Positions 1 to 44,408 of a stretch of DNA of 44,408 nt are shown one piece after another. Position 1 is the first letter of the stretch. Each line of letters starts with the position of its first letter. The notes under the pieces are model-generated. The model was not told the DNA's origin. It ran no database searches and was given only the letters and a program-made list of their open reading frames with translations. This DNA comes from Candidatus Undinarchaeales archaeon (GTDB lineage: Archaea > SpSt-1190 > JASMDC01): assembly GCA_030753015.1 (NCBI GenBank), contig JASMDC010000028.1, positions 1-44,408 on the forward strand, given 5' to 3'. The position numbers and the translations under genes are program-made.

Positions 1-2269
1 AGGCATAGTGCGACGTGCAAGTCTTGGACGTGGCCACCAGGCAGACGCCGGTGGTGTCCGTGGGAGCCTCACGGTGGCAAGCGAAGCCCTGCGTGCATTG
101 GCAGTCTGCGAGACAGGGGCTCCCACCCAACACCTTCTCCTCTCCGATACAGGAGCCATGCACACAACATCCAGAGGCGCAATCGAAAGCACCGTCGCAT
201 GAGGCACCAAGTTCGCGCCGACAGCGACCACCGCCGCATGCCAGACCGTCGCGGCACTCGCAGTCCGCTCCACAGGGATCGTTCAACAGACCTGTGCCTT
301 TCTGGAAGCACATCCCGCCAGCACAGCAGCCCGACGCACAGTCCCCGTTCTGTTCACAGGCACCTTGTGATCCCGTGAGACATATACCCAGCCCATCGGC
401 GCAAGAGAGATCCTCGGTGCATTGACAATCGCGACCGCATGTTTCACCTCTCCCTTCACCGAGCCGGCACTCGCCAGCGCAGCAGATTCCCATACCACCA
501 CTGGATGTAAGACAGGGGCTTCCTTCGTGGTCGGAGCAGTCGCCGCACGTCTGAGGTACATGTGTCCCCTCGACATCGATGCAGGCGTCCAGGCTCGCGC
601 AATCATCGAACGAATCGCACGAGCTGGGACATACGCCATCAGTACAGGCGTACGCACTACATGAGACCGCGTCCTGACATTGGCGGTCGCGACAGATACC
701 CTGGCCGACGTTCGTGCAGCATGATGACCCCTCAGTCGAGCAGGTCCACGCAGGCCCGCTGTCCGAGATCGTGCAGACGGGAGCCCCCGAGCAGCTCGTC
801 GTCCCGCAGGCGTCACCGGCAGCCAGCTTGTGGTCGTTGTTCGTATCGCCGATGGTCGTGTAGACGCACGCACCACGGCAGCAGTAGCCGGTCCCATCGA
901 TTCCCGTACAGCGAACACCATCGATGGCACAGGGTCCGCAGGCGTCCGGGCCACCGTTGGCATTGGTATCGAAGCAAGATTCACCCGAGTCGCACTGTTC
1001 CACTGAGCTGCAGAGCTTCAGGCAGACTTTCGCGCCTTCCAGATCGACGCAGTGCTGGCCGGATGTGCAAGCGCCACCCACACCGCAGGGGGTCCGACAC
1101 GCGCCGGCCGCGCATGCATTGCTCCCACAGTCCTGTGGCGTGCCTGATGTGCAGGTCCCCGCGTCATCACACGAGCGCAGGCCTTCCTCAGTACAGCAAC
1201 CCTCTCCGGTGGACCCGCACGACCATGAACCGCCCGAGCATACGAGTGTCGCGGTACAGTCGCTATCACCACAGGGATCGATGCCCGAGTCAGCTCGACC
1301 ATCACTGTCAGCATCGGTCCACACGAGCCCCATAGTGGAACACTGGCCTCCACAGCAGTAACCCTGTCTGCCATTGTCGTCCAGGCAGGGAGCGCCGGGC
1401 TCATCGGTACACTCTCCACACCTTCCCGTACCATCGTCGTCCAGGTCAAGGCATTCCCATTCCTCACCCGGCTTGCATTGGGTGCCCGCCTTGCAGCTGT
1501 CATGGATGGTGAGAACGGGTGCGCCGGGTGCATCGTAGACGAGGGAGAGCCTCGTGGCGGGAGCAGAGCTGACCGCAGCACACGCATCACCTGTCGATGT
1601 GCACAGGGCCGTGACCGGCCATGTCCGGACATAGGTAGGTGAGACCGGTGTCACACGGAACGTTATCGTGTCCCAGTCTTCCTGTATCGCACGCTCGATG
1701 GCTGCGTCCACTTTCCGCAGAACCGTGCATGTCCCACTGCCCGTGCACGTCACATCGGCATCGGAGAGTGTACCGTCGTCACATCCTACTGCGGCAGAAG
1801 TGCAGGATCCACCTTCGCAGTAGTTGAGCACCACCGGGCTCTCAGCATGGCACTGTCCACCGGTCTCGGCCGGATGGCACGCATGCACGAGCGTGATAGT
1901 GGCTGCTCTGAATGGTCGGTGCTCCTTAAGCTCGAACACAAGCACGGCTTCTCGTTTGATCGCGCGCTCTTCACCGACACAGCAACTGGCGTTGGCCACT
2001 AGTTCTGGCGCACACGGGAGGCCTTCACCATGACGGCAGCATCCATCATACGCTTTACCGTCCTCGCACAGGGCATGGGGGATTATGTGGAATCCACCTA
2101 CGATAGCATGAGTGGCATCGGTGTCCGCGATGCCATCAGTCAAGCTTGCCGTACATAATGTACGGAGCCCCGCGGCGGGGATTAGAGCGATCACGAGGAT
2201 GATGAGCGCCAATGTGCTGCGCCACAAGCCGTGATCCCTTATCCGGTGATGTCTGGTTACGGTCAGCAT
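1..2269 (-). CDS. Secreted cysteine-rich repeat surface protein, partial (>756 aa, 3' end runs off the window)
   Basis: Absent from the ORF track because it has no in-window stop. I translated it by hand from ATG at 2269: MLTVTRHHRIRDHGLWRSTLALIILVIALIPAAG (signal-peptide-like). The frame stays open to base 1 with dense Cys repeats (CLDLDDDGTGRCGEC..GYCCGGQC; CFDTNANGGPDACGPC..GYCCRGAC; CGADCECRDGLACGGGRC; DCASGCC). The start overlaps the stop of the upstream gene (ATGCTGA). Confidence 0.9.
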   Translation of the reverse strand, partial: MLTVTRHHRIRDHGLWRSTLALIILVIALIPAAGLRTLCTASLTDGIADTDATHAIVGGFHIIPHALCEDGKAYDGCCRHGEGLPCAPELVANASCCVGEERAIKREAVLVFELKEHRPFRAATITLVHACHPAETGGQCHAESPVVLNYCEGGSCTSAAVGCDDGTLSDADVTCTGSGTCTVLRKVDAAIERAIQEDWDTITFRVTPVSPTYVRTWPVTALCTSTGDACAAVSSAPATRLSLVYDAPGAPVLTIHDSCKAGTQCKPGEEWECLDLDDDGTGRCGECTDEPGAPCLDDNGRQGYCCGGQCSTMGLVWTDADSDGRADSGIDPCGDSDCTATLVCSGGSWSCGSTGEGCCTEEGLRSCDDAGTCTSGTPQDCGSNACAAGACRTPCGVGGACTSGQHCVDLEGAKVCLKLCSSVEQCDSGESCFDTNANGGPDACGPCAIDGVRCTGIDGTGYCCRGACVYTTIGDTNNDHKLAAGDACGTTSCSGAPVCTISDSGPAWTCSTEGSSCCTNVGQGICRDRQCQDAVSCSAYACTDGVCPSSCDSFDDCASLDACIDVEGTHVPQTCGDCSDHEGSPCLTSSGGMGICCAGECRLGEGRGETCGRDCQCTEDLSCADGLGICLTGSQGACEQNGDCASGCCAGGMCFQKGTGLLNDPCGADCECRDGLACGGGRCRRELGASCDGAFDCASGCCVHGSCIGEEKVLGGSPCLADCQCTQGFACHREAPTDTTGVCLVATSKTCTSHYA

Positions 2270-4110
2270 GTCTCACACGCCTCCACGGTATCGATGGTCG
2301 TCCAGCCTTCCTTGTCCCGCACGGGACTGAAAGGCTGGAGGACAATTGTGTGCTCGTTCTCGCCAGGCGAGAGCACGACATGCTCCATCGAGGGAAGCAC
2401 CTTGAATCCGGGATTGCCCGAGTTATCCCTGGAAGGAAGACTCGCTATCACGTAGGTCCCCGAACGGACATGCGGGAAGCTGTACTTACCCTCCTCGTCG
2501 GCACGCGTCACGAAGACAAGGTCCTGGGCCTCCAGCGACGCGAGCACGATCTCAACATATCTAGGCGGGACGCCAGCGACGAAACCAAGGAGATCCGTAC
2601 CGGTCTCATGAGTAAGGCCAAGACAGGATTCCTCGGAACCCGCCACACAGAGCACCCTTCCCTGCCTAACGACCGTCCCGTTGAGCGACGCTGAAGACCT
2701 GAGGATGAGCCTTAGTTCCGCGTCCTCTCCCTCTGTAAGGCGGCGCCGTGTATCTATTCCGAAGCGACCGGTATCATGACGAGGTCGTATCGTGAGCGCT
2801 ACATCGCCACAGGGTACACCTGTGAACTCCTGGCCGTCCAGCTGTGAGGATGTACCGAGATCGAGGTCGCACCCCTCCACAGCAACGCTTTCTAACAAGG
2901 GAAGTCCGTCATCGGGATCGTCATCGTCCACAGTTAGTGTGAGCGAGCACTTCCCATCACACCCATCTCCGCTACTCGTGGATCCTGTTTGACGTTCTAT
3001 GGCCTGATTCTCGACTATCCTTGCTTGGAACACAGCATTGAACGAGAGGGGCGATACGACGCTCACGTCGTCGCCACCGACCACGCGGGCGCTCCTGCGC
3101 AGGTCCACAGCAGAGATGACTATCGGGAGGGTAAGGTTATAGTTCACGCGCCACGAACGTTGACACGTACCAAGGATGAAATCGATGCTCTCCTTGACTA
3201 CCTTGTTTGTATAACCGAACCGGTCCCTGAGAGCGAACTCGAGCTCGCCCATCACCGGGGCCATGCGCCACTGCAGCTCGGACTCTGTAAGGGTTTCGTT
3301 CCGCCGGATCTGTGACAGCACCTGGATGGCGACCAGCGAGGCGTCCTCGCCCATTGCGCTCCTGATCGTTGATCCAGGGATAGTGACGTTCCCACATTCA
3401 GCGGGTTCGCTCCCCTTTGGATTGGGGATACGCATGTCGTCTCCCATCACATCGAAGAGGCGGTCACGCACGGTCCGGTTCTCGATCAGGTAGGTGAACA
3501 CTGCGATCATCTGCTGTCGAAGGTGCTCAAGGCGTAGGTGTGCAGAAACGGCCGGTATGAGTGTCGTACGCTTTACCGTGTCCCGAGGCCTATACTCCAT
3601 CTCGATCTTCGCTTCTGATACGATGTTCGATTCGCTCATGCTGAGAGTGAACGATACCATGTTGAGCTTGAGCCCGAGCACTTCATGCTCAGGGAGTGAT
3701 TCGATTAGTTCGAGTTCTTGGCGAAGACGCACCTGTGTCTCTGTGCGTACGGCGGCCTCAACAGCATCATGTGATGGGATCTGGAGGATGACACCGTCAT
3801 GGAACCAGAATGGGATTCCAGAGAGCACGAGTGGCGGGACGTTCTCAGCGCGATAACCACCATGCGAGCCTATCTCTTTGGCGGCCGCATGAACGCTCTC
3901 TCGCAAGGACTCGTCCACGATCCGTGATAGTTGGAGGTCCGTGGTCCGCTCGTCATCTAGGCGGTTACGGTCCGATTCCGTTTGCCGCTCGATGGCCCGG
4001 TTGCGCATCGTACCCATAATGACCGTGAACACAACGAGGACAAAGGCCAGCATCGCAATGAGCGCCATCTGACCACGCTTGACCGAACACGATGTGACAT
4101 GACACCTCAT
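2263..4110 (-). CDS. Large type IV pilin-like protein with class III signal peptide and C-terminal carboxypeptidase-regulatory/Ig-like domain
   Basis: N-terminus KRG|QMALIAMLAFVLVVFTVIMG matches the archaeal prepilin peptidase (PibD/FlaK) motif. The segment IGSHGGY...IPFW...IPS resembles large DPANN pilin-like proteins. C-terminal TRADEEGKYSFPHVRSGTYVI resembles a carboxypeptidase-regulatory-like domain. ATGA overlap with the upstream gene. Confidence 0.75.
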   Translation of the reverse strand: MRCHVTSCSVKRGQMALIAMLAFVLVVFTVIMGTMRNRAIERQTESDRNRLDDERTTDLQLSRIVDESLRESVHAAAKEIGSHGGYRAENVPPLVLSGIPFWFHDGVILQIPSHDAVEAAVRTETQVRLRQELELIESLPEHEVLGLKLNMVSFTLSMSESNIVSEAKIEMEYRPRDTVKRTTLIPAVSAHLRLEHLRQQMIAVFTYLIENRTVRDRLFDVMGDDMRIPNPKGSEPAECGNVTIPGSTIRSAMGEDASLVAIQVLSQIRRNETLTESELQWRMAPVMGELEFALRDRFGYTNKVVKESIDFILGTCQRSWRVNYNLTLPIVISAVDLRRSARVVGGDDVSVVSPLSFNAVFQARIVENQAIERQTGSTSSGDGCDGKCSLTLTVDDDDPDDGLPLLESVAVEGCDLDLGTSSQLDGQEFTGVPCGDVALTIRPRHDTGRFGIDTRRRLTEGEDAELRLILRSSASLNGTVVRQGRVLCVAGSEESCLGLTHETGTDLLGFVAGVPPRYVEIVLASLEAQDLVFVTRADEEGKYSFPHVRSGTYVIASLPSRDNSGNPGFKVLPSMEHVVLSPGENEHTIVLQPFSPVRDKEGWTTIDTVEACETC

Positions 4111-7100
4111 GTGACCACCACCTTGTCAGCGACCTTTCGTAGGACAAGGTCGCCGGTCTGGATGGATGCGGCCATGGCGTACGTCCCTGGCCGAATGGAG
4201 AGCCCGGTGAACACGCACTCCTTCTTAGTCTCATCAGCTTCCAAGAGGCAATGATAGACATCGGGCATCTCGGGATGACCGCGCACCAGCTCGAACACCA
4301 AACGGGTGTCCGGTGGCCATGAGCGCTTTGATGTGCTCACCTGGAGGACTGCGAAATCCCGGCCCACGCGGTACTCTCCGATCACGGCACCGTAGGCGGT
4401 CTCACCTGCACGAAGGGGTTCACACCCTTTCGTTTCCGAGCCCTTCGGATAGAGGAAGTAAGTGGGATTCCCACGAACGGCGAGCAACGCCTCGTCGCTC
4501 ACGACTCCAGGTATGGATACGTTCACAACCAATGAACGCTGAACGAACACCGGAGGATTACAGAACGCAATGTTCCGCACCGTAGCGCGTACTCCGGCAG
4601 GAGTGCTGATGAGTGCGACATCCTCCCAGTCGAAGGTTACTTCCTGATCCGGGAGCATCTCGTCACCATCGGGTCCGTGAAGGAGGCCTCCTCTGTTGAT
4701 GATGGTGATTTCCAGATTCCGGAGGTCGTTCCCGGTCAGCCGCTTCATGTTTAGGTTGATATCAAGGTCGAAACCCAAGCTCGTCTCAATCTGATAGATG
4801 TAAGACCGGGGCTCGAAGGACACGATCTCCAGCGTGGGTCTCTCCTTGACGTAGATGCGGACCTCCGGTATCTCCATGGAACCTTCCCTGCCTAGGTCCG
4901 ATACTGCGAGTGTGAGTTGCGTGAGGTTATATTCCCCCATGTCCTTACCTAGGTTCTCGGGAGTGGCATTTCGCAGGAGGACGTCCACCTCCCAATAATC
5001 CTTACTCGGTTCGAATGAGACCCCGCTCACCTCGAGCGGTACTTCGCCGATGGTGGCGTGGAAAGCACTCTGAGGAAGGTCATCCACCGTCGAACCCTCG
5101 TCATCCACCACGGTCAGAAGGAGGCGCCGCGTGGAACCGTACTTCAGGTCATCATGGTCGAGCGTCATCTGCAGTCGCCCCAGCGGGGTCACCAGGAAGC
5201 TCGTTGCATCGTTCCATACCTCGAAAGGCCGCATTGCCAACCATACCTCGCCCTGTGCGGAGAAGCGAATGTAGGCCTTGTATGACCCTGGTTCGAGCTC
5301 GGTGCGGACGAAGAAGCCGAACCGCCACACTCCGCTGCCTTCGTGGTCGTGCGTCCGTGCACGATACTCCGTACCCCTGATGATGAGAGTAGCATCGGCA
5401 CCCTCGGTCAGGGGTTCGTCCTTGTACCGAAGACTGGTCTCGACCTCGATAACGGTGCCCTGGACCAGCTGTCCGATCCGCTCATGGTCCGGATCGAGCT
5501 CACGGACACGGGCTAGGAGGGAGGGTGGGCCACAGCCATCATGCGTGCATAGCTCACCGTAATAGCACACGTCCACAGTGCTCTCATCAGTGTCGAGACA
5601 GGAACAGGATGTCTTCGAGCAGATGTTCCCCTCATGGAGGCATGGCAGGAAGAGGAAGCCCGCGCGTACGATGCACATACCAGCGGACGTGTCAACGACG
5701 ACCTGAGAGCCCTCAATACACCCATCCTTTGTACATGTCGCACCAGGAAGACAGACATGGTCGCGGGTAGGGATTTCGGGGCCGTTCGTGCAAAGACAGT
5801 AAGGCATGTCCTGGGGACCAGGGGAGCATTTCTTGCCAACGTCTAAGCATGGGACACCGATGTCCTTCGCGAGCATGAGCAGGCCCTTGCGACATACCTC
5901 CCGCAACCGGTCCACGTGCTCCACGCGCTCGATCCGTACCGATGTTCTCCGTGTCCCACGGAGCGCAGGACCCTGGTAAACCTCGACATCGAGCGTGTAA
6001 ACACCAGAGGGGACGGTATCAGGAATGTCCAGGAAGAAACCTGTACAAGGTTCCCGCGGAGCGCTGGAGGCGTACACGGTCCCTACATGATCACGAACGT
6101 AGGCCGCGCATTCAGCGGTAAGGCCCGGGAAGCTCACCCGGATCGACTCCTCTGTCGTGTACACCTGTTTATCGGTGAACGGTGCCTCCTCTTCGACGGC
6201 ACGTGCGGTCACGATCCGGAAGCGTCGTGAGACCGTGGCCGAGCCCAGGAGCGTGTGTGATGCCTGTAAAAGGACCAGATTGTCTCCAAGGGCGTAGTCG
6301 CCAGTGTTGATTCCAATCTCGGACCGATCGAAATCGTCCGCTTGATGACGGTCCACTTCGTTGAGCTCCGGACCAAGCACTGTGACCGTGGTCTTCACCT
6401 CGGCTTCCTCAGTAGCAAGAACTGCCACGAAGGATTCACCGGAAACAAGGGTCCCTGATGGACGGAGGGTGGAGAGAGTGAGGTTGACGAATGATGACGT
6501 AGTCTGTATCTCCAAGGATGATGAACTATAATCGGCCCTGATGGTCTCACCATCGATACTGATCGCCAGTGTCTGAAGCACATAATTGGTCGCAGGAACC
6601 CATGCCTGATTTGCGACGAGATAGACCGGCCCACATCCCACGGTCGCGGTCGAGAACACTGTTTCCTCACCACGGACTACTCGTATCAGGCACGAAGTGG
6701 GTTCGGCACCGCTTGTGTCCACGATGATGGGCGTGTACAGACCATGGGCTACTTGAGATGCGTGGTTCACGTCCGAGATAGTAAGCCCCGTTTCGATAGG
6801 GATCGTCAATTGGGCACGCACTCGTCCGCCCGTGCCTGTGTTGGTTGCAGAGATTGACCGTCCGAACGCCACGACCCTCTCATCCCACTGGAATGTCAGT
6901 GATGGAAAGAGCAGGTGTACAAGTGGTCGATAGTCAAGGTCGAGCGTGAGCTCGCCCGGTACAACTGACATATCATCAATGAAACGTGATGCATCGGCAA
7001 GAATCAGATGCCCATAGAGCGTCCGTTTGTCGGAACGGTAGGTCGCGTAGCAAAACTCCACAGCGAAGTGCTCACGTGCTGTCATGCAGACCATCCTCTG

Positions 7101-7334
7101 GAGCATTTCCTCTGATGGAGAGTCGAGGATCGTTACGAGGTCATCCTGACCGATTATCATGGTAAAAGCCACATCAACACGGCCAATGTCGAGGATCGTG
7201 GCCGTACCCGTGCCGCAGCTGCCCTCGACCCCATTGCACAAGGATGTCACAGGATTGAGGATCATCCAAAGAGCGATGATCACACAGGTCACTGCGGTCC
7301 TCGCGGATGCCCTTGGCCACTCCTCCGTCTTCAC
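4107..7334 (-). CDS. Large secreted multi-Ig-like protein with a duplicated internal Cys-rich module (~1075 aa)
   Basis: Long ORF with a hydrophobic N-terminal segment (TAVTCVIIALWMILNP) and beta-rich segments. Two similar Cys modules end CLPGATCTKDGC and CYYGELCTHDGC. No C-terminal TM helix. Start moved from 7391 to GTG 7334 because a TTATAA box lies at 7361-7366. Confidence 0.8.
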   Translation of the reverse strand: MKTEEWPRASARTAVTCVIIALWMILNPVTSLCNGVEGSCGTGTATILDIGRVDVAFTMIIGQDDLVTILDSPSEEMLQRMVCMTAREHFAVEFCYATYRSDKRTLYGHLILADASRFIDDMSVVPGELTLDLDYRPLVHLLFPSLTFQWDERVVAFGRSISATNTGTGGRVRAQLTIPIETGLTISDVNHASQVAHGLYTPIIVDTSGAEPTSCLIRVVRGEETVFSTATVGCGPVYLVANQAWVPATNYVLQTLAISIDGETIRADYSSSSLEIQTTSSFVNLTLSTLRPSGTLVSGESFVAVLATEEAEVKTTVTVLGPELNEVDRHQADDFDRSEIGINTGDYALGDNLVLLQASHTLLGSATVSRRFRIVTARAVEEEAPFTDKQVYTTEESIRVSFPGLTAECAAYVRDHVGTVYASSAPREPCTGFFLDIPDTVPSGVYTLDVEVYQGPALRGTRRTSVRIERVEHVDRLREVCRKGLLMLAKDIGVPCLDVGKKCSPGPQDMPYCLCTNGPEIPTRDHVCLPGATCTKDGCIEGSQVVVDTSAGMCIVRAGFLFLPCLHEGNICSKTSCSCLDTDESTVDVCYYGELCTHDGCGPPSLLARVRELDPDHERIGQLVQGTVIEVETSLRYKDEPLTEGADATLIIRGTEYRARTHDHEGSGVWRFGFFVRTELEPGSYKAYIRFSAQGEVWLAMRPFEVWNDATSFLVTPLGRLQMTLDHDDLKYGSTRRLLLTVVDDEGSTVDDLPQSAFHATIGEVPLEVSGVSFEPSKDYWEVDVLLRNATPENLGKDMGEYNLTQLTLAVSDLGREGSMEIPEVRIYVKERPTLEIVSFEPRSYIYQIETSLGFDLDINLNMKRLTGNDLRNLEITIINRGGLLHGPDGDEMLPDQEVTFDWEDVALISTPAGVRATVRNIAFCNPPVFVQRSLVVNVSIPGVVSDEALLAVRGNPTYFLYPKGSETKGCEPLRAGETAYGAVIGEYRVGRDFAVLQVSTSKRSWPPDTRLVFELVRGHPEMPDVYHCLLEADETKKECVFTGLSIRPGTYAMAASIQTGDLVLRKVADKVVVT

Positions 7335-7358
7335 TGTGTTATTCTTAACTGCATTACC

Positions 7359-7368
7359 TCTTATAAGG
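7359..7368 (-). promoter_or_regulatory. Putative archaeal TATA box for the 7334-4110-2269 operon
   Basis: CCTTATAAGA on the minus strand, ~27 bp upstream of GTG 7334, in a GC-rich background. Confidence 0.55.
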
Positions 7369-7460
7369 TTGCTGCCCGGCCCAGTACCCACTCATTATAT
7401 CGTCGATGACGTGCGGGAGCCCGACACCGCGTGCACCGGGCCCCCGTCGGGTGTGTCCTT

Positions 7461-10400
7461 TCAGGGTCTCTTCTTCGTCGGGCCACGGAGCATCATGAGG
7501 CTCAAAGCACCCACGACGAGCGCAGCACCGATGGCCACCGGCAGGAGGTTGCGGCTCTGCGGTGAGATGGACACCAGTGCCTTGGCGAGCTCTGCTTCCC
7601 GCTTGGCCTTGTCGAGGGTTCCTTCACCCTCCTCAAGCTTCTCTTCGGCCACTACGTACCGCTGGTCGTTGAAGTTCCGCTTCATCTGGAGGGAGGAGAC
7701 TATGGCCTTCCGCAAGTAGAGGCGAGCGGTCATGGGATCCACCTCCATGCGCTGGAGCTCGAGGATGGTGCTCTCCACGGTGCTAAGGTCCGTCTCGAAC
7801 TCGTCCATCTTATCCTGCAACGTGTCCACATCGTACTTGACAGAGATGGTTACCTCCTTGGCGATCGAGTTCACGCCGGACTTGGCCCTAATTGTGGCCG
7901 AGTACTCACCGAACAACAGGTCCGATGGGATCGTCACTGAGTTCTCCTCGGCCCGCTCCCCGGCGCCATCTATCGAGACGCTCTTGGCGTTCCAACCAAG
8001 GATCGAGGAATCAAGGTTCTCAGGCATAGCGACCTGCACCTCGATCGTGGCTGTGCTGTCCAGTGTATTGGCGAGCTTCACCGAGAAAGTGCCGCTCCCG
8101 CCCTGGGCCAGTTCGAGCCGTGTCGGTATCAGTTCCAGACTGAACGAGAGCGGCGGCCTCAGATCACGCATCGGAAGGTTCTTACAGTACGAGGTGTCCG
8201 CGGGATCGCACACCTGGACCTGCATCTTCTTCTCGATGCCGAAGGCGTTACACGCGATGGTGAGAACACCTGCCCTATCGGGCTTGAAGTTCATGGTGCA
8301 TCTACCGCCTTCTAGCGTGCACGACAGCTCCTGGGCAGGCTCCTCGCCCCATGCCGATGAGCACGACACAGTTCCAGCGCGCTTGCTCCGGATGGTTATG
8401 GGGATGTCGTCGCCGATGAAGAACGCCTCGCGCTCCACGATACGGAAGTCCAGAGGGCGGCTCGCGGGGTCTACCGGGTCAGTGCCGGCCTTGACCTCCT
8501 CCTTGTCGGAGTAGCCGTCTCCGTCTGTGTCCCATGATGTGGGATTGGTCCCGTACTGGAACTCCTCGAGGTTCGAGAGCCCATCGAGATCAGCGTCCTC
8601 CGACGGATCGTCCACACCGTGCATCCTCTCCCAACCGTCGTCCATACCATCGTTGTCCTCGTCCACACGGAGGGTAGGTGCCCCGGTCGGGTGGCTTCTG
8701 CGGTCAACGGGATCGGTCCCACGCTCGGCCTCGTCCTGGTCGGAATAGCCATCGCCGTCAGAGTCCCAGGTCGTGGGGGGGGTCCCCTGCTGGAACTCCT
8801 GGAGGTTAGTAAGGCCGTCCAGGTCAGGATCACCGGCGGGATCGGTCACACCATAGAACGATTCCCACCCGTCGTCCATGCCATCACCATCTTCGTCCTT
8901 CTGTAGCTTTGGCGGTGTGACGGGTCTGCTCCTCGGATCGATCGGGTCCGTACCCGCCTCGACCTCGTGGCCATCGGAATAGCCGTCCCCATCGGAATCC
9001 CATGCTCCGGGATCAGTCCCATGGAGGAAGTCATCGAGGTTGTTAAGGCCGTCCATGTCAGGATCAGCAGCCGGATCATCGACATCGTAGTGCTTCTCCC
9101 AGCCATCGTCCATACCATCACCGTCATCATCCTTGACGATAACCGGTGGAAGCGGCGGTCGGCTCTTCGGATCGATGGGGTCCGTGCCGGCATCGACCTC
9201 ATTCCCATCGGAGAATCCATCGCTATCAGAGTCCCAGACCGTAGGCTTAGTCCCCTTCTTGAACTCGTCGAGATTGGTAAGGCCATCAAGGTCAGGATCC
9301 TCAGCGGGATCTGACACGCCATGCTGCTTCTCCCAACCATCGTCCATGCCATCGTTATCGTCGTCGATCCTCACCTTTGGAGCACCGGGTGGTCGGCTGA
9401 TCGGGTCGAGCGGATTCGTGCCCGACTCCACCTCATCGAGGTCCGAGTAACCGTCATCATCGGTGTCCCACTTCGTGGGATTGGTACGGCGCTGGAACTC
9501 CTGAAGGTTGGAGAGACCATCAAGGTCGGGATCGGCCGCAGGATCGGAGACTCCGTAGTACTTCTCCCATCCGTCGTCCATACCGTCACCATCGGTATCG
9601 ATCCCGGGCTCAGGCCAGTCGGGATCGAGCGGATCATCGAACGGGAACTCGATCTGGAACGGGTTCTCGTCGACGAATATGATCTTCGGTCTGCAGCAAC
9701 TCTCACCCTCTGCGCAGGATGTCACGGGCCGATAGTAGGCCTTACTGACACATGCCCTCAATGTGTGGGCCGGTTCGACTATGTCCACGTCTGCCGGGAT
9801 ACGTACACGGCCCTCATTGAACTGAACCTCGTTACCGTCAAGGGTGAACGTCGCCTTGAGGTCGGTCACAGGTTGACCCTCGCCGTCAACGGCGTTGAGG
9901 GTCGCGATGACCTGGTCTCCAGCGAAGGTGGAGAGCGGGTCCACGGTCCAGGACAGGTCCAGGATCGTATAGATGGTCACAGTCTTCTCCAGTGTGGCCT
10001 TGTTACCCTCCTTGTCCGCAGTGACCTTCAGGGTGTGCTCACCCAGCGTATCCAGCTTTAGGGTCGTAGTATAGCCGAGCGTCGGGTCCTCGGTGAGAGT
10101 GACCGAGGAGTCGCCAACCGTTACGGTCACGGTTGCACCGGTGATGTGATCGAGCTTGTCATCAAGCACATCCACGAACACAGGGAACTCCTCTCCGCGC
10201 CGGTACTCATCGCCGATCATTGCATCGATGGCCATGTCGATGACGTTGACAGGTCCTGGCGGTACACAGCCGACACCGGACTCGCAGAGCTTGCCCGTCG
10301 CCGAGCAGTGGACCCACTTCTCGGCATCGTCCTGGATGCATCGGTTGCTCTCCGTGTCACAGTGATTAGTGACATAGTAGAGGTCCTGGGCGGCCATCGC

Positions 10401-13400
10401 CGTGCACGTGTTCTGGTTGGCGCATTGATCGTTGTTCTCGCAGCACAGGGATCCCTCTGCGCAGCATACACCGTTCTCCTTGTGGAGGCCTTCGGCACAC
10501 TCACCGTCCGGCTCACTTGTCGGGACCACGGGGAACGCGATGTTCTTGGTGGTCTTAGCACCATCGAACACGGACACCTCGAGCCTGCACACACCGGGCT
10601 CCGAACCACTCCTGATCGCGATCTTCTTGGTGACGGTGGTCACCCCTTCTCCGCCCAGAGAGAAATAGATGGGCATGGAACTGGAGACGCGGCACAACGA
10701 TCCGTCCACGTCCTCCTCCCGAGCGGCGTCGATAGCGAAGGTACGCGCCATGCATGGCTGTGTCTCAGTGAGGGAGATGGTGACAACAACCTCTCCTTCC
10801 GCGTTGTTAGAGAGCTCCTCAGGGAACTCATCGATGGTCATCTCGTAAGCAGTGCACTGCGGGATTTCGAGCTCACGGACAGGTGCAATCCCAGTACATG
10901 AGACCATCCAGATGTCGTGGTCCGGGGATAGCTCGGTCGTCGGTGAGCAACCTGACTCGTCCATCTTACAGGATGAGATGGCCACGGACTCTATGACCTC
11001 ATCGTCTACACAGGAGCCGGTCCTCTGGCGCGTGCATCCGAGCAGGCCCATCCTGGCAGCGAGTGAATCAATGTCCTCGCAAATCATCGTACGCTCTGCA
11101 AGAGCGAGCAGAATACCCGTCAGGCATTCGGGCGATAAAACGGTCACGCTGGTAACGCTCGGTGCGGCCAACCTCTCGGCTAGCTCGATGGGATCGATGC
11201 TATCAGGATCGGCGAAGAACACCATCTCGCTGCTCGAGGTGAGGGGCGCGCACCTGCCCTGTGATCCCGTAGGAGCACAGTAGCTTGCCGAGAGCCCTTG
11301 GCCGCAATCGGCCGGGCTCAGTCGGGAACAGTCCCAGTGGTCAGCGAACACGCTCAGGTCGGTGAACGCGGAATCATCGTCACCAGGTCCCTCCTTGGTA
11401 CGGATTGTCTGCATGCACATATAGCCAAGAAGATCGTTCGATGCCTTGACAATACTGTCAGCCCGCAAGACATCCCCCTGGTCTACGATCGGGTCGCCGA
11501 GGTTCATGATCGTGTGGACCGTCTCGTTCGCGGCCCATCCCCGGACTACCTCGCCCACGAGCTGGTCCCAGCCATCGGGGAGCTTCTCGGTGATACGGGA
11601 CATGGCGTTCGAGATGTCGTGGAGCTCAGCGATATCCTCGCCACGAGCGAGCATCTGCGCGTTCTCCTGTGCGACGACGCACACGTCGTTGAGCACAGTT
11701 GACATGAACCCGAAGAAGGACATGATCTCTTCCAACCTCAGCGGTTCGTCACCCTCGTAGGTTATGGGTGTCATGCGGGCCCACTGGCGGGCGCGCTCCT
11801 CGCGCACGAGCTCCTCATAACCCTTGGCGACGGCGCTGAACCGTCCCAGGTCGAACACGTACCACTGTCCGGTCCAATTGCCGAGCTCGGTCGTGATCCA
11901 TAGCTCGCACTTCTCGCATAATCCCTGTTCCCATTCGATCAGTATATTGGAACGCGAGAAGGAGATGATCACTCCGTGGTCGGGTATCGTGTACTCGGAG
12001 GGAACGTCGGGGAGCGGGGGGTACGCCAGCTTCACTCCGTTCTCCGAGAACAGGGTCGCCTGTCGCGAGCGGAGGAACAGATCCACGCTGATCTGGCGTG
12101 GGATGTCCTCGAGCTCGGTGGGATCCAGGTTCGAGACGAAGGATATTACCTCGTTGGGAAGGTCCCGATGGGTCGACTGCAGGGTGAGCCGCGTGCCCGA
12201 TAGCACTACATCTGCACCGTCATCGAGGGCCAGCGTCTGCTGCTTGACGCCGCAGTCCGCATCGATACAGGCCTCGAACACCTCCTTGGGCTTGTTCTCC
12301 TTCTTGATCGGATCGAAAGTGACCTCGAGGTTGCGCTGGATACCGTTCCAGAACATAAGCTGGTTGTATGGCACACCGTACTTAGTTCTGGCCGCTTCGA
12401 AGGCTTCCCTAGAATTCTCCTTCATCTTCTTGAACCCATCGAACTCCAGGCAGCTGAACTTACCGAGGCTCTTCATCTTCACCTTGCACACCTCGTACCG
12501 CTCGAGCGCCCACTGCTGGTTCTCGGGCATCATCTTGTCCCAGAATGCCAGCGTTTCGCGCGTATCCATCTCACCGACTGTCGCCGATTGCTGCCCTCTT
12601 GCGAGACCGAGCATTACGTCCGACAGCCATTTGGATATCCGTTCCTTATCGATGATCTGGTCGGTCCATACTCTTTTGAGAGCTGGTACCTCAAGATTTA
12701 GATCGACGGGCCGGGACGGACCACGCTCAAGGCCGGTAGTGCCTTCGCGGATGTTCAGGAACGCATCCTCCGCCAAAGCGAACTCATCGATATCGTCAAG
12801 GGCGTTCTGTGCCTTGATGTAGTAGTCCTTGAGGATCGTGGTCATAGCGAAGAAGTCGCGGATATAGTGCGTGCACAGCAGCGACAGCCCCTTGCACACC
12901 TCGAGCGAGATGAGCTGGTCGCCCAGACACCCGGGGACGCAGGACTCCTCCTCCTTGTCCTCAAGACCCTCCTTGTAGATACGGATCGGGATCACGACCT
13001 CCTTTGGCAGGAAGGAGCGACCATCCGAATCCAGGAAGCTGTTGAACACATCGGCCCGTAGCAGCCAAGTGTGAGGCAGGTCAGAACGCGCTCCGTTGTT
13101 GTGGAGAGTGCTGGCACGGAAGGTGAAGGTCGCATTGTACGGGACTCCCTTAACGATACCTCCCAAACGCTCTCGTGTCTGGATCGCGGACGTTCCGAAC
13201 TCCTCCTGTAGTGCAGACAGCGCGTCCTCCTCGTCATCGGTCATATGACTTGTGATCTGGACAGAGACTATGTCCGCCCAGAAACAGCCGCTGATCTGCA
13301 CGCGCTTCTTTACCTCTTCCTTGTCCATGCGGAAGTGGAGGAGGTTGCGGAACCCATCTGCCATGAGATCATCGGTCACGTTGTCCAGACGGGTTGAGAA

Positions 13401-16400
13401 GAGTATCTTCTCAGTCGTGGTCTCCGTGCTCGGTGTGAACCGGACGAACACCTCTATGAACTCGCCAGGATAGACCGCGGTATCGGATACGGAGATCTCG
13501 AACAGACCTTCACCTGTATCGATACCCGTCCCATTACCCAGACCGATGGAGAACGGTTCGTCCACGGTGTCAACATAGACCGCGTTATCCAATATGAGGA
13601 TCTCGGTCTCACGGGTCGAGTTGAACACCTCGCATTCCTCCAGGTCGACTTCACAATGCTCACGCCCGGACCAGTAGGAGAGCTCGAGGTCGTACAAGCG
13701 GAATGCCGAGAGGTCCAGCGGGAACTCGTGCATGACGACCTTACGCTTGCCGGCTCCACCCGTGGGTTCGAGCAACGCCGCCGGCAGTACCGCACCCTCG
13801 CCGCCAGGGCATGTGTATTCCGTCGTCTCCGGATCGACGCCCATCAAGAGCGCGGTGTCGATCATCTGGGTCGACGTTGGCGAGGCGAGATATACCGCAC
13901 TGCTGGCGTTGAAGGCCAAGAATGCTTCTTCATCAAAGGCCCAGGCCGTAGGGGAGTACCGCTCCAAGAGCTTCTTGGTACCATCCGCGAGCTTCACGAA
14001 CGCTTCGATGTCATCAGCCACCGATCTGATGCTGAAGATCTCTATCTCGGAGAGACCCGACTGGGCCTCCGAGACCGTCTCGCCCGTGGCGAGCACTATA
14101 TCGCCATCCTCGTCTACGACCTGATCTGTGTTGGTCGCGAACTGGCCATTGATAACATCCGTGACGACAACAACTGCCACGTACCGGGCGGTGATGGGCT
14201 GGTCGAACACGACAAGGGTTTCTTCAGCGTCAAGCTCCCAGATGTACTCATCGACGAGCTCGTACACCTCAGTGTCGTTGGAGACGTGTATCTCGAAGTT
14301 ACCAGGCTTCATGATGACATCGTCCGCTAGCTTGAAGGCGTAGAGACGCAGGCCGGAGATGCCCAAGGGCTCTTCGAGGTCAACCTGGATCCAGTTCCCA
14401 TTATCGGCCACGAGCGAGCGCCAGCCGTTTCCGACCTCCATGATTACACCATCGGTGAGCTGTGTGATGTCGTCAGGTATATCCTCGTATGTAGGCTTGA
14501 GCGGATGGTAGCCGCATGCCACCGACTGGCCGCTCACGATAGCACGCGAGTCCACATCGATCTTGCGGTTCGCGAACCTGTTCTTGGCGATGTTATCGTC
14601 CGACAGGAGCGATGCTACGATTTCGAGCCGCGGGAAGAGCGCATTGTCCATGATGTTGACGAAGCCAAGCTCTACGGGGACCTGGCCTAGGCCATAGAAG
14701 ACACCGTCCTCTTCCACGAGCTCGGGATATGCGTTCTGCCCGTCTGCATCGGCCTCGGAAAGGAAGCCGATGGATTGGCGCACCGGCTCGAGCCCTGCCC
14801 CGTCAGTACATGCTTCCGTTCCGCTATAATCCGTGAGCTTCACACCGAGAGCGACCTCCTTACCGTATCTTGAGATGAAGTCGCGGTAGGGATTGATACC
14901 GGCAAGGATGTTCTTGAATCCGAGCTCGATGCTCGCCTCGGTCTCATACCAGGCGACACCATCGACAGTGGTCTCGGTCTTGCCGTTGGAAGCACCGAAG
15001 GCACATACCATCACGGAATGCATTACACGCTCTTCGCCCAGAAGTGCGTTGACATCATCAGGTGTGATGGTCAGACGGTTCCAGTCCTTCTCGGTCTCGC
15101 ATCCGTCACAGGGCAGAGCAGGCGTCAAGGGCACCATGCCTACACCGGCCGGGAGGGCGTCTGCGGCAAAGAACCTCTCAGGGTGGGCCTCCTTCGTGAG
15201 GAGCCCACCACATGCTGCCGGATCGGCGTCAGTGCAGTACAGTACGAACGCCTGGGCTTCTGCTACACCCTGGTCATGTTCAGCACTGCTCTCCCAACGG
15301 AACTCCATGTCGCTTATGGACAGTCGGCCCTTCGAGGCCGCTGACCACACGACATCCAGGCTGCATGTCTTGCCATCTTCCGAAACTGAGCAACCCGAGC
15401 AGGTGCATGTCTCGACGATGCCCGTCAGTGCCTCAGCGATCGCATCATCCTCCACAGCCTTTGCACCCACGAGGTCCTCGGCAGGAATGTCCGCGCCGTC
15501 ATTGCCGAAGTCGGCCGATAGGCTCTTGATAGCAGAGACTATGCCCGTGTACGTATGCGTGTGGACGTCGGATGACGAGTCAGCGGGAGTGTGGACGTGA
15601 CACCCGTCCTCTGAGGACGTGTACTCCCTACCAGCGATGGTGACCGTGTGCGTATGACAGCCACCGGCCGCGTTCCCGTCGGCGATCTCGTGGGAGTGGC
15701 ATGACTCACCAGTCGGGTACAATGTACCTCCAACAGTGATATCATGTCCGTGGCATGCCTCATCGGTAACGTCCCCCGCCACGATATGGCCGTGGGAGCC
15801 GTCCTCCTCCGTCGCCAGGTCCTCAGTGAGGGTTCCCTCCAGATCGAAGCTCGCACGGGTGACCTCTACACCGATAGGGAGGACGAGCTTCGTTGTGATC
15901 GTCCCTCCATCCTCGGGGAAGTCGATGACACGGGGTGTCTGCCCGTCCAGGGCCGTCGCCATCCCGTGGAGCCACCGTTTAGTGGAGGTGGCAAAATCAT
16001 ACGTGAACTGCATATCGACCGCACCCTTATCGAGCTCGAAGTATAGGCAGTGTGCCTCCTCGTCATTCTGCTGCTCTTTGGAATAGGTCTTGCTCTCCAA
16101 GACGAGCACGTCCTCTTCAGCGAAGTCCAGGCGGCGCGTCTCCTCGAGGTTAGTAAGGTCCGAGCACACATCAAGGCGGGGGACCGTGAACACGTTCTCG
16201 CCCGTGATGGTGACACCTTCTGAACAGTTGGTAGCAGGAACGAACGCGAAGTCGATCATGTTCTCACCGAACTGGGTCTCATTGGTCAGTATACGGTGGT
16301 AGGTGAAGTTGTCCCAGGAGTACTCGATACGGAGCGTGGCACTCTTGCTCCCCTCGTCGTACATGGCACAGTAGGACTCGATCTGGGGATAGCCATCGGG

Positions 16401-17402
16401 ATGTGGGGCGAAGAGCGGCTTGCCCGTACAGGAGCCGGTCTTTGTACCCTGTTCGCAGAGATTGATACACGTGTCCTGCGTCCAATCCCAAGTGCAGTGC
16501 TTGGCACTGGGCCCGAGACCGCACACATCGTTCATGGTAGATCCCTCAGGCACGGTCTCGACGACGTTGGAGTTGATATTGGGTTTGAGGAAACCTGAAC
16601 AATCGAACGCCCCGCATTGTTCTATATCGGTACCCCCGCACTTCAGCTTGCATGTCTCGTCCTGCCCGCTCCAGTAGCAATTAAGGTGGAAGTCGCAGAA
16701 CTCCTTGGGCTGTGAGGAACAACACAGGTCATCCTTGCATGTGCACGGATCGTCGAGAGCGTTGGCCATACAGATCTGGCAGCTGCCACCACACCCTTCC
16801 TGGGTGTACTCAGCGAGTTGGAGGACATTCCGGTACTGCTTTACGAAATCGATTATATTGTGGATGGCACGGTCCTCTGCAGTAACGGTATGTGATATCG
16901 CCTTACCCAGTGCTTCCTCATAACTTGAGAGCACCTCGCCCTGGACATCGGTCGATTCGGAGTAGTACTCGTATTCATTTGCTCTACGTGGTTCGGCCGC
17001 GGTCCGGCCTACGTATCGGCGGAAATGTTCTGAGATGGTACAGAGCTGGTCGGCGTAGGTCTCGTAGTACGCTTGCAGATTAGATGTGTCGATGGTCGCC
17101 ACATTGCACTTCGTACCGAAGTCCGGTAGGTCAGGATCATCAGCATCATCATCACCTCCGTCGTTCTGTTCGATGCATTCGCAGAACCCGTCCACACAGG
17201 CCCGCACCGTCGTCCCGGCGCAGTCTATGCGACAGTCCGCAGCGAAACCGCTTGGACAACGAGGTTTGATACAATAGATGCCGTCGCATCCAGTGAACTC
17301 TTCCTTTCCAATAGGACACTCCTCCTCCGCTACCGCCAATGTGGTAGCAAGGACGAGTATGGACAAAAGGGCCATTGTCGTATTCAACGCTTTATGTGCC
17401 AT
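7461..17402 (-). CDS. Giant (~3310 aa) membrane-anchored surface protein/adhesin: Cys-rich modules, HxH repeats, F5/8 type C (discoidin) domain, five thrombospondin type 3-like Ca-binding repeats, Ig-like domains, helical stalk, C-terminal TM
   Basis: Signal peptide MAHKALNTTMALLSILVLATTLAVA, with GGAGG ~8 nt upstream of ATG 17402. Discoidin motifs NWIQVDL...ARYVAVVV...LSEIEIF. DxDGDG repeats. C-terminal LLPVAIGAALVVGALSLMML followed by RGPTKKRP. Confidence 0.92.
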   Translation of the reverse strand: MAHKALNTTMALLSILVLATTLAVAEEECPIGKEEFTGCDGIYCIKPRCPSGFAADCRIDCAGTTVRACVDGFCECIEQNDGGDDDADDPDLPDFGTKCNVATIDTSNLQAYYETYADQLCTISEHFRRYVGRTAAEPRRANEYEYYSESTDVQGEVLSSYEEALGKAISHTVTAEDRAIHNIIDFVKQYRNVLQLAEYTQEGCGGSCQICMANALDDPCTCKDDLCCSSQPKEFCDFHLNCYWSGQDETCKLKCGGTDIEQCGAFDCSGFLKPNINSNVVETVPEGSTMNDVCGLGPSAKHCTWDWTQDTCINLCEQGTKTGSCTGKPLFAPHPDGYPQIESYCAMYDEGSKSATLRIEYSWDNFTYHRILTNETQFGENMIDFAFVPATNCSEGVTITGENVFTVPRLDVCSDLTNLEETRRLDFAEEDVLVLESKTYSKEQQNDEEAHCLYFELDKGAVDMQFTYDFATSTKRWLHGMATALDGQTPRVIDFPEDGGTITTKLVLPIGVEVTRASFDLEGTLTEDLATEEDGSHGHIVAGDVTDEACHGHDITVGGTLYPTGESCHSHEIADGNAAGGCHTHTVTIAGREYTSSEDGCHVHTPADSSSDVHTHTYTGIVSAIKSLSADFGNDGADIPAEDLVGAKAVEDDAIAEALTGIVETCTCSGCSVSEDGKTCSLDVVWSAASKGRLSISDMEFRWESSAEHDQGVAEAQAFVLYCTDADPAACGGLLTKEAHPERFFAADALPAGVGMVPLTPALPCDGCETEKDWNRLTITPDDVNALLGEERVMHSVMVCAFGASNGKTETTVDGVAWYETEASIELGFKNILAGINPYRDFISRYGKEVALGVKLTDYSGTEACTDGAGLEPVRQSIGFLSEADADGQNAYPELVEEDGVFYGLGQVPVELGFVNIMDNALFPRLEIVASLLSDDNIAKNRFANRKIDVDSRAIVSGQSVACGYHPLKPTYEDIPDDITQLTDGVIMEVGNGWRSLVADNGNWIQVDLEEPLGISGLRLYAFKLADDVIMKPGNFEIHVSNDTEVYELVDEYIWELDAEETLVVFDQPITARYVAVVVVTDVINGQFATNTDQVVDEDGDIVLATGETVSEAQSGLSEIEIFSIRSVADDIEAFVKLADGTKKLLERYSPTAWAFDEEAFLAFNASSAVYLASPTSTQMIDTALLMGVDPETTEYTCPGGEGAVLPAALLEPTGGAGKRKVVMHEFPLDLSAFRLYDLELSYWSGREHCEVDLEECEVFNSTRETEILILDNAVYVDTVDEPFSIGLGNGTGIDTGEGLFEISVSDTAVYPGEFIEVFVRFTPSTETTTEKILFSTRLDNVTDDLMADGFRNLLHFRMDKEEVKKRVQISGCFWADIVSVQITSHMTDDEEDALSALQEEFGTSAIQTRERLGGIVKGVPYNATFTFRASTLHNNGARSDLPHTWLLRADVFNSFLDSDGRSFLPKEVVIPIRIYKEGLEDKEEESCVPGCLGDQLISLEVCKGLSLLCTHYIRDFFAMTTILKDYYIKAQNALDDIDEFALAEDAFLNIREGTTGLERGPSRPVDLNLEVPALKRVWTDQIIDKERISKWLSDVMLGLARGQQSATVGEMDTRETLAFWDKMMPENQQWALERYEVCKVKMKSLGKFSCLEFDGFKKMKENSREAFEAARTKYGVPYNQLMFWNGIQRNLEVTFDPIKKENKPKEVFEACIDADCGVKQQTLALDDGADVVLSGTRLTLQSTHRDLPNEVISFVSNLDPTELEDIPRQISVDLFLRSRQATLFSENGVKLAYPPLPDVPSEYTIPDHGVIISFSRSNILIEWEQGLCEKCELWITTELGNWTGQWYVFDLGRFSAVAKGYEELVREERARQWARMTPITYEGDEPLRLEEIMSFFGFMSTVLNDVCVVAQENAQMLARGEDIAELHDISNAMSRITEKLPDGWDQLVGEVVRGWAANETVHTIMNLGDPIVDQGDVLRADSIVKASNDLLGYMCMQTIRTKEGPGDDDSAFTDLSVFADHWDCSRLSPADCGQGLSASYCAPTGSQGRCAPLTSSSEMVFFADPDSIDPIELAERLAAPSVTSVTVLSPECLTGILLALAERTMICEDIDSLAARMGLLGCTRQRTGSCVDDEVIESVAISSCKMDESGCSPTTELSPDHDIWMVSCTGIAPVRELEIPQCTAYEMTIDEFPEELSNNAEGEVVVTISLTETQPCMARTFAIDAAREEDVDGSLCRVSSSMPIYFSLGGEGVTTVTKKIAIRSGSEPGVCRLEVSVFDGAKTTKNIAFPVVPTSEPDGECAEGLHKENGVCCAEGSLCCENNDQCANQNTCTAMAAQDLYYVTNHCDTESNRCIQDDAEKWVHCSATGKLCESGVGCVPPGPVNVIDMAIDAMIGDEYRRGEEFPVFVDVLDDKLDHITGATVTVTVGDSSVTLTEDPTLGYTTTLKLDTLGEHTLKVTADKEGNKATLEKTVTIYTILDLSWTVDPLSTFAGDQVIATLNAVDGEGQPVTDLKATFTLDGNEVQFNEGRVRIPADVDIVEPAHTLRACVSKAYYRPVTSCAEGESCCRPKIIFVDENPFQIEFPFDDPLDPDWPEPGIDTDGDGMDDGWEKYYGVSDPAADPDLDGLSNLQEFQRRTNPTKWDTDDDGYSDLDEVESGTNPLDPISRPPGAPKVRIDDDNDGMDDGWEKQHGVSDPAEDPDLDGLTNLDEFKKGTKPTVWDSDSDGFSDGNEVDAGTDPIDPKSRPPLPPVIVKDDDGDGMDDGWEKHYDVDDPAADPDMDGLNNLDDFLHGTDPGAWDSDGDGYSDGHEVEAGTDPIDPRSRPVTPPKLQKDEDGDGMDDGWESFYGVTDPAGDPDLDGLTNLQEFQQGTPPTTWDSDGDGYSDQDEAERGTDPVDRRSHPTGAPTLRVDEDNDGMDDGWERMHGVDDPSEDADLDGLSNLEEFQYGTNPTSWDTDGDGYSDKEEVKAGTDPVDPASRPLDFRIVEREAFFIGDDIPITIRSKRAGTVSCSSAWGEEPAQELSCTLEGGRCTMNFKPDRAGVLTIACNAFGIEKKMQVQVCDPADTSYCKNLPMRDLRPPLSFSLELIPTRLELAQGGSGTFSVKLANTLDSTATIEVQVAMPENLDSSILGWNAKSVSIDGAGERAEENSVTIPSDLLFGEYSATIRAKSGVNSIAKEVTISVKYDVDTLQDKMDEFETDLSTVESTILELQRMEVDPMTARLYLRKAIVSSLQMKRNFNDQRYVVAEEKLEEGEGTLDKAKREAELAKALVSISPQSRNLLPVAIGAALVVGALSLMMLRGPTKKRP
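8452..9602 (-). repeat. Five tandem 234-bp (78-aa) coding repeats, bacterial/archaeal thrombospondin type 3-like Ca-binding
   Basis: Unit consensus DxDGDGMDDGWExxxGVxDPxxDPDLDGLxNLxEFxxGTxPTxWDSDGDGYSDxxEVxAGTDPxDPxSRP. The GW Trp codons at 9567 and 9333 are 234 bp apart. Confidence 0.95.
15545..15800 (-). repeat. His-rich HxH repeat segment (6 motifs) within the giant protein
   Basis: SHGH..CHGH..CHSH..CHTH..CHVH..VHTH arranged as about three 31-33-aa units. Confidence 0.85.
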
Positions 17403-17548
17403 GTTCGAATCCTCCATTATCGCAAGGGAGACATCAAGTCGCAAGAAAAGAGGCGTCCGCGCATATCATCGACCCAAGGAGATACACCTTTACCCCTCCT
17501 GTCCTGTGTAGATAACACTCTCCCCTTCTGAAAGCGGTAGGCTGCAAC

Positions 17549-17566
17549 CATATAAATGGATTTTTC
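17549..17566 (-). promoter_or_regulatory. Putative BRE+TATA promoter of the giant protein gene
   Basis: The minus strand reads GAAAAATCCATTTATATG: a purine-rich BRE-like run followed by TTTATAT. Confidence 0.55.
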
Positions 17567-17794
17567 CTGTAAGGTTTCAGCCCGAACACCAATCCCACGG
17601 TCCGGTTCATGAGTAGTTGTTAGTCGTTGCAGGTCGTTGCGCATGATTTCAGGCACCTGTAGGTGCTCCCATTTTTAATATCGAGACGAATCAGTAGTTA
17701 AGAAGCCGAAATAAGACGATTTCTAGGAGAATTGCGCCAATCGAGGACACTGTGTATGTCAACCGATCGTCAACGATCATTCAAGACTGCAGTA

Positions 17795-19306
17795 CTAGCT
17801 CTGGTCCCACCAGAACACGTCACGGAGGCACTTATACCGGTAATCGTTGTCGAGGATGATGTTGCAGATCTCGGTATTGTTGAACCTGCGAGCCGTCAGC
17901 CACCTGCACTTGTCGGCCCTGAGCTCTGTCGTTGAGTTGTCGCAGACCGTATGGTCCTGGGTGGAGAATGCCTCGCACACTGCTCGTTCATCCGCGTCCT
18001 CAAGGCTCACACAGATAGATTTATCCTCGGTAGCATGGGCTACCTCGATAAAGCAGTTTGACCGGTAATTGTAAGGAGGCTCATCGCTCTGGATGTTCTC
18101 ACAGATCGAGACATCCTCGACCACGGGGGCGACTCCTGATAGGCATCTGTCGCGCATGTCCTCTGAGGTGATCTGATCACAGACGTCCGTGCTCTTCATC
18201 GTGGGAGCAACATCTGCCAGGCAGAGCTCGCGGTACTTGTCGACAGTGATGCTCTCACAGGTAGCGGAATCACCGCGTATCGAAGTGACATTGACGACGT
18301 GTCCATAGCAGATGTTACGCTCACGCTCAGCGGTGAACCGTTCACAGACAGTGACGTCGGTATAGTTCATAGTTTCGGCGACATCGAGGAGACAGCGATC
18401 CCGGTAATCTAAATCGTCCACCTTGTCACACACGGCAGCGTCCTTCATGTAGTTCGCGAGCTGAGTGAGGCAGCCGTTCCTCCGCACCTTTCCCACGATG
18501 CGGTCACAGATGGCCGCGACGGGCTGATTGTCGAATATGAGGAGGAAGCATTTGTCCCTGAGGTCGTCGGAGATTATGTTGTCGCAGACGACGAAAGCGT
18601 TCTTGTCCTGCACCACGTCAATGAAGCACGCCTCAACACCGGGAGGAAGGGGTGGCTTCGGACACCCCGTGCTGCGCTCCTTGGCGATGTTAAGGAAGCA
18701 CTGGTCGCGTTCTTCATCATCATCTATACGGTCGCAGAGGTTACCGTCCAACTCCTCGATCGCGACCTCCTGATAGCAGTATTGGGCATCTCCACCCTCG
18801 ATCTCGCAGACCTCCACCTTGGTGAGGGTCTTCTCGGAATGGACCGCTCGCTCGGTGCAGCAGTGGCAGAGATCGTCGCAGATCTCGTTCAGTTCACAGT
18901 CGGCATTGTGAGCGCAACAGCGTCGGCCCTCGTCACAGCAGATACCGTTCACACAGTTAGCGCTGCCGCAGTTCTCGTTCTTCTTACAGGATTCACCATT
19001 GGGAAGCACGAGCGGCCGCTTCTCAGGAGTAGGCTCAGGCGTGGCCTCGATCGTAGGAGCGGCAGTAGGCGTTGGAGTGGGAGTGGCCGTCGGAGAAGCA
19101 GTGGGAGTCGTCGTCATAACAGCAGTGGCCGTGGGCCGCTGGGTAGCAGTGGGTTTCGGAGTCGCCCGGGGCGTCGCTGTCGGAGTGGCCTCAGCAGGGG
19201 CCTCACGGCTAATGCAACCGGTAAGGAAGGCCATGGCCAGAACCACCGCCAATAACACGAGGGATGATCTGACGATATTAACGCGTTTATGGGGGTGCCT
19301 TCCCAT
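17795..19306 (-). CDS. Lipoprotein with Pro/Thr linker, Cys-rich domain and ~12 tandem Cys-pair helical repeats (~503 aa)
   Basis: Lipobox in LVLLAVVLAMAFLTG|C, then a (TP)n linker and CKKNENCGSANCVNGICC. Repeats of ~26 aa with consensus C..I.D...RD.C...VA. Start moved to ATG 19306, 23 bp downstream of TTAATAAA. Confidence 0.88.
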   Translation of the reverse strand: MGRHPHKRVNIVRSSLVLLAVVLAMAFLTGCISREAPAEATPTATPRATPKPTATQRPTATAVMTTTPTASPTATPTPTPTAAPTIEATPEPTPEKRPLVLPNGESCKKNENCGSANCVNGICCDEGRRCCAHNADCELNEICDDLCHCCTERAVHSEKTLTKVEVCEIEGGDAQYCYQEVAIEELDGNLCDRIDDDEERDQCFLNIAKERSTGCPKPPLPPGVEACFIDVVQDKNAFVVCDNIISDDLRDKCFLLIFDNQPVAAICDRIVGKVRRNGCLTQLANYMKDAAVCDKVDDLDYRDRCLLDVAETMNYTDVTVCERFTAERERNICYGHVVNVTSIRGDSATCESITVDKYRELCLADVAPTMKSTDVCDQITSEDMRDRCLSGVAPVVEDVSICENIQSDEPPYNYRSNCFIEVAHATEDKSICVSLEDADERAVCEAFSTQDHTVCDNSTTELRADKCRWLTARRFNNTEICNIILDNDYRYKCLRDVFWWDQS

Positions 19307-19332
19307 AGGCCGTGGTTCGTCACAAATGTTTA

Positions 19333-21879
19333 TTAACGTGAGCGTTCCGGCGCGGGCCTCGGCCATGACACTAGCTTCCCATCACCTCGGCCTGCCAGCA
19401 CACGGCACGGAGTGAGCGCAACACTGTACATTGACGAACCTGTTGTGCTATTAAGGAGCAGGCTGCCGGTCGTCCGATCCCATACGAGAACGGTGCCATC
19501 GAGCCCTGTGGAAGCCAGGACCTCATGGTCACCATCAAGGGCCGTCACGGCCGAGGTATGACCTGAGATGTTACGGACGAACCTTATAGTACCGTCCCCT
19601 ACGCGCCAGACCTTGATCTTCCAGTCCATCGAACCGGTGTGGACGTCACGTCCATCGGACCAGGTCGAGAGCACGGAGCCTGTGTGGGCGGCCAGTACCC
19701 TGTCGGGTTTGAAAGTGGTACCCGACCAGGCGAGCACCCTGGCATTGAATCCACCTATAACGGCCATGCCTCTGGCGATGGCTACCTCTGTAAGGGGACC
19801 CTGACCGGGCACGAGAGCATTTAGACGCTTTCTGCTCCCCGTATTCCAGATCTTGACGGTACCATCATGAGATGATGATACCAGTGAGGTCCCGTTCCAT
19901 GTGAGCCCGAATACGATCTCTCGGTGTGCCGGCCAGGTCCCAAAGGCAGCCAAGTCCGTCAGCGACCACACGGATATGGAACCGTCAAAGGAGCCAGCGA
20001 AGAGAGAAGTATCATTGGCGGCAAGAACAAAGACCGTGCCACCGGGATTCGTAGCAGAAGCGAATTGAGAAAGATCACTATGAGCGAGAGCACGGACCGT
20101 CCCGTCCGCGGACCCCGTGTACACGACATCTCCCACGACAAGGAGCGCGGTGACATCGTCGTCATGGAGGTCAATTACCGCATGAGTGGGACATATATCA
20201 GTGTCTGCGCTCGTCAAGGTACCTATTCCTCGGCGGCACGAGGGCTGTACCAATACGGGCAGGTCAGCGCATGCGCGCTCCTCTGCAGTGCCTTTTCGCC
20301 ACCCGATTCCTGCTCCCACAGCTGCCGCACACATCCGCTCGTCCGCCACGCGTGCGGTGCACATACCAAAGGCTTCGGACGGGGCCAGATCCTCCTGCCA
20401 ACGCCATCTTAAAGCCTCGAGGGCACCAGCTATACAGGCGACGCGATCGGATCCGTTCTTTGTCTTATCACAAGGTAAATCCGATAATGCGACGGGTCCT
20501 CGTTCCCACGCTTCACCCCATCCGGCACCCCATGAGCAATACCGTTCGGAAACCTGTCCTTGGAGCAAAGCGCTGCAGTGCTGCGCTAGGCGGTCCCGAT
20601 CGTCGCGGTATCGCCAACCGAGGAACCATCCGGTCTCCTCCCGACACACGGGTTTGTATACCATGTCAAGGTCGGCGCCCCACCGTCCGGGCGACACGAG
20701 AGAGACGCTCGCCAGACCACCAGGCACGAGGAGCGCCAGGGCCACGATTGCAGCAGGCACCCGCGTACCGCGCTCCCAGAGCCGGGACACGCTGATAGCC
20801 GTCGCGGCCATGAGGGGGACGTACAAGGGCAGGAGATAGCGGGCAGCCCTGAGCCCCTTATCATCGATGACGAACGGGCCCATGGTATAAGCCAGCACGT
20901 GGAGAAGGGGTACGAGCACCAGCACACGGCCCAGCGCACCTTCCTCATTCCGGAATACACGTAGCGCCAAGAGACCGTACCCGGCCGCGAGCGACATGGT
21001 GTAGAACCACGACATTACCGTCCAGCCGGTAGATGGGACGGGGATGAATCCTCGCCGAGGCAGGTGCTGGAAATCGAATGATTGTCTGAGGTCCTGTGAA
21101 ACGAGCCTCATGAGCTTCCCGGTCGGCCCAGGCGACGAACTACCTGGTGGCGGTGAGTTCCCTCCGAGGATGTCGAATCCTTCATTATCGTTGGAGGCAT
21201 TGTAGACGATGCCCGGAAGGAATCCTATGATGATACCGGTCGTTATGACGATGAACACTACCGGTCTACGGTCGCGAATAGCTACAAGAATGAGGCATGC
21301 GAGCGCGAGTGGACCGGTATCATAGCTCACCCATCCCGCGAACCCGATGGCCAATCCCAGGAGGAGATAGGAGCGTGACGACCGTGTCGGACCTGCGATC
21401 AACGGGAGTGCTGCGGCGATGACAACGAGGTCGAAGGCCCTGGCCAGGAAGTGGTCACCGATCGTCATGAGGGTGCGGAAAACGTAGTGAGGTGGTGCGA
21501 GCACCAGCATCGCTGCCATGAGCGCTGCTGCACGCCGGCCTCCATATCGGTCAACGAGCCATGTCGCCAGAACGAGGATGAAGCATGAGACGAAGAGAGA
21601 AAGTGACTTAACCGTGACCGCATGTGCGCCGAAGAGCGCCACCAACGGTCTAAGGGCGTGTATAGTGAGCACGCCACCTCCTTTGTACGGCCATACATAA
21701 TCGTACGCGGACAGGTCAGGGCGCGAGAGCATCTCGAGAGCGACGGTACCATAGATGCACTCGTCCTCCGGGGCCGAGATGAAGGGCGAGGCCGTGTACA
21801 GCACGAGAGCGCGGAGGACGAGGTTCGCCACAAGGGCGATGAGGATAATACGACCCAGTGACGGCTTGTGGTCTGCCAT
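19333..21879 (-). CDS. GT-C fold (ArnT/PMT-like) multi-pass glycosyltransferase fused to Cys repeats and a C-terminal WD40 beta-propeller
   Basis: An acidic loop motif after TM1 (APEDECIY), many TM helices, and RYLLPLY. WD40 motifs: YTGSADGTVR, GSFDGSISVW, SSSHDGTVKIWN, TGSMDWKIKVW, GHTSAVTAL..STGLDGTVLVWD. Confidence 0.82.
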   Translation of the reverse strand: MADHKPSLGRIILIALVANLVLRALVLYTASPFISAPEDECIYGTVALEMLSRPDLSAYDYVWPYKGGGVLTIHALRPLVALFGAHAVTVKSLSLFVSCFILVLATWLVDRYGGRRAAALMAAMLVLAPPHYVFRTLMTIGDHFLARAFDLVVIAAALPLIAGPTRSSRSYLLLGLAIGFAGWVSYDTGPLALACLILVAIRDRRPVVFIVITTGIIIGFLPGIVYNASNDNEGFDILGGNSPPPGSSSPGPTGKLMRLVSQDLRQSFDFQHLPRRGFIPVPSTGWTVMSWFYTMSLAAGYGLLALRVFRNEEGALGRVLVLVPLLHVLAYTMGPFVIDDKGLRAARYLLPLYVPLMAATAISVSRLWERGTRVPAAIVALALLVPGGLASVSLVSPGRWGADLDMVYKPVCREETGWFLGWRYRDDRDRLAQHCSALLQGQVSERYCSWGAGWGEAWERGPVALSDLPCDKTKNGSDRVACIAGALEALRWRWQEDLAPSEAFGMCTARVADERMCAAAVGAGIGWRKGTAEERACADLPVLVQPSCRRGIGTLTSADTDICPTHAVIDLHDDDVTALLVVGDVVYTGSADGTVRALAHSDLSQFASATNPGGTVFVLAANDTSLFAGSFDGSISVWSLTDLAAFGTWPAHREIVFGLTWNGTSLVSSSHDGTVKIWNTGSRKRLNALVPGQGPLTEVAIARGMAVIGGFNARVLAWSGTTFKPDRVLAAHTGSVLSTWSDGRDVHTGSMDWKIKVWRVGDGTIRFVRNISGHTSAVTALDGDHEVLASTGLDGTVLVWDRTTGSLLLNSTTGSSMYSVALTPCRVLAGRGDGKLVSWPRPAPERSR

Positions 21880-21881
21880 GC

Positions 21882-22898
21882 TCACGGCACCCCCCGCAGT
21901 GCGTCCAGGACCTTTCCACCAAGGTCGGCGACAGTTCCTGAATTAAGACCGAGGAGGAGGCTCGCCTCGATGGGACCATAAAGGTAGCACCCGCCACAAG
22001 CAGACCTGTCCGTGAGCGTCATGAAAGCGTCGACCGAGGCGTCCCCGGGAGGGCCCTTGGGGTGGACCGCCTCGTCCAGCTTGGCGCAACAGGTGGCGAT
22101 CCCCCCGTCTGGTGTGATGTTACAGAATATGCGACCTGCCAGACACGATACCGAATGAGGGACTCGGGGCCACGTGTCCCTGAGCAACCGGAGATAGGGG
22201 CGGGACGAGAGCACGGGACGCCCACGCGCTTTCTCTTCCAGGAGGAACGTCGCAGCTGCTCGGACCTGGTCTCGTGACGGTACCAAGTCCACCGCCTCCG
22301 ATGGTGAGACATGGTCATGCTCACCCACTGGCTGGACAAGGAGCTGGGCACCAGCACTCTGAGCGACATCGAGGAACCCTCTGATGTCACTTGCGGTCTC
22401 CCGGGAAAGCACTCCCACAACGATCCGGCGGGGACCGCCTTTGGGAAGAGCGTCGAGCCCCTCCATGACGCGGTCGAATGTACCATCGCCCCGCGTGAGG
22501 TCGCAGACCTCGCGTGGTCCGTCCAAGCTGATGAGAAGAGTATCCAAATTTAGTATCCATGATGTGTCGTCTAATCCTGAGAGGAGCGTACCATTAGTGA
22601 CGACGCTTACAACGAGACCAAGGCGTTGGCCCTCGTCCACGAGCTGGCCGATGTCGGACCTGAGCAGGGGCTCGCCCCCATTAAAGCTCCACGAGACGCA
22701 TCCGGCCTTGGCGAAGGCCGTCATGAGGGCGATCACATCCTCAGTGCTCATCTCGTTGCCACCAGGACCGCGTCTGCCACAGTATCGGCATGTAAGGTTG
22801 CACCGATAAGTAAGGTGGCAGCTCACCTTCAGAGGGATGCGGGCACCCGCGACCGCACGGAGCCCACTTGTGGCAGCGCGCGCTAACCTACTCGTCAT
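21882..22898 (-). CDS. Radical SAM protein with SPASM/twitch-like C-terminus
   Basis: LTYRCNLTCRYC (CxxxCxxC), GGEPLLR, VTNGTLL and ISLDG...D..RG motifs. C-terminal CLAG...ITPDG...CC...CGGC. Confidence 0.9.
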   Translation of the reverse strand: MTSRLARAATSGLRAVAGARIPLKVSCHLTYRCNLTCRYCGRRGPGGNEMSTEDVIALMTAFAKAGCVSWSFNGGEPLLRSDIGQLVDEGQRLGLVVSVVTNGTLLSGLDDTSWILNLDTLLISLDGPREVCDLTRGDGTFDRVMEGLDALPKGGPRRIVVGVLSRETASDIRGFLDVAQSAGAQLLVQPVGEHDHVSPSEAVDLVPSRDQVRAAATFLLEEKARGRPVLSSRPYLRLLRDTWPRVPHSVSCLAGRIFCNITPDGGIATCCAKLDEAVHPKGPPGDASVDAFMTLTDRSACGGCYLYGPIEASLLLGLNSGTVADLGGKVLDALRGVP

Positions 22899-23907
22899 GA
22901 GCTAGACCACCTCCAGGACCGCTCGCAGTGAAGGACGGACCTATCAAGGGGTAAAGGAGGGTGGCCGTTGCTGCCGCGCAGGCCAGTGCGAGCGAGGTCG
23001 CGATACAATAGATAAGGAACACATCGCCCTCGCGTCGGAACGCTGCTGCGTAAAAGGCACGGTTCGAAAGAACGAACGGCACCAATAGCACGATACCAAC
23101 GATGGCGAGAGTGTGTTCACGTACAACTGCAGCGATTACCAGTAATAGAAGGCCGGTGAGCGCGCACATAGCGCCGATCCCCCTCCCGCGGGAGGTGATC
23201 CCGGAGCCGAAACGGCGGGTGCGTCCAAAGAGGGCCAACCAATAAAGAGTACGTCGGAAGTAGCGCCGGGCGACCTGAGGGAACGGCCGGAAGAAATGCC
23301 GACAGCGGACCTCAGGATCGAGCAGGATGGTGTGGTGCTCGGTCACCCTGAAGCCGAGCTCGATGTCCTCCATTTCCACGAACCGCACGTCGAATCCGCC
23401 CACATCGTCGAACACGGAGCGTCGGATGGCGCCACACGCGGTCGTTATGTGGGTGAACGTCCGGAATCCCGAGAAGTTTGAGAACTTGCGCAAGGCCATG
23501 TACCGATCGAAGGGCGAGGCTGGATCGTTGGCCGGTTCGGGCTCGTACAAGCCGTTCACACCAGCAGCATCAGGATCAGCTACAAGGTCGTCCATCACCC
23601 GTACTGCTGCATCAGGGGAAAGCACCACATCGGCGTCCACGAAGAATATGATATCGCCAGTGGTCTCAGCAACGCCCCGGTTGCGTCCGTGGGCCGGCCC
23701 CGGGGCCGCGTCGTCCACAACCACTCGACATGACCGCTCCCGTGCTATCTCGACGGTGCGGTCCGTGCTCCCGCCATCGACCACGATTATCTCCACACCT
23801 GACAATGACTGGGCGAGCGCTGCGTCCAAGCACTTTCCGATGGTCATCTCGGCATTGAGAGTGGGAATGACAATAGAGATGACGGGCGAGCCCTCCTTTT
23901 CAACCAC
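22888..23907 (-). CDS. Family 2 glycosyltransferase with C-terminal TM helices
   Basis: ISIVIPTLNAE, VVDGGSTDRT, GPAHGRNRG, FVDAD, GGFD...EDIELGFR motifs. Start moved from 24036 to GTG 23907, which overlaps the stop of the upstream GT2. Confidence 0.9.
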   Translation of the reverse strand: MVEKEGSPVISIVIPTLNAEMTIGKCLDAALAQSLSGVEIIVVDGGSTDRTVEIARERSCRVVVDDAAPGPAHGRNRGVAETTGDIIFFVDADVVLSPDAAVRVMDDLVADPDAAGVNGLYEPEPANDPASPFDRYMALRKFSNFSGFRTFTHITTACGAIRRSVFDDVGGFDVRFVEMEDIELGFRVTEHHTILLDPEVRCRHFFRPFPQVARRYFRRTLYWLALFGRTRRFGSGITSRGRGIGAMCALTGLLLLVIAAVVREHTLAIVGIVLLVPFVLSNRAFYAAAFRREGDVFLIYCIATSLALACAAATATLLYPLIGPSFTASGPGGGLAHDE

Positions 23908-24580
23908 GACGCTCACCCCAAAGTCCGAGTCTGAGCAAGCAGGCAATCCCCTCGGCGAGCCTGAACGGAGAGCCAAACTTGGCATCACCGTATTTGCGCG
24001 GTCTATGGGAGACAGTGACCTCCCCAAGGCGAGCACCGCGGAGGGCTAATAGGACGGGGAGATATCTGTGCTCGCCGGGTGCGAGCTCTAGCTCGCGAAC
24101 GAATCGTGCACGGATCGCGCGAATCGGGCAGTTCGTATCATGGAGTCCGAGACGGAACACAATCCTGACGAGAAGGTTGAACAACCGTGATGGCACGACC
24201 TTGGAAAGATAGGGATGACACCGAGTGCGGCGCCAGCCGATAACCGCGTCATGGTCGTCGTCCAGCTTGTCGAGGAGGAGTGGGACATCGGCCGGATCGT
24301 CCTGAAGATCACCGTCGAGCGTGACGATAATATCGCCTCGCGCGTGCTTGAATCCTGCCGTGTATGCGGCCGACTTCCCACGGTGCGCTCCCAGGTGAAC
24401 GGGGACGATCCGCTCGTCCTCTTGTGCCATCTCATCCATAGCCTCGGCGCTACCATCGGTGCTCCCGTCTTCGACGAGGATGAGCTCGATCTTGTCACCG
24501 ATATCTCTAGCCATGACCTCTTCGGCGAGGTGTGGGAGCGATCCCACCTCGTCCCATATGGGGACCACGATCGAGATCAC
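23900..24580 (-). CDS. Family 2 glycosyltransferase, polyprenol-phosphate sugar transferase (DPM1/ArnC-like)
   Basis: ISIVVPIWDE, EDGSTDGS, GKSAA, LDGDLQDDP, GWR, HDTNC, HRYLP and HRPRKYG motifs. Confidence 0.92.
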   Translation of the reverse strand: MISIVVPIWDEVGSLPHLAEEVMARDIGDKIELILVEDGSTDGSAEAMDEMAQEDERIVPVHLGAHRGKSAAYTAGFKHARGDIIVTLDGDLQDDPADVPLLLDKLDDDHDAVIGWRRTRCHPYLSKVVPSRLFNLLVRIVFRLGLHDTNCPIRAIRARFVRELELAPGEHRYLPVLLALRGARLGEVTVSHRPRKYGDAKFGSPFRLAEGIACLLRLGLWGERRG

Positions 24581-26043
24581 GTGATGTCACGCTCCCCCTT
24601 CATGAGGAAGGAGTTGATGAGACAGGACAGCCCTGTTACGTTCTTCTTGACATCGCACAGGTCCCGGATCCGTGTGATGCGGTGGAGAACGTACTCGGGT
24701 CGCATGAAGAAGGAGCGGAGGGACCTCCGCTCGAGGCGGTTGAGCTCCTCGCCGGTCATGATACCCAGCTCATCACGTCGTACGTCGGTGAGCTCTCCGA
24801 GCACGAGCGAGGGTCCACCCTCAAGGCCCTCGAACTCATCGGTGGCGTGATAGAAGCTGAGTGGAGTGAAGTTCGCGTAATCGAGGTCCAGCGTTTTGGC
24901 GAATCGTACGGTCTCGGCCACGTCCTCCTCGGTCTCACCGGGGAAGCCGATCATGAAGAATCCGAGCACCTCGAGCCCCGCTTCGCTTGCATGGCCCACT
25001 GCCTCGCGCACCTGGTCGAGGGTGATCCCCTTACCTATCTCGTCCAACACGCGTTGTGATCCTGATTCGATCCCAAAATAGACCGTTCGACAACCTGCCT
25101 CGCGCATGAGCCTGAGGATGTCACGGTCCACGGCATTGGCGCGTACGTTCGCATGCCAGACTATGTTCAGCTTCGCATCGATCATGGCCTCACAGATGGC
25201 CTGAGCGTTGTTCCGGGGCACTGTGAACACGTTGGAGAAGAACATGATATCGCGCACGCTGTACTGCTCCCGCAGCCAGTGCAGCTCCTCGACGATGTTC
25301 TCGGGAGACCGCCAGCGGAAGTCCTTTGCCGAATCGCAGAACGTGCAGTTGAACGCGCATCCCCGGGAGTCGATGACCGAGGAGCAGGGGAGGAGGTGGA
25401 ACCGGTTCTGGGTCGGGATGTAGTCGGCCAGGTCGATGAGAGAATAATCGGGGAAGGGGAGCGTATCAAGGTCGCGGACACCAGGTAGAATTCCCCCATC
25501 CACGGGCCCGTCCGCTGTCCGCGCAATTATACCACGCATGCCTGCGAGCGGCTCCCGTGTCGATGCGCGACGGACAAGTTCGGTGATAAGGGGCTCGCCC
25601 TCACCAGGGATGATAGCGTCGAGAGTCGGGCACTCGACAAGGAGCCGTGCGCCCATCCTGCGAGCATGGGCCCCACCGGCAACGATGGTGAGGCGGGGAA
25701 ACCGCTCTCGGAGCCGTGTAATGCTCGTGCGGTCACGGGGCCAGTTCTTGGCGTGAAGCTGGACGGCAAGGACATCCGGACGCCACTGCTCGATGACACG
25801 GACGAAGTCATCCAGCGAGTAGGTGAATCCGTCGAGGAACCGGGTCTCCACCCCATCCAACCGGAGCACTGAGGAGAGGTACATAAGGCCCAGAGGGGGA
25901 CTGGTCCCCACCCATGTACCAGAGTCGCCGGTGAGCCACTGAACCAGGGAGTTCGGTGTGTACTGGAAAGCAGGGCGCATGCCGTCATAATCCCAGGGCA
26001 GGGACGCGAAGAGTACCCGTACCGGTGCATTCTTCTGACTCAT
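24577..26043 (-). CDS. Cobalamin-binding (class B) radical SAM protein
   Basis: PPLGLMYLSSVL, GGAHA and GEGE in the B12-binding domain. SRGCAFNCTFC (CxxxCxxC), FGIESGSQRVL, FMIGFPGET. Confidence 0.93.
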   Translation of the reverse strand: MSQKNAPVRVLFASLPWDYDGMRPAFQYTPNSLVQWLTGDSGTWVGTSPPLGLMYLSSVLRLDGVETRFLDGFTYSLDDFVRVIEQWRPDVLAVQLHAKNWPRDRTSITRLRERFPRLTIVAGGAHARRMGARLLVECPTLDAIIPGEGEPLITELVRRASTREPLAGMRGIIARTADGPVDGGILPGVRDLDTLPFPDYSLIDLADYIPTQNRFHLLPCSSVIDSRGCAFNCTFCDSAKDFRWRSPENIVEELHWLREQYSVRDIMFFSNVFTVPRNNAQAICEAMIDAKLNIVWHANVRANAVDRDILRLMREAGCRTVYFGIESGSQRVLDEIGKGITLDQVREAVGHASEAGLEVLGFFMIGFPGETEEDVAETVRFAKTLDLDYANFTPLSFYHATDEFEGLEGGPSLVLGELTDVRRDELGIMTGEELNRLERRSLRSFFMRPEYVLHRITRIRDLCDVKKNVTGLSCLINSFLMKGERDIT

Positions 26044-26066
26044 TCGTTCGAGGTTACGTTCTGTTG

Positions 26067-26075
26067 TTTAATAAA
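26067..26075 (-). promoter_or_regulatory. Putative TATA box for the radical SAM/glycosyltransferase operon
   Basis: Minus-strand TTTATTAAA, 24 bp upstream of ATG 26043. Confidence 0.6.
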
Positions 26076-26078
26076 AGG

Positions 26079-27080
26079 TTATCGAGGTCCCGGCCCGCCA
26101 TTCTCAGGACGATGATCCCAGACGACCGTCAGCCCTGCAAGCGCGGCCACGGCCGTCGTGACAAGGAAGGAGGCGAACGCCGCGGCGACGGCGACCTCGG
26201 GCTTGACGTCATACGCTCCGAAAGCGAACATGGCGGTCCCCTCGCGTACGCCCAGGGAGGCGATGGTGAGTGGTACTGACTTCACCAGCACGACGATAGG
26301 AAGGACAGCGAGCGTCGTCCCGAGATTGAGGATGGCACCGAAGCCCAGGAGAAGGAAATGGAACTGCACCATCACCGTACCATATGCCAGCACCGTCAGA
26401 ATGAGCGTCTTGAACAGCACGCTCGTGGGGGGGGACACGACCGCCCCCTTGATCTCCTCCGGGAGCGAGCTCTCGCCCACCCATGGGAGCAGCTCGAGAG
26501 CGGCGGCGGAGCGGGTTACGGCTGCGAACGGTCTGGCCAAGAACGCCAGGGCCAGTGCGGCCACAACGACGTAGGCAGCAGTAAGCGCAGGGGGTACGAT
26601 AGAGAGCCCGAACACGATCCCGAGGATCACCACCACGAGTACGTCCATGGCCTTGTCAACGGCGACGAGGGTGACCATCTTGCTCCTGTCGCCCTCGAAC
26701 TGACTCGCCCGGGCCACCTCGCCCACCCTACCAGGCGTCAGTACACCAACGCTCATCCCTACCATAAAGGACCGGACGCTCTTCTTGAAGCTCACGTCCC
26801 TCACCGTCCTGGCGAGCATGTGCCACTTGGCCGCCTTGAGGAGTAGGAAGACCGGTGCAAGAGCACAGGCTATACCAAGATGGAGCCCCCGTATCCGCAG
26901 TCCGGAGTCGGTGAAGACACCGAGGTCGATGGAAGAGAGCACGACACCGACGACGAGGACGGTGAGCAAAGTCCGCACGATGGTCCCCGACCGACCGGAA
27001 CTCTCCTTGACCGGTGCTTTCGCAGCATCCAGTCTGTCATCATCGTCCACGGGACTCGCCTGTTCTCTGATGTACGACAT
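26079..27080 (-). CDS. Lysylphosphatidylglycerol synthase TM-domain (flippase-like, AglD2/YbhN family) membrane protein
   Basis: KAAKWHML, TPGRVGEVAR, VDKAMD and PLTIASLGVREG motifs, with multiple TM helices. The true start is ATG 27080 or GTG 27050, not 27290. Confidence 0.85.
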   Translation of the reverse strand: MSYIREQASPVDDDDRLDAAKAPVKESSGRSGTIVRTLLTVLVVGVVLSSIDLGVFTDSGLRIRGLHLGIACALAPVFLLLKAAKWHMLARTVRDVSFKKSVRSFMVGMSVGVLTPGRVGEVARASQFEGDRSKMVTLVAVDKAMDVLVVVILGIVFGLSIVPPALTAAYVVVAALALAFLARPFAAVTRSAAALELLPWVGESSLPEEIKGAVVSPPTSVLFKTLILTVLAYGTVMVQFHFLLLGFGAILNLGTTLAVLPIVVLVKSVPLTIASLGVREGTAMFAFGAYDVKPEVAVAAAFASFLVTTAVAALAGLTVVWDHRPENGGPGPR

Positions 27081-27082
27081 CC

Positions 27083-27097
27083 AATTATATAATATAC
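27083..27097. promoter_or_regulatory. AT-rich bidirectional TATA region between divergent genes
   Basis: AATTATATAATATAC lies between the flippase-like gene (-) and the lipoprotein gene (+). TATATAA is ~23 bp upstream of ATG 27115. Confidence 0.6.
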
Positions 27098-27114
27098 GCT
27101 CGCCGTTCATGTGC

Positions 27115-28719
27115 ATGGTGCGCCGTGCCATCCTCCTCATCGTGGCTCTGGCCCTCGTGGCCGGATGTCTCGGTGAGCGCACGGATGCAGGCCAAAGTAT
27201 ATGCGGGAACGGTGTGCGCGAAGCTGGGGAGGCATGCGACGGTTCTGATCTAGGCGACTGCATCGCCTGCGACATGGACCCGACCATCAATCCGGAACAA
27301 TGCGTATGCGCCGGTTACTGCGGCGACGACATTATCCAAGAGCCCAATGACGACAACGTCACAGAACGATGCGACGGTACGGACGCAGAGCTCTGCCCTG
27401 GTGAATGTCTCGATGACTGCAGCTGCCCCGGAATCCCTGTGAAGTCGTCCTGCCCCATACTGTACGCCTCGGACGGCGAGGGTTTCACCTTCATCACCGA
27501 TATGGTCGGTAACGGTGTGGTGGGCTTCCCACTCACCCCTGACCTGACGAAGTACCATGATCCCGTGGAATGGATCCTCCTACCACCGGGCCTCCCTTAC
27601 GAGCATGACGGGATCCTCGAGCTCCGGGTTGTGGAGCAGCTTGCCGAGATCACATTCCTCGACGGGATCGAGCTGGTTGCCGTCGACCATCCTGCGGGCA
27701 CATCGGCCTTCCCCATCGAGGGTGTACGGATGTTCCCACCCTACCTTCCCGAGGGTATCGTGCTCGCGGACGACCTGCGGCCACCTGTTGTCATGACCGA
27801 TGATGCCGGACGCGACCTGTCGTCACTGCTCACGGCCGTCGACGGACGGTACGCCCCTGTCGAGACCATGCCCTACGAGGGTTTCGCGGAACCACACACT
27901 CTGATCATCGACGTGGGTGATGTGACCGGTGCGGACCGCGTGCTCCTATTTCTCACCGGCGGAACGCGCTACCCACAGGCCTACTCCACCATCCCGGCCT
28001 GGAACGACGGGATACGGATGGTCCTGCCCACCGTCCAGGTCCCCGACAGCGCGGGAGGATGGCGGACAGTGATGGAGAACGCCCCGTTCCCCGCCGGTCT
28101 CCCCTCAAAGACGGTCACCCTCGACCTCACAGGACTTATAGATCCCGCTGACACCAAGGTCCGCATCCTCACAGGACTCGTTGCCTACTGGGACCGCGTG
28201 GTGGTCTCGACCGGACCGCCCCACGCATCACCCGTTATCACTCACTTGTCGCCGGTCAAGGCCAAGCTCGAGTATCGCGGTTTCCCTGCCCCACTGCCAC
28301 CCAAGGGCCCCTTTCCGCAGTATGACTACGGGAGCGACTGGCAGGGGCCAGATGTGCCTTCCGTAGCAGGTGACCTGACACGGTACGGCGACGTGCTCCC
28401 CCTCATGGCCCCCGGTGATGACATGTTCACCGTCATGGGCCCTGGTGACGAGGTGGCGGTTTCCTTCGACGCAGGCGACCTCCCGCCATTGGCCGAGGGC
28501 TCGGTGCGCACCTTCATGGTCAGGGCGGACCTGTTCTTCAAGGAGCTGTACGAGGAATCACCGGTTTATGACACGGTGGCACCGCTGCCGTTCCACGGTA
28601 TGTCCACGTACCCACCACCGGGGGGAGAGAGCTACCCGTCCGACCAGAGGCATCAGGATTATCAGGCTGTGTACAACACTCGACCTTTCGGAGCCCTCAG
28701 GTCCACACCCCGGGGATGA
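27115..28719 (+). CDS. Lipoprotein with CGNG/CGDD Cys repeats and a domain like the C-terminus of ASPIC/UnbV (CRTAC1-like) FG-GAP proteins (~534 aa)
   Basis: Lipobox MVRRAILLIVALALVAG|C. ICGNGVREAGEACDG and YCGDDII..ERCDG resemble Myxococcus Cys-rich repeats. SSCPILY..DG..F.FITD, ELVAVDHP, G.LTRYGDV, PLPFHGM..YP...E.YP.D..H..Y...YNTR. Confidence 0.8.
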   Translation: MVRRAILLIVALALVAGCLGERTDAGQSICGNGVREAGEACDGSDLGDCIACDMDPTINPEQCVCAGYCGDDIIQEPNDDNVTERCDGTDAELCPGECLDDCSCPGIPVKSSCPILYASDGEGFTFITDMVGNGVVGFPLTPDLTKYHDPVEWILLPPGLPYEHDGILELRVVEQLAEITFLDGIELVAVDHPAGTSAFPIEGVRMFPPYLPEGIVLADDLRPPVVMTDDAGRDLSSLLTAVDGRYAPVETMPYEGFAEPHTLIIDVGDVTGADRVLLFLTGGTRYPQAYSTIPAWNDGIRMVLPTVQVPDSAGGWRTVMENAPFPAGLPSKTVTLDLTGLIDPADTKVRILTGLVAYWDRVVVSTGPPHASPVITHLSPVKAKLEYRGFPAPLPPKGPFPQYDYGSDWQGPDVPSVAGDLTRYGDVLPLMAPGDDMFTVMGPGDEVAVSFDAGDLPPLAEGSVRTFMVRADLFFKELYEESPVYDTVAPLPFHGMSTYPPPGGESYPSDQRHQDYQAVYNTRPFGALRSTPRG

Positions 28720-29905
28720 TCTCCCCGCATGATGGGCACACGTTGCTGTTCATGAGGTTCTTTATGACCTCGACACCCTCGCGCTCCACTACTGTGATAC
28801 CGCATTTCGGGCAGACCGTGTCCGCGATGCTCGCTCCTGGAATATTCCCAATATAGACGTAGTTGAGGCCCTCTTCCAGGGCAATGTTGCGTGCTTTGGT
28901 AAGGGTCAGCAGTGGTGTCAATGGGAGCGTATCGAGCTTGTATTCGGGGAAGAACCGCATGAAATGGAGAGGGACATCGGGGCCGAGGCTCTCCATGATC
29001 CATTTCGACATGTTCCGTACCATGTCCATGTCATCGGAGAATGTCGGAACGATGAGGTTGGGTATCTCCAGCCAAACGCCCTTCTCCTGGAGCAGCTCAC
29101 ATGTATCGAGCACGGGCTGGAGCGTCCCGCCACAAACCTCCGCGTAGAACTTATCAGTAAAGCCCTTGACGTCGATGCTGGCGCCGGAGGTCACGGGGAT
29201 GAGCTCCTCCAAGGGCTCGGGATTGATGTACCCATTAGATTTCAGCAATGTCGCGAGCCCTGCCGCACGGGCCACCTTGAACACATCATAGACGTACTCG
29301 AAGAGCACCGACGGATCTGTGTAGGTGAAGGTTATGGCGGAAACTCCCAGTGACTTCGCATTCTCCACCGCCTGGAGGGGCGAGAGCAGTTCGTTGTCGG
29401 TCTCGTCCGGGCCTTTCTGCGAGATCTCCCAGTTCTGGCAGTTGAGGCAGCGGAAGTTGCATCCCGCGATCGCAAGGGAGAGCGTCGTGGTGCCAGGTTT
29501 GAAGTGATAGAAAGGCGCCTGCTGCATGGAATCCTGGTTGATCGAGCATGGATTGCCGTAGGCAAGAGTATAGAGCTTCCCGTCCCGGTTCAACCGGGTG
29601 CGGCAGATACCGCGTCCATCGGGCGCGAGGTTGCATAGGTTCGGGCACAGCCCGCATCGGACGAAGTCGTCAGGTCCTGGCGTCGCCCAGCGGGCCTCTT
29701 TGAGCATGACCTCCTGCCCAGAACCTCGCGACGAAGGGATGGGGATGTCCTGTGGTGTGACGGGATCCGCGACGCCCGCGTCTAGGAGCATCTTGATCAT
29801 CGCTGTGGTGAGGCAGAATCCTCCACCGTATATGAGGCCTTTCTTGATGAACTCCCTACGGTCGACGGATTCGTCGGGCGAGGACTCACTGCGGCCGTCC
29901 TTCAA
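28697..29905 (-). CDS. amrS: AmmeMemoRadiSam system radical SAM enzyme with twin-arginine-like N-terminal extension
   Basis: CGLCPNLC..G.CRTR N-terminal Cys cluster, PFYHFKPG, GCNFRCLNCQNWEISQ, PLHFMRFFPEY, GLNYVYIGN, T.CPKCG...CPSCG..IPGVW. N-terminal DRREFIK. TTG start is uncertain. Confidence 0.9.
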   Translation of the reverse strand: MKDGRSESSPDESVDRREFIKKGLIYGGGFCLTTAMIKMLLDAGVADPVTPQDIPIPSSRGSGQEVMLKEARWATPGPDDFVRCGLCPNLCNLAPDGRGICRTRLNRDGKLYTLAYGNPCSINQDSMQQAPFYHFKPGTTTLSLAIAGCNFRCLNCQNWEISQKGPDETDNELLSPLQAVENAKSLGVSAITFTYTDPSVLFEYVYDVFKVARAAGLATLLKSNGYINPEPLEELIPVTSGASIDVKGFTDKFYAEVCGGTLQPVLDTCELLQEKGVWLEIPNLIVPTFSDDMDMVRNMSKWIMESLGPDVPLHFMRFFPEYKLDTLPLTPLLTLTKARNIALEEGLNYVYIGNIPGASIADTVCPKCGITVVEREGVEVIKNLMNSNVCPSCGEIIPGVWT

Positions 29906-29937
29906 GCTATCTGGTTCCGCATCGGCCTTGGATACGA

Positions 29938-32061
29938 CTATCCCCCCTCGCGCACGATGAAGATGGTCGCGATGAGGATCGTCGATAGGAACATGGCAAG
30001 GACCGTCGTGTTGACCTCTCGCGGTGCAGCGCCCGCTTCATTGAGCACTCCCAGGGCATCCCCCATGAAGGTCAGTGCCGTGGCGTTCAATGTGGCAGCC
30101 CGGTCGATCCGCCCGAGCCCCGCCTCATACACGGCCTGAAGGTAGGCCATGCGTGCCGCTGTCAATGCGAGCCTTGCTTTGGGGAACGTCCTCGCGCGCC
30201 TGTCTAAGTCATCCAGGATCCGCCCCTTTTCCGCAAGCTCGAGCCCCATGTTTGCGATATCACATTTGATATCCACGGTGAGGGGTAGGCCGATGGCGTA
30301 GTCACCGGTGCTCGCCCGGACCGTCAGGGGCATCTCACGACAGGGGAACATGTCGGGAACGGACACCTTGAGCTCCATCCTAGCCTCGCCCCCTGCAGGC
30401 AGGGACGAGGGTACAGTGCTGATGTTAGCAATGCTCTGTGGTGTTCCCGGGGGCGTGATTATGTCAGTTGTTATGTCCAATGGTGTGTCGCCTTCGTTCA
30501 GGAGAGTGAGTAGGAGCGAAGCGATACCTCCCTGGGGCACGACCATGGCCCCGGTCGCATCCGCTGAAAGGGTGAGTGGCTTTAATGATGTGAAGGGGAT
30601 CAGATAGCGTGAACGGCAGCAGAAGTCACCTTCTGCACAGGACAGAAATGGAGTGAAGTGGTCGCGACTGACGCACACGCGAAGTAATTGGAAGCCGGAG
30701 CTCTCGGGAAGATTGAGCACTCCGTCGCTAGGTAGTTCCAGCGCCTTCCCATCAAGGAATGCATTAACCTTCGTGTCCGGCACGTTATAATCGTTGGCGT
30801 CAGTGGCGTTATATGCGATCGTATAGACGCCCGGACCGGTGGCCTCGACATCTAGCTTAAGGTCCAACCTTGCCGTCATGGATATATAGGTGACGCCCTT
30901 TGCCAAGGCCTCGCTCTTCCGGGCCGCCAGAATGAGGTAGTTCCCCCCGATCCCCTTGGGTTCGATCGACGCTGTGAATAGCCCGCCCGATGTGGTGTTT
31001 AGCGTATGACTCTTGCCCTCGAACCGTGCGATGACCGTGGCATCCTGCACACGGTGGAGTGTCCTGTTGACGACCATCACCGTGACGGGAATATGCATCT
31101 TTCTCGGGTACCGGTTGAACCAGAGCGGACGGAGCGTCGTATCAAGGATGGCGAGCTCGCCCCCCGAGACATCTAGGCTCGTACATCCCCGTGCGTTCTC
31201 ACTGCAGATCTCACCCCTAGACGCGTCGCATGTGATCCAGCCGTCGGCTGGAGGTAGGACGCACACGTTCCGGTTCATGTCGCAGCGAGCCGGCATATAG
31301 AGCGAGCCGACGCGCTCGCCAGCATCCGCGTCCAAGAAGACACATCTTCCGAAGGGTGCGCATTGGCTATCATCGAGGCAGCATACCTCACCCTCTGGAC
31401 AGCAGACGCCGTTCTCCGACCTGCTCCCCGGTTCACACAGACCCAGTAGGTCGGGCCGCTGTACAGCGATTCGCTGGTCGTCGCGGGCCTGACCGATGAC
31501 AGCCAGGTCAGGCTCTTGAGCACAGTCTCCCGGTGAGAGCTCGACGGGGATTTCGAGCCGCTTGGTCTCGCTCGCACCGTTCTTGAGCGTGAAGAGGAGC
31601 GTACAGTTCCCCGTACGGTATCCCGTCTTTATGTCCACCACGGCCGTGTACAAACCGCTACGGGTCTCATAGCCCTTGCCAACGGAGAAGACGATAGGAG
31701 ATGGTGTCAGTGACTGGCAAGTCCCATGCTCCACCTCGGGTGCGGGCACCACCTCGAGCTTGAACGTGCGCGGAGAGCACGCCTGCCTGTCCATGATGCG
31801 GATGTTCACCTCGACAGTGATGTCCATCCGCTTGTAGGCCACGTCCATGAGAGGGTCCTCGGGGGTGACGTATCCTTGGTCGTCGTCAAGGTACATACCT
31901 GCCATCCACTGGACCGACCATTCATGCTCGGTGCACCGGGGAAGAGCGGTCGTTGTGACGATGAGGAGAAGGAAGGTCGCAGCAAGCGTCCAGAGCGGCC
32001 GTGAGCGTCCCCCATTTGCTCCAATGTGGCATATATTCTTCCACATCATTATGAGGGACAC
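29938..32061 (-). CDS. Membrane-anchored Cys-rich/Ig-like surface protein (707 aa), paralog of the C-terminal part of the giant protein
   Basis: Signal peptide (LWTLAATFLLLIVTTTA). ENGVCCPEGEVCC and SCAEGDFCCR motifs are shared with the 7461-17402 protein. C-terminal TM VLAMFLSTILIATIFIV. TTTTAAA lies 24 bp upstream of GTG 32061. Confidence 0.88.
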   Translation of the reverse strand: MSLIMMWKNICHIGANGGRSRPLWTLAATFLLLIVTTTALPRCTEHEWSVQWMAGMYLDDDQGYVTPEDPLMDVAYKRMDITVEVNIRIMDRQACSPRTFKLEVVPAPEVEHGTCQSLTPSPIVFSVGKGYETRSGLYTAVVDIKTGYRTGNCTLLFTLKNGASETKRLEIPVELSPGDCAQEPDLAVIGQARDDQRIAVQRPDLLGLCEPGSRSENGVCCPEGEVCCLDDSQCAPFGRCVFLDADAGERVGSLYMPARCDMNRNVCVLPPADGWITCDASRGEICSENARGCTSLDVSGGELAILDTTLRPLWFNRYPRKMHIPVTVMVVNRTLHRVQDATVIARFEGKSHTLNTTSGGLFTASIEPKGIGGNYLILAARKSEALAKGVTYISMTARLDLKLDVEATGPGVYTIAYNATDANDYNVPDTKVNAFLDGKALELPSDGVLNLPESSGFQLLRVCVSRDHFTPFLSCAEGDFCCRSRYLIPFTSLKPLTLSADATGAMVVPQGGIASLLLTLLNEGDTPLDITTDIITPPGTPQSIANISTVPSSLPAGGEARMELKVSVPDMFPCREMPLTVRASTGDYAIGLPLTVDIKCDIANMGLELAEKGRILDDLDRRARTFPKARLALTAARMAYLQAVYEAGLGRIDRAATLNATALTFMGDALGVLNEAGAAPREVNTTVLAMFLSTILIATIFIVREGG

Positions 32062-32084
32062 TAACTATACTAGGCTGTCCGGCC

Positions 32085-32180
32085 TTTAAAACTTAACCGA
32101 TACTGATCTCTTAACGTGTAAATGCAGATTAACATCACATACAGCTATGACATCGAAGATCTGTCGCCAACCTATTTATA
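32085..32180. promoter_or_regulatory. Divergent promoter region with two TATA-like boxes
   Basis: TTTTAAA (-) at 32085-32091 and TATTTATA (+) at 32173-32180. A GAGGGG SD-like run precedes ATG 32229. Confidence 0.55.
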
Positions 32181-32228
32181 CCAGCGTGACGAAAGGATAA
32201 TCTGGATAGTGAGGGGACTATCATCGAT

Positions 32229-35200
32229 ATGAAAAGGCAGCGGCAGGTCATCCAATTCGGTATCCTCGCCCTTCTCGTGCTCAGCCTTGGTACCGGTGCT
32301 TCAGTGAGGTTAGCCAACTGGGAGGAGGCCGAGTACTTACAGAACGGCGAATGGGCGTTGACCATGCCGGTCCAGGACTACCGTGTTACAGGGATCTCGG
32401 CTAAAGCACGGTTCAAGGGGAACCTGGACGGAATAAACGACACCACAGCCGACTGCGCAGTGCAGGAGGAAAAGGTCATCATCACTACCAACGGTGATGA
32501 GATCGGTCGGTTCGGCGATTATGGGGATACGTTGACGTGCGTGGCCAACGAGGTACCCATAAGCTGCTGCCCTATGTGCGATGCTTGGCGAAAGGAAGAG
32601 ACGTTCGACATTCCCCTGCCCGCATGCCGGTTCGCTGAGGACAAGATCTTGCTGGGATTTGCCCTCACACCTCGGGACGAGTGGGCGAGCGCCTGCCCGA
32701 CCGACGCCTGCGTGGGGACGTTCGACTGTCGGACGGGCTCCTTCAAGGTCCGGCTGTTCGTAGAGGTCACCTACGAGGAAATCTCCACCGAAGTGTGCGA
32801 CGGTATCGACAACGACTGTAACGGCGATATCGACGATGGTGAGATATGCACTGGCGGCTTCGAATGTGTCGAAGGTGAGTGCTCGACCACCGAATGCGCC
32901 ACAGGTCGCTTCCTGTGCGATGGACGGTGCGAACTCGCTCCCGGCAAGTGCTGTGACGGTATCTGGTTCGTCGGGGGTGGATGTTGTGGCGATGAGGACT
33001 GTACCGGAGTTCAATACTGCGACGACGACCACCTCTGCAAGGAACCTGAGTGTACCGATACCGCACACTGCCCCGGAAATTTCCGATGCACCGATCATCT
33101 GTGCTCCGATACCGAGTGTAGGACGGGCCACACCCGATGTGGAGCGGTGTGCGATCAACTCCCTGGCGTTTGCTGTGAGAACGTGTGGAACGCCGGTGGT
33201 GACTGCTGCCATGACGGCGGTTGTGCCGGTGAGAACATATGTGGTGCGGACCATCGCTGCACACAGCCGGAGTGCACCGCTACGAGCCCGTGTGCCAGTA
33301 ACTTCAGGTGCCTCGATGGTCGCTGCTCGAGCACGGAGTGCAGTACCGACCACGCCCTATGCGGTTTCACCTGTGGCCCTATACCGGGGGTCTGCTGTGA
33401 TAATACGTGGTTCACGGATGGCGACTGCTGCGATGACGATAATTGCCGCACCGACCAGTACTGCGGGGCCGACCATGTGTGCAGCGCGTACACCTGCTCG
33501 GTCTCCACCCCCTGCCCCGGTGTGCTAAGGTGCGTCGATGGCATCTGTATAGACCCTGCTAGGAACTTCGCACCGAACATCATGGTGGACAGCGGTGTTT
33601 CGGGGAAACAGCTCCATTCCGCCCTCGTCGGTCTCCGTGGAGGCGGTCTGCTCTCCATGTGGCAGGACGCCCGCACGAGCGATTACCACGTCCGCTCCTC
33701 GCAGGCATCACCTCCCGGCTACGAGTGGTCAACTTCGGTCCAGGTCGACTCTATCTCCTTCGGGGACCAGGGCCCGCCTTCAGTGGTGACTGGTCCCAGT
33801 GATCTCATGTTCGCTGCGTGGACTGGTAGGGACGGGAGCATACGGGCCGCGTACGTCGCACGTTCGACCGATAATGGAGCATCATGGGGGCCGTCAAGGG
33901 TCATCTCTGGGGACCTCGACAGCCCGAAGGACGCCGCCATCGCCCTCGGTGGAGGCCAGCTCACGGCCGTGTTCTCCGCTGTCGAATCAGGCTACCGTTC
34001 AGTGTACGCCGTGACCTCGAACAATTGGGGTGCGAGCTGGTCGAGCCCTTTCCTGATCGCGTCCGGTGAGTCCGCTCGTGTCGGGATCCCATCCGTGGCG
34101 ATCGATGCCGATATGGTCGCTGTCGTGGTGTGGGAGGAGGGTTCCTCGCTCTCGGAGGCCATCTATACAGCACGGTCCACCGATGGCGGCAGATCGTGGA
34201 GCGAACGGTCGCGCGTGGACCCCGCACCGAGCCCTTGGCAGATCCGTCCTACGCTCCTGGCCGCAAGGGACGGGGGATTCCACCTTGCCTGGGACGAGGA
34301 GTATGACATCTACACGAGCCAGAGCAATGACGCGGGCCTGACCTGGAGTACCAAGGTCCTCGTGTTCGATGCCTCGCACGGGTGGCGCGCCGAACCTATG
34401 CTCGCCGTGGCGGGCAACGGCAACGCCTATGTGGTCTGGGACAGCTATTACGACATCTATACCGCTTACATACCGAAGGGGGGTACGAAGTGGACTGAAC
34501 CTGCACGTGTGGATGATTCGCCCGAGGGCACACAGCAGCGTCGACCGGCCTTGGCCGTTGACTCGGAGGGCGTCGTCCATGTGGCATGGGAGGACAATCG
34601 GAACGGTGAGTACGCTGTCCACTACAGTCTATCGACTCCGTGCAAGCCCGGATTCACGTTCTGTGAGGCCCGGTGCATCCCCTCGACCGAGGGGAGATGC
34701 TGCGGGGGGATATGGCGCGTCGGTGCCGAGTGCTGCTGGCATGAGGAATGCGAGAGCGGTCATGCGTGCGACCGGTATTCGTGCTCCAGCACCCTGTGCG
34801 CACCAGGTTTCGTTTCCTGCGAGGGTGCTTGCCTCAGGCTTCCCGGTGCGTGCTGTGGAGGGGTCTGGAAGGGAAGTGCCGAGTGCTGCACTGACGACGA
34901 CTGCACCAGGGGCGGCACATGCGACGCCTCGCTCCAGTGCATCGGAGGTGAACCTGTTGGACCTACTCCCATCCCTACAGCGGATCCTTCGGCATCACCG
35001 TCCGCCACACCGTCCACGACCACCCCACCGGGCGGTTCGCCAGGGCCCACGGCTACCACCTCACCCTCGAGCACGCCCACGTCCACTCCGGACCCTTCCG
35101 CGTCCCCCACGGTGACGACATCCCCCACACCCACACCGGGCGCAACCACCACGCCCGGCCCCACAGCTGCACCAACACCCACTCCGACACCTGCCTCCGA

Positions 35201-38200
35201 GAACGTTCGTCAATGGCTGCTCTCCCTTTGGGAGGATATCTCCCGTGCTGAGCAGAACGGTGAGATCACTTCTGAGATGGCGGCCCGTCTCCGCAGGAGC
35301 CTTGAGCAGGCCTTCAGCCTCATGGTTGGGGGCGATGTTGGAGGTGCTGTTGACATCGCCGACACCATCTTCCGTGACATCGCACGAGCACGGATCGAGG
35401 CGCTCATCCAGCGAGTGGAAGCTCTGGGACTGGCGGGACAGATCGATGAGGAGACCCTCGCCAAGCTCCTCAAACGGCTCCGCGAGGCGCTACAGGCCAT
35501 CGACGAGACCGGTGTGTCCAGCGGGACGGACGTCCTCCTCGCTCGGTCCAACGCTGAAGACCTTCTAAAGACCGTAGAACTCCTGGTCACCGAGGTGGTG
35601 GACGCCGAACAGGCGTCGGATACGCAGGGGCCCACTCCCACAGCCACCCGACCCATGACAACAAAGGATTGGGTCCTCGCGCTCTGGATGGAAATCGGGC
35701 GTGCCGAGGGTGCCGGTGAGATCACCTCGGATGTGGCCCAGCGGCTCCGCCATCGCCTCCAAGAGGCGCTCGACCTCATCGACTCCGGTCGTGATGACGA
35801 GGCGCTAATGATCGCCGACACGATCTCACGTGATGTGGCCCGAGCTCGCGTGGAAGCGCTCATCCAGCGCTTGGAAGCTCTCGGTAGGGAGGGGCGTATC
35901 GACCGAGCGGTCCTCGCCGAACTACTCGAACGGCTGATGGAGACGCTCCGTGCTATCGACGAGGGTGATGTCGTGACGGGAACTGCCGACCTGGAACAGG
36001 TCATCGCCCGGCAAGCGGCCACCATCGAAGCCATCGAACTGATCCTCGCCGAGGTGGACGAGGCCGAGCACACGGCAGCCCCCGCCCCGACACCGCCGCT
36101 CGCGGACGGTACGAGCCTTGCTCCAGAGACCGTGGTGTCAGCGGTACAGGAATGGATCGAGACCCTTAGCGAGGACGTCCAGACCGCCGAGGAGAACGGA
36201 ATCATCACGCCCGAAAAGGCGATGGAGATACACCAGGGATTGAGCAGAGCTCGTGCGCTATTGGAACAAGGACGTGTGAATGCTGCCCTTGAGGAAGTGG
36301 GACGGGTCGCCCCCGCTGTGGCCCGTGCACGGCTCGAAGCGCTCATCCAGCGAGTAGAAGCGTTGGGCCGGGACGGTCTTCTCGACGCAGAGACGGTCGC
36401 CGAGCTACTGGGACGATTACGCAATGCGCTCCAGGACCTTGAAGAGGATGAATCCGGAACTGAGACTCTCCCCGTCTTCGAGCGTATGGAGCGTCTGCTC
36501 GAGAGCGTAAACGCGCTCACGAACGAGGTAGAGCAAGCAGCGGGAGATGAGACTCCCGTCACCCCTTCGACAGGCCCGGTCCCCACGATGGTCCCGAGCC
36601 TCGTCCCCACGCTCATACCGACCACGGTCCCCACGGTGTCACCTACAATCCTTCCCGATGGTAGCGTCACACTCCTGCCCACTCTTGTCGCCACGATGGT
36701 GCCGTCGATGGTCCCGACCATGGTGCCTACTACCGTGCCTGGCCCCGGACCAACGGCGAGCGCAATGAATCCCAATGGGACGAACGTGTCAGGAGGACCC
36801 GGTCCCAGTGGTGTGCTCGTTACCGAGGGTATCGATCTGGATCAGGCGTCCATCCCGTCAAGTATCCCTGCCGATCCTGTGGCAGCGGCCATCCATGACC
36901 TCGCCGAAGAGATGGGATGTGCTGCGGTCTGTGCGGGCAGACCGGAGGGGTGTGACGATGCGTGCGAGGACCTGCTCGATCTAGAGAGAAAGATCGCCTC
37001 ACCCCTGTTCCAGGAGCGTCTCCTCGTCCAGATGGCCGTGAGCAATACGCCGCCACCCGGATTGGAGCGTCATCTCCAGAGCGCCTGGCGCCGCCTGGGC
37101 GAAGGGGACGTGACCGGTGTGCAGGATACTGTCCAGCGTGTGCAGGGTATCATCAAGGAGCGCCTTGCCATCGATGTGGCGGTGAACACCGTGTCCAAGT
37201 CGTCGTTCACTCCACAGATGGAGCCTGAAGAGGTGGCCACGCCCTCGGTGCTCGAGTTGTTCGATATCGAAAGCTCCCTCGGAGAATCCGCCGAAAAACT
37301 CGTCGACGGCGTTGTCGCGGTATCGAAGGCCGTGCGCGAGCGGATGGGTGTGGTGATCACAGGTCATGTCATGGAGGTCGCACTCCAGACGGCCGAGGGG
37401 ACAAGCGAGCCAAAGATCGCGACCGTGGTCACGCTCTCCGTGGAGAACACCGGCGCCGACGACGAGGAGGACTTCTGCATCCTCCAGCTCATCCCAAAAG
37501 CATTGGCATCGTCCGTTACCGATGTCACCTTCAGACAGGACGTCAGGGTGGTGGTCAATGATCCGGTCGTGCTCTGGAGCGTCGACCGTCTCAAGAGCGG
37601 TAGTAAGGTCGACCTCTCGTTCTCGGTCCAGAAGCAGGTCTCACAGGATGACGTCGAAGCATCGCGTATCACCTTCCTCAAGCTCCCCGCTTCCCATTGC
37701 AGGGAACTGTCAACCAAACCGGGAGGGGGGAGCGGATGGGGCACGACCACGGCCGGTGGTGCCCTCTCGACCATCAAGTCGCTCATCCCATGGATCGCGA
37801 TGCTGATGGTCCTCTCCCTCATCGGTGCTGCTGTCAGGCAGCGGATCCGACGTGGTCCCGGCACACTCGCCCTATCCATCGCACGGCAAGCGGGCTACAC
37901 CTCGGTCACGGCCACGGCACGGAACACAGGGCACACGCCGATGCTCGAAGTGGCCATCGAGTTCGAGCTCCCCTGCGAGCTCGCTCCTCCTCCGGATGTC
38001 TCCCTCCACGAAGCAGTGGGCACCATCCCTGCCAGTGGTTACCACATGAGCATGCTCTACATCAGCCCTCGCACACCCGCACGCTCGACGGTCGGGGCCA
38101 GTATCACCTACCGTCGCGGGGGTATACAAACTACCGAGCGAGCCCCTCCGGTGTCCGTGGCCAGCGTCCTCCCCCTGGTCAGCCCCCTGAAAATGGACGA

Positions 38201-38555
38201 GGAGGCCTTCGAGGAGGCCACGTCAGGGCTCGTTGAGACCTCCCGCTCCCTCTCGATCAAAGGCGGGATAGGGTCCGTGCTCGAAAGCGTCAAACAGGTC
38301 TGCTCTCCGCTCGCTCAGGCCTTTGCGCATAGAAAGCCCGGTGGACGTGTAGACGAAGGCTACATCGGCCGTGAGGACGCGACGGGCGAGACCGTGGCAG
38401 TCAAGGTCCACGGGAAACGAGGCGTTCTGGGCGGCAGCCTCACCATCACATGCTTTGCTGGGACGAAGGGCATCGCGGACGCCCTTGCCGATGAGCTGGT
38501 GGACCTGGTGACGGGCAAGGAATCGCCCTCGTACTATGGTACGCGATACACCTGA
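32229..38555 (+). CDS. Giant single-pass receptor-like surface protein (2108 aa): Cys repeats, Asp-box (BNR/sialidase-like) propeller, PT linkers, three helical repeats, TM helix, ~240-aa cytoplasmic domain
   Basis: Signal peptide MKRQRQVIQFGILALLVLSLGTGA and a CDGIDNDCNGDIDDG motif. 74-aa Cys repeats. Asp boxes RSTDNGASW, TSNNWGASW, RSTDGGRSW, QSNDAGLTW. TM LIPWIAMLMVLSLIGAAV followed by RQRIRR. Confidence 0.92.
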   Translation: MKRQRQVIQFGILALLVLSLGTGASVRLANWEEAEYLQNGEWALTMPVQDYRVTGISAKARFKGNLDGINDTTADCAVQEEKVIITTNGDEIGRFGDYGDTLTCVANEVPISCCPMCDAWRKEETFDIPLPACRFAEDKILLGFALTPRDEWASACPTDACVGTFDCRTGSFKVRLFVEVTYEEISTEVCDGIDNDCNGDIDDGEICTGGFECVEGECSTTECATGRFLCDGRCELAPGKCCDGIWFVGGGCCGDEDCTGVQYCDDDHLCKEPECTDTAHCPGNFRCTDHLCSDTECRTGHTRCGAVCDQLPGVCCENVWNAGGDCCHDGGCAGENICGADHRCTQPECTATSPCASNFRCLDGRCSSTECSTDHALCGFTCGPIPGVCCDNTWFTDGDCCDDDNCRTDQYCGADHVCSAYTCSVSTPCPGVLRCVDGICIDPARNFAPNIMVDSGVSGKQLHSALVGLRGGGLLSMWQDARTSDYHVRSSQASPPGYEWSTSVQVDSISFGDQGPPSVVTGPSDLMFAAWTGRDGSIRAAYVARSTDNGASWGPSRVISGDLDSPKDAAIALGGGQLTAVFSAVESGYRSVYAVTSNNWGASWSSPFLIASGESARVGIPSVAIDADMVAVVVWEEGSSLSEAIYTARSTDGGRSWSERSRVDPAPSPWQIRPTLLAARDGGFHLAWDEEYDIYTSQSNDAGLTWSTKVLVFDASHGWRAEPMLAVAGNGNAYVVWDSYYDIYTAYIPKGGTKWTEPARVDDSPEGTQQRRPALAVDSEGVVHVAWEDNRNGEYAVHYSLSTPCKPGFTFCEARCIPSTEGRCCGGIWRVGAECCWHEECESGHACDRYSCSSTLCAPGFVSCEGACLRLPGACCGGVWKGSAECCTDDDCTRGGTCDASLQCIGGEPVGPTPIPTADPSASPSATPSTTTPPGGSPGPTATTSPSSTPTSTPDPSASPTVTTSPTPTPGATTTPGPTAAPTPTPTPASENVRQWLLSLWEDISRAEQNGEITSEMAARLRRSLEQAFSLMVGGDVGGAVDIADTIFRDIARARIEALIQRVEALGLAGQIDEETLAKLLKRLREALQAIDETGVSSGTDVLLARSNAEDLLKTVELLVTEVVDAEQASDTQGPTPTATRPMTTKDWVLALWMEIGRAEGAGEITSDVAQRLRHRLQEALDLIDSGRDDEALMIADTISRDVARARVEALIQRLEALGREGRIDRAVLAELLERLMETLRAIDEGDVVTGTADLEQVIARQAATIEAIELILAEVDEAEHTAAPAPTPPLADGTSLAPETVVSAVQEWIETLSEDVQTAEENGIITPEKAMEIHQGLSRARALLEQGRVNAALEEVGRVAPAVARARLEALIQRVEALGRDGLLDAETVAELLGRLRNALQDLEEDESGTETLPVFERMERLLESVNALTNEVEQAAGDETPVTPSTGPVPTMVPSLVPTLIPTTVPTVSPTILPDGSVTLLPTLVATMVPSMVPTMVPTTVPGPGPTASAMNPNGTNVSGGPGPSGVLVTEGIDLDQASIPSSIPADPVAAAIHDLAEEMGCAAVCAGRPEGCDDACEDLLDLERKIASPLFQERLLVQMAVSNTPPPGLERHLQSAWRRLGEGDVTGVQDTVQRVQGIIKERLAIDVAVNTVSKSSFTPQMEPEEVATPSVLELFDIESSLGESAEKLVDGVVAVSKAVRERMGVVITGHVMEVALQTAEGTSEPKIATVVTLSVENTGADDEEDFCILQLIPKALASSVTDVTFRQDVRVVVNDPVVLWSVDRLKSGSKVDLSFSVQKQVSQDDVEASRITFLKLPASHCRELSTKPGGGSGWGTTTAGGALSTIKSLIPWIAMLMVLSLIGAAVRQRIRRGPGTLALSIARQAGYTSVTATARNTGHTPMLEVAIEFELPCELAPPPDVSLHEAVGTIPASGYHMSMLYISPRTPARSTVGASITYRRGGIQTTERAPPVSVASVLPLVSPLKMDEEAFEEATSGLVETSRSLSIKGGIGSVLESVKQVCSPLAQAFAHRKPGGRVDEGYIGREDATGETVAVKVHGKRGVLGGSLTITCFAGTKGIADALADELVDLVTGKESPSYYGTRYT
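32847..33548 (+). repeat. Three tandem 222-bp (74-aa, 14-Cys) coding repeats plus a partial fourth
   Basis: Units begin CTGGFEC, CPGNFRC (33069) and CASNFRC (33291), and share PG.CC...W...G.CC....C. Related units recur at ~34640-34945. Confidence 0.88.
35199..36540 (+). repeat. Three ~150-160-aa helical coding repeats
   Basis: ARARIEALIQRVEALG, ARARVEALIQRLEALG and ARARLEALIQRVEALG, each preceded by W...L...I/V..AE..G.IT and separated by PT linkers. Confidence 0.9.
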
Positions 38556-38589
38556 TGTTCTCGAGCGGCATCCCGCCGCCGCTACAGCG

Positions 38590-38598
38590 CATAAATAG
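38590..38598 (+). promoter_or_regulatory. Putative TATA box of the Rieske-domain surface protein gene
   Basis: CATAAATAG lies ~22-30 bp upstream of GTG 38619 / ATG 38628. Confidence 0.5.
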
Positions 38599-38627
38599 TT
38601 TGGGCGTCTATAGTTGGCGTGGGTAGT

Positions 38628-41600
38628 ATGAAGTATCGTGAGGGCGAGGTTCTAGTGGCAGCGCTCCTTACTGCCCTCCTGATGCTCACGACACCCACGC
38701 TCGCCGATGACACATGTATATTCATCGTCAACGAGGCCGACGTGCCCGCGGGAACGACCCACACATTCAAACACGGGGCCATAGATGCCATCCTGGTCAA
38801 CTTCGGTGGGGAGTACAGGGCCTACTACAACTCCTGCACTCATGCGGGTTCTCCCATCGACATCCAAGGTGACGTCCTCAATTGCCCGCTGCACGGATCT
38901 CAGTTCGCACCCGCGGACGGTACCGTCGTCACCGGTCCTGCAGCGACTCCTCTCCACTCTATCCCTGTAACAACAAAGGACGGTGGTATCTACACCGGCA
39001 CCTGCACTCAGGGACCGAGCTGCGGCGACGGTACGTGCTCGGAGAGTGAGGACTGCCGGGATGACGACGCGATCTGTACGGGAGGCCTTTACTGCGGCAA
39101 CGGGTGCATCCAACGGCCCAACGGCATGGCCTGCGACTCCGACGAGGCCTGCGCCTCCGGCAACTGTGCCATCGATTGGGAGAACGCCGAGGGGACATGC
39201 GCTCCAGAAGGCAACTGTGTCCACGGGGACGGGATCGATTTCATCTCCCTAGTCACCGTCTCTGGGGACCGCTACTGCAACGATACCCTGTGGCAGTCCC
39301 GTAAGGTCGACGGTGACCTGTGCGACCCAGCTCACCCGATAATGTGCTCTGAACGACGGTGCGTTGGGACAATCGACGGTTCCAGTAATCTCTGCTGTGT
39401 CTCGGGATGCGCTCTTGAGGACAGTTGCGTACCATCCGGTACGCGGGAAGGATCAATGTACTGTGACGATATGTGGTGGGAACAGTTGGCCGACGGTGCT
39501 GCTTGCACCACTTCGGCAGCCTGCGCTAACGCCACCTGTGTGGAGGACGTGAAAGGAGGACCGTCCATATGCTGCGCCCGCGAGTGCGTCTCTGGTGGCG
39601 TATGCTATGGAAATGAGACCCAGCTCGATGGCATGTACTGCGCCGGCGAGTGGGAAGTGCTGCGCCATGATGGTGCATCCTGTACCGCGGACTGGGAGTG
39701 TACCGCTGGCCTCTGCGCCGAGGACAAGCTCACTGGGAATGGATTGTGCTGCCCTCGTGACTGCGTCTACAACGGCATCTGCTCCCCGACCTTTGGCCAG
39801 GCCGTCGGACTGTTCTGCAACGTCACCGGCTCATGGGAGCAGAAGCGGGAGGAGGGATCACCGTGTCACCACTACTTCCAGTGTCTGGGTGATACATGCG
39901 CCTCATCGGACGAAGGGAGCTTATGTTGCGCGTCACCAGGTTGCACCGATGCCGATAAGTGCATGCCCGTGGGGAGCCAGATCGAGGATCGGTACTGCGA
40001 GAGCGGCACATGGCGGTACTTTACAGCGTCCGAGTGTGAAAAGGACTACGAGTGCAAGAGCAACCAGTGCGTGGACGACGTCGATGGTGACGGACGCCAC
40101 TGCTGCGCGACACAGTGCGTTTTCAACGCCACCTGTTACCCGCTGTACGGCCGGGCGGCGGACCACTGGTGCAACGACACGGCATGGATCCCGCAGCTCG
40201 CCCACGGTGCGCCATGCGATCAGCACGGTGAATGCTTCTCGTCATGGTGCGCGCAGGACAAGAACGGAACCGGCCTGTGCGGGCTCCAGGGATCGTGTCT
40301 TCACTCGGGCGAATTCCACCCGTCCGGGGAGAGCGCCCTGCTCGGGGAGGAGAGCGAGTACTGCCTGGAAGGAGTATGGCACGACTGCCTTGACGACGAT
40401 GAATGTGGGACGGGCCGCTGGTGTGACGAGAACCTCACCTGTCGCGATCCCTTCTGCGGGAACCAGCGGTGCGAGGCAGGGGAGTGTGCGGACGGGTGCG
40501 CTGATTGCTCGCTCACCGTCTGCATCGGTGACGGCACCTGCTCTACTGCCATCGGGGAGAGCTGCGCGAGCTCCGGTGACTGCGTCTGTCCCGGTGGGAT
40601 GCATTGCAGCGTCTCGGATCCCCTGCGGGATACAATCGGCTGCGTCCGTGTATCGTGCGGGGACGGTGTCTGTAACAAGACGGCCGGGGAATGCCTTTCA
40701 GGGTGTGCTGTCGACTGCAACTCAACGACATGCATCGGTGACGGCGCCTGCAGCCCCGCAGTTGGCGAGAACTGCTCGACCTCTGCCGACTGCCTCTGTC
40801 CCAGCGGCTTGGTCTGCCGATCAGGAGAGGCTGGCGTTGACTGGATGGGATGCTACAATCCCGCCTGCGGGAACAATGTTTGCGATATCGACCGTGACGA
40901 GTGCGATGCGGGATGCCCTGACTGCAGTCCCGAGACATGCGCCGGTGACAGCACATGCAGCCCGCGTATCGGCGAGGACTGCAGCACGACCGAGGAGTGC
41001 GCATGCACACCACCGCTCAGATGCCAGGCGGGAGCGGCCGATGCTGATCTGCACGGGTGCGCACCACCCCCGTGTGGCGATGGGACGTGTGACGCGAGCG
41101 AGACGTGCGACCTTTGTCCGGATGATTGCGGGAACTGCTTCCTCATACAGCCCCAGGCGGTGACTCTCTCGGAAGAGGAGGGAGAGGGTACCGAGGTCCT
41201 CACCATATCGAGCCTCAGCAAGTCCGCCTATTTCGCCGCCGTGATTGAGGTCAAACATCCATCTACTGTCGAGGTGTTACCCTCCCGCCTCCTGGTCCAG
41301 CCAGGCATGGAGAACAGCGTCATGCTCACGCTCAAGACCAGCACCGCGGTGAGCGGGAAGGGTGAGATAGTCCTCGCGAAGGAGAGCTCCGGCGAGGTAC
41401 TGGCGAAGGTGTCACTGACCGTTTCCGTGGAGGACACTGGCCCCTCCCCTATCAGCCTCCCACAGCCACGTATCCCGATCTCGGGCGATACGGGAGCAAC
41501 GGTCACCTTCTACTTCCCAGTGCTCAATGAAGGTGAAGGCGATGCCAGGGTTGCAATGACACCTCTCAAGGCAGGAACGGCCGCCTCATGGGTCATCCTC

Positions 41601-42626
41601 GACGTTCGTGAGCTCTCCATCCCCGCCGGTGTCCAGCGCATGGTGCTCGGTCGCATTTCCATCCCCCCCGACGCACCCGGTGGCGCTCATGAGGTGGCCA
41701 TCGACGTGACGGGCGGTGCCCAGATGGTGACCGCGTACCTGGTGATCACCGTGAGCAGCACTGCGATCGTCTGTGGTGACGGTGCATGTGGGACCGGTGA
41801 GGATTGCTCGATATGTCCACAGGACTGCCCCTGTGAGAAGCGTCTAGTACTGGAGCTCCCGGCAAATGCCACTGTAGATACGAGCCTACCGGGACCGGCT
41901 AGGGCCACTGTGACGGTCAGGAACCCGATGGACAGATGGGCCAACTGCACGCTCGTCGCAGGACGGAACGATACGACCATCACGCCCCTCAACCTTACTC
42001 TTGCCCCGGGGAACTCCTCGCAGGTGGTCGTGATCGTCGATATCCCCGACACGACCGGCGAGATCCTCGTTCCACTGGCCGTGATGATGGAAGGAGATGT
42101 CGTCGCCTCGGCGAACCTCACGGTCAGGGTGTCGGACGCAGTCCCCCGGGAGGTGCTCACGGCTCGTGTGGCCACCATATCCATGAAGGTGAAGGATGCG
42201 GCGAGCGCTCTGGAGAGCGCACGACACGCCGAGACAGTCACCAGGGAAAGACTCGACGCTCTGGACGGGGAGGCAGATGCGATCAGGGAGGTGCTCGATG
42301 ACGTGCGGGCTCACCTCGATGCTGGGCGCCAGTCCGATGCCGAGTACGCCCTCGAACGGGCGGGACGTGACATGGACAAGCTCCATGCCCGGCTCGATAC
42401 GAACGGTATCCTGGCTGCATGGGCTCGCCCAAGCTCCACACCGACACCGACGCCCGAGAAAGGCGATGGCTGGAGCATCTCATGGGGCGGTGTCCTCATC
42501 GTGGGGATGCTGGCAGCACTGATCCTCGTCCCCATGGCAGCGCTCCTGATCTCCCGGCGGCGTCCCCCGAAGCCTGCTGCTCCCACGGGCTCCTATTACG
42601 GCCAGTACTCTACGGTCAGGTACTAG
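38628..42626 (+). CDS. Membrane-anchored Cys-rich surface protein with N-terminal Rieske [2Fe-2S] domain (~1332 aa)
   Basis: Signal peptide MKYREGEVLVAALLTALLMLTTPTLA. Rieske boxes NSCTHAG...CPLHGSQF..DG.V..GPA..PL. Long Cys arrays including CGDG.C repeats, then Ig-like domains, a helical stalk and TM WGGVLIVGMLAALILVPMAALLI followed by SRRRP. Confidence 0.9.
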   Translation: MKYREGEVLVAALLTALLMLTTPTLADDTCIFIVNEADVPAGTTHTFKHGAIDAILVNFGGEYRAYYNSCTHAGSPIDIQGDVLNCPLHGSQFAPADGTVVTGPAATPLHSIPVTTKDGGIYTGTCTQGPSCGDGTCSESEDCRDDDAICTGGLYCGNGCIQRPNGMACDSDEACASGNCAIDWENAEGTCAPEGNCVHGDGIDFISLVTVSGDRYCNDTLWQSRKVDGDLCDPAHPIMCSERRCVGTIDGSSNLCCVSGCALEDSCVPSGTREGSMYCDDMWWEQLADGAACTTSAACANATCVEDVKGGPSICCARECVSGGVCYGNETQLDGMYCAGEWEVLRHDGASCTADWECTAGLCAEDKLTGNGLCCPRDCVYNGICSPTFGQAVGLFCNVTGSWEQKREEGSPCHHYFQCLGDTCASSDEGSLCCASPGCTDADKCMPVGSQIEDRYCESGTWRYFTASECEKDYECKSNQCVDDVDGDGRHCCATQCVFNATCYPLYGRAADHWCNDTAWIPQLAHGAPCDQHGECFSSWCAQDKNGTGLCGLQGSCLHSGEFHPSGESALLGEESEYCLEGVWHDCLDDDECGTGRWCDENLTCRDPFCGNQRCEAGECADGCADCSLTVCIGDGTCSTAIGESCASSGDCVCPGGMHCSVSDPLRDTIGCVRVSCGDGVCNKTAGECLSGCAVDCNSTTCIGDGACSPAVGENCSTSADCLCPSGLVCRSGEAGVDWMGCYNPACGNNVCDIDRDECDAGCPDCSPETCAGDSTCSPRIGEDCSTTEECACTPPLRCQAGAADADLHGCAPPPCGDGTCDASETCDLCPDDCGNCFLIQPQAVTLSEEEGEGTEVLTISSLSKSAYFAAVIEVKHPSTVEVLPSRLLVQPGMENSVMLTLKTSTAVSGKGEIVLAKESSGEVLAKVSLTVSVEDTGPSPISLPQPRIPISGDTGATVTFYFPVLNEGEGDARVAMTPLKAGTAASWVILDVRELSIPAGVQRMVLGRISIPPDAPGGAHEVAIDVTGGAQMVTAYLVITVSSTAIVCGDGACGTGEDCSICPQDCPCEKRLVLELPANATVDTSLPGPARATVTVRNPMDRWANCTLVAGRNDTTITPLNLTLAPGNSSQVVVIVDIPDTTGEILVPLAVMMEGDVVASANLTVRVSDAVPREVLTARVATISMKVKDAASALESARHAETVTRERLDALDGEADAIREVLDDVRAHLDAGRQSDAEYALERAGRDMDKLHARLDTNGILAAWARPSSTPTPTPEKGDGWSISWGGVLIVGMLAALILVPMAALLISRRRPPKPAAPTGSYYGQYSTVRY

Positions 42627-42636
42627 GCGGAGTATG

Positions 42637-44238
42637 TCACGCCCCGGGCAAAATACGGTAGAAGGTGTACCCCACGCCCCCACCCTCATAGGTACGGAAG
42701 GGAGTGAGCTGGAACCGCTTCCTCATCCAGAAGCAGCGTTCCAGTGATCCATCGATGTCCCACTTAACACAGTAGACATCCTCGAAGAAGAGTACGCAGG
42801 CGTTACGGTCGAACTGCTCCTCCCGGGCCGCAACGTCCGTCAGGAACGTTCCTATGGGCATGACCTCGAACCCCGTGGTCGAGCTCAGGACCGTGGGCCG
42901 TTCCAGGACAACGATGCAATCAGCAGGTATCTCACGCTCGGCACGCTCGGGGATGGTGGCCATCAGCACGCGATGCGGATCAGAGTAGAATGCGGCGTGG
43001 TCCCGGGCGTAGGGTATATTGAGCGTGGCCACAGCAAGGGCGATGACCACGAGGAGGTGTATGGTCCATTGCCTGCCGATGCGGGCCGAGATGGACCGTG
43101 AGACCTCCAGGGCACCGCGAGCGCCGAATATCCAGAGCACGGGAGCGAAGCTCGTGAAGAACCGTTCCTTCCCTTGGAGAGTCTGGAACCATGATGTGAA
43201 ATACACGAGCCAGAGGATTGCGAACCATATCCCGAGGAAAAGGCTCTGTCGACGTCGCTCCCGGAGCATTGGAGAAATCCCGAATAGCACCAAGACCGAG
43301 AAGAGCGACGTCTGGTGAGAGCCATCGAACAGCGACGGGCCGAAGGCAAGTGAGTTATCGATGAGATTGCCAAGGCTCCAGTTGCTCCCGCTCATCTGCC
43401 CTCCTGTATCGCTGGCTTGCCAGTCCGTGAACGCATGGCTCCCGATAACGACGACCAAGTTGGGCAGGGAGAGGAGGACTGCCAAGGCGAGCGGTAGCAC
43501 GATGCTCCGGATAGAGGGGCCAGTCCTGCGATAGAGCAGCCAGCCAGCGATGAACAAGACGAACAGGAAGTAGTTCTCCTGCCGGAGCTGGACTGCGAAC
43601 GCCATACCCGCGAGCGCGAGCTGGAGCAGGTCGCGCCGCATGGAACGGAAGGCGAGGAGGGAGAAGTAAATGACTAGGATTATGAAGAAGATCGAGGCCG
43701 CGTTGGACTTCGCGCACGCCGACCATCTGATATGGATGGGATCGCATGCGAGCCAGAGCGCTGCTACCAGTGCTGCGTCCGAGCGACCAGTGACGAGACG
43801 CGTGAGGAGGAACACCGGTAGGATGGTGAACGCACCTATGACGAGGGCGGTGTAGATGGCAACCCAGTTATTCACACCGAACAGGCCGAATGCGATAGAG
43901 ATGAGGACCGACCAACCGATGGGCTCGCGGTAATCGCCTTGGCTCCCTGAGCGGAGCAGGTCCTTTGCCGCTCCCATGTCCAACTGCTCATCGATGTAGA
44001 TGATGTGGTGGGGAGAAGGGATTGAGAGCCGGAGAGCCAGGGATGCGCATAGGACCAGAGCAAGTACTGCCCAGGTAACGGGATCGACATCTCGGAGGTG
44101 GCGCATGAGCGCACGGCGGGCCCGTACTGCGAAGAAGAGCATAAGGAGGAACGCAATCAGCGCAGTGAACGGCGCTACACCGAAAATAGTATATTCCAGC
44201 CATACCATGAAATCAGCGATCAGTTCCCCCGTCGCCAT
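42637..44238 (-). CDS. GT-C fold glycosyltransferase (ArnT/PMT family 39-like)
   Basis: YIDE acidic motif after the early TM helices, P.GW, DPIHIRWS, LRQEN and ERFF motifs, many TM helices and a C-terminal soluble domain. Start uncertain (44244/44238/44208). Confidence 0.82.
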   Translation of the reverse strand: MATGELIADFMVWLEYTIFGVAPFTALIAFLLMLFFAVRARRALMRHLRDVDPVTWAVLALVLCASLALRLSIPSPHHIIYIDEQLDMGAAKDLLRSGSQGDYREPIGWSVLISIAFGLFGVNNWVAIYTALVIGAFTILPVFLLTRLVTGRSDAALVAALWLACDPIHIRWSACAKSNAASIFFIILVIYFSLLAFRSMRRDLLQLALAGMAFAVQLRQENYFLFVLFIAGWLLYRRTGPSIRSIVLPLALAVLLSLPNLVVVIGSHAFTDWQASDTGGQMSGSNWSLGNLIDNSLAFGPSLFDGSHQTSLFSVLVLFGISPMLRERRRQSLFLGIWFAILWLVYFTSWFQTLQGKERFFTSFAPVLWIFGARGALEVSRSISARIGRQWTIHLLVVIALAVATLNIPYARDHAAFYSDPHRVLMATIPERAEREIPADCIVVLERPTVLSSTTGFEVMPIGTFLTDVAAREEQFDRNACVLFFEDVYCVKWDIDGSLERCFWMRKRFQLTPFRTYEGGGVGYTFYRILPGA

Positions 44239-44341
44239 CTGCACCCGTCTCTCGTTCTAAAGAAAGATAAAGCCATTGCTCTCCCGGATGAGAGTTCTGG
44301 TACCGGAGAAGAGGGGATATGGACCTTGTTGCGCGCCCCAT

Positions 44342-44368
44342 GAAAAAAGTTATAAACACTAGTTGTTT
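44342..44368 (+). promoter_or_regulatory. BRE+TATA promoter with an overlapping inverted repeat
   Basis: GAAAAAAG-TTATAAA, overlapped and followed by AAACA-CTAGT-TGTTT. ATG at 44375. Confidence 0.6.
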
Positions 44369-44374
44369 CACCGA

Positions 44375-44408
44375 ATGTCCCAGCAAATGCCCCGATATAC
44401 TGAGAATG
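44375..44408 (+). CDS. Possible N-terminus of a gene running off the window (MSQQMPRYTEN...)
   Basis: An ATG just downstream of a strong TATA box, open to the window edge. Only 11 codons are visible. Confidence 0.4.
   Translation, partial: MSQQMPRYTEN

Follow-up and report, generated by a model that had tools for sequence, protein, structure and literature searches.

The closest known system to the protein analyzed here is the cyanobacterial Rieske lipoprotein PetC3, the targeting of which is said, in work attributed to Aldridge et al. in 2008, to be Tat-dependent. According to textbooks, Fe-S proteins receive their cluster in the cytoplasm and are for this reason exported folded, by Tat. 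PetC3 is described as a small, minimal Rieske protein that sits at the outer surface of the cytoplasmic membrane and does not belong to a bc complex; it has a potential of +135 mV, which is low for a Rieske protein, and its function is given as unknown (PMC10172866, PMC12341915). PDB entry 8hn2 is reported to be closest to PetC3. The Rieske subunit of bc1/b6f complexes and that of arsenite oxidase (AioB) have a stabilizing disulfide in the ligand loops (CxHxGC...CxCH) and an RR signal, which in many cases stays on as an uncleaved anchor; their partner is cytochrome b or a molybdoenzyme (PMC13673990, PMC10172866). Two thiol relays are also of relevance: CcdA-ResA/CcsX is reported to keep Sec-exported apocytochrome c reduced, and CcdA-Etrx to involve surface thioredoxin lipoproteins (PMC3781833, PMC3914529).

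Here we describe a gene from a marine archaeon (Candidatus Undinarchaeales). Ribosomal proteins served to assign the domain of life: L19e is present in the genome and a search for bacterial L20 gave no match; SSU rRNA (RF01959) was not found either. The window, i.e. the whole stretch of 44,408 nucleotides that was analyzed, is an entire 44-kb contig of a metagenome-derived genome with an estimated contamination of 5%. The gene product is best explained, from its predicted topology, as a type-I-anchored giant surface protein with a Rieske domain at its membrane-distal N-terminal tip.

Layout of the gene product and its Rieske domain

The features of the locus are as follows.

38565..39149, + strand: lineage-specific 5' cassette of 585 nt (intergenic region, signal peptide, Rieske domain and first Cys-rich stretch), from blastn
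38591..38597, + strand: A/T-rich element ATAAATA, about 31-37 nt 5' of ATG 38628, read from the sequence
38619..42626, + strand: open reading frame, 1335 aa counted from GTG 38619 and 1332 aa from ATG 38628
38628..38705, + strand: predicted signal peptide MKYREGEVLVAALLTALLMLTTPTLA with a short n-region, a 15-residue h-region and a TLA/DD cleavage-type site; no twin-arginine and no lipobox
38706..38999, + strand: Rieske-fold domain (aa 30-127), from Pfam, phmmer against the PDB, AF2 and Foldseek
38835..38894, + strand: cluster-ligand loops C73-T-H75 and C89-P-L-H92; four ligands, G and P present
38835-38837, 38841-38843, 38883-38885 and 38892-38894, + strand: codons of the ligands C73, H75, C89 and H92
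38934-38939, + strand: proline loop G106-P107, 3' of the ligand loops
39000..41153, + strand: Cys-rich stalk (aa 128-845), built of repeated modules that contain 105 Cys; 11 of the 17 sequons are here; no Pfam match
41154..42158, + strand: three beta-sandwich (Ig/ASH-like) modules (aa 846-1180), from AF2 and Foldseek; Pfam and Atlas weak
aa 1051-1073: short CGDG-type Cys knot between beta-sandwich modules 2 and 3
42144..42404, + strand: charged, helix-prone stretch (about aa 1176-1262), read from the sequence
aa 1271-1279: Pro/Thr linker after the charged stretch
42480..42626, + strand: C-terminal transmembrane anchor (aa 1288-1311, from a hydrophobicity scan); a tail of 24 aa that starts with RRR connects it to the stop codon

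By the usual spacing between TATA box and start in archaeal promoters, the element ATAAATA may be a TATA box, and this reading would favor ATG 38628 over GTG 38619 as the start codon. The gene call behind the database protein P0005 uses a later start, which gives a product of 1323 aa.

The protein is rich in cysteine (8.6% as opposed to 2.2% in the long frames of the genome), and 105 of its 115 Cys fall into the 718 residues of the stalk. N-x-S/T sequons are also frequent (17, of which 11 are in the stalk), with 1.27 per 100 aa in the protein and 0.30 in the long frames of the genome. The Pfam scan matched no family to the stalk. For aa 846-1180, AF2 predicts an all-beta structure; its pLDDT is 65, and the model serves as a lead only. 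Foldseek matched this region to tandem Ig/ASH/PapD-like arrays with an E value of 1e-14 but with low TM scores of 0.2-0.3; Ig-like Pfam matches were non-significant (E 0.055 and 0.29), and the Atlas feature scores of 0.80-0.81 are again leads only. The Ig-like domains proposed in the earlier note have moderate support. The only match of the charged stretch was a non-significant one to MscS_porin (E 0.45).

A scan with windows of 19 residues shows strong hydrophobicity in two places only, aa 10-12 and aa 1284-1296, with a peak of 2.83 in the latter (aa 1293). One marginal window at aa 1034 falls inside a beta strand predicted by AF2. According to the positive-inside rule, a positive cluster after a helix marks a cytoplasmic tail. 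Since there is no further strongly hydrophobic segment before the C-terminal anchor, the Rieske domain and the 105-Cys stalk share a compartment; as judged from the sequence, the membrane cannot separate the two, and the Rieske domain must form the end of the chain opposite to the anchor. This agrees with the earlier note, which had some 700 aa of Cys repeats, Ig-like domains and a C-terminal transmembrane anchor following the Rieske domain and had the domain displayed away from the membrane; apart from the marginal segment at 1034, no strongly hydrophobic segment lies between aa 26 and 1283.

The assembly was examined at the junction of signal peptide, Rieske domain and stalk, for which the earlier note had asked whether a chimera was present. 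In each of two runs (X1 and X2) a single contig reaches across 38400-39600 and shows 0 differences; the window may itself derive from these runs. Three overlapping contigs of a third run cross the junction, also with 0 differences. These data support the reading that the gene is no chimera. At least 98% of the sampled words are present in each of eleven runs, which come from six studies; the runs with the sequence are labeled marine or seawater metagenomes, and several repositories have records of this protein, on 12 contigs in total. A contig from an RNA library (run X20) covers only 38807-38967, and because RNA libraries can contain DNA this is only a weak hint; lack of RNA contigs over the remainder does not count as evidence.

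Pfam PF00355 matched residues 35-116 with an E value of 1.4e-13 and 51 bits (cut-off 20.3) when the first 134 aa were used as query; the domain scored 51.6 bits in the scan of the genome, and PF00355 was absent from the match list when the whole 1335-aa protein was scanned against Pfam. The best phmmer match in the PDB was 8hn2 (E 2.1e-11), followed by Rieske ferredoxins. An AlphaFold2 model of aa 28-134 has a pLDDT of 92.1 and a pTM of 0.83. It matches 218 PDB chains at E <= 0.001 in Foldseek, the best being 8hn2_A (TM 0.82, rmsd 1.6 Å), and others including CarAc, TodB and BphA3 (TM about 0.81). The ligand set C73-T-H75, 13 residues, C89-P-L-H92 and the proline loop G106-P107 are intact. The 13-residue spacer between the ligand pairs is shorter than the 15-16 residues in aligned solved structures. 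The motif type CxHxxGP-x13-CxWH is also found behind canonical RR signals (P0076, P0078 and P0141), so the loop is compatible with a protein that the cell exports folded. Together, these searches and the model confirm residues 30-127 as a genuine Rieske-fold domain with an intact predicted 2Cys-2His site. The complete ligand set read by the first observer is borne out, as is the Rieske identity by the Pfam HMM that had been proposed as a check, and the loops, CTHAGS and CPLH, lack the extra disulfide cysteines of bc1/b6f Rieske proteins as had been noticed.

The N-terminus consists of MKYREGEVLVAALLTALLMLTTPTLA followed by DD. Its n-region MKYREGE contains basic residues with a net charge near zero; a hydrophobic h-region follows, and the signal ends at PTLA/DD with small residues at -3 and -1. 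RR is absent from aa 1-29, which upholds the claim that the signal has no twin-arginine, and the protein does not carry the Tat-substrate motif (S/T-R-R-x-F-L before a moderately hydrophobic h-region). The best 12-residue window of the h-region has a mean Kyte-Doolittle value of 2.83. Tat genes are present in the genome (one TatC and two TatA), and three of its proteins, a molybdopterin oxidoreductase, a metallophosphoesterase and a member of the nitroreductase family, have canonical RRxFL-type signals; the motifs RRKFL, RRDFF and RRDLI and h-region values of 1.72, 1.93 and 2.37 are found in the canonical Tat signals of the genome. The Rieske surface protein thus appears to make no use of the Tat machinery that the genome encodes. 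Given the RR-less, strongly hydrophobic signal and the contiguous 718-aa stalk with its 105 cysteines, we infer that the chain is most likely threaded unfolded through Sec and not exported folded by Tat.

Relatives of the domain and the 5' cassette

The genome contains six matches to the Rieske domain in four proteins. All four have an RR-less signal peptide and three have a lipobox; these three paralogs (P0002, P0003 and P0004) have the lipoboxes LSGC, LAGC and LAGC and no RR. The nearest paralog is only 50% identical to the Rieske domain of the window. In one paralog a thioredoxin-like WCPTC domain is fused to the Rieske domain, and DsbD_TM/DsbD_2 genes adjoin both the Rieske-thioredoxin gene (contig C31) and a gene with three Rieske domains (C61). 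The sister species and an Altiarchaeota record (L009) show the same CcdA-Rieske pairing. Only 2 of the 159 loci compared have a CcdA gene next to the Rieske gene, and L010, another close archaeal relative, has none there; the adjacency is a trait of the nearest archaeal relatives only and not of the wider set. The ORFs of the window include no CcdA or thioredoxin gene, and searches of the genome (98.9% complete) found neither the cytochrome c assembly protein PF01578 nor VKOR. These comparisons show that the domain belongs to an archaeal family of RR-less, predicted exported Rieske (lipo)proteins with members that lie beside CcdA/DsbD-type transporters. Elsewhere, neighbors of the relatives are thiol and oxidative-stress genes, i.e. 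DJ-1/PfpI, a thioredoxin-reductase-like flavoprotein and desulfoferrodoxin.

A profile built from the Rieske domains of the genome was searched against 1.84e9 representatives. Among the best 30 matches, as classified by a crude regex and hydrophobicity rule, 16 are RR-less with a lipobox, two are RR-less without one, four have RR and a lipobox, and eight have no signal, some of the latter being truncated proteins. The median h-region hydrophobicity is 2.91 (n=28) in RR-less lipobox proteins versus 2.03 (n=18) and 2.18 (n=9) in the RR groups (Mann-Whitney p 4.7e-6, for relatives that are not independent). The n-regions of RR-less lipobox relatives are as short as MK or MR. RR is present on three membrane Rieske frames of other archaea (L096, L098 and L103) and on a fourth, weaker Rieske-like frame in L096. 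All 43 RR-less domains keep both Cys, and each His is kept in 39 of them; the G of the proline loop is present in 38 and the P in 41. The Rieske site of the RR-less domains is, on these alignments, under selection. Four of the 43 have lost both His and kept both Cys; a role that depends on thiols would explain this no less well than a cluster would.

In the domain tree (160 rows, 100 columns) 24 of 157 branches are well supported and the signal class changes at least 38 times; the domain of the window falls into no supported clade, and no origin or donor was drawn from it. A word search with the 134-aa N-terminus gave no short relative at E <= 0.001 among 120 candidates. Word-based searches for the same architecture returned only the protein itself among 733 candidates ('near' search, aa 1-140), and the protein plus an unrelated NAD-binding/Rieske fusion among 1606 candidates ('longer' search). 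P0067 (1744 aa), the sole very long protein among 150 listed profile matches, consists of fn3 domains in an array and does not belong to the Rieske proteins. A metagenome scan recovered mostly a different, bacterial architecture, in which a multi-span N-terminal membrane domain precedes the Rieske domain. It added one RR-less lipobox member (L109); two identical frames assigned to that class (L175 and L186) begin MERAEFL and are doubtful. In our literature search a family of RR-less exported Rieske lipoproteins was not described, and the supplements of PetC3 and Tat papers might list some.

The fusion of the Rieske domain to the surface protein is specific to this lineage. The ortholog in the sister species G001 is 84% identical and aligns with aa 124-1335 only, so that the Rieske domain is missing; at the position of the cassette this species has an unrelated stretch of 340 nt. 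In blastn of 37500-39600 against L105, positions 37506-38564 are 84.7% and 39150-39598 are 85.7% identical, with nothing alignable between them, and the two flanks of the cassette remain syntenic with the sister species. A cluster at 90% identity has 15 members. Eight of these (P0160-P0166 and P0168) lack the Rieske domain; in them a signal peptide leads directly into a short Cys-rich start. P0156, P0158 and P0164, listed as three further members, start inside the protein and are uninformative on this point; P0159 (889 aa) also starts inside and has no Rieske motif. The four Rieske-bearing members (P0005, P0155, P0157 and P0167) are identical over the N-terminal 150 residues except for the called start, and selection is for this reason not measurable. 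The alignments show the Rieske fusion as an apparently young, lineage-specific swap of a 5' cassette. The Rieske domain is hence an accessory function of the tip, whereas it is not among the parts of the surface protein that are conserved; since the fusion is missing in the sister species and in 8 of the 15 cluster members, it may be young and of little consequence. The case illustrates cassette exchange of the tips of giant archaeal surface proteins between sister species. The interpretation in the earlier note, which is partly supported overall, included neither the family of RR-less relatives with their CcdA/DsbD neighbors nor the recent swap of the cassette.

Explanations for an exported Rieske domain

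With moderate confidence, and by analogy, we read the domain as a Sec-exported, low-potential-type Rieske redox or metal module that would be loaded after export. A relay from CcdA to thioredoxin would keep the ligand cysteines reduced, as CcdA-ResA does for apocytochrome c. The site would then receive a [2Fe-2S] cluster outside the cell and could serve as a one-electron module for extracellular redox sensing or electron transfer. It would be of the low-potential type because it lacks the stabilizing disulfide. Electron exchange with a partner cell, which the earlier note had considered, is neither favored nor disfavored by the evidence. Fe-S clusters are not known to be assembled outside the cytoplasm, and if the surrounding seawater is oxic, it would endanger a low-potential cluster exposed to it. 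The broader proposal is that some archaea mature Rieske proteins outside the cytoplasm by Sec export, often as lipoproteins, with a CcdA/DsbD relay and cluster assembly on the surface; by analogy this is conceivable but rather doubtful. If true, it would break the rule that exported Fe-S proteins are loaded inside and travel by Tat, and it would place one-electron Fe-S modules on archaeal surface proteins, here on the tip of a giant stalk. Intact Rieske ligands behind Sec-type or lipoprotein signals, in genes next to thiol-electron transporters, point either to unrecognized extracellular Fe-S loading or to a site repurposed as a metal or thiol module, and both options are directly testable on the 98-residue domain.

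The second of these options is possible, though we do not think it probable: the fold would hold no [2Fe-2S] cluster but a single metal ion (Fe, Zn or Cu) or a CcdA-served dithiol/disulfide, and the tip would act in metal binding, thiol redox or adhesion. With export of the Sec type, the protein is expected to arrive outside the cell in an unfolded apo-form, and the partners of the paralogs are thiol-disulfide machinery (DsbD_TM/DsbD_2 and the fused WCPTC domain); the four RR-less domains with Cys but no His and the DJ-1/PfpI, flavoprotein and desulfoferrodoxin contexts of relatives point the same way. However, four ligands and the proline loop are kept in 39 of 43 domains, and a pair of Cys by itself would not require this much conservation; Tat signals, which cofactor-loaded domains are expected to have, occur on close relatives that share the motif, and the modeled fold is indistinguishable from that of cluster-bearing Rieske proteins. 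That the fusion is instead a recent and essentially neutral graft, in which recombination exchanged the 5' end of a variable surface-protein gene for the start of an exported Rieske gene and the domain has no specific role in the protein, is unlikely. It would account for the clean boundaries of the cassette between flanks that are both about 85% identical, for the eight members without Rieske, for identical N-termini in which selection cannot be measured, and for the solitary architecture in the word searches. Yet the domain shows no lesion (ligands, proline loop and high-confidence fold are intact), its identity of only 50% to the closest paralog shows that no gene already in the genome was newly duplicated, runs from six studies contain the variant, and the RNA-library contig adds its weak hint.

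Loading in the cytoplasm followed by RR-independent Tat targeting, hitch-hiking on a Tat partner or an unknown route is very unlikely, even though the genome has Tat machinery. Review literature describes Rieske protein export as Tat-dependent, and Tat hitch-hiking has been described (PMC10924467), including that of arsenite oxidase (PMC13673990). Against this, the n-region has no pair of basic residues and the h-region value of 2.83 lies far above the 1.72-2.37 of the genome's Tat signals; before export, the cytoplasm would have to accommodate the folding of a 1300-aa chain that has 17 sequons and, in its stalk, 105 cysteines, and the n-regions of RR-less lipobox relatives can be as short as MK or MR. 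We consider it extremely improbable that the arrangement is an artefact of chimeric assembly or of a mis-called start, with the Rieske domain being a separate cytoplasmic protein or held inside by an uncleaved anchor. The later start in the gene call behind P0005 and the origin of the window as one contig of a metagenome-derived genome with some contamination leave room for it, but the junction is crossed without differences by contigs of three runs, which may include the source of the window. The recurrence of the protein on 12 contigs, the synteny with the sister species on either side of the cassette, and one stop-free frame with no second strongly hydrophobic segment before aa 1284 also speak against it.

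Comparison with known Rieske and thiol-relay systems

With the bc1/b6f Rieske subunit and AioB the domain shares the common Rieske fold, the CxH...CxxH ligands, the proline loop and the extracytoplasmic location; it differs from them in having neither the disulfide cysteines nor RR. There is no cytochrome b or molybdoenzyme among the 16 ORFs of the window that were scanned, and NCBIfam Rieske-subunit models score far under their cut-offs (e.g. 33 bits versus 275). A bc1/b6f-type subunit was rejected on the loops CTHAGS/CPLH, the missing RR and the lack of a cytochrome b gene in the window.

The Rieske ferredoxins TodB, CarAc and BphA3/BphF, the next-best matches after 8hn2, have about 100 residues and also lack the disulfide cysteines. 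They are cytoplasmic, have no signal peptide and are encoded with oxygenase and reductase genes, whereas the domain here has a signal peptide and a predicted extracellular stalk; its ligand pairs are 13 residues apart and those of aligned TodB are 16. The equivalogs HcaC and AndAb reached 35.7 and 21.6 bits (134-aa query) versus cut-offs of 113 and 150. A ferredoxin of an oxygenase system was discarded on the presence of the signal peptide and C-terminal anchor and on the lack of oxygenase genes in the window.

As in CcdA-ResA and CcdA-Etrx, a DsbD/CcdA-family gene lies beside one for an exported thioredoxin-like or metal-site protein that probably leaves the cell unfolded. The clients of those systems are a CxxCH heme motif or methionine sulfoxide reductase, whereas the client proposed here is a Rieske 2Cys-2His site.

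PetC3 (5cxm) is a sequence match to the Rieske domain of the window (E 0.0014). It has a lipobox, as do the three paralogs in this genome but not the window protein. It is reportedly Tat-dependent, whereas the window protein and the three paralogs carry no RR. Finally, PetC3 is small, whereas the Rieske domain described here is the tip of a 1335-aa anchored protein.

The Rieske domain and its gene

Two features of the window, read from the sequence, define the gene of interest.

38591-38597: ATAAATA element, about 31-37 nt upstream of the ATG at 38628
38619..42626 (+): ORF of the window protein, 1335 aa from its GTG start or 1332 aa from ATG 38628

The ATG start chosen in the earlier note is favoured by the spacing of the ATAAATA element, judged against the usual geometry of archaeal promoters. 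The window is contig C38 (44,408 bp) of a 3.85 Mb genome in 117 contigs, with an estimated completeness of 98.9% and 5% contamination. The host is taken as an archaeon, since ribosomal protein L19e was found in the genome and bacterial L20 was not. Genomes of this genus measure 3.6-3.85 Mb, versus 0.6-1.2 Mb for every one of the 15 sampled from the same class. Either a class of otherwise very small, DPANN-like genomes would contain a large-genome lineage, or the bin is misplaced or mixed, in view of the 5% contamination.

With the first 134 residues as query, the Pfam Rieske domain (PF00355) matches residues 35-116 with an E value of 1.4e-13 and 51 bits, against a cut-off of 20.3; a scan of the full-length protein, which is compositionally biased, does not list it. 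NCBIfam gave only sub-threshold matches, to Rieske ferredoxins and bc1/b6f subunits, and phmmer against PDB sequences returned 8hn2 (E 2.1e-11), then TodB, CarAc and BphF-type ferredoxins. The AlphaFold2 model of residues 28-134 (pLDDT 92.1, pTM 0.83, input alignment of 56 rows) was matched by Foldseek to the soluble Rieske domain of Chlorobaculum tepidum (TM 0.82, rmsd 1.6 Å) and to Rieske ferredoxins (TM about 0.81), with 218 PDB chains at E ≤ 0.001. The ligands C73-T-H75 and C89-P-L-H92 are separated by a 13-residue spacer, and the proline loop G106-P107 is also present. The agreement of profile, fold and all four ligands is far beyond chance and bears out the complete Rieske site described in the earlier note, as well as its statement that the loops lack the extra disulfide cysteines of bc1/b6f proteins.

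Topology and export route

The N-terminus of the window protein reads MKYREGEVLVAALLTALLMLTTPTLA|DD, with small residues at -3 and -1 and, as noted earlier, no arginine pair. Cleavage is predicted after A29, which would leave a mature N-terminus of the DDTCIFIVNEADVPAGTTHTFK type. In a 19-residue scan, strong hydrophobicity is confined to the windows at aa 10-12 and 1284-1296, with a single marginal window at 1034, within a predicted beta strand; the C-terminal helix (aa 1288-1311) is directly followed by RRR. Because no strongly hydrophobic segment lies between the two ends, the Rieske domain and the stalk share one compartment, which by the predicted topology is extracellular. Between these ends are 17 N-x-S/T sequons, and 105 cysteines fall within aa 128-845. 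Cysteine makes up 8.6% of the protein, compared with 2.2% across all 2363 stop-to-stop frames of the genome that reach 300 aa, and sequons number 1.27 per 100 aa, compared with 0.30 in those frames. A reverse orientation with an uncleaved N-terminal anchor was rejected; it would place all of the body, rich in Cys and sequons, on the cytoplasmic side.

The genome encodes one TatC and two TatA proteins, and its cofactor enzymes carry canonical Tat signals, the h-regions of which score only 1.72-2.37, while the best 12-residue window of the signal peptide studied here has a mean hydrophobicity of 2.83.

Tat signals in the same genome
Molybdopterin oxidoreductase, 1157 aa: MKQIPRRKFLTLSLTG...
Metallophosphoesterase: ...NRRDFFGLAAAS...
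Nitroreductase-family protein: ...GRRDLIGLS...

Among other archaea, RRHFL, RRNFL and RRDFI occur on three membrane Rieske frames and RRNFI on a fourth, weaker Rieske-like frame. As Tat is present and recognisable in this host and the arginine pair is absent here, the window protein does not look like a Tat substrate; we infer a signal of the Sec type.

Related exported Rieske proteins and their neighbours

The host genome has six Rieske-domain matches spread over four proteins, none with a twin-arginine (RR) signal. The three besides the window protein are lipobox proteins, with Rieske domains 38-48% identical to that of the window in the alignment.

Other Rieske proteins of the host genome (G000)
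G000:C31:3967-5730 (locus L088): P0002, lipobox LSGC, Pro/Thr linker, Rieske domain, thioredoxin-like domain with WCPTC
G000:C61:1972-4920 (locus L089): P0003, lipobox LAGC, three tandem intact Rieske domains with Pro/Thr linkers between them
G000:C34:10041-11411 (locus L007): P0004, lipobox LAGC, Rieske domain and FGE-sulfatase (SUMF1-like) domain

In P0004 the Rieske domain retains both Cys, but both His ligands and the proline loop are gone. The database protein P0030 (449 aa) has the same Rieske plus FGE-sulfatase layout.

A profile built from the five intact Rieske domains of the genome was searched against 1.84e9 representative proteins and gave 8448 matches at E ≤ 1e-3, of which 450 reach ≤ 1e-10 and 7 reach ≤ 1e-30. 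Signals were classed by a crude rule in 153 proteins, namely the listed matches plus the genome's own four, less P0005. A hydrophobic N-terminus without RR was found in 41 (28 with a lipobox) and an RR signal in 27 (18 with a lipobox). The remaining 85 have no signal; some of them are truncated, P0012 for one, which carries a lipobox in its full frame in locus L010. Among the 13 proteins with neither RR nor lipobox are polytopic ones fused to DoxD/DoxX or RnfD-like domains, and the clean RR-less subset is the lipobox proteins. These account for 16 of the best 30 profile matches, next to 2 RR-less proteins without a lipobox, 4 RR lipoproteins and 8 without signal. Their median h-region hydrophobicity is 2.91, versus 2.03 and 2.18 in the two RR groups (Mann-Whitney p 4.7e-6 for RR-less lipobox versus RR h-regions, the relatives not being independent).

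Members are annotated as 'Rieske (2Fe-2S) protein' in Candidatus Altiarchaeota MAGs, and others by JGI as 'nitrite reductase/ring-hydroxylating ferredoxin subunit'. Four lipobox proteins without RR (P0018, P0020, P0026, P0039) have two PF03640 'secreted repeat' units before a C-terminal Rieske domain, a fusion that fits an extracytoplasmic life. Counted per domain, both Cys are present in 43/43 and each His in 39/43 in the RR-less proteins; all four ligands occur in 29/29 domains of RR proteins and in 87/88 in proteins without signal. The Cys pair is retained in all four His-less domains (P0004, P0030, P0039, P0062); in P0039 the site reads CPEDGC...CPCD, with both His ligands replaced. The motif CxHxxGP-x13-CxWH is also found behind RR signals (P0076, P0078, P0141). 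The window domain thus belongs to a family of Rieske proteins, many of them lipoproteins, that are exported but lack RR, and the feature is more general than the earlier note saw. Searches of open-access text returned no account of Sec-type Rieske proteins, nor of a Rieske-CcdA pairing.

On contig C31 the Rieske-thioredoxin gene is directly followed by one for a 237-aa DsbD_TM/CcdA protein (E 4.4e-19); the surroundings also include a PMT_2-like membrane protein and a B12-binding radical-SAM gene, neighbour types shared with the window. On C61 the triple-Rieske gene precedes one for a 581-aa protein in which the N-terminal third is a DsbD_2 domain (E 1.2e-15); the remainder has no Pfam match. 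The Rieske/DsbD_2 pair recurs in a genome of the same genus and in an Altiarchaeota record, where the order is DJ-1/PfpI, Rieske lipoprotein, DsbD_2, ArsP_1 permease. Of the 159 loci compared, only these 2 show the pairing; most of the others encode Rieske proteins of distant bacteria. Five DsbD_TM homologs are encoded in the host genome; they are unlikely to serve cytochrome c maturation, since Cytochrom_C_asm (PF01578) was not found in it; VKOR was not found in it either. In a third relative, an uncultured archaeon, an RR-less Rieske lipoprotein (L010:3154-5796) has a thioredoxin-reductase-like flavoprotein upstream, desulfoferrodoxin (superoxide reductase) downstream and no CcdA gene nearby; these neighbours hint at an oxidative-stress context.

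The window holds no CcdA or thioredoxin gene. The neighbours there are other giant surface proteins, radical-SAM enzymes and glycosyltransferases, one of the PMT_2 type.

Selected neighbours in the window
7461-17444 (-): apparently a further giant protein of surface or adhesion type (3327-aa ORF), carrying bacterial TSP3 calcium-binding repeats, an F5/8 type C (discoidin) domain and a calcium-binding domain of the Binary_toxB type
19333-21885: 850-aa WD40 protein
21882-27290 (-): envelope-modification genes (radical SAM, family-2 glycosyltransferase, B12-binding radical SAM, LPG_synthase transmembrane-domain protein)
32229-38555 (+): 2108-aa protein with Cys-rich repeats of like kind, a BNR_2 sialidase-like propeller, three long helical FIMAH-like repeats with Pro/Thr linkers between them and, near aa 1800, a membrane helix that is followed by a tail of about 290 aa

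Genome-wide, cysteine reaches 6% or more in 65 stop-to-stop frames with a minimum length of 300 aa, many of them longer than 1000 aa.

Origin and proposed maturation of the Rieske tip

An assembly artefact is an unlikely explanation of the junction between Rieske domain and stalk. Eleven runs contain at least 98% of the words sampled from 38400-39600; they come from six studies, and every one is labelled as a marine or seawater metagenome. Single contigs from two runs, X1 (6.9 kb) and X2 (2.3 kb), and three overlapping contigs from a third, X10, cover this whole stretch with 0 differences, any of these runs being possibly the window's own source. The full-length Rieske form is on record in 12 contigs, and the 90%-identity cluster of the protein has 15 members from several repositories. 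The chimera considered in the earlier note thus finds no support. A 161-nt contig from an RNA library, on 38807-38967, is a weak hint of transcription.

The Rieske tip came by a recent cassette swap. The ortholog in the sister-species genome (G001, 3.6 Mb) is 84% identical over aa 124-1335, with the Rieske part unmatched. At the DNA level the flanks are conserved (84.7% identity for 37506-38564, the end of the upstream gene, and 85.7% for 39150-39598), and the 585 nt between them are replaced in G001 by an unrelated 340 nt, which code for another signal peptide and then a brief Cys-rich start. Eight of the 15 cluster members (P0160-P0166, P0168; 1249-1256 aa) likewise have a signal peptide and a short Cys-rich start without a Rieske domain, in at least three sequence variants. 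P0156, P0158, P0159 and P0164 start within the protein and so are uninformative; none has the Rieske motif. Over the 150 N-terminal residues compared, the four Rieske-bearing entries differ only in their called start. The Rieske complement of G001 is a two-domain lipoprotein only. The closest paralog in the host genome is only 50% identical to the window domain, so no donor was identified.

By analogy with apocytochrome c, which is exported by Sec and kept reduced by its own route, we favour a reading in which the chain would be exported unfolded via Sec and matured outside, where the [2Fe-2S] cluster would be loaded and a CcdA-to-thioredoxin relay would maintain the thiols. Export of an already folded holo-domain independently of Tat seems unlikely. 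The main rival is a cluster-free site, either a single metal or a redox-active Cys pair, which would suit the thiol-type partners (CcdA/DsbD, thioredoxin-like) and the retention of Cys where His is lost. Two points weigh in favour of extracellular cluster loading: the site is conserved in all three of its loops, and Tat serves sister proteins that share its motif. The tip of this particular gene may also be a neutral graft without a specific role. Taken together, the feature is real and unusual, with a recent place on this protein and a putative chemistry.

The closest analogue among known systems is cyanobacterial PetC3, the targeting of which is reportedly Tat-dependent. PetC3 is described as a periplasm-facing Rieske lipoprotein (+135 mV) of unresolved function (PMC10172866, PMC12341915). 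A review of archaeal surfaces notes lipobox signals in euryarchaea and, in that part, does not mention Rieske lipoproteins (PMC6098224). A further review places Rieske proteins among the Tat substrates whose signals are uncleaved or internal (PMC13673990).
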